64,000 nt of DNA from an uncultured Spirochaetota bacterium (GTDB taxonomy: Bacteria; Spirochaetota; Spirochaetia; SZUA-6; Fen-1364): the NCBI GenBank assembly GCA_963734545.1, contig CAVTHO010000004.1:288001-352000 (forward strand), given 5' to 3'. Of the stretch, positions 1 to 64,000 are shown piece by piece (within the stretch, counting starts at the first letter, position 1; every line of letters begins with the position of its first letter). The position numbers and the translations under genes are program-made. The notes under the pieces are model-generated. The model saw nothing but the letters and a program-made list of their open reading frames with translations. It ran no database searches and was not told the DNA's origin.

Positions 1-2
1 AC

Positions 3-761
3 TCGGCAAAGAAGGCGCCGATCCTCATCGTCCACTCGGGCCGTGACGCGTGGGCGGAGGATGACACCTACATCGCCCAGGAGGCTCTCCGGCGAGGCTG
101 GCACTGCCTGCTCTTCGACGGCCCCGGCCAGGGCCAGACGCTCCGGCTGCAGGGGCTTGCCTTCCGCCCTGACTGGGAGAAGGTGATCACCCCCGTGGTG
201 GATTTCGCAGTCAAACAGCCGGGCGTGGATTCCAGCCGGATCGCGCTCATGGGCATATCAATGGGAGGGGCGCTGGCCCCACGGGCCGCGGCATTCGAAA
301 AGCGCCTGAAGCTTCTGGTCGCAAACCCCGGGGTCCTGGATTGGGGGCGCGTCGTCACGGGATACATCGCGGAGCGCTATCCCGAGATTGCCGACATGCC
401 GGAAAGAGATCCGCAGGGATTCAATGCCCTCATGGCCCAGGTGATCGCGGGAAACGCCTTCATGCGATGGGGACTCAGGGACACGATGTGGAAGCAGGGG
501 TGCGCGACCCCGGCCCAGCTTTTCCAGGAAATGAGGAGGTACACGAACAAGGGCTTCGCAGGGAAGATCACCGCAAAGACCCTCGTCGTGGACGGTGAGG
601 CGGAGGAGTTCGGCCAGGCAAAGGAGCTCCTCGAGGCGCTTCGCGGCCCGAAAGACTACATGCTCTTCACCGCTGCCGAAGCGGCGCAGCTCCACGTGCA
701 GACAGGGTCCTCGGCCGTTTCCAGCCAGCGGATCTTCGACTGGCTGGAAGAAAACCTCTAG
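3..761 (+). CDS. Alpha/beta hydrolase (FrsA/DUF1100-like), 5' truncated by the window edge
   Basis: Frame open from base 3 (SAKKAPILIVHSGRD...LFDGPGQG); nucleophile elbow GISMGG; C-terminal His (QLHVQ). Confidence 0.8.
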   Translation, partial: SAKKAPILIVHSGRDAWAEDDTYIAQEALRRGWHCLLFDGPGQGQTLRLQGLAFRPDWEKVITPVVDFAVKQPGVDSSRIALMGISMGGALAPRAAAFEKRLKLLVANPGVLDWGRVVTGYIAERYPEIADMPERDPQGFNALMAQVIAGNAFMRWGLRDTMWKQGCATPAQLFQEMRRYTNKGFAGKITAKTLVVDGEAEEFGQAKELLEALRGPKDYMLFTAAEAAQLHVQTGSSAVSSQRIFDWLEENL

Positions 762-765
762 GAGC

Positions 766-866
766 ATCGCGCGAAGCGCGATATCCGTAGGGCGGCAGGC
801 GTTTGCGGAGCAAACGCCGGGAGCCCGGCAGATGGGTCTATCCGGATGAGACGAGCCATCGCCCTA
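766..866. repeat. Intergenic multi-hairpin, REP-like element
   Basis: ATCGCGC-GAA-GCGCGAT (766-782); GTAG at 787; TAGGGCG (788-794) pairs with CGCCCTA (860-866) and encloses GGCGTTTGC-GGA-GCAAACGCC, GCCGGG/CCCGGC and GATGG/CCATC stems. Confidence 0.5.
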
Positions 867-925
867 ACCTCAATATGCCTTGCCCGAGGACCGCGCAGCA
901 AGTACCTTCAACCGGGGGGCCCATC

Positions 926-1967
926 ATGATCAAAATATCAGGCAGAAAGCTGGAGCGGCTGGAGCATCTGGCCGACTCGCGGGGCGTTATCGCGGCGGCC
1001 GCAATGGATCAGCGCGGCTCATTGAAGAAGTCCATCGCCAAAGAAAAGGGCGTGGACGCCGCGCAGCTCTCCGACGACGTCATGAGCGAGTTCAAGGAGG
1101 CGGTGAGCAAGGTGCTCACGCCGCATGCCACCGCCATCCTCCTGGACACGGAGTTCGGCGAGCGTGCCATCAAGGCGCGCGCCAGGAACGCGGGCCTTCT
1201 GCTGGCGTACGAGAAAACCGGCTACGATGCGACGCAGCCGGGAAGGCTGGGTGATCTCCTCGATCACCTGAGCGTCCGGCGCCTCGCGGCGTACGGGGGA
1301 GACGCGGTGAAGCTCCTCCTTTACTACGCCGCGGACGACGATCCACAGGTCAACGACATCAAGCACGCGTGGATAGAACGCGATTGGGGCCGAGTGCGCG
1401 GCGGAGGAGATGCCGCTCTTCCTCGAGGTCGTGACCTATGATCCCCGGGGCGGGGAAGAGAAGAGCGTGGCCTTTGCCAGGCGCAAACCGGACCTTGTCA
1501 TGGGGTACATGCGGGAGTTCTCCAAGCCCCAGTACCGCGTGGACGTCCTGAAAGTCGAGATCCCCTTCGATATCGCGTTCGTCAAGGGTTCCAAGGCAAA
1601 CAAGAGCGGCCAGGCGGCCTATGACAAGCAGGAGGCAAAGGACATCCTCCAGCGTGCCGCCCAGTGCACGCACCTGCCGTTCATCTACCTCTCGGCAGGC
1701 GTGGACGATGACGTCTTTCGCGAGTCTCTCAACATGGCGGGAGAAGCCGGCGTGCCCTTTGCCGGGGTCCTCTGCGGCCGGGCCACGTGGAAAGAGGGAA
1801 TACCCGTCTATGCGAAACAAGGGGTAAAGGCGCTGGAAGACTGGCTTTCCGACCGCGGCGTAAAAAACATCGAGACGCTGAACGACGTGTTGAAGCAGTA
1901 CGCCAGGCCCTGGTACGCGGCGTACGGCGGACGGGACAAGGTACAGGCGGTCGAGCGGACCTCATAA
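926..1967 (+). CDS. lacD: Tagatose-1,6-bisphosphate aldolase family (class I); apparent frameshift near 1380-1390
   Basis: AAAMDQRGSL, AILLDTEFG, LLLAYEKTGYD, VDVLKVEIP, LPFIYLSAGV, GVLCGRATW motifs split over ORFs 803..1441 and 1410..1967. Confidence 0.85.
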
Positions 1968-1983
1968 AGCACAGCCTCGCCGT

Positions 1984-2103
1984 CGCGGCCGCTCCTGGCG
2001 GCATTCGCGGCCGCTCCTGGCGGCATTTCATGTCCACTGGTCGGCCTTTCGGCCATCCCTGGCCTCGGCCGACCTCGACATCACGGCCGCTCCTGGCGGC
2101 ATT
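1984..2103. repeat. Intergenic short repeat cluster: CGCGGCCGCTCCTGGCGGCATT twice in tandem plus a third 20-bp copy
   Basis: Copies at 1984-2005, 2006-2027 and 2084-2103, between convergent lacD and qor. Confidence 0.8.
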
Positions 2104-2109
2104 CCCTGT

Positions 2110-3072
2110 CTACGGTATCAGCACGATCTTGCCGAACGCGCCGGGCTCCATCACCTTGCGGTGAGCCTCGGCGGCACTGGCCAGCGGCAGCTCTGCTCCC
2201 ACCACGGGCCGCAGCGTCCCGTTTTCCAGCCCGGCCACGATGGCGGCATGCGCCGCCGCCACGTCCTCGTCGGAGATGTTCCACAGCAGCATGCCATAGA
2301 CTGCCCCGTCCCTGCCCATCAGCTCCCGTGGATTGATCGTCACCTCCCCGCGATTGCCGATCACCACGACACGGCCGCGCGGTGCCAGCAGCTTCAGGTC
2401 GGCGCCGAGGTTGACGTTGGCCAGCATCTCGAGGATGACATCGACTCCCCTGCCCCCTGTCAGCTCCCTCACCTGGTCCTGGTAGCCCGCCGCGCGGTGG
2501 TCCACCACGTGGTGCGCGCCCTCGCGGAGGGCCAGCTCGCGGCCCCTGTCCGTGCCGGCGGTGCCGATCACGATCATGCCCCGGGCCCGGGCAAGCTGCA
2601 CCGCCGCGACGCCGACCCCGCCGCTCGCGCCATGCACCAGGAGCGTTTCCCCTCCGCGGGCATGCGCCACCTGCTCCAGCGCCCGGTACGCTGTGGCGTA
2701 TGGCACGAACACCCCGGCGCCCTGGGCCCACGAGACCCGCTCGGGAAGCGGCTGGACCTGCGACTCGAGCGCCAGAGCGTATTCCGCGTACGTGCCGCTC
2801 ACCGTGCGGGCCGTGTACACGCGGTCACCCGGCTTTACCCGGCTCACGCCGGGTCCCGTCGTCTCGACCAGCCCGGCGCCGTCGGTGCCCGGCGTGTACG
2901 GAAGCTCGGGCTTGCGCGCATAGCTTCCGCTGCGCACGTACGTGTCCGCCGGATTGACGCCCGCTGCCATGATGCGCACCACGACCTGCCCCGGACCCGG
3001 CTTCGGCAGGGGGAGCTCGCCGAGCTTCAGCACCTCGGGTCCGCCAAACTCCCTGACAACGATGGCTTTCAT
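2110..3072 (-). CDS. qor: NADPH:quinone oxidoreductase (MDR / zeta-crystallin family)
   Basis: FGGPEVL, GVNPADTYVRSG, PYTPGTDGAG, HGASGGVG, C-terminal GKIVL. Confidence 0.9.
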   Translation of the reverse strand: MKAIVVREFGGPEVLKLGELPLPKPGPGQVVVRIMAAGVNPADTYVRSGSYARKPELPYTPGTDGAGLVETTGPGVSRVKPGDRVYTARTVSGTYAEYALALESQVQPLPERVSWAQGAGVFVPYATAYRALEQVAHARGGETLLVHGASGGVGVAAVQLARARGMIVIGTAGTDRGRELALREGAHHVVDHRAAGYQDQVRELTGGRGVDVILEMLANVNLGADLKLLAPRGRVVVIGNRGEVTINPRELMGRDGAVYGMLLWNISDEDVAAAHAAIVAGLENGTLRPVVGAELPLASAAEAHRKVMEPGAFGKIVLIP

Positions 3073-4944
3073 GGTCCCTCCTCGGCGTCAGCCGTCGATT
3101 CAGGCAGCCGGATATCGAATTGGCATCCGGAGCCTTCGAGGTTCCTGACGCTCATGCTCCCTCCGTGCCTCTTCACGATCTGGTAGCAGATCGACAGGCC
3201 GAGCCCGATATTGTCGCCCTTCCCTTTCCGCGTCGAGTAGAAGGGAATGAAAATGTCGTTGAGGTCCGCGTCCCGGATCCCCGGGCCGGAGTCGGTGAAT
3301 GTCACGTGCACGGCGCCCCTGCCCTGCTCGTCCCGCGTCCGGCGGGTCTTGATGCTGATGGTCCCGCCGGCCGGCATGGCCTCGAAGCTGTTCTTCACCA
3401 GGTTGAGGACCACCTGCTTCATCTCGTTCCTGTTGACCGTGGCCAGGAGCGTCTTTTCCGGCGAATCGAACGTGATCGTGATGTGCTTGTAATCCGCGTT
3501 GTGACGGAGGAGGCCCAGGATGTTGCGGATCAGGTCATTGAGGTCGATCTCTTCCCTTTCCACCCTGTCCATGTTCGACAGGGAGAGGAGGTTCTTCACG
3601 ATGCCCGCGATATACGTGATCTCCTCGTGCAGCTCGTCGATCGCCTCGTGCAGCTTCCTGTCATTGAAGGAGAACTTGATATGCGTCAGGTAGTTGTAGA
3701 CGATCTCCAGCGGATTGTTGATCTCGTGCGCGACCCCCGCGGCGAGCAGGCCGAGCGAGGCGAGCTTTTCCGAGAGGATGACCTGTTTCTGCAGCTTGTC
3801 GAACTCGGTGACGTCCTCGATGATGATGATGTTGCCGATGCGCGCTCCTTCATCATAGATGGGGAGGGTCCTGACGTTGTTCACCGTGTCGGTCCCGCCG
3901 ATGACCAGGGGGACGTGGTAGAACGCCCTGCCTTCGTCGGAGAGCAGCGCGTCCCGTATGAGCCCGAGCGTCCCGCTGTTCCGCGCCCCCAGCAGGTCCG
4001 CGAGCGGCTTGTCCGCGAACTGCACGCCTTCCAGCCGGAAGTATTCCCGGCAGCGCTCGTTCACGATCTTGACGTTCTCCTGCGCGTCGCTCACGATGAG
4101 GTTCACCGGGCAGATTGAGCAGGACCGCCTCGTTGAACTTGAGGAACTGGTTGAACTCGCGTTTCAGGTTTCCCGAATCATTGCGCGCGTAGACCTGCGT
4201 ATAGGTGAGCTTGAGCAGGTTCATCCTGTCGATGTGCTCGACGTCGTCCGTCACCAGGATCTCGCCGTTCTTCACGATGCTGACCCGGTCCGCCACCTCG
4301 TAGACGTCGTCGATGCGGTGCGTGATGAAGAGGACGGCCATGCCTTCCTTCTTCATCCCGTCCATCATGCGCAGCACGCGGGCGAGATCTCCCGAGGAAA
4401 GTTTTTCCAGGGCTTCGTCCAGGATCAGCAGTCGCGGTTTCTTCTGCAGGGCGCACAGGATCGAGGTCAGGACCCGGTCGGGAAGGTTGAGGTGGCTCAC
4501 CGTGGCGGACGCATCGAGATTGAATCCGTGGGAGGAGAGGTATTCCTCCGCGTGACGCAGGATGTCCCTCCTGCTCAGCATGCCCCAGCGCTTCATCTTA
4601 CCGTCCAGGAAAAAGATGTTCTCGGCGACGGAGAAATAGTCATTGAGCTGGACCTGCTGGTGCACCATTTCGATGCCCATGCGATGCGCAAGGCTCGTGG
4701 ACAGGGCGGCATATCTCCCGGTGCCGAACTCGATGCATCCCCTCTTGGGCTTCATGTTGCCGCTGATGACCAGCCCGAGAGAGGATTTTCCCGCACCATG
4801 CTCACCCACCACCGCGTGGACCTTGGAGGGAAACAGGGAGAGGTTGACGTCTTTCAGCGCTTCGATCTGGCCGTAGTCCAGCGAGATGTGGGCAAGACGG
4901 AGCAGCTCGCGGGTTTCGCCCCCGACGCTACGCATTGATCCCAT
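3069..4944 (-). CDS. Putative fusion: sugar-ABC ATPase domain + PAS + HisKA/HATPase sensor kinase; apparent frameshift near 4107
   Basis: ORF 3853..4944 has GEHGAGKS, MVHQ, LLILDE, ITHR; ORF 3069..4106 has a PAS-like segment, AGVAHEINNPL, N/G1/F/G2 boxes; removing one base at AATCTGCCCGGTG joins them as ...LLNLP-VNLIVSD... Confidence 0.75.
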
Positions 4945-6260
4945 AGCGCTCCATCTTGTTGTAGAGCGTCTTCCTGCTCATGTTCAGGAGCTGCGCGACC
5001 CGGGACCTGTTGTAGTTCGTGCTCTGGAGGGTCCTCAGGATCAGGTGCTTTTCCATGTCCTCGCGGATGTTGCGGGGGGTCGCGTTCAGCCCGCCGTCCA
5101 GGAAGGCGACAGGGAGGTCCTCCATGCCGATCCGTTCGCCCGCCGACATGGCCACGGAATAGTTGATCGTATTCTTCAGCTCTCTGACGTTCCCCGGCCA
5201 CGAGTGATCGAGGAACCGGGCCAGGACTTCCGGGGCAACGTCCTTCCGTGCGCCGGGGCTGGAATTGTGATACTCCGCGAGAAAATGCTCGACGAGGAGA
5301 GGGATGTCCTCTTTTCTCTCCCGGAGGGGAGGAACGGTGAGCACCGCCGCATTGAGCCTGTAGAAGAGGTCTTCGCGGAACAGGTTCTTCTCTATCAGTG
5401 CCCCGAGGTCCTTGTTCGTGGCGGCGATGAAGCGCACATCCACCCGGATCGTCTCGCTCCCCCCCAGCCTTCTGATCTCGCTGTTCTGGAGGGTCCGGAG
5501 GATCTTTGCCTGGATGCCGAGGGGCATGTCTCCGATCTCGTCGAGGAACAGGGAGCTTCCGTCCGCCTTCTCGAACACGCCCTTGAAGGCGGAATCCGCG
5601 CCGGTGTAGGCGCCCCTCTCGTGCCCGAACAGCTCGTTGTCCAGGAGGGACTCGGGAAAAGCCACGCAGTTGATCTTGATCATCTTCCGGGCGCCGCGCG
5701 CGGAGCTCGCATGGATGTTGTCCGCGATGACCTCCTTGCCGGTGCCGCTCTCGCCGCAGATCAGGACGGGGAGGCTGGTGGCGGCGAGCTTCTCCACCTT
5801 GCGGCAGAGGTCGAACATGCGCGCGTCCTGGGTGACGATCGTCGCGGAGAGCTCCATGCAGCCGGCTGCGAAGCTGGACATTTTCTTCCCGCAGCCGCGA
5901 GCACTCGGACGCGTTCTCCACGGTCTTCAGCAGCTCGTCGAAATCCAGCGGCTTCTTCACGTAGTCGAAAGCCCCCAGCTTGATGGACTGCACGGCCGTG
6001 TCTATGGAGGCGTACGCGGTGATCATGATCACGGGCACCCGGGCGTTGATTGCCAGGAGCCGCTTGAGGATGTCGATGCCGCTCTCCTCCGCCAGCATGA
6101 CGTCGAGAAGAACGACATCGATCCTGTTGTCGGAAAAGACCGTGACCGCCTGCTGCCCGTTGGTCGCGTAGAGCGCCCTGTAGCCGACGTGCTCGAAGTT
6201 CAAGGCCAGGCTCTTGCAGAGCTTCTCTTTATCGTCGATGACCAGGATGCAGCTTTTCAT
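4928..6260 (-). CDS. Sigma-54-dependent response regulator (NtrC/AtoC family: REC-AAA+-Fis HTH); apparent frameshift near 5860
   Basis: REC (LVIDD, LLDVML, GAFDYVKKP) in 4854..6260; GESGTGKE, ELFGHERGAYTGA, LFLDEIGDM, FREDLFYRL, WPGNVREL and HTH in 4928..5881. Confidence 0.9.
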
Positions 6261-6304
6261 CTGTTGATTGTCACCAGGTTACCCAGGGGCCCCTCGCAAT
6301 ATGA

Positions 6305-6382
6305 GTAATTTTTACGCACTCACTATAGGGCCGCTGCTCGCCGGCTGTCAACGATTTTCTTGACAGCAGGGTAATTCCTTAC
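6305..6382. promoter_or_regulatory. Candidate upstream activator sequences for the sigma-54 activator
   Basis: GTAATTTTTAC (6305-6315), CTGTCAA-N8-TTGACAG (6345-6366) and GTAATTCCTTAC (6371-6382), 50-130 bp upstream of the -24/-12 element. Confidence 0.4.
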
Positions 6383-6432
6383 AAGAATGCCACTTGAGAA
6401 AAGGGAATTCCCCTGCCCGGCAGCCATGCGAT

Positions 6433-6448
6433 TGGCATGAGAAATGCT
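6433..6448 (+). promoter_or_regulatory. Sigma-54 (-24/-12) promoter
   Basis: TGGCAT-GAGAA-ATGCT matches TGGCAC-N5-TTGCW with correct GG-N10-GC spacing, 60 bp before the SBP ATG and next to a sigma-54 activator gene. Confidence 0.75.
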
Positions 6449-6508
6449 TCGGAGAGAGGCAAATCTGGAAGTTTTCCAGGGTTCCCATCCGAAGAAGGAG
6501 GAGAGAGC

Positions 6509-7453
6509 ATGAAGAAGCTGCTGTTCATTCTCGTTGCGGCGTCCCTCATATTCACCGCAACATCCGCGACAGCCCAGGCAAAGGGACAGATCAAGATCGC
6601 CATGGTGAATCTGGCGCTCACGAGTCCCTATTTCATCGGCATGTCCCAGGCGGTGAAGCAGGAATGCGATCGCTTCACGAACATCAAGCTCGTCACGACC
6701 GACGCAAAGGGCGACGCGCAGAAGCTGACCTCGGACGTGGAGGACGTCCTGGCACAGAACGTGAACGGTCTCATCATCAGCGCGGCATGGCTGGAGGCGG
6801 CCCCTGAAGCGCTGGACGCCATCAAGAGGGCCGGCGTGCCCGTGGTGCTCGTGGACAGGAAGCTCAAGGGCGGAGACTATACGAGCTGGGTCGGCCCCGA
6901 CAACACGCGCATCGGCATCCAGGACGGCGAGTACATCGTGAAGCGGCTGAACGGCAAGGGCCGGGTCGTGGTCCTGCGGGGCGGGCCCGCGGACAACTCC
7001 ATCGGCCTGGATCGGACCAACGGCATGATTTCCGCGGTCAAGAAGGCGGGCATGGAAGTCGTCATGGCGCCGAACTTCGGCGGCTGGAGCTCGGACGGCG
7101 GGTTCAAGCTGATGGAAGACATGCTGGCCAAGTACAGGAAGATCGACGCGGTCTTCGCGGAGAACGACTCCATGGCGCTGGGCGCGCAGAAAGCTATAGC
7201 CGATGCGGGACGCTCCAAAGAAATGTTCCTGTGCGGCGCCGACGGCGAAAAGGCCGCCCTCGTGGAAATCAGCAAGAAATCGAACTTCGCCGCCACCGGG
7301 CTCAACAGCTCGGATCAGATCGGCCGCGCGGGGTTCACCCGGCTCATGTCGCTCCTGGCGGGCGCGCAGTCCGAGAAGGACACGATCCTGCCCTCGCCCC
7401 TCATCACCATAGACAACGTCGCTCGGTTCCTCATTCCCGAGAGCGTATTCTAA
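6509..7453 (+). CDS. Monosaccharide ABC transporter substrate-binding protein (RbsB-like)
   Basis: Signal peptide MKKLLFILVAASLIFTATSATAQA; VPVVLVDR, VGPDN, VFAENDSMALGA; RBS GAAGGAGG. Confidence 0.9.
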   Translation: MKKLLFILVAASLIFTATSATAQAKGQIKIAMVNLALTSPYFIGMSQAVKQECDRFTNIKLVTTDAKGDAQKLTSDVEDVLAQNVNGLIISAAWLEAAPEALDAIKRAGVPVVLVDRKLKGGDYTSWVGPDNTRIGIQDGEYIVKRLNGKGRVVVLRGGPADNSIGLDRTNGMISAVKKAGMEVVMAPNFGGWSSDGGFKLMEDMLAKYRKIDAVFAENDSMALGAQKAIADAGRSKEMFLCGADGEKAALVEISKKSNFAATGLNSSDQIGRAGFTRLMSLLAGAQSEKDTILPSPLITIDNVARFLIPESVF

Positions 7454-7460
7454 ACCATCG

Positions 7461-7494
7461 CCATGACCTCCCTTCGGGGAGGTCATGGTCTTTT
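7461..7494 (+). terminator. Stem-loop after the SBP gene (leaky terminator or mRNA stabiliser)
   Basis: CCATGACCTCCC-TTCG-GGGAGGTCATGG followed by TCTTTT. Confidence 0.7.
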
Positions 7495-7508
7495 CAGGGA
7501 GATCGTCC

Positions 7509-8972
7509 ATGCAAATGCTCATCGACGGCAGGTGGGTCGACGCCCGCGACGGAAAGACCCGCGCGATTCGAAATCCGGGGAACGGCGAGGTCATCGATAC
7601 CGTCCCCATGGCCGGGCTCCAGGACGTGGACGCTGCGCTGGAAGCCGCGGCGGCAGGCAGCGCGCGGATGCGCGCCACCCCCGCCCACGCGCGATCATCC
7701 ATCCTCGCGCGCGCGGCCCTGCTCATAGCCGCGAGGAAAGAGGAGCTCGCGACGCTCCTGGCCCGGGAGAACGGCAAGCCGATCCGGCAGACGAGGGACG
7801 AGATCGAGGTCACCTCCCGGATTTTCCGCGGCTTCGCCGAGGAGGCCAGGCGGATATTCGGCCGGACCGTGCCCATGGACGCGGTGCCGGGGCAGGAGCG
7901 GCATTTCGCCATGACCATCAGGCAGCCTTTGGGAGTCGTGGCCGCGATCGTTCCGTTCAACTACCCGGCGGAGCTCTATGCGCACAAGGCCGCCCCCGCG
8001 CTCGCCGCGGGCAATGCGGTGATTGCCAAGCCGCCCAGTGACTGCCCCCTCACGATGCTCCGCATCGCCGCGATACTGGAAGAGGCCGGCCTCCCGCGCG
8101 CGGCCCATCAGATGCTCACGGGGCCGGGGCAGCTCGTCGGCGAGCGCCTGGCCATGAGCCCCCTCGTGCGCCTCGTCTCGGTGACGGGAAGCACGGCAGT
8201 GGGAAGGAGGCTCGCGCAGCTTGGCGCGGAGAACCTTCAAAAGATCCACCTGGAGCTCGGCGGCAACGATTCGGTCATCATCTGCGCGGACGCCGACATA
8301 GAGAAGGCGGCCGAGGCCGTGGTCCTGGGCCGGCTGGCGCGCGGGAACGGTCAGATCTGCTGCGCGGTCAAGCGCGTGTTTGTCGACGCCCGGGTCATGG
8401 ACCTGTTTGCCCGGCGCCTGGCGGAAAAGGCCGCGGCCCTCAAGGTGGGGGATCAGCTTGCCGAGGACACCGACGTGGGACCGCTCATCACGGAGGAGGC
8501 GGCCCGGAGAGTGGAGGAGGCGGTTGCCGAAGCGGTGACGGCGGGCGCTAAAATCCTGTTCGGCGGCGGGCGGCGCGGTTCGTTCATGATGCCGACAGTT
8601 CTCACAGACGTGCCGGTGCAGACGCACCTGTTCAAGGACGAGACCTTCGGTCCCGTGGCGCCCCTGGTCGCCTTTTCCACGGAGGATGAAGCGGTGCGCA
8701 TGGCCAATGACAGCCCCTTCGGGCTGCAGGCAGCGGTCTTCACCAACGATATCACGCGGGCAATGAACATGGCATACCGGCTGGAGGTGGGCGGCGTGAT
8801 CGTGAACTGGTCCTCCGCGCTCAGGGCGGAGAACCTCCCCTTCGGGGGAACCAAGCTGAGCGGGTACGGCCGCGAGGGTCTGCACGACACGCTCCTCGAA
8901 ATGACGGAACAGAAGGTGATCCTGTTCCACAACGCGCTCTCGGTGTACGATGCCGGGCAGGCCGGTGCATGA
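7509..8972 (+). CDS. NAD(P)-dependent aldehyde dehydrogenase
   Basis: IVPFNYP, TGSTAVG, LELGGND, catalytic Cys in GQICCAVKR, ETFGPV, PFGGTKLSGYGREG. Confidence 0.92.
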   Translation: MQMLIDGRWVDARDGKTRAIRNPGNGEVIDTVPMAGLQDVDAALEAAAAGSARMRATPAHARSSILARAALLIAARKEELATLLARENGKPIRQTRDEIEVTSRIFRGFAEEARRIFGRTVPMDAVPGQERHFAMTIRQPLGVVAAIVPFNYPAELYAHKAAPALAAGNAVIAKPPSDCPLTMLRIAAILEEAGLPRAAHQMLTGPGQLVGERLAMSPLVRLVSVTGSTAVGRRLAQLGAENLQKIHLELGGNDSVIICADADIEKAAEAVVLGRLARGNGQICCAVKRVFVDARVMDLFARRLAEKAAALKVGDQLAEDTDVGPLITEEAARRVEEAVAEAVTAGAKILFGGGRRGSFMMPTVLTDVPVQTHLFKDETFGPVAPLVAFSTEDEAVRMANDSPFGLQAAVFTNDITRAMNMAYRLEVGGVIVNWSSALRAENLPFGGTKLSGYGREGLHDTLLEMTEQKVILFHNALSVYDAGQAGA

Positions 8973-10505
8973 GCAATGAGAGCTACCTCCACATGGAGGC
9001 CATCTACAAGAAGTTCGGAGGCACGATTGCGCTGAAGAACGTCTCCCTGTCCGCCGCGCTCGGTGAGGTCCACGCCGTGGTGGGGGAGAACGGAGCCGGC
9101 AAGTCCACGCTCATGAACATACTCTCCGGGGCCGTCACGCCGGACTCGGGGACAATCGCAATAGACGGCAGGACGGTCGTGCTGGGCACGCCGCACGAGG
9201 CGAACCGCATGGGCATTCGCGCGGTGCACCAGGAGTTCAGCCTGGTACGCCACCTGACCATTGCGGAGAACATCCTCATGGGCAAGATGCCCACCCGCGG
9301 CGCGGGACGCGTGTGGGTGGACTGGGCCGGCACCAACCGGCGCGCCCGCTCGATCCTGGAGGACCTCGGGTTTCCGCACCTCGACGTGCGCACGCGCGTC
9401 TCCCACCTGAGCGTGTCCCACCAGCAGATCGTGGAGATTGCCAAGGCCCTGGCGGAGAAACCCCGCATCCTCATCCTGGACGAACCCTCGGCGGTCCTCT
9501 CCAAGGATGAGCTGGCGCTGCTGTTCTCCCTCATCAGGAGGCTCGCGGCGGAGAACACGCTCGTCATCTACATCTCCCACAGGCTGGAGGAGGTCTTCGA
9601 GATAGCCGACCGCATCACCGTTCTCAGGGACGGCGAGGTGGTGGGCACCGTACCGCCGGGTCGAGGTGGACCAGAACGCCCTGATCCGCATGATGGTCGG
9701 CCGTTCCGTGGAAGAGATCTACCCGGCGCGCGCCGCGCGGTCCGCGGAGGAGATCCTGTCCGTGCGGGGGCTCGGCCGCGCGGGGGAGTTCCACGACGTT
9801 TCCTTTTCCCTGCACAGGGGAGAGGTCGTCGGGGTGTTCGGCCTCGTGGGGAGCGGAAGGACCGCCGTGGCCCGCAGCATCTTCGGAGCCGAGCCGCCGA
9901 CATCCGGCAGCATCTTTCTGGAGGGCAGGGAGGTGCGCGTGAAATCCCCGCAGGACGCGGTGAACGCGGGGATCTCCTTTGTGACGGAGGACAGGAAGCG
10001 GGACGGGCTGATCATGAGCTGCACGCTGCGTGACAACATCAGCCTTGCCACTCTGCGCCAGATGAGCCACGGATTGATCCTGGACCGGCGCCGGCAGGAC
10101 AGGATGGTGCAGGGAAAGGTGAACGACCTTGCCATCCGCCCGTCGGACATCGGACAGAAGGCCAGGACACTGAGCGGGGGCAACCAGCAGAAGGTGGTCA
10201 TTGCGAAATGGCTGCTCTCCCGCACCCGGGTCCTGCTTCTGGACGAGCCTACCCGGGGCGTGGACATCGGAGCGAAGGTCGAGATCTATCACATCATCAA
10301 TGGTCTCGTGGAGGCGGGGATCGGCGTCCTGCTCATCTCGTCGGAAATGTCGGAGGTACGCGGCATGAGCGACAGGATCATCGTCATGAGGGAGGGACGG
10401 CTCGTGGGGAATCTGACAAGGGCGGAAGCGGATGAAGAGACGCTGCTCCAGTACGCCGCGGGGGTGACAGGAGCAGCCGGTGCGCACATAAGGGGAACAC
10501 CATGA
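8969..10505 (+). CDS. Sugar ABC transporter ATP-binding protein (RbsA-like, two NBDs); apparent frameshift near 9660
   Basis: GENGAGKST, ILDEPS, YISHRL in 8969..10033; TEDRKRDGL, LSGGNQQKV, LLDEPTRGVDIGAK in 9666..10505. Confidence 0.9.
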
Positions 10506-11455
10506 AAGCAACGCTCCCGCTCGCGGAGAAGGCGCGGCTGTTCGTGAGGCTGCGATGGTCCGACTTCATCTTCATGGGGATATTCGTCGTCCTGATCCTG
10601 ATCAGCTCCCTCATATCCGAAACTTTTTTCACTTCCCGAAACCTCATCAACATCTCCCGGCAGATCGTGACCAACGGTCTCATCAGCCTCGGAATGCTGA
10701 TCGTGATCCTCACCGGCGGCGTCGACCTTTCCGTAGGATCCATCGTGGCAATCTGCGGCATCATGGCCACCGGATTGCAGAAGCAGATGCCCACCCCCGT
10801 GGCAATCCTCGTCGCACTTGCCGTGGGAATCACCGTCGGAATGGCCAATGGCTTTTTCATCGCGCGCTTCAAGCTGCAGCCCTTCATCGTCACCCTCGCC
10901 ACCATGGGCATCATCCGCGGCGCAACCTATGTCTTCTCGGAGACCCCGCAATCGCCGGTTGATCCGCTGTTCCGTTCGCTTCTGGGGGGTGGATTCATTG
11001 GACCCATTCCGAGGGCGGCAATCATCATGCTCGTCTTCTTCGTCATTGTGTGGTTTTTTCTCAACAGGACGATCCCCGGGCGCGCCGTCGTGGCCATCGG
11101 CGGCAATGAGGAAGCGGTCCGCCTTGCCGGCATCAACGTCAAGGGGCACCTCCTCATGGCGTACATGGTCTGCGGTCTGTTTGCCGCCATCGCGGGCGTC
11201 CTCCTGGCATCCCGGCTCGGCATCGCGCAACCGAGCTTCGGGGCCGGCTTCGAGATGGACGCGCTTGCCGCCGTGGTCATCGGGGGCGGAATCATGGGCG
11301 GAGGCGGCGGCGGGGCCATCGGGACATTATGGGGGGTGCTCATCCTGGGGGTCATCGACAACCTGTTGAATCAATACAACGTCCAGTCGTACTATCAGCA
11401 GATCATCAAGGGTCTCATCATCCTCGCCGCGGTGCTCTCGCGGAGGAAAAAATGA
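10502..11455 (+). CDS. Sugar ABC transporter permease (RbsC-like)
   Basis: ILTGGVDLSVGS, PFIVTLAT, AIGGNEEAVRLAGI, AAVVIGG; multiple TM segments. Confidence 0.92.
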   Translation: MKATLPLAEKARLFVRLRWSDFIFMGIFVVLILISSLISETFFTSRNLINISRQIVTNGLISLGMLIVILTGGVDLSVGSIVAICGIMATGLQKQMPTPVAILVALAVGITVGMANGFFIARFKLQPFIVTLATMGIIRGATYVFSETPQSPVDPLFRSLLGGGFIGPIPRAAIIMLVFFVIVWFFLNRTIPGRAVVAIGGNEEAVRLAGINVKGHLLMAYMVCGLFAAIAGVLLASRLGIAQPSFGAGFEMDALAAVVIGGGIMGGGGGGAIGTLWGVLILGVIDNLLNQYNVQSYYQQIIKGLIILAAVLSRRKK

Positions 11456-11489
11456 GACCAGGGTATTCGCGCACGGGGAGGATATCGCA

Positions 11490-11966
11490 ATGAGCGGCAC
11501 GGACAAACCGGATTTCGAAAAGCGGCTGCGGGACCTGGGATTCGCCGTCCCCGCGCTTCCTCCGCCCATGGGCCTCTACGTTCCCGCGGTGAGGACGGGT
11601 TCCCTGGTTTTTTGTTCGGGGCAGGGACCCTCCGTCGACGGAGTGTTGAAGTACATCGGCAAGGTCGGGGACACGCTGACGCTGGAGGACGGCTTCCAGG
11701 CCGCGCGCATCGCCGCTTTGAACTGCCTGGCGGAGGTCCGGTCGGTGATCGGCTCCCTGAACAAAATACGCCGCATCGTGCACCTGAGAGGATTCGTGAA
11801 CAGCGCCCCTGATTTCTTCGACCAGCCCAAGGTCGTGAACGGCGCCTCCCAGCTCGTGCTGGACGTATTCGGAGAGGCGGGCAGGCATTCGCGCGCCGCC
11901 CTGGGCACGTCCAACCTCCCCTCGAATATCGCCGTCGAGCTCGAGATGGTCGTCGAGGTGGAGTGA
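11490..11966 (+). CDS. RidA/YjgF family protein
   Basis: YVPAVRTGSLVFCSGQGP, VNGASQL, GRHSRAALG, AVELEMVVE. Confidence 0.88.
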   Translation: MSGTDKPDFEKRLRDLGFAVPALPPPMGLYVPAVRTGSLVFCSGQGPSVDGVLKYIGKVGDTLTLEDGFQAARIAALNCLAEVRSVIGSLNKIRRIVHLRGFVNSAPDFFDQPKVVNGASQLVLDVFGEAGRHSRAALGTSNLPSNIAVELEMVVEVE

Positions 11967-11992
11967 GCGGGGAAAGCCTCCGCGCTGCGCCC

Positions 11993-12388
11993 TCAGTCCA
12001 GCCTTCCCTTCCCCCGAGACACGCTGAACGTTCCCGCGCCGAGGAAGAAGACCGCCAGGGCGGTCAGCAGGTAGAAGGCCTCCAGTTCGATGCCCCATCC
12101 GCCCCCGCGGTTGATGGTGAGGGCGAGCTTCCACGCTTCCAGGGAGATCGCCATGACCATGTTGAAGGCGACCACGAGCGCCGCAACGCGCGTCCAGAGA
12201 CCGATGACAAGGAAGATCGGCGCCACGACCTCTCCGACGTACACGCCGTAGGCGATGAAGGTGGGCAGGTGCATGGCGGCCAGGGGCCCGCTCATCCACG
12301 CAATCCCGTGAATGAGCTTGTTGACGCCATGAAAGAGGATCAGACCCGCCAAAGTGAGGCGCAGGATCAGTTTTCCGGTGTCTTGCAT
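11993..12388 (-). CDS. DoxX family membrane protein
   Basis: LILRLTLAGLILFHG..K, GLWTRVAAL, GAGTFS; four TM segments. Confidence 0.85.
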   Translation of the reverse strand: MQDTGKLILRLTLAGLILFHGVNKLIHGIAWMSGPLAAMHLPTFIAYGVYVGEVVAPIFLVIGLWTRVAALVVAFNMVMAISLEAWKLALTINRGGGWGIELEAFYLLTALAVFFLGAGTFSVSRGKGRLD

Positions 12389-12552
12389 ATTGAAAAAGCT
12401 ATGGTCTCCCGCGCCCCGGGTCAAGCCGCGGAGAGCGTCACTTACGACAGCACCGGAGGCTTCCGGCCTGAAGAGCGGCCTTGCGCCACGGGCATCTTGT
12501 GGTGCTCATCCGATGTTTATAGAATGCGCGATGATCGGGCGAGGGTACGCGC

Positions 12553-12870
12553 ATGGAACAGCTTGTCTACCAGGAGATGACCGAGGAGGAAAAGAGCCTT
12601 GACTGGTTCATCACCACGACGGTGCTGTCCGACGCGCTCCTCCTGAAGTCTCTGGAGGAACGCCAGTCGGGAAAGGAGAAGCACGCCATCATCGCCGTGG
12701 TGGAGAACGGGGCGCTGAAGGATGCATACGTGAGCCCGGAAAGCGCCGTGATAAAGAACTTCCCATTCGACCAGGTTCGCCATGCTTTCGAGTACTACGA
12801 GATCGGAGACGAGATCTGCCTGGTGATCGTCAGGGACAACAAGGTCGTGATTTCGATCAGGGGAGATTGA
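12553..12870 (+). CDS. Hypothetical protein
   Basis: 105 aa with coding-like composition, RBS GAGG, stop overlaps the next start (TGATGA). Confidence 0.7.
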   Translation: MEQLVYQEMTEEEKSLDWFITTTVLSDALLLKSLEERQSGKEKHAIIAVVENGALKDAYVSPESAVIKNFPFDQVRHAFEYYEIGDEICLVIVRDNKVVISIRGD

Positions 12871-13586
12871 TGACGCACTTCAGGGTCGCGCTCATCGGTG
12901 ACTATGACCCGTCGGTCACCGCCCATCAGGCCATCCCGCGGGCGCTTGCGGCGGCGGGCCGGGCCCTGGGCGTCACGGTGACCGGGGAGTGGATCGGCAC
13001 GCCCGCGGTGGAACCGGACCCGGCCCGCCAGCTCTTCGGCTTCCACGCCCTCTGGTGCGTGCCGGCAAGCCCCTACGCGAGCATGGACGGCGCGCTGCGG
13101 GCTATCCGGTTCGCCCGGGAAGCTCCGCGCCCGTTTCTGGGCACGTGCGGCGGCTGTCAACATGCCCTGCTCGAGTACGCGAGAAACTCGCTGGGAATCA
13201 CGGAAGCGGATCACGCCGAAACGAATCCCTCCGCGCGCCTGCCATTGATATCCGAGCTGTCCTGCGCCCTGGTGGAGATGTCCGGATCCATCCTGCTGGC
13301 GGAGGGCTCAAAGATTGCCGGAATCTGCGGCACGCGTGAGATCGAAGAGACCTATCATTGCAGCTATGGGTTGAATCCCCGATTCGAGCACCTCTTGAGT
13401 CGATCGGCGCTCACGATCAGCGGGCGCGATAGACAGGGTGAGGCCCGGGCGTTCGAGCTCGCCACTCATCCCTTTTTCATCTGCACGCTTTTTCAGCCCG
13501 AGCGCGCCGCGCTGGCAGGAAAAAACCATCCGCTCGTACACGCATTTCTTGCGTCCGCAATCGAGCGGCAAAACGACCCTGCCTGA
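12870..13586 (+). CDS. Stand-alone CTP-synthase-type glutamine amidotransferase domain
   Basis: VALIGDY, LWCVPASPY, FLGTCGGCQHALLEYARN, YHCSYGLN, FFICTLFQPER. Confidence 0.8.
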   Translation: MTHFRVALIGDYDPSVTAHQAIPRALAAAGRALGVTVTGEWIGTPAVEPDPARQLFGFHALWCVPASPYASMDGALRAIRFAREAPRPFLGTCGGCQHALLEYARNSLGITEADHAETNPSARLPLISELSCALVEMSGSILLAEGSKIAGICGTREIEETYHCSYGLNPRFEHLLSRSALTISGRDRQGEARAFELATHPFFICTLFQPERAALAGKNHPLVHAFLASAIERQNDPA

Positions 13587-13642
13587 TTATTTGGAAATAC
13601 CTTACAAAAGAAGTAATGTATTAATGAAGAAGAGCTGGCAGG

Positions 13643-14485
13643 ATGCTCCTCAGGGACAGGCCGTACATCATCGAGCTCCTCACGCCCAAGCAGAGCGACG
13701 AAGACTTCGAGCAGAAGCTCGAGGTCTTTGCGCAAAGGTACCGCAGGATCCTCGACAGCAGCGCCATCGTCTCGGTGTGCGACAATCCGCTGGGCAACAT
13801 CCATTTCACGGCCATGGAGGTCGTGGGATTCCTGGGGCTTCCGCTGGACCCGGAGTGTACCCTCCTTCACCTCAACTCGTTCCATAGAAAAGTCGATTTC
13901 GACCTGTTTCTCCGCTACGCGCGGGAAAAGGGCCTCAGGTACCTGCTCGTGGTCAGCGGCGACGGCGGGCCGCGGCTGACCCGGCTCGAGCCCGCGGAGC
14001 TGGGCATCGAAGCAAAGACCGTCACCTCGGTGGAATTGCTGCGCTACATCGAACGCGAGCACGGCGGATTCTTCACCTGCGGTGTTGCCTTCAACCAGTA
14101 CGAGCCCCTGAAAGAGGAAAGGGAGAAGCTCCATCGAAAGCTGCAGGCAGGCGCCCGTTTCGTCATTACGCAGCCCGTGATCGCGGCGGATTCCCTGGTA
14201 GAGGGGCTTCGTATCGAAGGGGTCCCGGTCTTCGTCGGCGCCTGGATGTCCAGGCGCATCGATCCTCTCTGCGAATGCGTCGGAGTAAAGAAGCCGGAGC
14301 CTTCAGACTATGATCCGGTCTCCAATCTGTCCCGGATACACGACCGGTTCACGGACTGGGGGATCTACCTGTCACAGCTCGGATTCAAACGCCCGTGGGA
14401 GAATCTCCTGACCCGCATGCCTGCCCGGAGCGCCGCGGGCACGGCAATCTCACAGCCAGGTGACCAGCTCGATCACGGTCAGTGA
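13643..14485 (+). CDS. Methylenetetrahydrofolate reductase-like flavoprotein
   Basis: IELLTPK, VSVCDNP, LVVSGD, GVAFNQY, KLQAGARFVITQP. Confidence 0.7.
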   Translation: MLLRDRPYIIELLTPKQSDEDFEQKLEVFAQRYRRILDSSAIVSVCDNPLGNIHFTAMEVVGFLGLPLDPECTLLHLNSFHRKVDFDLFLRYAREKGLRYLLVVSGDGGPRLTRLEPAELGIEAKTVTSVELLRYIEREHGGFFTCGVAFNQYEPLKEEREKLHRKLQAGARFVITQPVIAADSLVEGLRIEGVPVFVGAWMSRRIDPLCECVGVKKPEPSDYDPVSNLSRIHDRFTDWGIYLSQLGFKRPWENLLTRMPARSAAGTAISQPGDQLDHGQ

Positions 14486-14974
14486 CACGATCCTGCAGTC
14501 CCGCACCAGGGCCTCCACCTTGAACAGCGGATAGGACCTGCCGTTCGGTCTCTTCCGGTCCGGCTCGAGCGAAAACCGGACCGTGTCCCCTGACACCCCG
14601 ATGCGCGTGTCATGATAGACTGGTCCGTCCGTCGACATGCCCGGCAGATGCCAGCGCACGCCGCGCGCGTCCGCAAGGAATTGCCGGATTGCCTTTCTGC
14701 CCTTCAGATGCTTCTGCGCCATGATGTAGCCGTTCACGCCTGTTGCCCATGTCGCAAAGACCGCGTCATCCGCCAGGTAACTCGCGCCGGCCTCGAAGTT
14801 GCGCGCGTCATTCGAGTCGTAGAAGGCCCGCAGGACTGCCAGCGGGTCGGAACAAGGAGCGGAAACGCCGGGGACGACAGCACCCCCCGCAGCGCTTCCG
14901 CAGGGTCCCCCGCGGCGATCCCCGCGGACACCAGCCACGGCAAAGAACGAGAGAAGCGCCGCAGTCCTGATCAC
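14450..14974 (-). CDS. Exported SnoaL/NTF2-like hypothetical protein (N-terminal region may contain indels)
   Basis: DPLAVLRAFYDSNDARNFE...YLADDA...LKGRKAIRQFL, C-terminal VRDCRIVSL; start overlaps the AKR stop. Confidence 0.5.
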   Translation of the reverse strand: MIRTAALLSFFAVAGVRGDRRGGPCGSAAGGAVVPGVSAPCSDPLAVLRAFYDSNDARNFEAGASYLADDAVFATWATGVNGYIMAQKHLKGRKAIRQFLADARGVRWHLPGMSTDGPVYHDTRIGVSGDTVRFSLEPDRKRPNGRSYPLFKVEALVRDCRIVSLTVIELVTWL

Positions 14975-16006
14975 GAGCGTGCCGGCATCTCCAGCCTTCC
15001 CGCGCGCTGCTGTTGCTCGGCAGCATCGTCATAGGGGTAGGAAACAGGCAGGGCGCTTGCGGCGTCGAGACGGCGCATATGCTCGTCGCTCAACTGCCAG
15101 CCGATGGATCCCAGATTGTCGTTGAGCTGTTCCATGGAACGGGCGCCAAGGATGGGAGCGGTGACGACAGGGTTCTGAAGAAGCCAGCGGAGCGCGGTCT
15201 GCGCGGGAGTCTTGCCGACCTGCTCGGGCAACCGCGAGAAGCTCGTCGATCGTCTTCCACGTGGCCTCATTGTTGTACCTGCTCCACGCCTCCGACCAGC
15301 CCTGTTTTTCCGCCATGTCGACACGGCTGCCCTCCGCGGGACTCTTCATGCCGCGGCGGTACCTGCCGCTGAGCCATCCGCCGCGCAGCGGGCTCCAGGG
15401 AATGACGCCGAGGCCCTCATTCCGGCATACCGGAAGGATCTCGAACTCGGTTGCCCGGCACATCAGGTTGTACTGGGGCTGCAGGCACACGAATGGCTCC
15501 CAGTTGTGGGAACGGGAAAGATCGATCGCCTTCTGGAGCTGCCAGCCGCGGAAGTTGCTGGCCCCGATGTACCGCACCCACCCTCGCGCCACCAGCTCGT
15601 TCAGGGCGCCCAGGGTTTCTTCAAGCGGAGTGACCGGGTCCCATGCGTGGACCTGGTAGAGATCCACGTAGTCGGTCCCGAGACGCCGGAGACTCTCCGT
15701 CACGGCCGCATGGATGTGCGCGCGGCTCAAGCCGACGTCATTGGGCCCCGGCCCCATGGAAAACCGGACCTTGGTCGCAATGACGAAGCTTTCCCGGCGC
15801 TGGCGTTTCAGCCACCTGCCGACCACTTCCTCCGATTTTCCCGCCGAGTACACGTTCGCCGTGTCGATGAAGTTGCCGCCGGCCTCCACGTAGCGATCCA
15901 GCATGGCGTGGCTCTCCGCTTCGCTCGCTTCGCGGCCGAATGTCATTGCTCCCAGGCAGAGCTCGCTGACCTTGAGCCCTGTTTTTCCCAGATGTCGGTA
16001 TTCCAT
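14971..16006 (-). CDS. Aldo/keto reductase; apparent frameshift near 15228
   Basis: [51 protein letters not shown]; C-terminus [11 protein letters not shown]...[11 protein letters not shown] in a second frame. Confidence 0.9.
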
Positions 16007-16054
16007 GAGGCCCAATGTAAACAGAGCGGAGAGCCGCGTCGAGTCAATCTTTCT

Positions 16055-17695
16055 TCAATATCCTTTTATGTAGGCCCAGATCACCTTGGGAGGCAATCTC
16101 GGTTTCCTGCATATGTATACCGTGTTCCTGTTGTAGGGCATCGCAAAATCGTTTGTGATGACTGCTTTCTTCTGCACGTCCTCGAAGAAACCCTTCCACG
16201 TATCCATGGTGGCGCTCACGAATACCATTACCTCCCAGGTGTACTCACCCGGCCCCCACCGATAGTAGTTCATGTGCCCGCTCACCGCATGAGGAAGCCC
16301 ATAGCGCGGCCCCAGGAGATCTATCGCGCCTGCCGGGCCATACCAATCGCAAAAGATGCCGGCTTTTGCCTGGTCTTCCGGAGGAAGGCTGTGAAAAACC
16401 TCGCCGACTGTCCGCACGAGGTCATCCCAGCCGATCCTGTTGGAGAACTCCTGCGGATAGTCCGACTTGGGATCGTTGAAATCCTTCACGGGCTTGTAGA
16501 GAAAGCCGAACGTCCTGGCATATGACGGCAGGAGATCGATAGGCAGCAGCGGCAGGCTGGCCGGCGCGACGAGGATTCCGCCCGCGACCATGAGGGAAAC
16601 CGCAGCGATTCTGGCTCCCTTCTTCCCGCCTGCCCCGGTGAGCGCCTCTTCCACCCACACGGCGCCTGCGGCAATGAGGGGGATGCAGACCTCCGCCAGC
16701 ATCATGGCCCTTGCGTGCAATACGAACAGAAGCACGAGCGTGACAAGAAACAGGATGCCGAGGACAGTGCAGCGAAATCCGCCGGGTACGGCGGCGCCCA
16801 ATCCGCTGGGTACGGCGGCGCCTAATCCGCCGGGTACGGCGGCGCCCAATCCGCCGGGTACGGCGGCGCGGGTGTCACCGAAGCGCTTGAAAATGCGATA
16901 CAGCCCGAACCCGAGGAGCGGAATGAGGACCGGGTTCATTGTGAGAACGATGTTGATGAAGTACTCGGGGATGGTCGAGTGATACAGCTTCAGTGAGCTG
17001 TACCTGCCCCAGTGTGCCAGGGTCGGCCAGTGATTGACATACTGCCAGATCACATAGGGCGATATGATGACCAGGAAAACCCCCACCGCCAGCCACGGCC
17101 AGGGCGTCAGCAGTTGCCGGCGCTGCCGGGAGGCAAGCAGGCCGATCAGGAGACCAGGCCCCAGGAACAGGATGGTTGCCTTGGTCATGAAGGCGATTCC
17201 CGCGGTCACCCCCAGCGCGATCCAGAGCCTCCTGTTCTCCGTACGGATGAGCTTCACGAGGAAGTAGAGGAAGATGGCGAGGACGAGCTGATCGATGCTG
17301 TCGTAGCAGAAGAAAGAATCCAGGATCAGCCAGACTGGAGCGATGATGAATCCGAGCGCGGCAACACCCGTGGCAAACAATTTCCCGCCGAGCTCCCGGG
17401 TGATGAGGCACACGAAGACAAGCGTGGCCGCTCCGGCGAGCGAAGGGAAAATGTGGATTGCAAGCAGAGATTCTCCGAACAGCACGCGGCTGACCGCGTG
17501 CAGGGCGGGGACAAGCGGGGGCAGGTCGACATAGCCCAGGGCAAGGTGCTTGCTGAGGGCAATGGTGTACAGCTCGTCGCAAAAATAGCCGTACGCCTGC
17601 CCGGTCAGAATGTGAACGAGAAACTTCGCGGCGGCAAAAGCAGCCACGAGCAAAGCAAAGCTCGAAAGGCCGAACAAGCGCCTCTCATTCTGCAT
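16055..17695 (-). CDS. Glycosyltransferase family 39 (ArnT/PMT-2-like) membrane protein
   Basis: YGYFCDELY, LGYVDLPPL, many TM segments, WYGPAGAID, SGHMNYYRWGP. Confidence 0.85.
   Translation of the reverse strand: MQNERRLFGLSSFALLVAAFAAAKFLVHILTGQAYGYFCDELYTIALSKHLALGYVDLPPLVPALHAVSRVLFGESLLAIHIFPSLAGAATLVFVCLITRELGGKLFATGVAALGFIIAPVWLILDSFFCYDSIDQLVLAIFLYFLVKLIRTENRRLWIALGVTAGIAFMTKATILFLGPGLLIGLLASRQRRQLLTPWPWLAVGVFLVIISPYVIWQYVNHWPTLAHWGRYSSLKLYHSTIPEYFINIVLTMNPVLIPLLGFGLYRIFKRFGDTRAAVPGGLGAAVPGGLGAAVPSGLGAAVPGGFRCTVLGILFLVTLVLLFVLHARAMMLAEVCIPLIAAGAVWVEEALTGAGGKKGARIAAVSLMVAGGILVAPASLPLLPIDLLPSYARTFGFLYKPVKDFNDPKSDYPQEFSNRIGWDDLVRTVGEVFHSLPPEDQAKAGIFCDWYGPAGAIDLLGPRYGLPHAVSGHMNYYRWGPGEYTWEVMVFVSATMDTWKGFFEDVQKKAVITNDFAMPYNRNTVYICRKPRLPPKVIWAYIKGY
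16776..16869. repeat. In-frame 24-bp tandem repeat (about 4 copies) of a hairpin unit inside the GT39 gene
   Basis: AATCCGCCGGGTACGGCGGCGCCC units start at 16776, 16800, 16824, 16848; encodes (AAVPGGLG)n. Confidence 0.92.
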
Positions 17696-17906
17696 GCGTA
17701 CCTCCACATCAGGCGGCAATCGGGCCACTATAAGGGAGGCGTTTCGGGCTGTCTTTGGACGCTGCGGCTATTTTGTGCACTTTCTGGCATATCGGGGAAA
17801 TAAGGGATTCTGCTTGACGACGGTCATGGGTTCCCGTACTGGTCGCGCAAACCCCGAGTGGCCAGGTGCACTATCCCGCTTCGAGCTTTGGAAGTAAGTT
17901 TGATTC

Positions 17907-18230
17907 ATGGTCATACGCATCCTCACATTCGAAGGTTGTCCGAGCTGCGAGGCGACCAGAAGACTGGTGGAAGAAACTGTGAATGAGCTTCACCTTCACG
18001 CTGAGATTGACTCCATCCGTATCGATGGAGAGGACGAGGCTCGACAACAGGGATTTCTCGGATCACCGACCATCCAGGTTGACGGCCGGGACATAGAAGT
18101 GAGCAGGCGTGGAGGCAAGGCTGCTTTTGCCTGCCGCCTCTACCAGACTCAGAACGGCGTCGACGGCGTCCCGCCCCGGAGCCTTCTTGTAGCTGCGATC
18201 AGAGAAGCTCAGCAGGGCGCAGCGAAGTGA
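17907..18230 (+). CDS. Thioredoxin-like protein (CxxC)
   Basis: FEGCPSC, GFLGSPTIQVDGRD, ACRLY. Confidence 0.75.
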   Translation: MVIRILTFEGCPSCEATRRLVEETVNELHLHAEIDSIRIDGEDEARQQGFLGSPTIQVDGRDIEVSRRGGKAAFACRLYQTQNGVDGVPPRSLLVAAIREAQQGAAK

Positions 18231-18257
18231 AAATCTCTTGAATGCCGCACCCGACGG

Positions 18258-18716
18258 CTACCTCGTCTTCCATCTGAGGAAGAGCGGCTTGGCCTCCTTG
18301 AAGAGCCACTTGCCAATTGTGATGGTGTTCGCGTCCTCGGTCTTCAGATCCGCGGTGATCGCCACGGGATTGCATCCGCCCTTGATAATCTCCACCTGGC
18401 TGGCCTTGAACCGATTGCGGCAGTTCTGGCAGACGAGCACGTCTCCCTGCTGCACATAGTAGCCGCGCCCGGATGAGTAGCACACCTGGCAGGTATTGAA
18501 GGCGGTCCTGACCGTCCCATCCGGTGCCCGAAGCGCCAGCACCTCCATGAGCACACCGTCCAGCTTGTAAGGGTAGAACTTCGCAGCAGCCGTGACCTCC
18601 TTCTTCTGAATCTGCAGGTCGCCGTTGGGAAGAATCCTGCCTCCCGCAAACCCGGCCAAAGCGCCGACAGTCAAAGCGAGCACCGCGGATACCGTAACGG
18701 CTAGTTTCCTTTGCAT
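18258..18716 (-). CDS. DUF2318 family (predicted Fe-S/metal-binding) exported protein
   Basis: N-terminal TM/signal; AFNTCQVC, GYYVQ..DVLVCQNC, GGCNP. Confidence 0.82.
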   Translation of the reverse strand: MQRKLAVTVSAVLALTVGALAGFAGGRILPNGDLQIQKKEVTAAAKFYPYKLDGVLMEVLALRAPDGTVRTAFNTCQVCYSSGRGYYVQQGDVLVCQNCRNRFKASQVEIIKGGCNPVAITADLKTEDANTITIGKWLFKEAKPLFLRWKTR

Positions 18717-18763
18717 GTGAAATGCTCCTTCTGAGGTGTGGTGTATCGGAATCTAGCCCACCG

Positions 18764-18806
18764 GTGTGAAGAAAGTGTGAATGCCCGCCTTCACAAATCC
18801 TTCACA
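18764..18806. promoter_or_regulatory. Two oppositely oriented direct-repeat boxes (CTTCACA-N4-CTTCACA type) between divergent genes
   Basis: GTGTGAA-GAAA-GTGTGAA (18764-18781) and CTTCACA-AATC-CTTCACA (18789-18806). Confidence 0.7.
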
Positions 18807-18852
18807 TGCGGCGCCTATACTCACGCGCATCCAGGTTCTGCGGGGAGGTTTC

Positions 18853-20824
18853 ATGTCAGGAAAGCGTGCCATCGCTCGTCTCATCGTGGACGGAATGACG
18901 TGCAGCAGCTGCGAGCAGCGCATCGAGAAGGCGGTGCGCGCGCTCGACGGCGTGAGCCAGGTGAGCGCCAGCGCGTCACTCTCCGAGGTGATGGTCTACT
19001 ACGATGTGCACATCGTCACCCGGGAGAAGATACTCGACGCCATCAGAGGCGCGGGATACCAGGTGCGGGATGACCCTGCAACGGCTGCGCTCTCCTCCGC
19101 CGCTGCCCAGGACAAGACGACGAAGTCGGAATCGGGCGGCGTGTACCGCCTCCTCGGCCTTATCGCGGTCGTGGCGGCCATCTATCTCATCATCCGCTAT
19201 ACGGTGGGCTTCACGTTCCTGCCCAATGTCACGCAGTCGATGGGCTACGGCCTGATCTTCGTGGTCGGCCTGCTCACCTCCGTGCACTGCATCGCCATGT
19301 GCGGCGGGATCGTGCTGTCCCAGGGAATCAAGCGGCGCGACGCCGCGGATACAGTGGCGCTGCCGATCGTGGATTCCGCGCCGATCACTGCGAAGCCGTC
19401 ATTGGGGGCCGACCGGATTGAAGGAACGTCTGCTTCCGAGCCTTCTGTACAACGGAGGACGGGTCGTTTCCTACACGATCATCGGCGGCGTCGTGGGCGC
19501 CCTCGGCTCCCTGTTCAGCCTCTCCACGACTCTCAAAGGCGCGATGCCGGTGATCGCGGGCGCGTTCATGCTGTTCCTCGGCGTGCGGATGCTCGGAATA
19601 TTCCCCTGGCTTTCGCGGCTGAAAGTCCGTTTCCCCGGTCTCGGGGGCAGGAAACTGCGCTCCGCCGCGTCAGGGCGCGGGCCATTCGTCGTGGGCCTGT
19701 TCAACGGTCTCATGCCGTGCGGGCCGCTGCAGACGATGCAGGTCTACGCCCTCGGAACGGGAAGCTTTTTCGCCGGCGCTCTGTCCATGTTCCTCTTCAG
19801 CCTTGGGACAGTTCCTCTTCTGCTCGGATTCGGGGCGATCAGCGCATTCCTCAGCGCAAAATTCAATCGCCGAATGTTGAAGGCCAGCGGCGTTCTGGTC
19901 ATGGCGCTCGGCCTCGTCATGTTCACCCGCGGGGTGAGTCTCTTTGGCGTTGCCCTGCCCACGCTCGCCCCGGCAGCGGGCGGCTCCGTTGCCGTGGCCA
20001 AGGTGGTCGGCGACTACCAGGAAGTGAGGACCACTGTCGAATCGGGTGACTACCATCCTTTCATCGTGCAGAAGGGCATCCCCGTCCGGTGGATAGTGAG
20101 CGCGAAAGCGGATGACCTCAACGGCTGCAACAACCCTCTCACCGTTCCCCAGTACGGGATCAGGAAGACGCTGGTGCCCGGTGACAACCTCATCGAATTC
20201 ACCCCCGACAAGGACGGGACAATCGCGTACACGTGCTGGATGGGCATGATCTCGAGCTCCATCAGGATCGTGCCGGATCTCAAGCTGCTGACGGCCAAAG
20301 ACCTCTCCGCGCCGGCAGGCGGAGATATCGCGTCCGCTTTCGGGCCCGGAGGGCCGCAGGGCGGCGCCGGGGGGGGATGCTGCGGCGCAACGCCCGGGAA
20401 ATTTGCGAACGGCAAGATCCCGACTGACGTCATCCAGATTGCGAAGCGCACTGCCGAAGGCCAGGTGGCGGACATCGTCGTCGATGCAAACGGCTATACG
20501 CCCGCGGTCATTGTCATGAAGCGCGGCGTGAAAGGGAAGGTGAGGTTCACCGCGGGCAACCTGAGCTCCTGCAACTATGTCGTGAACTTCCCCGAGTACC
20601 GGGGCGGGCTGGACCTCAGGCAGGGGCAGCTGGAGACGCCTCTTCTCGACATCTCCTCCGACTTCACCTTCGAGTGCGGAATGGGCATGCTCCACGGATA
20701 CGTCAAGGTCGTGGACGACACGGACAATGTCGATCTCAATGCGGTGAGGACCCAGGTGGCATCCTTCAAGCCTCGAGCCGGCGCAGGTGGGTGCTGCGGA
20801 AATCAGGCGGCCAGGCCCCAATAG
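18853..20824 (+). CDS. HMA domain + DsbD_2/TauE-like membrane domain + two cupredoxin-like domains; apparent frameshift near 19400-19420
   Basis: GMTCSSCE; GLLTSVHCIAMCGG; YNGGRVVSY; GLMPCGPLQ; YTCWMGM and FECGMGM; GGCCG twice. Confidence 0.85.
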
Positions 20825-20845
20825 TGAGGCGCCGGGCGCCTCACT
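20823..20845. terminator. Hairpin between convergent genes
   Basis: AGTGAGGCGCC-G-GGCGCCTCACT; no clear U-tract. Confidence 0.45.
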
Positions 20846-20876
20846 CGAGTCCCACGGCGCCCTCGTTCCCCTGGAC

Positions 20877-21041
20877 TTATTTGCCGATGTACTTTTTCGG
20901 ATCGGTATCGAACGTGCGCGCACACCCCTGGGCGCAGAAGTAGAAATCCTTGCCGCCGTACGTTCGCCTGGCGGCAGCAGTAGCCGGGTCGATCATCATC
21001 CCGCAGACCGGGTCTTTCACCTTTTCAGCCGTTGCGGCCAT
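20877..21041 (-). CDS. YHS domain small metal-binding protein
   Basis: KDPVCGMMID...YGGKDFYFCAQGC...F..DP.KY; RBS GAGGAGG. Confidence 0.9.
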   Translation of the reverse strand: MAATAEKVKDPVCGMMIDPATAAARRTYGGKDFYFCAQGCARTFDTDPKKYIGK

Positions 21042-21051
21042 TGCTTCCTCC

Positions 21052-21113
21052 TCGCGCCGCCGAAGGCGGATTCGCGCCGCCAAAGGCGGATTCGCGCCGC
21101 CGAAGGCGGATTC
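21052..21113. repeat. Three tandem 20-bp hairpin units between csoR and the YHS gene
   Basis: (TTCGCGCCGCCRAAGGCGGA)x3 with stem CCGCC-GAA-GGCGG. Confidence 0.92.
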
Positions 21114-21119
21114 TATATT

Positions 21120-21395
21120 TCACCTTTCCAGGTACTTCTCCAGTATCATGGAGATCTCGTCGATCTTCTCCGCGCCCTTGTCCGTGCGGATGGCGTCCTT
21201 GACGCAGGTATCCATGTGCTGCTTGAGAATGACGATGTTCGCTTTTTTCATCAGGGCGATGGTGGCGAGGACCTGCTTCGAAATATCGATGCAGTAGCGG
21301 TCTTCCTCCACCATCCGCAGCACTCCGTCGATCTGGCCGCGCGCTGTTTTCAGGAGCGCAAGCGCCTTGTGACTTTCGTGGCTTCCATGATCCAT
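21120..21395 (-). CDS. csoR: Copper-sensing repressor, CsoR family
   Basis: ARGQIDGV..M.EEDRYCIDIS.Q...H.D.CV (C-H-C ligand set); directly downstream of copA. Confidence 0.88.
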   Translation of the reverse strand: MDHGSHESHKALALLKTARGQIDGVLRMVEEDRYCIDISKQVLATIALMKKANIVILKQHMDTCVKDAIRTDKGAEKIDEISMILEKYLER

Positions 21396-23879
21396 TAGTT
21401 CTGCCTCCCCGCCGGGCGGCGTGCACCGAACCGGCGCAGCCGAAGGGCGTTGCTCACCACTGACACGGAGCTCAGGGACATGGCGGCGGCCGCGAAAATG
21501 GGGTTCAGCAGGGGACCGCCGAACAGGTGCAGGACCCCGGCCGCGACGGGGATGCCCAGGACGTTGTAGCAGAAAGCCCAGAAAAGGTTCTGCCTGATGG
21601 TGCGGATGGTGGCCTTGCTGAGCCGTATGGCTCCCGCCACGTCTCCCAGGTCGCTCTTCATGAGAACGATATCCGCAGATTCGATAGCGACATCCGTGCC
21701 CGAGCCGATTGCGATCCCGATGTCCGCCTGCGCCAGGGCGGCGGCGTCATTGATGCCGTCCCCGACCATCGCCACTTTCCGTCCTTCCGATTGAATCCGC
21801 TTTACCGCCTCGGCCTTCTCATGAGGCAGCACTTCCGCCAGCACCCGGTCCACGCCGACCTGCGCCGCGATTGCCTTCGCGGTTCTCTCGTTGTCTCCCG
21901 TAATCATCACGACCTCGAGACCCATGTCCCGAAGGGCCGCAATTGCGCGGGCGCTCGTCGCCTTCGGCACATCGGCCACGGCAATCACGCCGGCCGCAGA
22001 CTGGTCCACCGCGACGAACATGGGCGTCTTTCCCGCAGCGGCCATCGAGCCCGAAGTCTCGACCAGGCTGCCCAGATCGACACCCCGCTCACTCATCATC
22101 TTCTCATTACCCAGGAGGACGGCTCTTCCGTCGATGCGGGCTTCGATGCCCCGGCCCGGGCATTGCCTGGAACTGCTCAAGGGGCAGCAGCGCAAGCGTG
22201 CGGCGCTCCGCGCTCTGCACGATGGCGTCTCCCAGCGGATGCTCCGAGCCCTTTTCCGCGGAGGCGGCGAGCTGGAGCAGCGTCTCCTCCTTCATTCCGT
22301 TGGACAGCACGATGTCGGTGACGACAGGCGCGCCCTCGGTGATGGTCCCTGTCTTGTCCAGTATGATGGTCTGGATCCTGTGCGTCTCTTCCAGCGCGGC
22401 CCCGCCCTTGATGAGGATGCCGTTCTCGGCTCCCCTGCCCGTTCCCACCATGATTGCGGTGGGAGTGGCGAGCCCCAGGGCGCACGGGCAGGCAATGACG
22501 AGCACCGAGGTGAAGATGGTCATGCTGAACGCCACGCTCTGGCCGCTTATCAGCCAGGCGGCTCCCGCGGCGAGCGCGATGAGCATGACGATGGGCACAA
22601 AGTATCCCGAGACAACGTCCGCGAGCTGCGCGATCGGCGCCTTGCTTCCCTGCGCCTGCTCGACGAGCTTGATGATCTGGGCCAGCGCCGTGTCGCTGCC
22701 CACGCGCGTGGCACGGAAAGTGATCGTGCCGTTCTTGTTGATGCTCGCCCCTGTGACCTGGTCTCCGATCTTCTTCTCCACCGGGATGCTTTCCCCGGTG
22801 AGCATGGATTCATCAACCGAGGTGTAGCCGTCCACCACTTCGCCGTCCACGGGGACTTTGCCTCCCGGGCGGACCCGCACGAGGTCCCCCACCTCCACCT
22901 CGGAGATCGGGATCTCTGTCTCCTGCCCGTCATGGATCACGATCGCGGTCTTGGGCGCCAGACCCATGAGCTTCTTGATGGCCTGGGACGTCCGTCCCTT
23001 GGAAACGGTCTCCAGCGTCTTGCCCAGCAGGATCAGGGCGATGATGACCGCGGCCGTCTCGAAGTAGAGGCTGCTCACCGCGGTCATGTCACCCGTGGCG
23101 ATCCTCCACGTCGAATAGAGGCTATAGAGGATCGCGGCAGCGGTGCCGATGGCGATGAGCGAATCCATGTTCGGCGCCCGGTGCCAGAGGGCCTTGCCTC
23201 CCACGCGATAGAACCGGTTCCCGGCGGCAATGGCCGGAATGACGAGGATCACCTGCACCAGGGCGTACACGAGCGGGAACTGCATGGGATCCAGGAACCA
23301 CGGCAGAGGGAACTTCAGCGCAGGAAGCATGTGCCCCATGGCCAGGTACAGGAGCGGCACCGCGGCCGCGGCAGCCACGATGAACTTTGTCCACATCACG
23401 CGGATCTCGTGCGCCTTGCGCTCCGCATCCTGATCAACGGTCTCCGCCGCGTCGATTTCCCGAGGAGTATATCCGGCATCTGTTATCGTCTTCTTGATCG
23501 CCGACAACCGGACCTTTCCTGGATCATAGAGAACGTCCGCCTTCTCCGTTGCCAGGTTGACCGAGACCTTCGTGACGCCTTCGAGCTTCCCGACCACCTT
23601 TTCGATCCGGGCGACGCAGGAGGCGCAGGTCATCCCTCCAATCGGGATCGTGACGTGCTTTGTCTTTTCCTGTTCGCGAAGACCATAACCCGCTGCTTCA
23701 ACGGCCTTGCGGACCGCGCCCGTCTGAATACGGGTCTCATCGTAGACGAGGTGCAGCTTCTCCGTAGCGAGGTTCACGCTCGCCTTCTCAACGCCTTCGA
23801 GCTTTCCCACGACCTTCTCGACCCGGGCGGAGCATGACGCACAGGTCATCCCGGTGACCGTCATTTCCTCGGTTCTCAT
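21395..23879 (-). CDS. copA: Cu(I)-exporting P1B-type ATPase; apparent frameshift near 22155
   Basis: Two GMTCASC HMA domains, [32 protein letters not shown] and MSLSSVSVV motifs. Confidence 0.93.
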
Positions 23880-23894
23880 ACCACTCCTCTTCTG

Positions 23895-23956
23895 ACCCCC
23901 ACCCCTGGTGGGGAGGGGTATGCGCTCAATCTATCCCAGCCTGCGTTGTGTGTCAA
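23895..23956 (-). promoter_or_regulatory. Sigma-70 promoter of copA with CsoR-type operator
   Basis: Minus strand TTGACA (23956-23951), 17 nt, TAGATT (23933-23928); downstream G/C-tract pseudo-palindrome ACCCCC...GGGGTA (23895-23920). Confidence 0.7.
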
Positions 23957-23975
23957 CACAAATCGATCAGCCGGG

Positions 23976-23993
23976 CTTCATAGATCCTTCACA
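23976..23993 (+). promoter_or_regulatory. Direct-repeat box upstream of the CueP-like gene
   Basis: CTTCATA-GATC-CTTCACA, same motif as 18789-18806. Confidence 0.65.
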
Positions 23994-24031
23994 ATGGTCC
24001 GGTACTGTCGGGAGTTCTTCCGGAGGCACAA

Positions 24032-24589
24032 ATGACCACATCTGCGAGGTTCCTCGCTGTCCTTCTGCTCCTCGGCTCGATACGCCCTGGCGCGTTCGCC
24101 GACACGGTCGGTGAGCAGCCATCGCCCAGCTCGCTCGTCAGCCTGACCCCGGAGGCGACCCTCAGCCTGGCCAATGAATGGGGTATGAAAAGCGATGAGA
24201 ACAAGGTCACGATCTGGACATCCAGCCGGGCGTTCAATTTCCAGTTTGCCGACGGAACAAAAACCGTCATCGCGATGCCGGAAGAGCGCATGGTTGTCTC
24301 CATTGCTCCCTACATCATGAAAACTCATCCCTGCAGCGGTCACTATCCGTCCACCTGTCGGGGCGAGCTTGCCAATACTCCCGTGCACGTGACGGCGGTC
24401 AGCTCCGACGGCCGCAAGCTGCTGGACGAAGATACCACTACTCTTGCGAACGGCTTCATCGACCTGTGGCTCCCGCGTGATATCAAGGTTGATGTGTCGA
24501 TAAAGGCGCGGGGACTTCAGGCCACCGTGCAGCTCGGCACCTCCGACACCGACATCACCTGCATTACCACGCCGAAGCTTCACTACTGA
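24032..24589 (+). CDS. CueP-family exported copper-binding protein
   Basis: Signal peptide; VSIAPY...THPC..H..STC.GEL, NGFIDLWLPR, TCITT; copper-island context. Confidence 0.8.
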   Translation: MTTSARFLAVLLLLGSIRPGAFADTVGEQPSPSSLVSLTPEATLSLANEWGMKSDENKVTIWTSSRAFNFQFADGTKTVIAMPEERMVVSIAPYIMKTHPCSGHYPSTCRGELANTPVHVTAVSSDGRKLLDEDTTTLANGFIDLWLPRDIKVDVSIKARGLQATVQLGTSDTDITCITTPKLHY

Positions 24590-25023
24590 GGCTTTGCGGC
24601 GGGCTCCACCGGTAACCGCTTCAGCGGCAAACCCGCCTTCTCCCACTGGATCATGCCGCCCTCCAGATTGAAGACGCGCGTGTATCCCTGGCGCACCAGT
24701 TCCCTGGCCGCAATGTCAGACATGCGCCCGCTTCTGCAGTAAAGGACGATCTTCGCGGACTTGTCCGCCGGGTATCTGTCGAGACTTGCCTTGGTCTGGT
24801 CAAAGGGAATGAATGCATCAGTCAGCGCGATTTCCCCTTCGTAGGGGATATGCACGTTCACGAAATAAAAGTCCTTCTTCGCCAGCATGGCATTCAGTGT
24901 CGCGGAGGTGATATTCAGGTAGCGGCCGCCGTCAGTAGAAACCGACGTTCCCTCTCCGCGCGCGGCAACGGTCGCCGCCATGACGCCAAGAAAAAGCAGA
25001 ATCCCCCTGCACGCGGTCTTCAT
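24583..25023 (-). CDS. Exported rhodanese-like domain protein
   Basis: Signal peptide; IVLYCRSGRMS, NLEGGMIQW. Confidence 0.85.
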   Translation of the reverse strand: MKTACRGILLFLGVMAATVAARGEGTSVSTDGGRYLNITSATLNAMLAKKDFYFVNVHIPYEGEIALTDAFIPFDQTKASLDRYPADKSAKIVLYCRSGRMSDIAARELVRQGYTRVFNLEGGMIQWEKAGLPLKRLPVEPAAKPQ

Positions 25024-25739
25024 CAGCTCCCCTTCCCTTCCTTCATGCGGATGAACTTGCCGTGCCACTCGTGGTACCACACCCAGCCGGTGTACCCATT
25101 CACGCCCAGCATTCCATAGACGCTCCCGTCCTTGTTCAGCACGTGTATCGTGTAGTACCCGTAGAACACGTCCGCGTCATTCTCCACCTTCATTCCCGGC
25201 AGCCGCGCGTCAAGAAACTCCTGCCCATACTTTCGGGCCTGCTCGGCGCTCACCGTCATTTCCCTGCCCGGGTTTGCCCAGGGGCGATAGCCCTGGCGTC
25301 CACCCCAGCCCCAGCCGGGGCCGCCCATCATGCCGCCCCCCATCATGCCGAAGCCCATTTGCCCGTACTTCGTGTTCCACATCATGTTGGGTCCGGGCTC
25401 GGGGATGACTGCCCCCGTCCACTTGTTGATCAGCACCTCGAAAGCGTGCACGCCTCCTGTCTTTTCCGCAACTTCGCCGTAGAACTGGTTGTCGAACTCC
25501 ATCACCTCGGTGAGCTGAAGGTCCGCATTCCAGAAGTTGTTCACATACTGCTCGGCCGTCTGCCATGCCTGATCAATCGTGAGGGCCGGAGCGTTCCCCG
25601 GTGGAGTTGCGCTCCACCAGCCGCCCATCATGCCGCCCCATCCCCCGGGACCACCCGGACCCGGGCCCATCATCTGTCCGAACGTAAGTCCCGATACTGC
25701 AAGGAGCAGTACGGAAGTGATTGTCGCTATCTTGCGCAT
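25023..25739 (-). CDS. Exported Met/Gly/Trp-rich hypothetical protein with two PepSY-like halves
   Basis: Signal peptide MRKIATITSVLLLAVSGLTFG; GGWGGMMGGWW and GFGMMGGGMMGGPGWGWGG; stop overlaps the rhodanese start. Confidence 0.75.
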   Translation of the reverse strand: MRKIATITSVLLLAVSGLTFGQMMGPGPGGPGGWGGMMGGWWSATPPGNAPALTIDQAWQTAEQYVNNFWNADLQLTEVMEFDNQFYGEVAEKTGGVHAFEVLINKWTGAVIPEPGPNMMWNTKYGQMGFGMMGGGMMGGPGWGWGGRQGYRPWANPGREMTVSAEQARKYGQEFLDARLPGMKVENDADVFYGYYTIHVLNKDGSVYGMLGVNGYTGWVWYHEWHGKFIRMKEGKGS

Positions 25740-25761
25740 GTGATCAATATACGGAAACTCC

Positions 25762-25779
25762 ATGAAGGATTTGTGAAGG
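25762..25779 (-). promoter_or_regulatory. Direct-repeat box upstream of the Met/Gly-rich gene
   Basis: Reverse complement of 25763-25779 is CCTTCACAAATCCTTCA, identical to 18788-18804. Confidence 0.7.
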
Positions 25780-25834
25780 ATAATTCCGATTGCTTTTCCG
25801 GCCTTTGTCCCGCATAATCGTCCTGGGAACCCCC

Positions 25835-28048
25835 ATGACAGCGATTTCCGTACCGACAATAGTCATGGCCGGCGTCTCCCTGTACGTCGGCCTCTATCAC
25901 CTGTTGATCCACGCGCGAAGGAAGGGCCATCCGGAGGATCTCACTTTTGCGCTCCTCTGCCTGGCGACATGCATTTACGAAGTGTTGTGCACGGGGCTGT
26001 ACAATGCCACTTCCCCGGCGGACGGAGGACGGTGGCAGCGGCTGCAGTTCATCTCCCTGACGCTGTTCACCACCGCATTCCTCTGGTTCGTAGCCGATTA
26101 CACGCGCCGCCGGAAGGGCATCGTGATATACGCATTCACGGCATACTACGTGGGCGCTCTCATCGTCCAGGCCGTGGATCGGAGCGCCTTCACGTGGATC
26201 TACGCGCTCCCTTCCGTCAAGACAATCCATCTCCCGTTCGGGATCGACTTCACCTACTATGAGGTCACGTTGGGGATCTTCAGCACCATCCAGGGGCTGA
26301 TCGGCCTCGCAGCCAGCGTGTACATCTTCTGGTGCGGCGTGCGCTTTTTCCGGAGCGGCAGCCGCCGGGAAGCCGTCCCCTTGCTTGTCGCATTTGCGGT
26401 CATGCTCGTCGCGGCAATCAACGACACGATAGTGAGCAACGGGCTGTTGGAGTTCGTTTACCTCATCGAGTACGGCTATATCGCAATGATTCTCCTGATG
26501 GCGTTCTCGCTCTCCCGCACCGTCGTCGATGCCGCGATTGCGCGCGAGGCACTGCGGCAGGCGGAGCTGGTGATCGACAACAGCCCGGCCATATTGTTCC
26601 GGTGGCAGAACAAGGAGAGCTGGCCCGTCGAATACGTCTCAGAGAATATCCGGCAGCTCGGGTACGCGCCCGGGGAGCTCCTGAGCGGGGAGATCCCGTA
26701 CTCCTCGCTCGTCCATCCGGACGACCTCGAACGGGTGATGACGGAAGTAAAGACGTATTCAGCGGGCACGCAGGAGAGTTTTCCCCAGGAATACCGGATT
26801 CTCACCCGGGACGGCAGAGTGCGCTCCATGGATGACCGCACAACGATCATACGGAACGACGCGGGGATCATCACCCACTACCAGGGCATCATCATCGACA
26901 TCACGGATCGGCGCAGGATCGAAGCGGAGCTCCTGGAAAGCGAGGAGAAGTTCCGTTCCATCGTGGAGAATGCGCTGATCGCCATCTTCACTGTGAATGA
27001 TTCATACCAGTTCATCTACTGCAATGACGAGCTCTGCCGGATCCTCGGGCGTACCCGGGAGTGGATCCTCGGCCGCGATTACCGGGAGGTCCTGGCACCG
27101 GGAAGCCTTCAACTGGTGTCGGACCGCTATATCATGCGTCAGCAAGGCCAGTCTCCACCCCCGCGCTACGAGGTCGACGTGGTACGCAGCGATGGTGAGT
27201 ACCGGCACCTGGAGATGCACGTGGCAGTGGTAAAGGATGCCGCGGGAAGGCCGCGGACCATGGGCCAGCTGGTCGACATCACGGACCGCACGCGGGCGGC
27301 GGAGGAGATCCGCCGGCTCAATGCCGAGCTGGAGCAGCGGGTCCGTGAGAGGACCGCCGAGCTGGAAGTCGCGGTGAAGGAGCTGGAAGCATTCACCTAT
27401 TCGGTGTCCCACGACCTTCGCGCGCCGCTTCGCGCCATTGGAGGCTACGCGGGTATCCTTCTTCAGGATCATGCCGAACGGCTCTCCGCCGAAGCGTCAC
27501 GCTTCCTCTCCACGATCCAGGCCACGGCCCGTCAGATGGGGCAGCTCATCGATGACCTGCTGAGCTTTTCGCGGCTGAACAAGCAGCCGCTCGTCCTGCA
27601 GACCTGCGCAATGGAGGACATTGTGCGCGATGTCCTGGCCACTTTCGGTGAGGAGAAGGCGGGACGCACCATCGAGGTGACCGTGGAACCCCTTCCCCCC
27701 TGCCAGGGGGACCCGGGGCTGCTGAAGCAGGTCTGGCTCAACCTCCTCTCGAACGCCCTGAAATACACACGAAGATCCGCCAAGGCGACAATCGTGGTCG
27801 GCCACGAAGAACACGGCGCCGACGTGATCTATTTCGTCCGGGACAACGGGGTGGGATTCGACATGAAGTACGCGGACAAGCTCTTCGGCGTGTTCCAGAG
27901 GCTTCACCGTGACGACGAGTTCGAGGGAACGGGAATCGGCCTGGCCATCGTGAAGCGGATCGTGAACCGCCACGGGGGACAGGTATGGACGGAATCGGTC
28001 CCCGGGCAGGGGGCCGCGTTCTATTTCACGCTGTCAGGCTCCCACTGA
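25835..28048 (+). CDS. Membrane sensor histidine kinase (7TM-like, 2x PAS/PAC, HisKA, HATPase)
   Basis: About seven TM segments, VHPDD, DITDR twice, FTYSVSHDLRAPL, NLLSNA, DNGVGF, GIGLAIV. Confidence 0.92.
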   Translation: MTAISVPTIVMAGVSLYVGLYHLLIHARRKGHPEDLTFALLCLATCIYEVLCTGLYNATSPADGGRWQRLQFISLTLFTTAFLWFVADYTRRRKGIVIYAFTAYYVGALIVQAVDRSAFTWIYALPSVKTIHLPFGIDFTYYEVTLGIFSTIQGLIGLAASVYIFWCGVRFFRSGSRREAVPLLVAFAVMLVAAINDTIVSNGLLEFVYLIEYGYIAMILLMAFSLSRTVVDAAIAREALRQAELVIDNSPAILFRWQNKESWPVEYVSENIRQLGYAPGELLSGEIPYSSLVHPDDLERVMTEVKTYSAGTQESFPQEYRILTRDGRVRSMDDRTTIIRNDAGIITHYQGIIIDITDRRRIEAELLESEEKFRSIVENALIAIFTVNDSYQFIYCNDELCRILGRTREWILGRDYREVLAPGSLQLVSDRYIMRQQGQSPPPRYEVDVVRSDGEYRHLEMHVAVVKDAAGRPRTMGQLVDITDRTRAAEEIRRLNAELEQRVRERTAELEVAVKELEAFTYSVSHDLRAPLRAIGGYAGILLQDHAERLSAEASRFLSTIQATARQMGQLIDDLLSFSRLNKQPLVLQTCAMEDIVRDVLATFGEEKAGRTIEVTVEPLPPCQGDPGLLKQVWLNLLSNALKYTRRSAKATIVVGHEEHGADVIYFVRDNGVGFDMKYADKLFGVFQRLHRDDEFEGTGIGLAIVKRIVNRHGGQVWTESVPGQGAAFYFTLSGSH

Positions 28049-29055
28049 ACGATCTCTGTGGCCATCCTCAGCAGTCCCACCGGCACGGGAAGGCCCAGCT
28101 CGTTCATCCTGCCGGGGTTGACCCAGAGCTCGTATTCCGGAGAGATCACCGGCAGGTCCCCGGCGGGGATCCCTGAAAGGATCTTTTTTGCCAGGAGCGA
28201 GGCTTGGAACCCGGCCTTGCGGACATCCGCTGCGTTGCCGAAGATGGCACCCTGCTCGACCGTGAAGCGCTGGCTCCCCGCCACGGGGACGCGCATCATC
28301 GAGGCATAGTCCCTTATCGCCCTCCATCCAATCGGCGAAGTATTGAACATGTCGGGCACGATCATCACCGCATCCACCCGGTCAGCAGGGCGGCGCGCAC
28401 GCTCCTGCATGGCCTTTGCCATTGCGTCAATCGTTGTGACGGGAACCTCCACGAGCGTGATGCCAGCCGCCCGAGCGTGCTCGCGCAGCATGTCGAGCAC
28501 CGGGGGAATGATGGGATACTCCTGGTCGTAGCAGATGAGAAGGCGCTTGACGCCGGGCACAGCCTCCTGAAGCAGCTCGAACCGCTTGGCAATAAGGTCG
28601 ACTCCCGGGTAACGCACACCGGTGATGGCGTCCCCAGGGTGTCGGACACTTTTTACGAGGCCGGAGCCTTCGAGACCGGCGTACGCAAACAGGACAGGGG
28701 TGTTCTTTCCGGCTGCCGCGGCTTTTGCCGCCAGGGCCGGCTCCGTGGGCACGGCGAAGAGAAGGTCCAGCTTCTGATCGATCAGCTCGTTCGCGCCGCG
28801 CCGGATTGCCTCGGGATCAGCGCCAAGAAGACGCGTGAGGTAGGTCACGTTCTTCCCCTCTGCGTATCCCTGTTTCTCCATGCCCTCTTTGAACCCCTCC
28901 ACGGCGCCAACAAAGGAATCACCGCCGCAGATGAGGCCGATTCGGTAGGTGCGGGGGGGATGACCGCATCCCGCGACCGCAATGAGGCAACAGAATCCCA
29001 GCGCGGCCAGAAAGAACCAGCCCGTCCGCGCTTTCGGCGACGAGCCTACTGCCAT
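28021..29055 (-). CDS. Orphan ABC-type substrate-binding lipoprotein (ABC_sub_bind-like)
   Basis: Lipobox-like VAGC; GFKEGM...GY.EGKNV, G.V.S...PG..ITGV, KILSG.PAGDLPV. Confidence 0.8.
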   Translation of the reverse strand: MAVGSSPKARTGWFFLAALGFCCLIAVAGCGHPPRTYRIGLICGGDSFVGAVEGFKEGMEKQGYAEGKNVTYLTRLLGADPEAIRRGANELIDQKLDLLFAVPTEPALAAKAAAAGKNTPVLFAYAGLEGSGLVKSVRHPGDAITGVRYPGVDLIAKRFELLQEAVPGVKRLLICYDQEYPIIPPVLDMLREHARAAGITLVEVPVTTIDAMAKAMQERARRPADRVDAVMIVPDMFNTSPIGWRAIRDYASMMRVPVAGSQRFTVEQGAIFGNAADVRKAGFQASLLAKKILSGIPAGDLPVISPEYELWVNPGRMNELGLPVPVGLLRMATEIVQWEPDSVK

Positions 29056-29165
29056 GACAGACAAACTATACAAGGCGGCAGCCCCGAACACAAGCTCATC
29101 CAGCGCCGCGCGCAATCTTGCCGAGGACAGGGACCCGGACTATAATCAGGCGGGAAATCCACTTC

Positions 29166-31016
29166 ATGCGCAGTGCAGGCAACACGCCCGTGCGTAACTC
29201 CGTGCGCGGTCCGGTCAGAACGAAGAATCCGCGCAGCGTCACTGTGACGATGGCCCTCGCTTTCTTCACGTTGAGCGCCATCGCCCTTCTCATCTCAGGG
29301 ACATTGCAGGTCATCTGGAGCGTGCGTGCCCAGGAAGATATCGTGCTCAGAGGGCAGCAGCTCATTGCCCAGGACGCGGCGAAGACCGTGAGCGCGTTTG
29401 TCGAGGAGAAGCTGGGGGCCATGGAGACGAGCGTGCGCGTGGCCGACGTCGCCGCGGCGGATCCGGCCTCTCGAACTCTGCTCGTGGAGAGTCTCCTCGG
29501 CATGCAGCCTTCCTTCCGGCAGCTCGTGCTCCTGGACCTGGAAGGCAGGATCCTCGCGTGGACGTCCCGGCTCTCGCAGCAGGCATCGCGCAATTTTCAG
29601 GGCCGGGTGGCGCGAGAAGGGTTCACGTTGCTGCACAAGGGAAGCCCTTACTACAGCCCCGTGTACGTTGACCCCGTCTCCAGCGAGCCGCTCATGACAC
29701 TGGCGGTTTCCGTGAGGGATCCGTTCGGCGATCTGCGCGGGCTGCTCGTGGCGGAGATGAATCTCAAGTTCATGTGGGACATCGTCAACAGCCTGAATCT
29801 GGGCCCCACCGGGCAGGCCTACGTGGTCGACCACGAGGGAATGCTCATCGCGTTCAACGACATGGCGCGCGTTCTCAACGGGGAGAATCTACGCGGGCTC
29901 GAGCCCGTCAGCGCGTTCGTCTCTGCGCAGCCCCCTGTACAGCTGCCCGGCGCGCAGCTGTACAGGGGCATTACCGGCACCCGTGTCATCGGCACCTATG
30001 TTCCGCTGGTCACTCCGGACTGGGCGGTGGTGACAGAAATTTCCGCCGCGCACGCGTTTCATGACGTCTTTGTCGCGTCTGCACTGTCGGCAGGGCTCAC
30101 GCTTTTCCTCGCCCTTGCGTCCGGCCTGGTCGGCATGTCCCTGGCACGTCACCTGACCGTTCCGATTACGAGGCTCGCGGACACCGCCACACGGATCGCG
30201 GCCGGTGATATCACGCAGGAGGCGACAGTCTCGGGCCCGAAAGAGATTGCCGCTCTGGCGGCCGCGTTCAACAGCATGACCAAGCAGCTCCGCCAGACCT
30301 TTGAAAACCTCGAATTGCGCGTCAGGAAGCGCACCGCCCAGCTCGAGGCCTCCAACAACGAGCTGGAAGCATTCTCCTATTCCGTCTCTCATGACCTTCG
30401 CGCGCCCCTGCGCGCCATCGGCGGCTACTCGAGAATCATGGTGGAGCAGTACGGGAAGACAATGCCCGAGGAGGCGGCCCGCTACCTGGGCCACATCGCC
30501 GAGAATACCCGTCACATGGGCATGCTGATAGATGGCCTGCTCGATCTCTCCCGGTCGGGACGCATGCCAATGAGACGGGAGACGGTCCCCTCGGCCGGCC
30601 TCGTGGCCGAGGTCGTGGAAAGGCTCGGCCCGGAACGCACCGGCCGGAACGTGCAGGTGTCCGTGGGTGAGCTCCCGGATTGCCAGGGCGACCCGACCCT
30701 GCTGCGGCAGGTGTGGGAGAACCTCATTTCCAACGCCCTGAAATTCTCCCGCTGGCGCACGGAGGCGATCATCCACATCGGGTGGGAGCGGCAGGACGGA
30801 GAGGGTGTATACTTTGTTCGGGACAATGGCGTGGGCTTCGATATGAAGTACGCGGGCAGGCTGTTCGGCGTGTTCCAGCGCCTGCACAGCCCTGAGCAAT
30901 TCGAGGGAACGGGTGTCGGGCTGGCAATCGTGCAGCAGATCATCCGCCGGCACGGAGGCCGGATCTGGGCGGAGGCGGCCGTCGATGCCGGCGCCGCTTT
31001 TTACTTTACGCTGTGA
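29166..31016 (+). CDS. Cache-HAMP sensor histidine kinase (start uncertain, alternative 29249)
   Basis: TM-Cache (YYSPVY, AYVVDHEG.LIA, WAVV)-TM-HAMP; FSYSVSHDLRAPL; G boxes. Confidence 0.9.
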   Translation: MRSAGNTPVRNSVRGPVRTKNPRSVTVTMALAFFTLSAIALLISGTLQVIWSVRAQEDIVLRGQQLIAQDAAKTVSAFVEEKLGAMETSVRVADVAAADPASRTLLVESLLGMQPSFRQLVLLDLEGRILAWTSRLSQQASRNFQGRVAREGFTLLHKGSPYYSPVYVDPVSSEPLMTLAVSVRDPFGDLRGLLVAEMNLKFMWDIVNSLNLGPTGQAYVVDHEGMLIAFNDMARVLNGENLRGLEPVSAFVSAQPPVQLPGAQLYRGITGTRVIGTYVPLVTPDWAVVTEISAAHAFHDVFVASALSAGLTLFLALASGLVGMSLARHLTVPITRLADTATRIAAGDITQEATVSGPKEIAALAAAFNSMTKQLRQTFENLELRVRKRTAQLEASNNELEAFSYSVSHDLRAPLRAIGGYSRIMVEQYGKTMPEEAARYLGHIAENTRHMGMLIDGLLDLSRSGRMPMRRETVPSAGLVAEVVERLGPERTGRNVQVSVGELPDCQGDPTLLRQVWENLISNALKFSRWRTEAIIHIGWERQDGEGVYFVRDNGVGFDMKYAGRLFGVFQRLHSPEQFEGTGVGLAIVQQIIRRHGGRIWAEAAVDAGAAFYFTL

Positions 31017-31036
31017 GCGACACGGAGGAACCGACA

Positions 31037-31513
31037 ATGTCACCAAGCACCGCGGAAATCGTCCTGGTGGAAGACAATGCCCACGACGCCGAGCTCACGC
31101 TCTACACTCTCTCGAAGCGCAATTTCGCGCAGAATGTCGAGGTCCTCCGCGACGGTGCCGAGGCCCTGGATTACTTCTTCTGCACCGGCCGTTTCGCCGC
31201 CCGCAGGCTCCAGGAGCTGCCCCGGCTCGTGCTTCTCGATCTGAAGCTGCCCAAGGTGGACGGCATCGAGGTGCTGCGCCGCGTCAAGGCGGACCGGCGG
31301 CTGTGCGCCACGCCGGTGGTCATGCTCACGTCCTCCCGTGAAGAGCGCGACGTGGCAGAGAGCTACCGCCTGGGTGCGAACAGCTACGTCGTCAAACCCG
31401 TCGATTTCGACCAGTTCGCGGGGGCGCTGCAGGCAATCGGCGCCTACTGGCTGGAGCTGAACGAGCGGGCCAGGCTGGAGGGTGACACCGAATCGGAAGA
31501 AGTCCAGCGATGA
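31037..31513 (+). CDS. Single-domain response regulator (Rcp1-like)
   Basis: LVEDN..D, LLDLKLPKVDG, VMLTSS, GANSYVVKP. Confidence 0.92.
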   Translation: MSPSTAEIVLVEDNAHDAELTLYTLSKRNFAQNVEVLRDGAEALDYFFCTGRFAARRLQELPRLVLLDLKLPKVDGIEVLRRVKADRRLCATPVVMLTSSREERDVAESYRLGANSYVVKPVDFDQFAGALQAIGAYWLELNERARLEGDTESEEVQR

Positions 31514-33543
31514 GCGGCCCCGCGGAGCTGCCGACGTCCCCGCCGCTTCCCCTGCGCACGCTGATACTGGAGGACCGGGTCGCGGACGTCGATCTCATGC
31601 TGTACGAGCTGCGCCGCGCGGGTTTCGATCCCCGGCCCCGTCACGTCGACAACGAGAAAGACTACCGCGCCTGCCTCTCGGAGCCGTTCGACGTGATCCT
31701 CGCGGATTACACCCTGCCGCAGTTCAATGCCCTGGAAGCGCTGCACATCCTCCAGGAACGGCAGCTGATCATCCCGTTCATCGTGGTGACCGGGAGCGTC
31801 TCCGAGGAGGCGGCGGTGGCCTGCATGAAGAGCGGGGCAACCGACTACCTGCTGAAGGACCGCATGGCGCGTCTGGGCCCCGCGATCCGCCAGGCGCTCC
31901 AATCCCAGGGCATGCGCGAGGCGAAGCTGAACGCGGAGGAACAGATGCGGCGCCGCAACAGGGAGCTCTCCCTGCTCAACCGGATCATCGCCGCATCGAC
32001 GAGGACGGACAACGAGCGGGAGTTTCTTCAGGTTGCCTGCACGGAAACGGCGAACGCGCTGGGCGCGTTTCTCACCGCTGCCGTCATGTGGGTCGACGGG
32101 AGCAGGGAGCTCGCGATCGTCGCGGAGCACAGCGGGGTACCCGGTCTCAGCCTGCGGGAAATGGCCCTGCCCCCGACGTGGCACGCCATGGGCGCAATGC
32201 TGAAAGATCTTCGCGTCCCGCTGGTCCTGAACGATCTCACCGACTCCCACCCCATGACCGCACCGCACGCCTCGTTCCTGGACCGCCGGATCGCCTCGAT
32301 GGCCATGGTCCCGCTGATCATGGACGGCGAAACCGCAGGAGGGCTCGGGCTCTTCTCGGACAAGGCGGGACATTTCTCCGAAGAGAGGGATGCGCTTCTG
32401 CGGAGCGTCGCGGACGAGCTGTCCAACGCGCTCGCGCGCATGCGGCTGGAGGGGGACCTTCTGCGTCTCGGCACCGCCATCGAGCAGATCTCGGATGCCG
32501 TCATGATCCTGAGCCCAGAGGGCATCATCCGCTACATCAATACGGGCTTCGAGCGGGTGCTCGGCCACACGAGGGCGGAGCTCATCGGCAATTCGTCCGC
32601 GGTGCTCATCGCGGACAAGCCCGACCCGCACGCGGTGCGTGAAGTGACGGAATGCATCCGGGCGGGCCGTGACTGGCACGGGCGGATGTCCGCGCACAGA
32701 CGGGACGGCGCGCCCCTCACCGCGGACATCACGTTTTCCCCGATCCGTGACAAGACCGGCCGGGCGGTGAGCTTCGTCGCGATCGCACGCGACATCACCG
32801 AAGCGCTCCGGCTGGAGCAGAGGTACCTGCAGGCGCAGAAGATGGAGGCCATCGGGCGCCTCGCAGGGAATATCGCCCATGATTTCACCAATCTCCTGAC
32901 GAGCGTCCTGGGATTCGCGGAGCTGCTCGCGGAGAGCTTCCCGCGTGAAACCCCGGCCGGGGACCAGGTGCACCAGATCCAGATAGCGGCAGAGAGGGCG
33001 GTGACCCTGACACGGCAGCTCCTCGTGTTCGGCCGGCAGCAGGTCCTCGCGCCGCGCGTGGTGGATCTCAACGGACTCGTGACGGAAACAGCGGCCCTGC
33101 TGCGGCCCCTTGTGGGGGACAATGTCGAGCTGGCGATGGCGCTCGATTCCTCGCTCCATCGCGTCACGGCGGACCCCGGACAGATCGGGCAGGTCATCAT
33201 GAATCTCGCCCTCAATGCGCGGGACGCAATGGATTCCCGCGGCCGGATACTCCTCTCCACGGAAAACGTCGAGCTGAGCGACGCACAGGCGCGCGCGCTC
33301 CCCGGCGGCAGGCCCGGCTCCTACGTTGCGCTGCGGATCTCCGACAACGGATCCGGGATCAGTCCGGACGTTCTCCCCCACATCTTCGAGCCGTTTTTCA
33401 CGACCAAGAGCGAGACAAAGGGCACGGGTCTGGGGCTGGCAATCGTCTTCGGGATCGTCAAGCAGAGCGGGGGTCACATCCAGATTTCCAGCGAGCTCAG
33501 GAAGGGGACCACCTTCGAGATCCTGCTTCCCGCGACGCTCTGA
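31510..33543 (+). CDS. Hybrid kinase REC-GAF-PAS-HisKA-HATPase
   Basis: ILED, LADY.LP, GATDYLLK; QAQKMEAIGRLAGNIAHDFTNLL; FEPFFTTK; GTGLGL. Confidence 0.9.
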   Translation: MSGPAELPTSPPLPLRTLILEDRVADVDLMLYELRRAGFDPRPRHVDNEKDYRACLSEPFDVILADYTLPQFNALEALHILQERQLIIPFIVVTGSVSEEAAVACMKSGATDYLLKDRMARLGPAIRQALQSQGMREAKLNAEEQMRRRNRELSLLNRIIAASTRTDNEREFLQVACTETANALGAFLTAAVMWVDGSRELAIVAEHSGVPGLSLREMALPPTWHAMGAMLKDLRVPLVLNDLTDSHPMTAPHASFLDRRIASMAMVPLIMDGETAGGLGLFSDKAGHFSEERDALLRSVADELSNALARMRLEGDLLRLGTAIEQISDAVMILSPEGIIRYINTGFERVLGHTRAELIGNSSAVLIADKPDPHAVREVTECIRAGRDWHGRMSAHRRDGAPLTADITFSPIRDKTGRAVSFVAIARDITEALRLEQRYLQAQKMEAIGRLAGNIAHDFTNLLTSVLGFAELLAESFPRETPAGDQVHQIQIAAERAVTLTRQLLVFGRQQVLAPRVVDLNGLVTETAALLRPLVGDNVELAMALDSSLHRVTADPGQIGQVIMNLALNARDAMDSRGRILLSTENVELSDAQARALPGGRPGSYVALRISDNGSGISPDVLPHIFEPFFTTKSETKGTGLGLAIVFGIVKQSGGHIQISSELRKGTTFEILLPATL

Positions 33544-33547
33544 GCGT

Positions 33548-34039
33548 ATGTTTCAGAGTACGTTCTCCGGCAATCGACTGGAAGACTACCCGCTCCTGGT
33601 CAACCAGGCCACGGAGCTCTGGGACCCCACCCTCCCCCTCGCTTCCAACCTGGCCAACATCTCAGCGCTTCTGAAGCTGTGCCTGGATCGCACCAACTGG
33701 GTCGGGTTCTACCTCTGGGAGGAGAAGGCGGCGGAGCTCGTGCTGGGACCGTTCCAGGGGCTTCCCGCCTGCACCAGGATTGCGCTCGGCAAAGGCGTGT
33801 GCGGAACCGCGATACGCACGCGCAGGACGCAGCTCGTCCCTGACGTTCACGAGTTTCCCGGCCACATTGCCTGTGACGGCGCCAGCCGGTCGGAGATCGT
33901 CGTGCCCATCATCAGGCACGGTGAGGCCCTGGGAGTCCTCGATGTGGACAGCCCCGAGAAGGCGCGCTTCGACGAAACAGATCAGGCGTGGCTGGAGCGT
34001 ATCGTGGAAGCGCTCGTTCCCCTCTGGCCCGCCGTCTGA
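33548..34039 (+). CDS. msrC: Free methionine-R-sulfoxide reductase (GAF domain)
   Basis: NWVGFY, LGPFQG.PAC.RI..GKGVCG, FPGHIACD.ASRSEIV, LDVDS. Confidence 0.9.
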   Translation: MFQSTFSGNRLEDYPLLVNQATELWDPTLPLASNLANISALLKLCLDRTNWVGFYLWEEKAAELVLGPFQGLPACTRIALGKGVCGTAIRTRRTQLVPDVHEFPGHIACDGASRSEIVVPIIRHGEALGVLDVDSPEKARFDETDQAWLERIVEALVPLWPAV

Positions 34040-34233
34040 CTCAGTCTGAGCTCTTTATGACACGTGCCGCGGTCTCGAGCAACTCACCGCTCAGATCTTC
34101 TTTTCCGCTGCGGCATCCTGGGTGGTCCCGCGGGCGGGCGTGAAGTCTATTGAGCGTACATGCTATAAGATACTGATGAGCATTGAGGCGAAGATCTTGT
34201 GAGCCGTCAAAGCATCCGCCGAAGGAGCACCTC

Positions 34234-36683
34234 ATGAAAACAATCGATCTCGCGGGTGATTGGCGGCTCATCCGGGCCGCCACGGACGAGGCTATTCCCG
34301 CCCGGGTCCCCGGGGATACCTACTCTGCCCTCCTGGCCGCCGGCCGGATCCCGGACCCCTACCGGGGAATGAACGAGCTGCAGGTGCAATGGGTCGGCGG
34401 AGAAGACTGGATCTACGAGCGCACCTTCGAGGTGGAGGACTCCATTCTCAAAGAGGAGAAGAAGCTCATCTCCTGTGATTCCCTCGACACGTGCGCGGAT
34501 GTCTTTCTGAACGGGAAAAAGATCGGCAGTGCAGACAACATGTTCGAACGCTGGCGCTTCGACGCGGCATCCGCATTGCGGCCGGGTACCAACACGATCC
34601 GCATCCGTTTCGCGTCCCCTGAAAAGGCCGCGCTCGCGGAATCGCGCTCCCTCCCCTACCCCGTCCCTCACCAGTATTACCCGGTGCAGTCGCCGCACCG
34701 CAATCTCATCCGCAAGGCCCAGTGCCACGCGGGCTGGGACTGGGGCCCCTGCCTCATGGTGGCCGGCATCTACGGGAATATCGAGCTGTGCGCGTACTCC
34801 GACGTGCGCATTGACTACGTGCTCACCGAGCAGAAGCATTCCAGGGGCAGGTGCGTGGTGCGGGTGGAGACCGAGTGCGAAGCCGCGCACGACGGGGAGT
34901 ACGAGCTTGCCGTGACACTCGGCGAGCTCTCGTCATCACGGAAGGTGCGGCTTCTGCGGGGACCCAACCGTCCCCACGTGGACATCACGGTCGACAATCC
35001 CCGGCTGTGGTGGCCCAACGGGTACGGTGAGCAGCCGCTGTACCCCCTCAGCGTGAGGCTGGGAACGCACGAGGTCAGGAAGAGTATCGGTCTGCGCAAG
35101 CTCGCTCTCGTGAACCGAAAAGACAGGACCGGGCTGTCGATGACCTTCCGGGTGAACGACGTGGACGTCTTCTGCAAGGGTGCGAACTGGATCCCCATGG
35201 ACGCTCTGCCGCAGCGCTGAGACCGCGGAGCGGCTGGAGCACCTCCTTTCCAGCGCGGCCCGGGCGCACATGAACATGCTTCGCGTCTGGGGGGGCGGGC
35301 AGTACGAGAGCGAAGAGTTCTACTCCCTCTGCGACGAAAAGGGCATCCTCGTCTGGCAGGACATGATGTTCGCCTGCTCGCTGTATCCCGGCCACGCCGG
35401 CGTTCCTCGCGCGCGTGGAGCGGGAGATCCGCCACCAGGTGAAGCGGCTGCGGGACCACGCCTGCATCGCCCTGTGGTGCGGGAACAACGAGGACGTGGG
35501 GGCCCTCACGTGGTATCCCGAGTCGCGCAAGAACCGGGACCGCTACCTGGTGGACTACGACCGGCTGAACGAGGGTGTCATCGGGCGCATCGTGGACGAG
35601 TGCGACCCCACGAGGACTTTCTGGCCCAGCTCTCCGTCCGCCGGGCGCGGGGACTACTCCGACAACTGGCACGACGACAGCCGCGGAGACATGCACTACT
35701 GGAGCGTCTGGCACGAGGGCAAGCCCTTCAGCGCCTACTACTCGGTCAAGCCGCGGTTCTGCTCGGAGTTCGGCTATCAATCCTTCCCTTCCCTGTCCAC
35801 GATCCGCACCTACGCGGCGGAGGAAGACCTCAATGTCACCTCGCCGGTCATGGAGCATCACCAGCGCCACCAGGGCGGCAACTCCATCATCAATGAGATG
35901 TTCGCCCGGTATTTCCGGATCCCGGAAGGGTTCGAGAACTTCGTCTACCTCAGCCAGGTCCAGCAGGCCCTGGCGATACGGACGGCGGTGGAGTACTGGA
36001 GACATCTGCGGCCCCACTGCATGGGCACCCTCTACTGGCAGTTGAACGACAACTGGCCCGTCTGCTCGTGGTCATCCGTAGAGTACGACGGCTCATGGAA
36101 GCTGCTGCACCATGCCGCAAGACGGTTTTTCGCGCCCACCCTTCTTGCCGCGCAGATCAACGGAGAGCGAGTCGAGGTGTGGCTCACGAATGATCGGCGC
36201 GAGGAGGTGCGGCACCAGGCAAAGGTCTCTCTGCTCGACTTCCAGGGAAAGGTCCTGATGGAAGAGGCGCTCGCTGCCCGCGCCCCTGCCGGGAGCGCGA
36301 AGCTCCTGAAGAGCTATGCGCTCTCCGAGCTGGCGCCGCGCCCGGAGGAGGCCTTCCTCTACGTGACGCTCGCCGCGGACGGGGAAACGACCGGGGACGA
36401 GCTCTTCCTCACCGAACCCAAGCGGTGCAGGCTCGCGAAGGCAGCAATCAAAACGGAGATCCGCGCGGCGGAGAAGGGATACACGGTGCGGCTCACTTCC
36501 AACGCGCCGGCATTCCACGTTTCCCTGAGCGCGGACGGTATTCCCGGGGAATTCGACGACAACTTCTTTACCCTGCTCCCCGGATCCCCGCGCTCCGTGC
36601 TGTTCACTCCGAGAAAACCGGTGCAGCGCGAGAGGGTCATGCAGGACCTTGCCGTCAGGCATCTGCGGGATACGTATCGGTAA
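34234..36683 (+). CDS. Beta-mannosidase (GH2); apparent frameshifts near 35217 and 35388
   Basis: [63 protein letters not shown]. Confidence 0.9.
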
Positions 36684-36886
36684 CGGAACGGCCCGAGATG
36701 GCCGAGGCGTCCATCTCGCCGCCCGCCTGACATTGAAATCCGCGCGAACCAGGGGTACATTTCGCGGCTCCGCGACACTGGTGTACGTAAATCCAATCCA
36801 GGCCCGGCCTCCTCGCCGTATGAAACATCGCACGACGCGAAAAAGAAAAGAAGCGTCGGCAGGGTGTTCAACGAGGAGGCAAGAGT

Positions 36887-37804
36887 ATGAAAAGGTTTCA
36901 TGGATCGTTGGGATTGGTGCTGGTGGTCCTGGTCGCGTTCCTGCTCTCCTGCGCGCAGGGCAATCCCCCCGGGGTGAACGGCTTCAGCAAAGGCGTCATC
37001 ACGGCCAAGGGAAGCATCTTCGTGAACGGCGTGGAGTTCGATCTCTCCGGGGCTTCGATCATGATCAATGGCACACCGGGAACAGAGGCGGACCTCCGGG
37101 TCGGGATGCAGGTCGAGGTGAAGGGCAAGATCGATGACGCATCGTCGACGGGCAGTGCGGCGGAAGTGCATTTTGACGGCAGCCTCAAGGGTCCGATCGA
37201 CGCCCCGATTGTCGCTCCGAATCTCATCGTCCTCGGGCAGACCGTGATCACGGATTCCAACACGGTATTCGAATCGCTCCCGCTGGGGCTCGGCGACCTG
37301 GCCCAGGGCGACGTCGTGGAAGTGGCCGGCATGGCAGACGACAGCGGACACATCCTGGCAACGCACATTGAAAAGACAGGGTCCCCCACGCTTGAAATCA
37401 GCGGAGTTGTCAGCGGTCCGGCGGCAGGAACCTTCGTTCTGACTCCGTTGAACGGCGGGGTCGCGCTGACCGTGAACTACACGGGCGCGCTGGACGCCGG
37501 CATCACGACAGGGACCACCGTCGAGGTGAAGTTCGTGCTGGCGAATTGGACCTCGGGAACAAAGACCATCGCGACGACTGCCGCGAGCATCGAGGCGAAG
37601 ATGGAGCTCGAGCCGGCAGACGGGGACAGGGCTGAGGTGCAGGGCTTCGTGACGGGGTTGGCTGGTGCCACGTTCACCGTGGAGGGGATCTCCGTGAACG
37701 CGGGCAGCCTCTCCCTCGCCGGAATCGCCAATGGCACGAAAGTCGAAGCGGAGGGTTCCTTCACGAGCGGCGTTCTCTACGCAGAGAAAATCCAGATAAA
37801 ATAG
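36887..37804 (+). CDS. DUF5666-type repeat lipoprotein
   Basis: Lipobox LLSC; GSIFVNGVEF, repeated L.VG..VEV.G motifs, final G..VEAEG....GVL.A.KI. Confidence 0.75.
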   Translation: MKRFHGSLGLVLVVLVAFLLSCAQGNPPGVNGFSKGVITAKGSIFVNGVEFDLSGASIMINGTPGTEADLRVGMQVEVKGKIDDASSTGSAAEVHFDGSLKGPIDAPIVAPNLIVLGQTVITDSNTVFESLPLGLGDLAQGDVVEVAGMADDSGHILATHIEKTGSPTLEISGVVSGPAAGTFVLTPLNGGVALTVNYTGALDAGITTGTTVEVKFVLANWTSGTKTIATTAASIEAKMELEPADGDRAEVQGFVTGLAGATFTVEGISVNAGSLSLAGIANGTKVEAEGSFTSGVLYAEKIQIK

Positions 37805-37818
37805 GGGCCATCGGAAAT

Positions 37819-37848
37819 GAAAGGCACCCCGGAAACGGGGTGCCTTTC
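37819..37848. terminator. Intrinsic terminator hairpin between convergent genes
   Basis: GAAAGGCACCCCG-GAAA-CGGGGTGCCTTTC. Confidence 0.75.
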
Positions 37849-37901
37849 CGCATGCCGCCTTCCGGGGAGGCCGCCTTTCAACAGGAAAAGGAGCGCACCG
37901 T

Positions 37902-40900
37902 CTACCTGACCACGAGGACCTTGCGCATCTCGTCGAATCCCGGGCCCACGACCCTGATGAAATAGATCCCCCGGGCGACAGGCCTGCCGCCGCGGTTCTT
38001 TCCATCCCAGGCAGTGGTGTATTCACCCGGCCCCTGCTTTGCCCGGGTCAATACATTCACGATGTCTCCCGCAAGATTGAACACGGTGATCGTCACCTGG
38101 CCGGACTTCTCCAGCGAGTAGTGCACGTAGGCCGTCTGCCCCGCAGTGGGATTGATCACGTTGTTCGCAATAGTCACCCCGCCGCGCTGCTCGACAATCG
38201 AGTGGTAGCTGTACGCGAAGGGCCGGACATCGCCCGGATTGACGGGGTCTGCCGGGAATGCGCAGGGCAGGCGGTGGCCCAGGCCGTCGTCGAGTATGAA
38301 CATGAACTGCAGAAGGGTTCCGTCTCTGATCTCCGCGTCGGTTCCAGGAATGACGTAGTCACGGAGGGCCCCATTGACGGCCGCTGCCAGCCCGCCCGGC
38401 GGTCGCGCCCCGGAGTTGCCCGGGTAGTGGGCCCGATCACCGGCGCCGGGGCCGGGGGGACCCCGGGAGACAACGTGGTCGCGCCTTGCGGAATCCAGAG
38501 GTTGTTGAGATCTACCGATGCGGGCGGATTCGCGTCCCAGAACAGGGTCAACGCGGCCCCCGTAAGTGTGGTCTCTGTTATCCGCGCCTCGAGGAGAACA
38601 TCCTGCGGCAGCAGCCACTGGGTTCCATCGAAGTCGGTGACCATGCCGACCCCTCCCCGGGCAGGATCTCGCTGCACGTTCCGATTCAGCGCAAAAACCG
38701 GCGTGACAAAGCCCAGGGCCACGTCGGAGATATTGTGGGCGGGAGCGGTGAGCATGGAGCTGTTCGCGTTCGCCGGCAGGTTGCCGTCCGCGTTCGTGTA
38801 GTTGCTGATCGGCGGGGCCATGGTGGCAGGGTCCGGGTTGGCGGCAGCCCCCCAGACCAGGCCGGCGGACGCGCTGATGGTCTGCAGACCCGCCATGATA
38901 TCGTTCGGCGTCAAGGGCGTGGAAAAAGTGAGGAGAGCGGCATGGGCGCCGAAGCCGGTCATCTCCACGGGCTGCACCGTAATGGCCCCGCCTGAATAGG
39001 TGAGGCTCGTATTGTCGATCGGCGCGGTGCCGGCGCTGTTGCCGTAGACGAGCTCGGAGAAGTGCACGTATGCCCGGGTTGCGCCCAGGGCGGCGAGCGT
39101 ATAGTTGATCACCGGACGCGCCCCATCGGACGGCGCGTACACCTTGACGAAAGTAGTGCCGATGTTGTGCTCCACAAGCGCGCCTCCCACGGTGCCGATG
39201 AGAGTCGTGTTCGACAGCACCTGCCAGGCGGGAAGCGCGTGCGTGTCCTCCGCCGGTCCAGGGGGGCCTTCCTGCACAAGGATATCGAACACGTCCCTGC
39301 CGGGCGCGCCCGCGTTGCTGTAGCCGGTCACGGTATAGCCGTCGACCTGTGCCGTGAATCCCGCGAATCCTGCAGGAGTGTCATTGAGCTGTGTTCCCTG
39401 TTTGACCTGGACCCGGATCCTGTCGATCCTGCCATTGTTGTTCGTGTCCACCGTCCAGCTCGCAATGATGGGTATGACGAAGAACCAGTTGTCGTTGTAG
39501 CCATCGTTGGTGCAGTTCGGTCCAGGGGTGATGGAAGACGTGCTTGCCCAGCTGAGCTGGACGATCGCGTAATCGATCGTCGCGGTTCCCGTGAGGTCTA
39601 TAAACCATTGCTGCGACCAGTGCGGAGGAGGTGCGGCGGGAAGAGCGATCTGCGTGGGACTCGGAGGACCCGGGGGCGGAGGGTACACTCCGCCTGCGCT
39701 CAGGAGGCTGATTGCCCTTGCCGCCGTGCCGAGGACGTGGAAGTCATTGGTCACGGTCTGCGTCAGTGCCTGGGGAAATGATATCGTGATCGGATGCGTG
39801 AGCGCGTTCGTATCGGCGTAGAAGTCATGAAAGGTGCTGCTGCCGCTGATCAGGATGCCTGCATTGTCGAAGTGGACCGCGCCTGTCCCCGGGGAGAAAA
39901 TGCCTCCTGCCGAGCTGTCCCACGTGACGGTGGCCGGGCTTGAAGGCTGATCGCCCATTGTGATGGTGTGTGCCCCGCCGTCTGCAAAGGTGCCCGCGGC
40001 CAGCGTCAGGCTGCGTATGATCGTCAGGTCCAGGTTGAATGTCGTGGTCGTTCCACCGCCGGTCTTCACGAGATCATAGAATGTGCCGGCCGCCGCTGCC
40101 TGCAGTGCCCCGTTTCCGGTGAAAGTCACTGTCGTGGTGGCAAAGGTGAATGTGGCCACGTTCCAGTTGCCTCCCACGCTGATGGCCTCAGCGCCGCTGG
40201 CTGTCAGAGCGTTCCCTGTCAGGTTCCCTCCCACACTCAGATTGTGCACCCCCAGCCCCAGCGTCCCCCCTGAGATCAACAGGTTCCCCGTTGCCTCCAC
40301 CGCGCTGGCCATGCTCCCCCCGTTGTTCAACGTCAGATTGTTGAACGGGTCCACCCCTATCCCCTTGGTCGTGATGCCGGGCACCGCTCCGCTCAGCACC
40401 ACCGTCGAGCTGCCCGCCGTGAACGTGAAGCTCCCCCCCGAGGAGTTCCACCCTCCCGCTATACTGTGCGTGTACGTCGAGGCTCCCGCCACCCACGTGC
40501 CCTGCGTCATGCTCAACGCCCCGCTCACCGTCAGCCCGCCCGTGGAGCTCACCTGCGCTGCACCCGCTCCCTTGTTCAGCGTCAGATTGTTGAAGCTCAA
40601 TCCCCCAAGACTCACCGGCGTGGCCGCCCCGTTCATCACCACCGTCGAGGAGGCTGCCGTGAAGGCTGTCGGCGTGAAGCTTCCCCCTACCGTGATGGTC
40701 TCCGTACCCGTTGCCGTCAGGCTCCCCGCTCCCGTCAGGTTGCCCCCCACGCTCAGCGCATCTCCGTTGCTGCTCCACGTGCCCGCTGTCAGCGTCAGCG
40801 CCCCACCGATGTTCGCCACACCCGTGGCCCCCGCCGCCTGCTGATATGTCTTGCCTCCCGCGTTCAGCGTCACTCCGCTGAAGCTCTGCGAGTTGCTGCT

Positions 40901-43900
40901 CACCGTGAATGGCCCTGCCCCGCTCGCCCCCGTGAAGCTCACCGTGCTGGTGGCAGGGGTGAAGAGCGCCACGTTCCAGTTGCCCCCCACGCTGATGGCC
41001 TCAGCGCCGCTGGCTGTCAGAGCGTTCCCCGTCAGGTTCCCTCCCACACTCAGATTGTGCACCCCCAGCCCCAGCGTCCCCCCTGAGATCAACAGGTTCC
41101 CCGTTGCCTCCACCGCGCTGGCCATGCTCCCCCCGTTGTTCAACGTCAGATTGTTGAACGGGTCCACCCCTATCCCCTTGGTCGTGATGCTCGGGCACCG
41201 CTCGCGCTCAGCACCACCGTCGAGCTGCCCGCCGTGAACGTGAAGCTCCCCCCCGAGGAGTTCCACCCTCCCGCTATACTGTGCGTGTACGTCGAGGCTC
41301 CCGCCACCCACGTGCCCTGCGTCATGCTCAACGCCCCGCTCACCGTCAGCCCGCCCGTGGAGCTCACCTGCGCTGCACCCGCTCCCTTGTTCAGCGTCAG
41401 ATTGTTGAAGCTCAATCCCCCAAGACTCACCGGCGTGGCCGCCCCGTTCATCACCACCGTCGAGGAGGCTGCCGTGAAGGCTGTCGGCGTGAAGCTTCCC
41501 CCTACCGTGATGGTCTCCGTCCCCGTCGCCGTCAGGCTCCCTGCTCCCGTCAGGTTCCCCCCCACCGTCAGATTGTGCACCCCCAGCCCCAGCGTCCCCC
41601 CTGAGATCAACAGGTTCCCACTGGCCTCCACCGCGCTGGCCATGCTCCCCCCGTTGTTCAACGTCAGATTGTTGAACGGGTCCACCCCTATCCCCTTGGT
41701 CGTGATGCTCGGGCACCGCTCGGGCTCAGCACCACCGTCGAGCTGCCCGCCGTGAACGTGAAGCTCCCCCCCGAGGAGTTCCACCCTCCCGCTATACTGT
41801 GCGTGTACGTCGAGGCTCCCGCCACCCACGTGCCCTGCGTCATGCTCAACGCCCCGCTCACCGTCAGCCCGCCCGTGGAGCTCACCTGCGCTGCACCCGC
41901 TCCCTTGTTCAGCGTCAGATTGTTGAAGCTCAATCCCCCGAGACTCACCGGCGTGGCCGCCCCGTTCATCACCACCGTGCGAGGAGGCTGCCGTGAAGGC
42001 TGTCGGCGTGAAGCTTCCCCCTACCGTGATGGTCTCCGTACCCGTCGCCGTCAGGCTCCCTGCTCCCGTCAGGTTCCCCCCCACCGTCAGGTTGTGCACC
42101 CCCAGCCCCAGCGTCCCCCCTGAGATCAACAGGTTCCCGCTGGCCTCCACCGCGCTGGCCATGCTCCCCCCGTTGTTCAACGTCAGATTGTTGAACGGGT
42201 CCACCCCTATCCCCTTGGTCGTGATGCTCGGCACCGCTCCGCTCAGCACCACCGTCGAGCTGCCCGCCGTGAAGGTGAAGCTCGCCCCCGAGGAGTTCCA
42301 CCCTCCCGCTATACTGTGCGTGTACGTCGAGGCTCCCGCCACCCACGTGCCCTGCGTCATGCTCAACGCCCCGCTCACCGTCAGCCCGCCCGTGGAGCTC
42401 ACCTGCGCTGCACCCGCTCCCTTGTTCAGCGTCAGATTGTTGAAGCTCAATCCCCCAAGACTCACCGGCGTGGCCGCCCCGTTCATCACCACCGTCGAGG
42501 AGGCTGCCGTGAAGGCTGTCGGCGTGAAGCTTCCCCCTACGCTGATGGTCTCCGTCCCCGTCGCCGTCAGGCTCCCCGCTCCTGTCAGGTTGCCCCCCAC
42601 GCTCAGCGCATCTCCGTTGCTGCTCCACGTGCCCGCTGTCAGCGTCAGCGCACCACCGATGTTCGCCACACCCGTGGCCCCCGCCGCCTGCTGATATGTC
42701 TTGCCTCCCGCGTTCAGCGTCACTCCGCTGAAGCTCTGCGAGTTGCTGCTCACCGTGAATGGCCCTGCCCCGCTCGCCCCCGTGAAGCTCACCGTGCTGG
42801 TGGCAGGGGTGAAGAGCGCCACGTTCCAGTTGCCCCCCACGCTGATGGCCTCAGCGCCGCTGGCTGTCAGAGCGTTCCCCGTCAGGTTCCCTCCCACACT
42901 CAGATTGTGCACCCCCAGCCCCAGCGTCCCCCCTGAGATCAACAGGTTCCCCGTTGCCTCCACCGCGCTGGCCATGCTCCCCCCGTTGTTCAACGTCAGA
43001 TTGTTGAACGGGTCCACCCCTATCCCCTTGGTCGTGATGCTGGGCACCGCTCCGCTCAGCACCACCGTCGAGCTGCCCGCCGTGAACGTGAAGCTCCCCC
43101 CCGAGGAGTTCCACCCTCCCGCTATGCTGTGCGTGTACGTCGAGGCTCCCGCCACCCACGTGCCCGCGTCATGCTCAACGCCCCGCTCACCGTCAGCCCG
43201 CCCGTGGAGCTCACCTGCGCTGCACCCGCCCCCTTGTTCAGCGTCAGATTGTTGAAGCTCAATCCCCCAAGACTCACCGGCGTGGCCGCCCCGTTCATCA
43301 CCACCGTCGAGGAGGCTGCCGTGAAGGCTGTCGGCGTGAAGCTTCCCCCTACGCTGATGGTCTCCGTCCCCGTCGCTGTCAGGCTCCCTGCTCCTGTCAG
43401 GTTGCCCCCCACGCTCAGCGCATCTCCGTTGCTGCTCCACGTGCCCGCTGTCAGCGTCAGCGCCCCACCGATGTTCGCCACACCAGTGGCCCCCGCCGCC
43501 TGCTGATATGTCTTGCCTCCCGCGTTCAGCGTCACTCCGCTGAAGCTCTGCGAGTTGCTGCTCACCGTGAATGGCCCTGCCCCGCTCGCCCCCGTGAAGC
43601 TCACCGTGCTGGTGGCAGGGGTGAAGAGCGCCACGTTCCAGTTGCCCCCCACGCTGATGGCCTCAGCGCCGCTGGCTGTCAGGCTCCCCGCTCCTGTCAG
43701 GCTGCCCCCCACGCTCAGCGCATCTCCGTTGCTGCTCCATGTGCCCGCTGTCAGCGTCAGGTCCGCACCGATGTTCGCCACACCAGTGGCCCCGGCCGCC
43801 TGCTGATATGTCTTGCCTCCCGCGTTCAGCGTCACTCCGCTGAAGCTCTGCGAGTTGCTGCTCACCGTGAATGGCCCTGCCCCGCTCGCCCCCGTGAAGC

Positions 43901-46900
43901 TCACCGTGCTGCTGGCAGAGGTGAAGAGCGCCACGTTCCAGTTGCCTCCCACGCTGATGGTCTCCGTACCCGTCGCCGTCAGGCTCCCTGCTCCCGTCAG
44001 GTTGCCTCCCACGCTCAGCGCATCTCCGTTGCTGCTCCACGTGCCCGCTGTCAGCGTCAGCGCCCCACCGATGTTCGCCACACCAGTGGCCCCCGCCGCC
44101 TGCTGATATGTCTTGCCTCCCGCGTTCAGCGTCACTCCGCTGAAGCTCTGCGAGTTGCTGCTCACCGTGAATGGCCCTGCACCGCTCGCCCCCGTGAAGC
44201 TCACCGTGCTGCTGGCAGCGGTGAAGAGCGCCACGTTCCAGTTGCCTCCCACGCTGATGGCCTCAGCGCCGCTGGCTGTCAGAGCGTTCCCCGTCAGGTT
44301 CCCTCCCACACTCAGATTGTGCACCCCCAGCCCCAGCGTCCCCCCTGAGATCAACAGGTTCCCCGTTGCCTCCACCGCGCTGGCCATGCTCCCCCCGTTG
44401 TTCAACGTCAGATTGTTGAACGGGTCCACCCCTATCCCCTTGGTCGTGATGCCGGGCACCGCTCGAGCTCAGCACCACCGTCGAGCTGCCCGCCTGGAAC
44501 GTGAAGCTCCCCCCCGAGGAGTTCCACCCTCCCGCTATGCTGTGCGTGTACGTCGAGGCCCCCGCCACCCACGTGCCCGCAGTCATGCTCAACGCCCCGC
44601 TCACCGTCAGCCCGCCCGTGGAGCTCACCTGCGCTGCACCCGCCCCCTTGTTCAGCGTCAGATTGTTGAAGCTCAATCCCCCAAGACTCACCGGCGTGGC
44701 CGTCCCGTTCATCACCACCGTCGAGGAGGCTGCCGTGAAGGCTGTCGGCGTGAAGCTTCCCCCCACCGTGATGGTCTCCGTACCCGTCGCCGTCAGGCTC
44801 CCCGCCCCTGTCAGGTCCGCCGTCACGGTGAAGCTCAAGTTATTCGTGCTCACCGCGGCCCCGAGGCTTATGGTCACATTCGCCACTGTCTCGGCTGTTG
44901 TCAGGGTGGCCGGCTGGCTCCCCACGTTGGCAATCGTGACGCTGTCCTTGGGGTTCGGAACGTAGCCTGGGTTCCAGTTCGACGGGACATTCCAATTCGT
45001 GCTCGTGGCTCCCGTCCACGTCAGGGAACCTGCGGGAAAGTCCCACCCTGGCGCGGGCGGTGCCAGCGTGTTGCCGCCGCTGTCCTGGCTCGTGACAGGA
45101 GTGATGGTGTTGGCTCCTGTGACGTGGCTGTCCTGAACCATCGCGTATGTAACAGAGGAGCTGGCGCTCGGGTTGATTGTCCAGAAAAGACCGGGGTTCA
45201 GACTGATCAGGCTTACCAGGTTTCCAGAGACGCCGGTAATCGTCAGAGTACCGCCGATGGTCTGCGTGGTGCCGTTGGCGAACTGCAGGGTCTTGCCCGA
45301 TACTGTGCACGTGAAATTGTTGAAAGTCGTGCTGCCCGAAATGGTCGATGTGCCCGACCCCGTGAAGCTCACCGTGCTGGTGGCAGCGGTGAAGACCGCA
45401 ACGTTCCAGTTGCCTCCCACGCTGATGGTCTCCGTCCCCGTCGCTGTCAGGCTCCCTGCTCCCGTCAGGTTGCCCCCCACGCTCAGCGCATCTCCGTTGC
45501 TGCTCCACGTGCCCGCTGTCAGCGTCAGCGCCCCACCGATGTTCGCCACACCCGTGGCCCCCGCCGCCTGCTGATATGTCTTGCCTCCCGCGTTCAGCGT
45601 CACTCCGCTGAAGCTCTGCGAGTTGCTGCTCACCGTGAATGGCCCTGCACCGCTCGTCCCCGTGAAGCTCACCGTGCTGGTGGCAGCGGTGAAGAGCGCC
45701 ACGTTCCAGTTGCCCCCCACGCTGATGGCCTCAGCGCCGCTGGCTGTCAGAGCGTTCCCCGTCAGGTTCCCTCCCACACTCAGATTGTGCACCCCCAGCC
45801 CCAGCGTCCCCCCTGAGATCAACAGGTTCCCCGTTGCCTCCACCGCGCTGGCCATGCTCCCCCCGTTGTTCAACGTCAGATTGTTGAACGGGTCCACCCC
45901 TATCCCCTTGGTCGTGATGCTGGGCACCGCTCCGCTCAGCACCACCGTCGAGCTGCCCGCCGTAAACGTGAAGCTCCCCCCCGAGGAGTTCCACCCTCCC
46001 GCTATACTGTGCGTGTACGTCGAGGCTCCCGCCACCCACGTGCCCGCAGTCATGCTCAACGCCCCGCTCACCGTCAGCCCGCCCGTGGAGCTCACCTGCG
46101 CTGCACCCGCCCCCTTGTTCAGCGTCAGATTGTTGAAGCTCAATCCCCCAAGACTCACCGGCGTGGCCGCCCCGTTCATCACCACCGTCGAGGAGGCTGC
46201 CGTGAAGGCTGTCGGCGTGAAGCTTCCCCCTACGCTGATGGTCTCCGTCCCCGTCGCTGTCAGGCTCCCTGCCCCTGTCAGGTTGCCCCCCACGCTCAGC
46301 GCATCTCCGTTGCTGCTCCACGTGCCCGCTGTCAGCGTCAGCGCCCCACCGATGTTCGCCACACCCGTGGCCCCGGCCGCCTGCTGATATGTCTTGCCTC
46401 CCGCGTTCAGCGTCACTCCGCTGAAGCTCTGCGAGTTGCTGCTCACCGTGAATGGCCCTGCACCGCTCGCCCCCGTGAAGCTCACCGTGCTGGTGGCAGG
46501 GGTGAAGAGCGCCACGTTCCAGTTGCCCCCCACGCTGATGGCCTCAACGCCGCTGGCTGTCAGAGCGTTCCCCGTCAGGTTCCCTCCCACGCTCAGATTG
46601 TGCACCCCCAGCCCCAGCGTCCCCCCTGAGATCAACAGGTTCCCCGTTGCCTCCACCGCGCTGGCCATGCTCCCCCCGTTGTTCAACGTCAGATTGTTGA
46701 ACGGGTCCACCCCTATCCCCTTGGTCGTGATGCTGGGCACCGCTCCGCTCAGCACCACCGTCGAGCTGCCCGCCGTAAACGTGAAGCTCCCCCCCGAGGA
46801 GTTCCACCCTCCCGCTATGCTGTGCGTGTACGTCGAGGCCCCCGCCACCCACGTGCCCGCAGTCATGCTCAACGCCCCGCTCACCGTCAGCCCGCCCGTG

Positions 46901-49743
46901 GAGCTCACCTGCGCTGCACCCGCTCCCTTGTTCAGCGTCAGATTGTTGAAGCTCAATCCCCCAAGACTCACCGGCGTGGCCGCCCCGTTCATCACCACCG
47001 TCGAGGAGGCTGCCGTGAAGGCTGTCGGCGTGAAGCTTCCCCCTACGCTGATGGTCTCCGTCCCCGTCGCTGTCAGGCTCCCTGCTCCCGTCAGGTTGCC
47101 CCCCACGCTCAGCGCATCTCCGTTGCTGCTCCATGTGCCCGCTGTCAGTGTCAGCGCCCCACCGATGTTCGCCACACCCGTGGCCCCGGCCGCCTGCTGA
47201 TATGTCTTGCCTCCCGCGTTCAGCGTCACTCCGCTGAAGCTCTGCGAGTTGCTGCTCACCGTGAATGGCCCTGCACCGCTCGCCCCCGTGAAGCTCACCG
47301 TGCTGGTGGCAGGGGTGAAGAGCGCCACGTTCCAGTTGCCCCCCACGCTGATGGCCTCAGCGCCGCTGGCTGTCAGGCTCCCCGCTCCTGTCAGGTCTCC
47401 CGCTACACTCAATCCCTGCCCGCTGGTGCTCAGTGTCCCTGCGGAGATGCTCAAGGAATCGACAGTCAACGCGTCCAATAGAACTACGTTTGTGCCGGCC
47501 GTCTGCACACTCACGGCACCCAGGTTGTTCGTGCCCGACGTGAGGTTCTGAGTCGTTCCGCCGTTGAATGTGAAAGTCCCTGCCCCCTTGGTGTAGCCGC
47601 CGACCGCAAAGCTGACGAGCCCCGTTACGGAGATATTGCCGCCCCCGGAAGCATTCAGAACCCCTGAAGAAACAGTGAGGCCTCCGCTGAAAGTGACGCT
47701 GCCCGCGACGGTGAGGCTCTGCGCGCCTGTTATGAGCTGGCCGCCTCCTATGGAGAGAGCGCTGATCGTGACGCCGCCGGCAGGCACCTGGGGATACAGC
47801 CGGCCTCCCACGACAGCGGGAATCGTGACAGAATCCCCGTAGCCGGGGACCCCCGAGCCGCTCGGATTGGACCAGTTGTTCGTATCTGTCCATGTCGAGG
47901 TCCCCACGGTGTTCCCCGTCCAGGTGAACGCCCCGGGCGCTGCGAATACCCACTTCCCTGTTGTGCCGGTAGTCTCATTTCCGGAGACATTGATGCTGTT
48001 CGTTGCCGTGATATCGCGGTTGGCTGACGTCACGGTGCCATCCTGCACTGCAACAAAGGAAACGTTCTTGTTCGCGGTTATCGCAAATGTCCAGGGGCTT
48101 CCCGCGGTCGTGCTCTGCAGCCGGATGTAGTTCCCCAGGGCGCCCGTTATCGTGAGCGCCCCATTGACCGTCTGAGTCTGTCCTGCCGCGAACTGGATCG
48201 TCTTTCCCGCCGTTGTGCATGCAAAGCCGTTGAACGTGGTGGCTCCGAGCACCTGGGAAGTCCCGGTGGAGATGAACGTGACCGTTCCCGCCCCGGGCGT
48301 AAACGTGCCCCCGGCGCTGTTGTCCCAATTGCCGCCCACCTGGATCCCGTTCCCTCCCGTGCTCATCGCCGAGCCTGCCCCGAACGCGAGGTTGTTGTTG
48401 ACGACGATCGCGCCGCCGAGCGCAAAGGTCTGCCCTGTTCCCGAAAGGCTCATGTTGAAGAACGAGGGGAGCCGTACTGTTCCTGCCGCCGCGCCCACCG
48501 CGTACGTCACGGTGCCGTGCGTCGTATCCATGGTGGTGATCGACTGCGTGGCCTGCGTGCCGTCGAGCTGGATCATCCCCTGGTTGCTCAACGTGGTGAT
48601 GGTGAAGTTCTGGCTGCCCATATTGACGCTGTCCGTGGACGCGCTCGTGGTCAGGGTGGCTGCCCCCGTGGCGTTGACGTTGAGCGCATTCGGTCCGCCC
48701 GCCCCGTTCGTCACCACCTGCAGGCCCGTGCTTCCGGAAACCGTCAACCTGTTGAATGCCGCGCCGTTGACGTATTCGGTGGGTGATCCGCCGCCGTTGA
48801 ATACTACCGTCCCCCCATTGGCCGCGAATATCCCTGTTGCCCCGGCAGCGCCGACATCGGCGACAATGGAGGCGTCGTACAGGAAAAGGCTTCCCCCGAA
48901 GGTAGTCGTGGTGCTCGAGGCGGTGAACGCGCCGGCACCTGTCACGTTGCCATTCAAGGTGAGGGTGCCGGACCCTGCGGTCAGCGCGGGCTTTGCCGGC
49001 AGCGCGCTTCCCGGCCCGGCGACCCCGTCCTTTCTCCAGTCGTTGAGAAGCATCGTCGTGCCGTTGATCGTGATGGCTCCCGTGCCGCCCTGCAGAATTC
49101 CGCCGAAGCCGCCCTGCCCGCCGTCGATCTGCAGCGCGGCCGCGGTCAGCGTGCGCGTGCCCGTGGACAGGGTTCCATCGTGCACACACAACGTGCCATT
49201 GACCGTGAGATTGCCCGGCAGGGTCCATGTCGTGGTGAGGTCATTGTCCAGCTCGACGTTGTAGTAGGTCAGCCCGAGCGGAGCGGCGCCCAGGGCAGCG
49301 CCCGGATGATACCGCACGGTACCGGAGGTGGTGACAAAAACGAAACCGGCCCCGTTTATGGTTTCCGTCCCCAGCAGGCTGAGCACGCCGGTTCCTTCGA
49401 CGTGCGCCCAGTTGAAGCCCGTGCCGAGGATGGTGAGGGCGCCGTTGATCGTCACGCTGGAGCCGTTCAGGTCGAGACTCGCATTCGCGTTGATCGTAAG
49501 GCTTCTCATCGTCGTGCCGCCGGGAACAACGGGGTACACGCCGTTGGTATTGTTCTGGATCACGATGTCATCCGTCCCCACCGGGGCGATTCCACCCACC
49601 CAGTTGGTCCCCGTGGCCCAGGTCGTCGAGACGGTTGTGCTGCTCCAGGTCCTGGTGGCCGCGCTCAGAGGTCCCGCAAGACACAGCAGAAGAGCGCCGG
49701 CAAGAATTGCCACAAGACCTTTTGTTCCTCTGCGTGGCGACAT
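37902..49743 (-). CDS. Giant (~3,900 aa) secreted beta-strand-repeat protein with C-terminal FlgD-Ig-like domain; several apparent frameshifts
   Basis: Signal peptide at 49743 (MSPRRGTKGLVAILAGALLLCLAGPLSA); contiguous G/T/S/A/N-rich ORF pieces 44263..49923, 43122..44459, 41170..43440, 41688..41975, 38174..41716, 37902..38618; ends in WDGKNRGGRPVARGIYFIRV...RKVLVVR. Confidence 0.85.
40150..47395 (-). repeat. Intragenic array of near-identical ~300-bp (A) and ~515-bp (B) modules
   Basis: Eight copies of KTYQQAAG and eight of YTHSIAGG; spacings of 813 bp (45581/46394/47207), 300 bp (43513/43813/44113) and 518 bp (41234/41752). Confidence 0.95.
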
Positions 49744-49819
49744 CAAGTACTCCAAAGTATAGCCACAGAAGGCCTTGCACACCATGGACAGGTTTGAAAA
49801 CCTTACGTATGTTTGAGCC

Positions 49820-50362
49820 ATGCAGCTGCGTGCGGTGCTGCTGTCTGCAATCCTCTGCCTCACGGCTCTCGGCCTCGCGGCCCAGGCGGCGGACCCGGGA
49901 CAAAAGCCCACCGTGGCTCTCACTGAAGGACCCTACTACAAGGCAGGCTCCCCTGAGCGCAGGGATCTCGCCGGCGCCGGCTCCCCGGGCCGGCACATCA
50001 GCATCAGCGGCACCGTCTTCGACCTGGGCGGCAGACCGATTGCCGGGGCGTGGCTCGACTTCTGGCAGGCAGACGCCGCGGGTCGATACGACAACAGCGG
50101 GTTCCAGTTCCGCGGACACCAGCTTGCGGACCCCGCGGGACGCTACGTCCTGAACACGGTGATCCCCGGCGAGTACCCCGGCAGGACGCAGCACATCCAC
50201 GTCAAGCTGCGCGCGCCGGGAGGAAAGACTTTCACCACGCAGATATTCTTCCCCGGCAGCGCGGGAAACTCATCGGACCCCATCTTCGACAGGAGCCTCG
50301 TCATCTCGATGAGCGCGGATGCCAGGAACGGTCAGATCGATTTCGTGATACCCGGTCCCTGA
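49820..50362 (+). CDS. Exported intradiol ring-cleavage dioxygenase-like protein
   Basis: Signal peptide; TEGPYY, DFWQAD..GRY, FRG, PGEYPGRTQHIHVK, TTQIFF. Confidence 0.85.
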   Translation: MQLRAVLLSAILCLTALGLAAQAADPGQKPTVALTEGPYYKAGSPERRDLAGAGSPGRHISISGTVFDLGGRPIAGAWLDFWQADAAGRYDNSGFQFRGHQLADPAGRYVLNTVIPGEYPGRTQHIHVKLRAPGGKTFTTQIFFPGSAGNSSDPIFDRSLVISMSADARNGQIDFVIPGP

Positions 50363-51621
50363 TGGACACACAGGACAATACAGCGTCGCCTGCGGATATC
50401 GCCGCGGGGGACCCGGGGGACTTCTCCGTTCACCCGCGGTACGTACGCAAGGCGCTTCGCAGCTCGCCGCTCATAGACTCGTTTCTCTGCTGCCGTTTTT
50501 CGTTTTCTCCCTACATGGCGTGCGGCCACGGCTGCCGCTATTGCGACGGCCGCGCGGAGAAGTACTGGGTGGAGGGCGACTTCGAGCGGGACATCGTGGT
50601 CCGCTCGAATCTTCCCCGCCTTTTGCGGCAGGAGCTGCCGCGGCTCCGCGAGCGCGCCCCCGTCGCCATTGGCTCCGGGATCACCGACGCATACCAGCCC
50701 CTCGAGAGAAGACAGGGGCTGATGCGCGAATGCGCGGCCGTCCTTGCAGACCACGCACTTCCCGTGAGCCTTCTCACCAAGTCGTCGCTCGTTTCACGCG
50801 ATATCGATCTGTGGGAAAAGGTGAACAGGAGCTCCCGCTTCATCCTGTACATGTCCATCGCAACCCTGGATGAAACCGTGCGTCGACGGTTCGAGCCGGG
50901 CGCGAGCCCGATCGCGGAGCGGCTGGAAACTCTCCGCGCGTTCAGGAAGCAGGGCATTGCGATCGGGGTCATGGCCATCCCCCTTCTCCCCTTCATCTCG
51001 GACGGAGAGCAGGATATCCGCGCCCTGGTGGAAACGCTGAAGGACGCCGGCGCCGCCTTTGTCATGCCCGGCGGGCTGACGCTTCGCCCGGGACGGCAGA
51101 AAGACTTCTACATGACACATCTTGCCGAAGACTACCCGAACCTCGTGGCGCGGTATCGTGAGACATACTCAGAAGAGCGCCAATCAGGAGCGTGCACGAG
51201 GAAGTACCGTGACGGCCTTACGGACCGGATTGCGTCCGCCACGAGGGACACGGGGGTTCCTTTCCTGCTTCCCCACGCGCTGTACCGGGGATGTGTTCCC
51301 CTGTACGACGAGCTGTATCTCCTGCTTCAACACATGGCGGAGCTCTATTCAGCCCGGGGAGTCCCCGTGGCCGGCCTGAAGAGCGCCACCCGGCGCTACG
51401 CAGACTGGCTATTAATGAAAAAGAGAATCTTCAATAAAAAGCGATCACTGCGTCAGGAGGACCTGGAGGAAGAGACACGCGCGCTCTTCGGCAGCGGCGG
51501 CAGCCAAGATCTGCTGAAGAACGAGAAACTGGCCGGCTTCCTGCGCGAGGTCGCACTCGAGAGGCGGGTGTTCGACTATCTCACCCTGTCCCTGTCACCG
51601 CCGTCGCTTCCCGCCGCCTGA
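50362..51621 (+). CDS. Radical SAM protein (SplB/Rv2578c-like)
   Basis: SPYMACGHGCRYC (CxxxCxxC), TDAYQPLE, LTKS, FEPGAS. Confidence 0.85.
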   Translation: MDTQDNTASPADIAAGDPGDFSVHPRYVRKALRSSPLIDSFLCCRFSFSPYMACGHGCRYCDGRAEKYWVEGDFERDIVVRSNLPRLLRQELPRLRERAPVAIGSGITDAYQPLERRQGLMRECAAVLADHALPVSLLTKSSLVSRDIDLWEKVNRSSRFILYMSIATLDETVRRRFEPGASPIAERLETLRAFRKQGIAIGVMAIPLLPFISDGEQDIRALVETLKDAGAAFVMPGGLTLRPGRQKDFYMTHLAEDYPNLVARYRETYSEERQSGACTRKYRDGLTDRIASATRDTGVPFLLPHALYRGCVPLYDELYLLLQHMAELYSARGVPVAGLKSATRRYADWLLMKKRIFNKKRSLRQEDLEEETRALFGSGGSQDLLKNEKLAGFLREVALERRVFDYLTLSLSPPSLPAA

Positions 51622-51703
51622 AACGCCGATCGCCGCCGCCTCACGCGCCGATCCACGCCGCCCGAAACAGCCGACTCTGCCGCTGCCCGCTGACAGCCCA
51701 GGG

Positions 51704-52435
51704 CTACTTCCGCGGCGGCTGGGATGGGCGGAGCTCGATACGGCTCGCCAGCGATCCGCGCGGGAAACTGAAGAGGTCCACCACTGCCTTCGCGATGTCC
51801 TCCGCGGAAAGTTTCCAGGTCTCTTTCTGTTTCGTTCCCGGGTCAGACCCGAAGTCCGTGGCAACGCTTCCCGGCATGATCGTGCTCACCCGGATGCCGT
51901 CATAGCGGACGTCCTGCATCATCGCCTCGGTGAAGCCATTCAGGCCGAACTTGGACGCGTTGTAGGCGCTGCCGCCCGGGAACGTATTGACTGCCGCGAG
52001 GCTGGAGACGTTGAAGATGTACCCGCCGCCGCGGCTGCGCATGAGAGGAATTGCCTCCCTGCTGCAATAGAAGACCGCGGAGAGGTTCGTTTCGATCGTT
52101 GCCGCCCATTCTTCGGGTGTGAGCTGGTCAACGGGCTTGAAGATGCCGATGCCGGCATTGTTCACCAGGATGTCCAGGCCGCCGAAACACTCCGCGGCCC
52201 GGGCCACGACTTTCCGGCAGTCGTCATAGCGACGCACGTCCGCTGCGGCGCCGTCGATCCGGTCAGCCCTGCCGGGGCCTGCGAGCTCTGTGACCGCGCT
52301 CTTCACCGTGGAGGCATCCCGGCCGCAGATGAATACCTTCGCGCCTTCTTGAAGAAGAGCCTCCGCGATTGCATACCCGATTCCCCTCCCGCCGCCGGTC
52401 ACGAGGGCCACCTTGTCCTTCAGTTCGTTCGACAT
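51704..52435 (-). CDS. Short-chain dehydrogenase/reductase
   Basis: TGGGRGIG, NNAG, YNASK, MPGSVAT. Confidence 0.92.
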   Translation of the reverse strand: MSNELKDKVALVTGGGRGIGYAIAEALLQEGAKVFICGRDASTVKSAVTELAGPGRADRIDGAAADVRRYDDCRKVVARAAECFGGLDILVNNAGIGIFKPVDQLTPEEWAATIETNLSAVFYCSREAIPLMRSRGGGYIFNVSSLAAVNTFPGGSAYNASKFGLNGFTEAMMQDVRYDGIRVSTIMPGSVATDFGSDPGTKQKETWKLSAEDIAKAVVDLFSFPRGSLASRIELRPSQPPRK

Positions 52436-52494
52436 GGCCCTAAGATACGGAAGCACGGCATCTTTGACTATTGCGACCGCTGGCGGCACATTCG

Positions 52495-53154
52495 ATGTCG
52501 ATGTCGAGTCACGCCTCCCGGGCCCTTACAACAGCCTCCCTCCACATGGGCGCCCGGGCGCTGCAGGACAGGGACCAGGACCTGGCCCGGATTGTGAAGA
52601 GGCTTGGTGTGCCTCCCCTGTGGGGACGTCGGCCCGGTTTTCCCACGCTCGTTCGCATCATCCTCGAGCAGCAGGTATCGCTGGCCGCGGCGAGGTCCCT
52701 GTACCGCCGGCTCCTCGGCCGGCTGGGAGACATGACCGCGGAAAGCATGTGCGCCATGGGAGAGCGCGGCCTTCGGGAGTTCGGCCTTACCCGGCAGAAG
52801 GCCCGGTACTGTCACGGGCTTGCCGCCCGGATCGTCGAGGGGAGCCTCGACCTCTCCGCAGTGGCCGCTCTTCCAGACGCGGCAGGACGCTCAATCCTGT
52901 TGTCGATTCCAGGTCTGGGGCCCTGGAGCGTCGACATCTACTATCTAATGGCCCTGCGTAGACCCGACGTGTGGCCCGAGGGCGACCTGGCGCTGGCATC
53001 CGCGCTCCGAGAAGTGAAGCGCATGCGCGACCTTCCGAGCCGGGAGAATCAACGGGCAATTGCCGCCCGATGGTCCCCCTGGCGCTCCGTGGCGGCACGT
53101 CTCTTGTGGGCGCACTACCTGGAAGCGCGGGGGCAATACTCACCCCGGCCATAG
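52495..53154 (+). CDS. DNA-3-methyladenine glycosylase 2 family (AlkA-like, HhH-GPD)
   Basis: ILEQQVS, IPGLGPWS, DVWPEGDL, WSPWRS. Confidence 0.87.
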   Translation: MSMSSHASRALTTASLHMGARALQDRDQDLARIVKRLGVPPLWGRRPGFPTLVRIILEQQVSLAAARSLYRRLLGRLGDMTAESMCAMGERGLREFGLTRQKARYCHGLAARIVEGSLDLSAVAALPDAAGRSILLSIPGLGPWSVDIYYLMALRRPDVWPEGDLALASALREVKRMRDLPSRENQRAIAARWSPWRSVAARLLWAHYLEARGQYSPRP

Positions 53155-53262
53155 CGAAATCAGCCTTGTTTTCTCTAAAACTGGAAGAAAAAAAATTACA
53201 TGGTATAGTTCCTCCAGTAATCTCGCTTTAAATGATTCTGCCAAATCAACAAGGAGCTCAGA

Positions 53263-55167
53263 ATGGGTCGTCAGGTACTCGCAGAGGTAGTTGGCGTCGA
53301 CAAAGATCTGTGCAAGAACTGCCACGCATGTATTGCCGCGTGCCCTGTCAAGTACTGCAACGACGGGAGCGGCGAGTTCATCAAGATCAACCAGGAGATG
53401 TGCATCGGATGCGGCTCGTGCCTCGCAGCCTGCACCCACGGAGCGCGCCATTCCATCGATGATTTCCCTGCATTCATCAAGGCTCTGCGAGCCGGTCAGA
53501 AGATTGTCGCCGTGGTGGCGCCCGCGGTCGCCGCGAATTTTCCCGGAATGTACCTCCGCCTGAACGGCTGGCTGAAAAGCATCGGGGTCAAGGCCCTCTT
53601 CGACGTGAGCTTCGGCGCCGAGCTGACCGTCCACTCGTACCTGGAGCACGTAAGGAAGAACGGCCCCCGGCTGGTGATCGCCCAGCCGTGCCCCGCCATC
53701 GTCACGTACCTCCAGGTCTACCAGCCCGACCTGGTTGCCCATCTCGCTCCGGCGGACAGCCCGATGCTCCACACCATCAAATGGGTGAAGGATTTCCACC
53801 CTGAGTACAGGACGCACAAGTTCGCGGTTATCTCCCCCTGCATCGCGAAGAAGAGGGAATTCATGGAGACAGGGCTGGGAGACTACAACATCACCTTCGT
53901 TTCCCTCGAGAAGCATTTCCAGGACAACAAGATCGATCTGCGCAAGTATCCCGAGGCGGGATTCGACTCACCGGCGCCCGAGAGGGCCGTGCTGTTCTCC
54001 ACCCCGGGTGGATTGCTGCAGACGGCGGAGCGCTGGAATCCGGGCATTCGGGGAATGACGAGAAAGATCGAGGGGCCGGAGACGATCTACGAATACTTCT
54101 CCCGCCTGCCCGAAGCGCTTTCAAAGGGAGTCTCGCCCACCGTGATCGACTGCCTCAACTGCGTGGGCGGGTGCAATGGGGGGACCGGGACCTCCTCCCG
54201 GCACAGGGCGCACGACGAGCTGGAGCACTGGGTCGAGAGAAGGAGCCGGGATGCGCAGAAGCACTACCGCGGGAGGAAGAAGATCGAGAAGACGGTCAGG
54301 AAGCACTGGAAAAGCGGGCTGTACGATCGGAAGTATCACGATCTGAAGGGCAACAATCAGATCAGGATACCCGACAAGGCGGAGCTGAAAACCGTCTATG
54401 AGTCCATGCGGAAGTTCTCCGACCAGGACATCTACAACTGCAACTCCTGCGGGTACAAGAGATGCGAATCCATGGCAACCGCGATATTCAACGGCGTGAA
54501 CAGGCCCGAGAACTGCCATCACTACTTCAATGGCAACATGCTGGAACAGGAGATCCAGAAGGCGGAGAGCGAAGCGGAGAAGGCGAAGATCGCCCTGGAG
54601 GAAACGGAAAGAATGAAGCAGGTCGTGGATGAGAAGTTCCAGGAAAACCTGCGGAAGGCGCAGACAATTTCCGACCTGCTCGGCAGGATGGAGAACGGTA
54701 ATGCGGCGGTCTCCGAGACATCCGAGAAGCTCGTGGCGCTGTTCAACGAGCTGAACGTCGGACTGAAAGAGCTGGTCCAGAAGGTGAACAGCTCGTCCTC
54801 GACGGTGGAGAGCTTCGATCCCATTGTCCAGTCGATCATCAAGATGGCGGACCAGACGAACCTCCTGTCCCTCAACGCGAGCATTGAAGCGGCGCGGGCG
54901 GGAGAGCACGGCCGCGGGTTCGCCGTGGTTGCGGACGAAGTAGGCAAGCTGGCGGATGACTCCAAGGACGAGATACTCAAGATCAGGCCATACTCGACCG
55001 AGCTGAAGAAGATGTTCCAGGAAATGATGCAGCTCGTCTCCACGGTGGTGGGCAAGTTCGCCACGACTGCCGCAACGGTAAATGAGGTGCGGAAGTCCAC
55101 CATGGGCATCGTCTCGGCCACCGCCGAGGTGAAGAACGAGATGGGCTACCTGGTGACGAAAGGCTGA
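53263..55167 (+). CDS. [FeFe]-hydrogenase-like domain fused to a methyl-accepting chemotaxis signalling domain
   Basis: [12 protein letters not shown] and [11 protein letters not shown] ferredoxin motifs; [31 protein letters not shown]; CNSCGYKRC; [34 protein letters not shown]. Confidence 0.88.
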
Positions 55168-55237
55168 GGACGGGGTCTGAGCCGGGAGACTCAGCGGGTG
55201 ATTGCCGATGCGGGCGCGGGAGCGATAGCTTTCTCCC

Positions 55238-56101
55238 ATGCCGAACTTCATCTGTACCCGGTGCGGCGTGCAGTTCCCGGAGACCGCCGCGCCGCCGTCG
55301 CAGTGCCCGATCTGTCAGGATGACAGGCAGTACCTGGGGCCGAACGGGCAGGAATGGACCACCCTGCCGGACCTCGCGCGAACCAGCCGCAACATCACGC
55401 GACCCATCGAGCCCGGCATCACCGGCATCTCCACGGAGCCCGTTTTCGCCATAGGCCAGCGGGCCATGCTGATAGAGACTCCGGCCGGGAACATCCTGTG
55501 GGACTGCATCACGTTCATCGACGATGAAACGGTGAAAGCAGTGAAATCCAGGGGCGGGCTTGCCGCCATCGCCCTTTCGCATCCCCACTACTATTCTTCG
55601 ATAGTCGAATGGAGCAGGCGGCTCGGCGGCGTGCCCGTCTACCTTCATGCGGATGACGCGGATTGGGTGATGCGGCGGGACCCGTGCATGGTGTTCTGGA
55701 GCGGAGAGCGGCGGGAGATCCTGCCGGGCGCCACTCTCATCCGGGTGGGCGGGCACTTTCCCGGTTCCTCCGTGCTCCATTGGCAGGCAGGCGCTTCCGG
55801 CAAAGGCTCGCTTCACACGGGTGACTCGGTGTACGTGGTGGCGGACAAGCGGTACGTCAGCTTCATGTACAGCTATCCGAATCTCGTCCCATTGCCGGCA
55901 TCGGCCATCCGGCGGATCGCGGAAGCCCTCGATCCATTTCAGTTCGATCGCATCTACGGCGCCTGGTGGGACGCGGTCGTTCCGGAGGGCGCGAAGATGG
56001 CCCTGGAGGTGTCCGCGCAGCGATACATCGACGCCATCAGCGAGCGGCCCCTTTCGATCTCGGCACGAGGGCTCGATGCATCGCTTCAAGGGCGAAAGTA
56101 A
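55238..56101 (+). CDS. MBL-fold metallo-hydrolase with N-terminal Zn ribbon
   Basis: CTRCG...CPIC, FAIGQRA, ALSHPHYY, GGHFPG, MYSYPN. Confidence 0.85.
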   Translation: MPNFICTRCGVQFPETAAPPSQCPICQDDRQYLGPNGQEWTTLPDLARTSRNITRPIEPGITGISTEPVFAIGQRAMLIETPAGNILWDCITFIDDETVKAVKSRGGLAAIALSHPHYYSSIVEWSRRLGGVPVYLHADDADWVMRRDPCMVFWSGERREILPGATLIRVGGHFPGSSVLHWQAGASGKGSLHTGDSVYVVADKRYVSFMYSYPNLVPLPASAIRRIAEALDPFQFDRIYGAWWDAVVPEGAKMALEVSAQRYIDAISERPLSISARGLDASLQGRK

Positions 56102-56612
56102 AGCTCTGCTCCACGGGGACGTCCATCGCGTAGCCCCTCCGTGATTCCAGCAGGGCGAAGCCGATCCAGAGGGATCGAAGCATGCGCGCCGCGTGAACTG
56201 CGCGGGCGCCGGCAAGCCCGTAGCTTTGCAGCAGCTCCATCACCCGCTGCAGCAGCCTCTCTGAAGCTTCGCGCAGCCGGCCAGCCGCGCCTTCCGCGTT
56301 TTCCACGAGAAGGTCGATGCGCCGGGGATGCCTCAGCACGTACTCGCGAAGCGCCCGCATCATTGCGAACAAGCCTTCGCGGCCCTTGCGGGCAGTGACT
56401 CCCTCAGCCGCGTCCGCGATTTCACTGAAGACCATGGCCCTCAGAGTATCGCGCAGACCTTCCATGCTGCGCGTGTGGTTATAGAGGCTGGGCCTCTGGA
56501 CCCCCAGCCGGGCTGCCAGGGAGGCGATGGAAAGCGCGCCCATGCCGGCCTCATCCACGAGGCGCAGAGCTTCCCGCGCCACCCTGTCGGCGTCCAGCCC
56601 GGCGCGAGGCAC
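56037..56612 (-). CDS. TetR family regulator (WHG-type C-terminus)
   Basis: N-terminal HTH LSIASLAARLGVQRPSLYNH; RSLWIGF. Confidence 0.85.
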   Translation of the reverse strand: MPRAGLDADRVAREALRLVDEAGMGALSIASLAARLGVQRPSLYNHTRSMEGLRDTLRAMVFSEIADAAEGVTARKGREGLFAMMRALREYVLRHPRRIDLLVENAEGAAGRLREASERLLQRVMELLQSYGLAGARAVHAARMLRSLWIGFALLESRRGYAMDVPVEQSFTFALEAMHRALVPRSKGAAR

Positions 56613-57498
56613 TACCGGGCTCCCAGGAAGGGCAGGATCAGGCCGGCAGCCTGCTCGGGCAGCTCCACGTGGGGTAGTGACCGGCGGCCAGCATCTCGAC
56701 CCGCGCGCCGGTCCTTGTTCCGAGCATTGCCGCCTCCGCGGCAGGATCCGGGAAGTCCTTGTCCCTTGTTCCCATGATCAGAAGGATCGGCAGGTCTGCC
56801 TTGCCCAGGATCGCCTCGATCGGCGCCTTGGACGCAAAGGCCATTTTCTTCAGTGCCGCAAGCCTCCCGGGTTCTGCAAGGTTGGCCCGAAGCGCGGCAG
56901 CGGACAGGCGGCAAAGTCCTCGGGCTTTTTCACGGGGAACAGCCCATCCCAGTACGCAATCCAGAAGCCGGGGCCCCAGAAGCCGGCAAGCCCCACCTTT
57001 ACGATCAGGCTCACAAATGGGTTTGGCTTGCCGTCATGCATCGCCGGGCCGAGAAGCGTCAGGCTCAGCACGCGTTCGGGGGAATGAACGGCTGCCCAGT
57101 AGACGCTCCCCGCGGCAAACGAGTTGCCGATGAGATGCGCCTGTTCGATTCCGAGAGCGCTCATCAAGGCAAGAATGTCACCGCCGACTGCCGGGGCGTC
57201 CCACTCCTTCCAGTCTACCGAAGACTCACCGTGCCCTCGGACGTCCATCGTGATGACGCGGTATCCCGCGGCCGCCAGCCGCGGCCGCAGGAGGCGGTAC
57301 GTCGACCTGAGGTCCCCCATGCCGGGAATGCAGATGACGGCAGGTCCGCCGCCCCCGCTGTCGTCATACGCCAGGGTGCCCTCGGCGGTCTTCAGGAATC
57401 GGGTTTTCTCCGTGCTGGCGCGAAGCCGCAATTGAAGCGCCGTGCGCAGCCACTGCGGCAGCCGCGGCGGAACCAGCCATGAATGAAAGAAGCCTCAT
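56612..57498 (-). CDS. Alpha/beta hydrolase with N-terminal leader; several apparent frameshifts
   Basis: RBS GGAGG then ATG at 57498; PGMGDLR, DVRGHGES, GNSFAAG, GTRDKDF, AGHYP spread across frames. Confidence 0.75.
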
Positions 57499-57527
57499 CT
57501 CAGGTCCTCCTGTCAGTTTCTGTCCCA

Positions 57528-57556
57528 ATATTACTACGGGTAGTAGTTTTTGTCAA
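57528..57556 (-). promoter_or_regulatory. Sigma-70 promoter with palindromic operator for the hydrolase-tetR operon
   Basis: Minus strand TTGACA (57556-57551), 17 nt, TAATAT (57533-57528); TACTAC-GG-GTAGTA (57532-57545) in the spacer. Confidence 0.75.
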
Positions 57557-57788
57557 GAAAAATCGTGTGACGCACCGCGACCGGCCAGTACTTCGAGATC
57601 GAGGCCGGCGCCCCCCACGCGAGGCTTCCTGGGCAAATGCCCGGCGCCGAGCTGTCGCACCGGCTCGTGTCGTATTCGTACCAAAACAAAACGCTCTGAT
57701 CCTATACGGCAGGGCTCCGCCTCTTCTACCCTGAGTTGCCGCAGTCGCAAGGCGTTCGTGATCCGTGGTCGCTCGGGAGGAGCCGCAC

Positions 57789-58916
57789 ATGCCGCAGAAG
57801 GACAAGAGATTCAACGTCGCCATCGTGGGCCTGAGCTTCGGGGCGGAGTTCATCCCGATCTACCAGAGCTATCCCTACACGAACCTCGACGCGATCTGCC
57901 AGCGCAACCGGGAGAAGCTCGACGCGGTCGGCGGCACGTGGGGCGTGGAAAAGCGCTACACCGACTACGCCGAGCTGCTCAAGGACCGGGACATCGAGGT
58001 CGTCCATATCAATACCCCTCCGCCGCTCCATGCGGACATGTGCGTGGCCGGTCTCGAGGCGGGCAAGCACGTGGCGTCCACGATTCCCATGGCGCTCACG
58101 GTCGCGGACTGCAAGCGCATCGTGGACGCGCAGAAGGCGAGCGGGAAGCAGTACATGATGATGGAGACAACCGTGTATTCGCGGGAGTTCCTCTTCATCC
58201 GCCAGATGTACCGCGCGGGAGAGCTGGGCAAGCTGCAGTTCTTCCGCTCCTCTCACCAGCAGGAAATGGCGGGTTGGCCCGAGTACTGGGAAGGGTTCCC
58301 GCCCATGTGGAACGCCACGCACGCAATCGCCCCCACCCTCGCCCTCGGAGGAAACGAGGCGGAATCGGTGTCCTGCTTCGGGCTCGGGCACCATCGATGA
58401 ACGCATGCACGCGCGGTACGGCTCGCCGTTCGCCATCGAGACGGTGCACATCAAGTTCCAGCAACTCGGACCTCGCGGCGGAGGTGACCCGGTCCCTGTT
58501 CAACACGGCCCGCCAGTACCGGGAGAGCTTCGACGTGTACGGCTCGAAGAAGAGCTTCGAATGGACGCAGATCGAAGGGGAGAACCACATCATCCATACC
58601 GGGGAAAAACCCGCCCGGGTAGAGGTTCCCGATTTCGCCCACCTTCTGCCCATACGAGATCCAGAGCTTCACAAGGGCGGGGGTCTACAACAGCAAGGAC
58701 AAGACGCACCTCTCCTTCACGCAGGGGGGAGGCCACGGCGGGTCGCATCCCCACCTCGTGCACGAGCTCATCTCCGCGCTGCGGGAGGGACGCGAGCCGT
58801 TCCCCAACGCGCGGCAGGCGGCGAACATCACCTGCAGCGGGATCCTCGCTCACGAGTCGGCAATGAAGGGGGGCGCGGCAATTCGCCTGCCCGAGTGGAC
58901 CTTGTGCGAACGGTGA
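57789..58916 (+). CDS. Gfo/Idh/MocA family oxidoreductase; apparent frameshifts near 58388, 58460 and 58650
   Basis: VAIVGLSFG, VHINTP, AGKHVAS..P, YMMMET; later ARQYRESFDVYG and GGGHGGSHPHLVHE; stop TGA at 58914-58916. Confidence 0.82.
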
Positions 58917-58968
58917 AAAAAACGCACGTGTGCGTTGAAAAATCTTTCTCGAAAGGAAAGGAGACCAA

Positions 58969-60300
58969 ATGAGGACATCAAAGTCGAGACTGGCCATCGT
59001 GATCCTCGGATTGGTCCTCGCGTCCGTCACGGCATTCGGCGCGCCGCAGTCCATCACGGCGTACTGGTTCGAATGGGCCCCCGCGACGATGCTCGAGGAG
59101 CTGTCCAAGGATTTCACGAAAGAGACGGGAATCGGGTTCAAGATCTCGGTCACGGCGGTGGAAAACTGGGTCCAGAAGATCAACGTGGAAATGGCGGCGC
59201 ACAGCGACGCGTATGACATCGTGATCGCGGACAGCCAGGACGTGGGCGGCATGGTCACCAGCGGTCACTTCGTCGACCTGACCAGCTGGGTCAAGAAGAA
59301 CAAAGTCGACAAGAACTTCACCGCTGCCTCCATGACGGCGTACGCCGAATACCCGAAGGGATCCGGCAAGTACTGGGGCGTCCCGACCGAAGGCGACGCG
59401 GTCGGCTGGGCCTACCGCAAGGACCTCTTCGAGGACGCGAAGAACAAGGCCGCATTCAAGGCGAAGTACGGCTATGACCTCGGGATTCCCCGGGACCAGC
59501 AGGCCCTGCTCGACATTGCCGAGTTCTTCCACAACCCGGACAAGAACTTCTACGGCATTGCCATCTACGGCGACAACGGCTACGACTCGCTCGCCATGTT
59601 CGCCGAGGGGGCCATCTGGTCCTTTGGCGGAGCCCTGGGCGACTACTCGAACTACAAGGTGGACGGGATCCTGAACAGCCAGGCGTCGGTGGACGGCATC
59701 GAGTTCTACAAGAAACTGTGGAAGTTCGTGCCGCCTGGCCATGGTGACGCGTTCTTTGTGAAGAACAATGACGCATTCACGGCAGGCATCGTCCCGATGA
59801 CGTGCAACTTCTTCGCGTTCTTCCCCGCGCTGTCCAATCCCGCCACCAACCCGTTCGCGAAGGTCACCGGCTACTTCGCCAATCCTCCGCAGAAGGGTCG
59901 GGATGGAAAAGTCAGGCAGAGCGCCATCCTCGGCGGCATGGCATCTTCCATCGTGACCTACTCGAAGAAGCAGGCTGCGGCCTTCAAGTGGCTGGAATGG
60001 TTCATCCGGCCCGATGTGCAGATGAAGTGGGCGAAGATGGGCGGCTACTCCTGCTACAGCCAGACCATCGCCTCCAACGCCTTCCTGACCGCGACTCCGT
60101 ACAACAAGGCGTTCAAGGAGTCCATGAACATCATGAGGGACTGGTGGGCGGTGCCCGAGTACGCAGACCTCCTGGAGACCTTCAGCAAGACAGTCGGCAA
60201 CTATATCATCCGTGACGAGGGGACTGCAAAGGAAGCCCTGGACAAAGTGACGGAGAAGTGGACCGATATCTTCACCGAGGCAGGCTACTACAGCAAGTAG
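58969..60300 (+). CDS. CUT1 carbohydrate ABC transporter substrate-binding protein
   Basis: Signal peptide; YDIVIADSQ, YWGVP, AYRKDLFE. Confidence 0.9.
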   Translation: MRTSKSRLAIVILGLVLASVTAFGAPQSITAYWFEWAPATMLEELSKDFTKETGIGFKISVTAVENWVQKINVEMAAHSDAYDIVIADSQDVGGMVTSGHFVDLTSWVKKNKVDKNFTAASMTAYAEYPKGSGKYWGVPTEGDAVGWAYRKDLFEDAKNKAAFKAKYGYDLGIPRDQQALLDIAEFFHNPDKNFYGIAIYGDNGYDSLAMFAEGAIWSFGGALGDYSNYKVDGILNSQASVDGIEFYKKLWKFVPPGHGDAFFVKNNDAFTAGIVPMTCNFFAFFPALSNPATNPFAKVTGYFANPPQKGRDGKVRQSAILGGMASSIVTYSKKQAAAFKWLEWFIRPDVQMKWAKMGGYSCYSQTIASNAFLTATPYNKAFKESMNIMRDWWAVPEYADLLETFSKTVGNYIIRDEGTAKEALDKVTEKWTDIFTEAGYYSK

Positions 60301-60333
60301 AACCGCGCGCCTTACACGCAGTACAATATTCGC

Positions 60334-60365
60334 GGATATCCCCCGGCCCGCTTCGGGGGATATCC
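60334..60365 (+). terminator. Stem-loop after the SBP gene (mRNA stabiliser or attenuator)
   Basis: GGATATCCCCCG-N8-CGGGGGATATCC. Confidence 0.55.
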
Positions 60366-60389
60366 ATCTCAGAGGCAGGGAAGGACGTC

Positions 60390-61319
60390 ATGGCGACAGG
60401 GAGAAATGGAATGAGAGAACCAGCATCACGACCGGAAGGCCGCACCCTGCGCCCGCTCCAGGACGTGACATTGATGCGGCTGTTCATCCTTCCGCCGCTC
60501 ATCCTCCTCGCCCTGTTCAACGTATTCCCGCTGCTCTGGTCGCTTTTCCTGAGCTTCTCCAACTTCATCGCAAAAAACCCGATGGTCTGGGGCAAGAACC
60601 CCCTCATGATCGGGCTGAAGAATTACCAGCAGATCCTCGCCGATCCCGAGATGTGGGAGAGATTCATGACCACGGGCAAGTACGTGGTCTTTTCCGTCAG
60701 CGTCGAGCTGGTGTTCGGGTTCGCCCTCGCGCTCATGCTCTGGAAGCGGGGAAGAGGCGCGGGAATCATCCAGGTCATTCTCGTGCTTCCCATGACCATG
60801 TCCCCCGTGATCGTCGGCCTGATGTGGAAGCTGTTCATGGACCCCAACTGGGGCATGCTGAACTTTCTCCTCGGCCTGAAAAAGGTGGACTGGATCCAGA
60901 ACCCCGATCTCAATTTCTATTCGATCATAATCGTGGACGTCTGGATGTGGACCCCGTTCGTCATGCTGCTCTGCTATGCGGGGCTGACCGCGATCCCGGA
61001 TTACCTGTACGAGGCGGCGGAAGTGGACAGGGCATCGTGGTGGTTCACATTCCGCCATGTGACCCTTCCCCTGGTCTTCCCCCTCCTCCTCGTGGCCGTG
61101 ATCTTTCGCGTCATCGAGGCGTTCAAGATATTCGACCTGCCGATGGGCATCACGGGGAAGGGTTCCGCTGCTCCGCCCCTTCTCACCTACAAGCTGTACA
61201 ACATCAGCTTCCTGTCGTGGCGCACGGGGCTGGGCGGCGCGCTGGGCTACATCATGCTCGTCATCATCATCATGATCACGAATATCTTCGTGAAATACCT
61301 GAACAAGGCAAAGCAATGA
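60390..61319 (+). CDS. Carbohydrate ABC permease (MalF-like)
   Basis: DVWMWTPF, EAA loop YEAAEVDRAS, TM segments. Confidence 0.92.
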   Translation: MATGRNGMREPASRPEGRTLRPLQDVTLMRLFILPPLILLALFNVFPLLWSLFLSFSNFIAKNPMVWGKNPLMIGLKNYQQILADPEMWERFMTTGKYVVFSVSVELVFGFALALMLWKRGRGAGIIQVILVLPMTMSPVIVGLMWKLFMDPNWGMLNFLLGLKKVDWIQNPDLNFYSIIIVDVWMWTPFVMLLCYAGLTAIPDYLYEAAEVDRASWWFTFRHVTLPLVFPLLLVAVIFRVIEAFKIFDLPMGITGKGSAAPPLLTYKLYNISFLSWRTGLGGALGYIMLVIIIMITNIFVKYLNKAKQ

Positions 61320-62272
61320 GCGGCAAGAGAATGCTCGAAGACAGAAGCGGCCAGCGCCGCAAGGCCAGCCGGACCGTTCTGCTGGTTCTTTTGATCGTCA
61401 TCACGACCCTGTACATGATCCCGCTCCTGTACATCGCCAACACGGCCTTTCGGCCCTGGAAAGACATCAAGGAGTACCCGCCGCGCCTGATATTCGAGCC
61501 CTCGCTGGGGAGCTTTGTCCGCATCTTCACCCAGCGGAACGTCTTCCCTGATGCGACCGCCGAGGACATCGCGAAGATGAACATCTTCCAGCGGCTGGTG
61601 TATCAGGATACGAACGAGAAGATCATCCGGCTCGGGGACCTGCCCTTCCGCTACCTCAACAGCATCATCATCTGCCTGATGAGCACCTTCATCACGATCA
61701 CGCTGGCAACCTTCTCCTCGTACGGATTCTCCCGGCACCGCATGAAGGGAAAGGACGACCTGCTGTTCTTCATCCTCAGCACGCGCATGCTGCCGCCGGT
61801 CGTCGTGGTGACGCCCATTTTCCTCATGTTCCGCTTCCTCCATCTCACCGACACGCGGCTCGGTCTCGTGCTCCTGAACACCTGCTTCAATCTCTCCTTC
61901 GCCATCTGGGTGCTGAAGGGGTTCATCGACGAGATACCCCACGAGTACGAGCAGGCGGCGATGACGGACGGGTACACGCGGTTCGAGGTATTCTGGAAGA
62001 TCGTGCTCCCGCAGGCGCGCACCGGGATCGCCGCCACGGCGGTCTTCGTCTTCATATTCGTGTGGAACGAATACGCATTCGCCTTCCTTCTCTCCCGGGA
62101 GAGAGCCCAGACGGTTCCCGCCTGGCTCCCCTACCAGCTCGGCATCCTGGGGTACGACTGGGGGGCATCGGCAGCGGGAAGCCTCCTGTTCCTGATCCCG
62201 CCCATGATATTCACCATCTTCCTCCGGAAGAACCTCGTGCGGGGAATCACCTTCGGGGCGATACGGAAATAG
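61316..62272 (+). CDS. Carbohydrate ABC permease (MalG-like)
   Basis: RMLPP, EYEQAAMTDG, FVWNEY, LVRGITFGA. Confidence 0.92.
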   Translation: MSGKRMLEDRSGQRRKASRTVLLVLLIVITTLYMIPLLYIANTAFRPWKDIKEYPPRLIFEPSLGSFVRIFTQRNVFPDATAEDIAKMNIFQRLVYQDTNEKIIRLGDLPFRYLNSIIICLMSTFITITLATFSSYGFSRHRMKGKDDLLFFILSTRMLPPVVVVTPIFLMFRFLHLTDTRLGLVLLNTCFNLSFAIWVLKGFIDEIPHEYEQAAMTDGYTRFEVFWKIVLPQARTGIAATAVFVFIFVWNEYAFAFLLSRERAQTVPAWLPYQLGILGYDWGASAAGSLLFLIPPMIFTIFLRKNLVRGITFGAIRK

Positions 62273-62281
62273 GAGCGGGAG

Positions 62282-62506
62282 ATGTTGTTCTTCTTCCTGA
62301 TGGCGGCAGCCCTGGGCGTCCTGGTCCTGATCCTCATCCTGACCGGGAACTTCGGCAGGAGGATCCTCGAGCCGGTCTGCCTGGGCCTGGCTCTCGTGGG
62401 GATCCTGTGTCTCTTCCAGCCCTTCTCCCTCGCCGTGTTCGGGAAGGGGTTCGCTGTTCTCCTGCTCGGATTCATCGGCTACAACGTCGCCTCGCACCTG
62501 AAATGA
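62282..62506 (+). CDS. Small membrane protein within the ABC operon
   Basis: 74 aa, three hydrophobic segments, RBS AGGAG. Confidence 0.75.
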   Translation: MLFFFLMAAALGVLVLILILTGNFGRRILEPVCLGLALVGILCLFQPFSLAVFGKGFAVLLLGFIGYNVASHLK

Positions 62507-62516
62507 AGGATTGGGA

Positions 62517-63638
62517 ATGGCACACGTCGTTCTGCGAAACGTCGAGAAGAAATACGGGACATTCACCGCGGTCAAGAACCTGACCCTCGAGATACGGGAC
62601 GGGGAGTTCCTCGTGCTTCTGGGCCCCTCCGGCTGCGGGAAGACCACGACCCTCCGCTGCATCTCGGGACTGGAGATTCCCACGTCAGGACAAATCCTTT
62701 TCGACGATGAGGATGTCACGCGCAGGCGGGCTTCCCAGCGGGACATCGCCTTCGTGTTCCAGCTCTACGCGCTGTACCCTCACAAATCGGTGTACCAGAA
62801 CCTCGCATTCCCCCTCCGCGCCCAGGGGTACCGCGCGCGCGCCATCCGCCAGGAGATCGATCGGGTGACAAAGCTCCTCGACATCGGGCACCTCCTCGCG
62901 TTGAAGCCGCGGGCGCTTTCCGGCGGGGACATGCAGAGGGTGGCACTGGGCCGCGCGCTGGTGCGGCGGCCCAAGGTCTTCCTCCTGGACGAGCCGATCG
63001 GCACCCTCGACGCCTCCTTCCGCGAAGAGATGAGGAGCGAGCTGAAAAAGCTCCACGTCGATGTGGGCGCGACGACCGTGTACGTGACGCACGACCAGAT
63101 CGAGGCCATGTCCATGGGGGACCGCATTGCCGTCATGAACGACGGGGAGCTGCAGCAGATCGGCACTCCCCACGAGGTGTACTCCAACCCGCGGAACCTC
63201 TTTGTCGCAAAGTTCATCGGCAGCCCGGGGATGAACTTTCTCACCTGCACGGTGGTGAAGCAGGACCGGGGTTTCCTGCAGCTGCGGGTCACAACGGACG
63301 GCAGCACCATTACCGTGCCTGCGGGGGATGCCGTCGAGACGGGAAAGGAACTTGTGCTCGGGGTGCGGCCGGAGGACATCGTCCTCAGCACGGAGAGGGC
63401 GGAAAACTCCCTGCGCACGAGCGTGTTCGTGGTCGAAAAGATGGGCTCGAAGAACATCGTCGATCTGAAATACGGAGACGAGATCCTGAGGGCGAAAATC
63501 GGCCCCGCTGCCCTTCTTTCGCTGAACCAGGCAGTGTATGCGACGTTCGACATGCCGAGGATCCGGCTGTTCGACAGGACAAGCACACTGTCCCTCGCGC
63601 CCCGGCCGGCAGGCGCGCAGGCCGGCGGGGAGAGGTGA
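62517..63638 (+). CDS. Carbohydrate ABC ATP-binding protein (MalK-like)
   Basis: GPSGCGKTT, LSGGDMQRV, LLDEP, YVTHDQ, TOBE-like C-terminus. Confidence 0.93.
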   Translation: MAHVVLRNVEKKYGTFTAVKNLTLEIRDGEFLVLLGPSGCGKTTTLRCISGLEIPTSGQILFDDEDVTRRRASQRDIAFVFQLYALYPHKSVYQNLAFPLRAQGYRARAIRQEIDRVTKLLDIGHLLALKPRALSGGDMQRVALGRALVRRPKVFLLDEPIGTLDASFREEMRSELKKLHVDVGATTVYVTHDQIEAMSMGDRIAVMNDGELQQIGTPHEVYSNPRNLFVAKFIGSPGMNFLTCTVVKQDRGFLQLRVTTDGSTITVPAGDAVETGKELVLGVRPEDIVLSTERAENSLRTSVFVVEKMGSKNIVDLKYGDEILRAKIGPAALLSLNQAVYATFDMPRIRLFDRTSTLSLAPRPAGAQAGGER

Positions 63639-63639
63639 G

Positions 63640-64000
63640 ATGGCAGACGTCAGGCTGATGTCGATCCGCAAGAGCTTCGGCAAGCTCGAAGCGCTGAAGG
63701 GGCTCGACCTGGAGATCCGGGACAAGGAGTTCTTCGTCCTGCTGGGACCGACGGGAGCCGGCAAGACCACGACGCTGAAAATAATCGCCGGACTGGAAAA
63801 GGCCGACAAGGGCGAGGTTTCACTGGACGGATCGAACGTCGACAGGCTCATCCCCGCAATGAGGGACGTCGCGTTCGTCTTTCAATACTACACTCTCTAC
63901 CCCCATTACACGGTGAGGCAGAATCTCGAGTTCCCCCTCAAGTCGCGGCTGCGGAAGGTGCCTCAGGAGGAGATCGACCGCAGGGTGGCGGAGGTGGCGA
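63640..64000 (+). CDS. Second MalK-like ATP-binding protein, 3' truncated by the window edge
   Basis: ATG at 63640: MADVRLMSIRKSFG...LLGPTGAGKTTTL...VFQYYTLYPH.TV..NLEFP. Confidence 0.9.
   Translation, partial: MADVRLMSIRKSFGKLEALKGLDLEIRDKEFFVLLGPTGAGKTTTLKIIAGLEKADKGEVSLDGSNVDRLIPAMRDVAFVFQYYTLYPHYTVRQNLEFPLKSRLRKVPQEEIDRRVAEVA

Follow-up and report, generated by a model that had tools for sequence, protein, structure and literature searches.

In the analysed window, the whole stretch of 64,000 nucleotides from an uncultured Spirochaetota bacterium, a histidine kinase gene and the gene of a sigma-54-dependent response regulator lie on the reverse strand and face the operon of a sugar importer (Table 1). 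The end of the regulator gene overlaps the start of the kinase gene, and both the coordinates and the Pfam domains bear out the overlap with an NtrC-type activator gene described in an earlier, sequence-only reading: if the extra base at 5859 is ignored, REC, Sigma54_activat and HTH_8 all score above their cutoffs, and the translation contains GAYTGA, the consensus loop of sigma-54 activators being GAFTGA. At its other end, the kinase stop is overlapped by 4 bp by a quinone oxidoreductase gene, which is collinear in an orthologous locus (G014, alignment from 2110) and is probably cotranscribed with the kinase. The operon has the gene order given before, from binding protein through ALDH, ATPase and permease to RidA, while the description of its two-NBD (nucleotide-binding domain) ATPase as complete does not apply to the assembly, where that gene is split at 9653. 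The C-terminal half of this ATPase carries its sole consensus signature (LSGGNQQK) and has degenerate Walker A, Q-loop and H-loop motifs. About 58 CUT2 ATPases are encoded in the genome.

Table 1. Genes, domains and regulatory sites of the locus, in window coordinates.
Feature	Position	Strand	Evidence
Quinone oxidoreductase, PIG3 type	2110..3072	-	Pfam, profiles
Sensor kinase gene, NBD-linker-PAS-HisKA-HATPase, about 621-624 aa	3069..4944	-	Pfam, orthologue, DNA alignment, contigs of other runs
DHp (HisKA, H-box AHEINNPL) and HATPase_c of sensor, AtoS-like	3099..3809	-	Pfam, AF2, profile and fold matches
Linker of fixed length (residues 249-259), PAS cap helix and PAS (to residue ~377) of sensor	3813..4200	-	AF2, junction alignment, PAS_4
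Inserted base splitting kinase frame, assembly error	4108..4108		DNA alignment, contigs of other runs
ABC NBD of sensor, residues ~14-248	4201..4905	-	Pfam, motifs, AF2
Response regulator, REC - sigma-54 AAA+ (GAYTGA loop) - HTH_8, AtoC/NtrC type, one extra base at 5859	4928..6260	-	Pfam, translation, alignment, contigs
Candidate activator-binding half-site GTTACCCA	6278-6285		Conservation
Candidate activator-binding dyad TGAGTAA-TTT-TTACGCA	6302-6318		Conservation
Sigma-54 type -24/-12 promoter-like site TGGCATGAGAAATGCT	6433..6448	+	Motif scan, orthologue alignment
Conserved palindrome CTGGAAGTTTTCCAG, between promoter and RBS	6465..6479	+	Conservation
Periplasmic sugar-binding protein, Peripla_BP_4, RbsB-like, under equivalog cutoff	6509..7453	+	Pfam, profiles
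Aldehyde dehydrogenase (ALDH)	7485..8972	+	Pfam, profiles
CUT2 transport ATPase, two fused NBDs, one extra base at 9653	8969..10505	+	Pfam, alignment, contigs, profiles
RbsC-type permease (BPD_transp_2), 317 aa, proposed docking partner	10502..11455	+	Pfam, profiles
RidA/YjgF-like protein, final gene of operon	11490..11966	+	Pfam

The sensor reading frame is interrupted in the assembly, with ABC_tran (66 bits vs a cutoff of 25) in the open reading frame 3853-4944(-) and PAS_4, HisKA (32.9 bits, cutoff 26.9) and HATPase_c (85.3 bits, cutoff 26.4) in 3069-4106(-). At window position 4108 the assembly reads GGG where a 95%-identical orthologue, uninterrupted over 624 aa, has GG; all 12 of 12 orthologues at 66-95% identity occupy stop-free frames of 610-642 aa, and the extra base is missing from contigs of other public runs in 3/3 covering runs. 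The domain order, the length of about 620 aa after removal of one base and the spurious base itself, previously placed near 4107, are thereby confirmed. By its DHp histidine and HATPase_c the protein is a HisKA-class histidine kinase, with an H-box (AHEINNPL) that is invariant in the family. As also claimed before, it has no transmembrane segment, the highest 19-residue Kyte-Doolittle mean being 1.37 vs 2.52 in the permease. Judged from these alignments and contigs, the sensor is one intact soluble gene product in the population. Its AF2 model reaches a pLDDT of ~90 over the NBD and stays below 50 for linker residues 249-259, and the NBD-PAS junction is aligned without indels across all paralogues.

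The input domain retains the catalytic side of an ABC ATPase. The A-loop Tyr, Walker A (GEHGAGKSS), Q-loop Gln, Walker B with its catalytic Glu (LLILDE) and H-loop (ITHR) are all present, as expected of a PF00005 domain; among 67 sensor sequences of down to 27% identity, K53, D176 and E177 are invariant, and conservation is at least 90% at Y24, Q96 and H209. The LSGGQ signature is lost, LNL[SP]DR standing in its place with Leu alone conserved, and so is the D-loop, with LEKLS where a PT..LD stretch is expected; the degenerate LNLPDR and the other motifs quoted in the sequence-only reading are thus all found in the translation. Overall, 27 of the 48 columns conserved in transporter N-halves are retained, the lost ones including the signature helix, the Pro after Walker B and further columns after Walker B. 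Among the retained elements are the Q-loop Gln and the AEN motif after it, a region that faces the membrane subunits in ABC importers. The best-scoring profiles are the N-terminal halves of YtfR, AraG, XylG and RbsA, with matches that cover profile positions 1-241 of ~500 and lie far under the equivalog cutoffs, and in a tree the sensor NBDs form one clade, sister to CUT2 ATPase N-halves. The sensor has a single N-half-like NBD rather than the two fused NBDs (~500 aa) of a CUT2 (RbsA-type) transport ATPase. These comparisons show that the catalytic half of CUT2 ATPases, the N-terminal one, gave rise to the sensor NBD, a correspondence that the earlier description of a single RbsA-like NBD, right in itself, had missed.

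The fusion is not confined to this locus. A profile of the NBD-PAS junction (E<=1e-10) matched 242 clusters (50% identity), most of them from uncultured Spirochaetota and others from KSB3; the junction is covered in full by 141 of the best 150, and ABC_tran and HisKA occur together in 119 of the best 120 database matches. The ABC_tran, PAS, HisKA and HATPase architecture thus defines a family of about 240 clusters, whose members are currently misannotated, carrying the pipeline labels 'ATP-binding protein', 'AtoS' or 'sporulation kinase A'. Metagenome sensors are joined to a PAS-kinase in 70/70 cases, and homologues accordingly give no sign of two separate genes. No published description of an NBD-fused kinase was found in a literature search, in line with the novelty claimed for the architecture.

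Linkage to an activator and an importer is equally consistent. All 46 of the 46 sensors surveyed in genomes follow a sigma-54 regulator gene, and a permease gene lies within 8 kb of 38 of them, all 8 exceptions being at contig ends; metagenome sensors with full context have a permease in 24/24 cases and a binding protein plus two-NBD ATPase in 23/24. The regulator-sensor pair hence adjoins a CUT2 (RbsABC-type) importer in every locus examined where flanking DNA suffices, so that the proposed co-occurrence with RbsBC-like genes and sigma-54 activators, and with sugar permeases in particular, is upheld. Some loci depart from the arrangement in the window. At two (L029 and L032), the kinase gene abuts an additional permease gene that comes without an ATPase or binding-protein gene; among paralogues, it is the one nearest to the operon permease (70% and 48% identity, respectively). 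At three others (L043, L045 and L047), the sigma-54 unit starts at a single-NBD ATPase gene, and a pair of binding-protein and permease genes falls outside it; the L043-clade ATPase is canonical and has its own signature. At L161, a sugar-catabolic operon ends with an orphan permease gene, whose product could be a mere second transporter subunit.

The -24/-12 promoter claimed ahead of the binding-protein gene corresponds to TGGCATGAGAAATGCT, the sole match to TGGCAY-N5-TTGCW at <=1 mismatch in 64 kb, where ~3 are expected by chance; by the motif scan, the count by itself is not significant and the position is, the site lying ~60 bp ahead of the binding-protein start (ATG 6509, RBS GGAGGAG). 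Of the 45 genome loci scanned, 38 have such a site ahead of their first transporter gene, against a background of 154 sites in 724 kb, and rpoN is present in the genome of the window. The dyad and half-site ~125 bp upstream of the promoter-like site are conserved in 11 orthologous intergenic regions and are candidates for binding the activator. The palindrome CTGGAAGTTTTCCAG, which has the symmetric variant CCGGAAGTTTTCCGG in other orthologues, is a candidate operator or 5'-UTR hairpin.

These data are compatible with a model where the locus is a two-component system that controls the adjoining CUT2 sugar importer and uses the ABC NBD, docked on the permease, as the kinase input, a reading to which we assign an even chance. 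The coupling helices of the permease dimer, where the transport ATPase halves usually sit, would receive the two NBDs of the kinase dimer, and docking of the sugar-loaded binding protein would shift the permease conformation and make the two NBDs close or open in an ATP-dependent manner. Relayed to PAS/DHp by the fixed linker, the NBD state would switch autophosphorylation; the phosphorylated activator would bind the upstream dyad, and opening of the sigma-54 promoter would induce the genes for the binding protein, ALDH, ATPase, permease and RidA-like protein. Certain lineages may use as a dedicated receptor a separate permease, alone or with a binding protein, that has no accompanying ATPase gene. 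The more specific proposal, in which the soluble kinase dimer replaces the ATPase on the permease, binding protein and permease together act as the receptor and some lineages use a nontransporting duplicated permease, is offered tentatively, at a little under even chances.

Docking is a weakly supported inference, drawn indirectly from the transmembrane-facing motifs kept in the sensor NBD, from the ATPase-less permease genes and from a complex prediction made for a permease that has no solved sequence homologue at 1e-5. Modeling of the NBD with two copies of the window permease, the partnership suggested in the sequence-only reading, gave an ipSAE of 0.48 vs 0.15 for the best control and a verdict of 'weak support', on a scale where the mark was reached by 116/157 solved complexes and 2/215 mismatched pairs, with only 18 of those solved complexes and both mismatches at <=0.60, and where any NBD may be placed on any ABC permease via likeness to solved importers. 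Contacts are at least 85% concordant between the prediction runs, with a partner pLDDT of at least 74. Several observations point the other way. Since the module in the window pairs a single permease with a complete ATPase, the sensor would face competition from an abundant ATPase, and the number of CUT2 ATPases in the genome leaves the sensor's choice of its own permease unexplained. In only 6/25 modules is the N-half of the neighbouring transporter the one that the sensor NBD resembles most. Finally, the low linker confidence in the AF2 model, the orphan permease at L161 and the absence of deep co-divergence between NBD and permease count against the proposed mechanism, as does the chance that the PAS domain is what senses the ligand.

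Comparison of paralogue groups bears on an alternative that we regard as unlikely but serious, namely that the NBD never contacts the permease and is an ATP-dependent dimerisation or energy-charge switch, the PAS domain binding the imported sugar or a metabolite and the operon being a target only. Between these groups, the sensor NBD co-diverges with its own PAS-kinase (0.86) and regulator (0.81) and not with transporter parts (r=0.13 for the permease), as this alternative would have it, although saturated permease divergence may hide such a signal. It also fits an AtoS-like PAS-kinase half whose fold matches soluble PAS/LOV kinases, the poorly predicted linker and the loss of signature and D-loop, which makes a canonical transport-type cycle unlikely. 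Left unexplained by it are the constant presence of a CUT2 N-half NBD beside a CUT2 transporter, the retained Q-loop Gln and AEN motif, and the ATPase-less permease genes beside some sensors; moreover, an energy sensor would need no separate paralogue for each transporter.

Complementarity between the two ATPases raises a further and quite improbable reading, where the sensor would follow transport ATPase activity rather than the permease, its NBD pairing with the ATPase, for example at the consensus signature of the C-half, or being displaced by it in a form of flux sensing like that of BceAB-BceS or MalK-MalT. On paper the partners match, the sensor NBD offering Walker A/B and the H-loop, the catalytic side, but no signature, and the transporter C-half combining the only consensus signature with a degenerate Walker A. 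Yet the C-half shares one chain with its N-half, none of the loci examined showed a C-half gene standing alone, and the L043-clade single-NBD ATPase carries its own signature.

Besides the base at 4108, one-base insertions overlooked in the earlier reading split the activator gene (5859) and the transport ATPase gene (9653); contigs of other public runs lack them in 1/1 and 2/2 covering runs, respectively, and the 12 sensor orthologues and near-identical metagenome contigs are free of extra bases where covered. Three such frameshifts inside 6 kb, a regulator frameshift of its own in the nearest orthologous assembly and a likewise split DeoC gene nearby (803-1964) could suggest an artefactual fusion or a decaying locus of two separate genes or pseudogenes, but this is next to negligible, given that all three extra bases are missing in other runs wherever covered, that the 12 orthologues and >100 database proteins are intact and fused, and that frameshift positions vary among assemblies like sequencing errors, frequent indel errors of which would fit a genome 89% 'complete' in 10 contigs.

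If the docking model is true, the NBD-carrying kinase would be a hard-wired, portable plug of a two-component system into any CUT2 importer, and would offer a clean system for tracing how ABC membrane domains carry the binding-protein docking signal to the NBDs, phosphorylation rather than transport being the read-out. The compact module of regulator, sensor, promoter, binding protein and permease could be rebuilt as a sugar biosensor. To our knowledge, sensing of substrate availability at ABC importers is known for few systems, all using separate proteins, and a sensor reading its transporter may be a kind of sensing without prior description.

Among known systems, the CUT2 importers (RbsABC, XylFGH, AraFGH, YtfQRT) provide both the ATPase N-halves nearest to the sensor NBD and the type of the adjoining operon, whereas the sensor differs from their ATPases in its one unfused NBD, its lost signature, D-loop and DEPT proline, and its PAS-kinase tail. 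The PAS-DHp-CA part matches AtoS at profile positions 259-613 of 616, that is, only from 259 onward, the NBD preceding it here; the regulator matches AtoC below equivalog cutoffs. Fusion of a transporter module to a histidine kinase as its input is reported for the SLC5/STAC kinases CbrA, CrbS and RpuS (PMC9100948, PMC5715377, PMC7096432). These kinases fuse the membrane transport domain (SLC5), while here only the cytoplasmic energising ABC domain is present, without a membrane segment; neither SLC5 nor STAC was found in the sensor, Pfam giving only ABC_tran, PAS_4, HisKA and HATPase_c. In BceAB-BceRS of Firmicutes, the ABC transporter is the sensor for a kinase that controls the transporter's own expression, according to PMC3023708 and bioRxiv 10.1101/2020.02.28.969956. 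There, a separate, intramembrane kinase contacts the permease of an exporter-type resistance transporter; the present kinase is soluble, NBD-fused, linked to a binding-protein-dependent sugar importer and coupled to a sigma-54 activator. Where Bce modules have a kinase with two TM helices and a permease, BceB, whose extracellular domain is large, the locus has a kinase without TM segments and a BPD_transp_2 permease of 317 aa. In Pst-PhoU-PhoR and MalK-MalT, an importer NBD passes the transport state to a regulator, the receiving part in the Pst system being the PAS domain of PhoR. Those systems use separate proteins (PstB, PhoU and PhoR; MalK and MalT), whereas here an extra NBD is covalently joined to the PAS-kinase and the transporter keeps its ATPase.

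The minus-strand regulator, sensor and oxidoreductase genes (Table) stand beside plus-strand genes at 6509-11966 for, successively, a Peripla_BP_4 binding protein, an aldehyde dehydrogenase, a two-NBD ABC ATPase, a BPD_transp_2 permease and a RidA/YjgF-like protein. The nucleotide-binding domain (NBD) motifs quoted for the sensor in the sequence-only reading are found in its translation, and its description as a kinase without a transmembrane segment holds, the best 19-residue Kyte-Doolittle mean being 1.37 vs 2.52 in the permease. Three of these genes are split, the kinase at 4108, the regulator at 5859 and the transport ATPase at 9653; the same reading had recognised one extra base in the kinase, which it placed near 4107, but overlooked the other two splits. 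Relative to a collinear locus from a same-genus genome (90.6% identity to the window over 10.5 kb), which carries its own, different regulator frameshift, every split is a single base inserted in the window. When contigs from four public wetland metagenome runs were aligned to window 3000-10600, the extra base was absent in all covering runs (3/3 at 4108, 1/1 at 5859 and 2/2 at 9653), although the sample of origin may be among them, so that they do not count as independent populations. The intact gene form exists in wetland metagenome contigs, and the three frameshifts are assembly errors. Twelve same-genus orthologues of the sensor (66-95% identity) have stop-free frames of 610-642 aa, the closest reading as 624 aa.

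Genes of the regulator-sensor strand (window coordinates) and domains of the sensor model (residues)
Feature	Position	Strand	Remark
REC / sigma-54 AAA+ / HTH_8 regulator	4928-6260	-	first in transcription order
ABC_tran then PAS_4, HisKA, HATPase_c gene (sensor)	3069-4944	-	second in transcription order
Quinone oxidoreductase	2110-3072	-	third in transcription order
NBD	residues 15-248		AlphaFold2, pLDDT about 90
Linker	residues 249-259		AlphaFold2, low confidence
Cap helix and PAS	residues 260-377		AlphaFold2
DHp	residues 379-456		AlphaFold2
Catalytic domain	residues 464-615		AlphaFold2

Elsewhere in the window, a DeoC/LacD aldolase appears as two overlapping ORFs (803-1438 and 1410-1964, plus strand), probably through another one-base assembly error like those at the three splits. 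A dCache-HAMP kinase, a stand-alone REC and a REC-GAF-PAS kinase lie with a divergent ABC_sub_bind binding protein at 28024-33540, which may be a further binding-protein-linked signalling cluster. A series of very large minus-strand ORFs (555, 1180, 756, 445 and 1886 aa) at 36362-49923 gives no Pfam match at 1e-5, and a 634-aa plus-strand ORF at 53263-55164 combines 4Fe-4S ferredoxin motifs, Fe_hyd_lg_C (the [FeFe]-hydrogenase large-subunit domain) and an MCP signalling domain, and looks like a hydrogenase-like chemoreceptor.

The proposed fused NBD-PAS-kinase architecture proved to define a family. With an intact orthologue as query, 4315 matches were obtained at E≤1e-10 among 8000 scored candidates, and ABC_tran accompanies HisKA in 119 of the 120 best (48-100% identity), the sole exception being a fragment of 487 aa. 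Source names indicate Spirochaetia MAGs, Candidatus Vecturithrix/KSB3, Desulfomarina and Rectinema; automatic functional names on members read 'ATP-binding protein', 'AtoS' and 'sporulation kinase A', and the sensor stays below the cutoff of every NCBIfam model. A profile restricted to the NBD-to-PAS junction (90 positions), run against 1.84 billion cluster representatives, gave 1100 matches at E≤0.001, of which 242 reach E≤1e-10; 141 of the best 150 cover the junction from end to end, typically around residues 205-305 in proteins of some 600-646 aa, and the remaining 9 are long multi-PAS proteins matched in their PAS part only. Scanning genome contigs with a full-length alignment keyed on the kinase H-box returned mostly ordinary kinases, with full-length relatives only at loci L053-L056, L085 and L099 (L085, a duplicate of L035, is left out of every count). 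The window's own genome holds a second regulator/NBD-kinase module on another contig (G000:C5:208873-211989), flanked by two transporters of the RbsABC-type sugar importer family CUT2, its NBD also broken by a frameshift in this assembly. ESM Atlas clusters of about 826-852 aa join ABC_tran, GAF_2 and HisKA, most commonly in Actinomycetota (feature score 0.83), and may represent an independent NBD-kinase fusion.

An AlphaFold2 model of the sensor from a 67-sequence alignment (mean pLDDT 77.5, pTM 0.43) resolves the domains listed in the Table. By Foldseek, its C-terminal part resembles soluble PAS/LOV kinases and its N-terminal part ABC NBDs, and among the matches listed no solved chain covers both halves. 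Walker A K53 and Walker B D176 and E177 are invariant in the 67 sequences, which extend down to 27% identity, and A-loop Y24, Q-loop Q96, AEN-motif Asn109 and H-loop H209 are at least 90% conserved. The length from the NBD end to the PAS domain is nearly invariant in all 45 segments examined, 36 aligned segments of 90 residues filling 91 columns, which points to a junction under structural constraint even though the model is of low confidence there. To place the NBD, 46 sensor domains were compared with 43 N-terminal and 43 C-terminal halves of neighbouring transport ATPases. The N-halves combine consensus Walker A, Q-loop and H-loop with a degenerate signature; the C-halves, which alone have a consensus signature (LSGGNQQK), are degenerate in Walker A (Lys to Arg) and in the Q- and H-loops. 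The N-half pattern recurs in the sensor NBD, which has additionally lost the signature helix, the D-loop and the Pro-Thr that follows Walker B; it retains 27 and lacks 21 of 48 conserved N-half columns. Repeated donation of N-halves by neighbouring transporters is rejected on the basis of a FastTree phylogeny rooted on the C-halves, where the sensor NBDs form a single clade (support 94) adjacent to the N-halves (support 83), so that in this sample the domain was acquired in a single capture.

Linkage to sugar ABC genes and sigma-54 activators, anticipated from the window, is borne out across genomes. Six-frame translations of 45 genome loci (41 same-order genome-search loci and four named MAG records, after removal of one duplicate) were scanned with HMMs built on the window's proteins together with related sequences. 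PAS-HK follows the NBD in 46/46 sensors, partly by selection as sensors were picked by their fused architecture, the regulator and transporter being unselected. A REC/sigma-54 regulator lies upstream on the same strand, 8-78 bp from the sensor, in all 46. Within 8 kb of these sensors we found the BPD_transp_2 permease 38 times, an N-half 39 times, a C-half 35 times and a binding protein 39 times, the last possibly under-counted for other subfamilies because the HMMs derive from the window's own families; all 8 permease-less sensors are truncated by contig ends. Metagenome contigs gathered via the junction motif, which sample only the paralogue group nearest the window, yielded 79 loci with 75 sensors (71 non-duplicate). 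The fusion is present in 70/70, the regulator in 57/59 by a strict filter (in the other two it is present with a low-scoring terminal piece), and where the flanks reach 7 kb or more upstream and 2.5 kb or more downstream, the permease occurs in 24/24 and the binding protein and two-NBD ATPase in 23/24 each.

In 38 of the 45 genome loci, the intergenic DNA that directly precedes the first transporter gene contains a -24/-12 site (GG and GC fixed, at most two mismatches elsewhere), against a background of 154 sites in 724 kb on both strands. The seven others comprise four loci without a transporter gene, one ending at the site, one with a perfect site and no recognised gene after it, and one siteless. 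Eleven orthologous intergenic regions conserve the site, an upstream dyad and a leader palindrome. The dyad, TGAGTAA-TTT-TTACGCA, lies about 125 bp upstream of the site; the palindrome, CTGGAAGTTTTCCAG (6465-6479, plus strand), falls between the promoter and the RBS, changes symmetrically to CCGGAAGTTTTCCGG among the 11 orthologues that keep it, and could serve as the operator of a second regulator or form a hairpin in the leader. RpoN is encoded in the window's genome. Because of the -24/-12 sites, the conserved elements and RpoN, control of the transporter operon by the regulator is well supported on sequence grounds.

Several lines of evidence bear on the proposed docking of the sensor NBD on the permease, the core of the sequence-only interpretation and still an inference. 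In ABC importers the Q-loop and the AEN after it face the membrane subunits and the signature/D-loop region forms the NBD-NBD contact; the sensor retains the membrane-facing motifs and has lost those of the NBD-NBD contact. As a dimer, the kinase would have two NBDs to offer a permease dimer. Foldseek aligns MetN and MalK chains, whose regulatory domains sit below the NBD, over about 400 columns, and by this analogy a C-terminal extension beneath the NBD would be compatible with docking. Modelling of one NBD with two permease copies gave an ipSAE of 0.48 (runs 0.51, 0.45 and 0.48), above the best control at 0.15, with contacts agreeing to at least 85% and partner pLDDT of at least 74, and the verdict on the proposed complex is 'weak support'. 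The applied mark is reached by 116/157 solved complexes and 2/215 mismatched pairs, and at an ipSAE of 0.60 or less by only 18 of these solved complexes and both mismatches. At 1e-5 the permease finds no sequence homologue of solved structure, yet the general NBD-permease arrangement of ABC transporters is known, and the pass may reflect likeness to it.

Gene order provides further candidates for a docking partner. At loci L029 and L032 an ATPase-less permease gene directly adjoins the kinase gene at its 3' end and, among paralogues, stands nearest to the permease of the operon itself (70% and 48% identity, respectively), indicating two independent local duplications; with genome and metagenome samples combined, 6 of the 89 sensors that have 1.4 kb or more of sequence downstream are accompanied by such an orphan permease. 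The orphan permease of L161, the last gene of a sugar-catabolic operon, may simply be a second transporter subunit. A variant module (L043:3382-8612, L045:12339-17333, L047:7726-9722) runs divergent regulator, binding protein 2, permease 2, -24/-12 site, single-NBD ATPase, permease 1, binding protein 1, with two unrelated binding proteins, two permeases sharing 25-27% identity and a single-NBD CUT2 ATPase of canonical type. As the site lies mid-cluster before the ATPase gene, one binding-protein/permease pair is left outside the sigma-54 unit and without its own NBD gene. Against docking, the window module has only one permease, for which the sensor would have to compete with a complete ATPase. 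Across paralogue groups, divergence of the sensor NBD tracks that of its own PAS-HK (r=0.86) and regulator (0.81) but not that of the permease (0.13), whose between-group identities near 30% may mask a signal, or of the ATPase halves (-0.06 and -0.20); the own neighbour's N-half is the most similar to the sensor NBD in just 6 of 25 modules.

Two candidate prior descriptions of the NBD-kinase were set aside: in PMC2853384, ABC_tran and HisKA appear only in a domain count table, and the words 'fused', 'fusion' and 'NBD' are absent from PMC6978683. The impression that the architecture had gone undescribed agrees with the full-text literature, subscription-only papers aside, where we found no earlier account. 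The NBD-kinase is a candidate case of transporter-coupled sensing with a real, conserved and testable architecture and a proposed mechanism. Transporters act as co-sensors in Pst-PhoU-PhoR and MalK-MalT. In Bce modules, too, the transporter is described as a co-sensor in PMC3023708 and the BceS preprint (10.1101/2020.02.28.969956), and CbrA, CrbS and RpuS appear as SLC5-fused kinases in PMC9100948, PMC5715377 and PMC7096432. Unlike the sensor described here, none of the Bce, Pst-PhoU-PhoR, MalK-MalT and CbrA/CrbS/RpuS systems is known to have an ABC NBD fused to a kinase.
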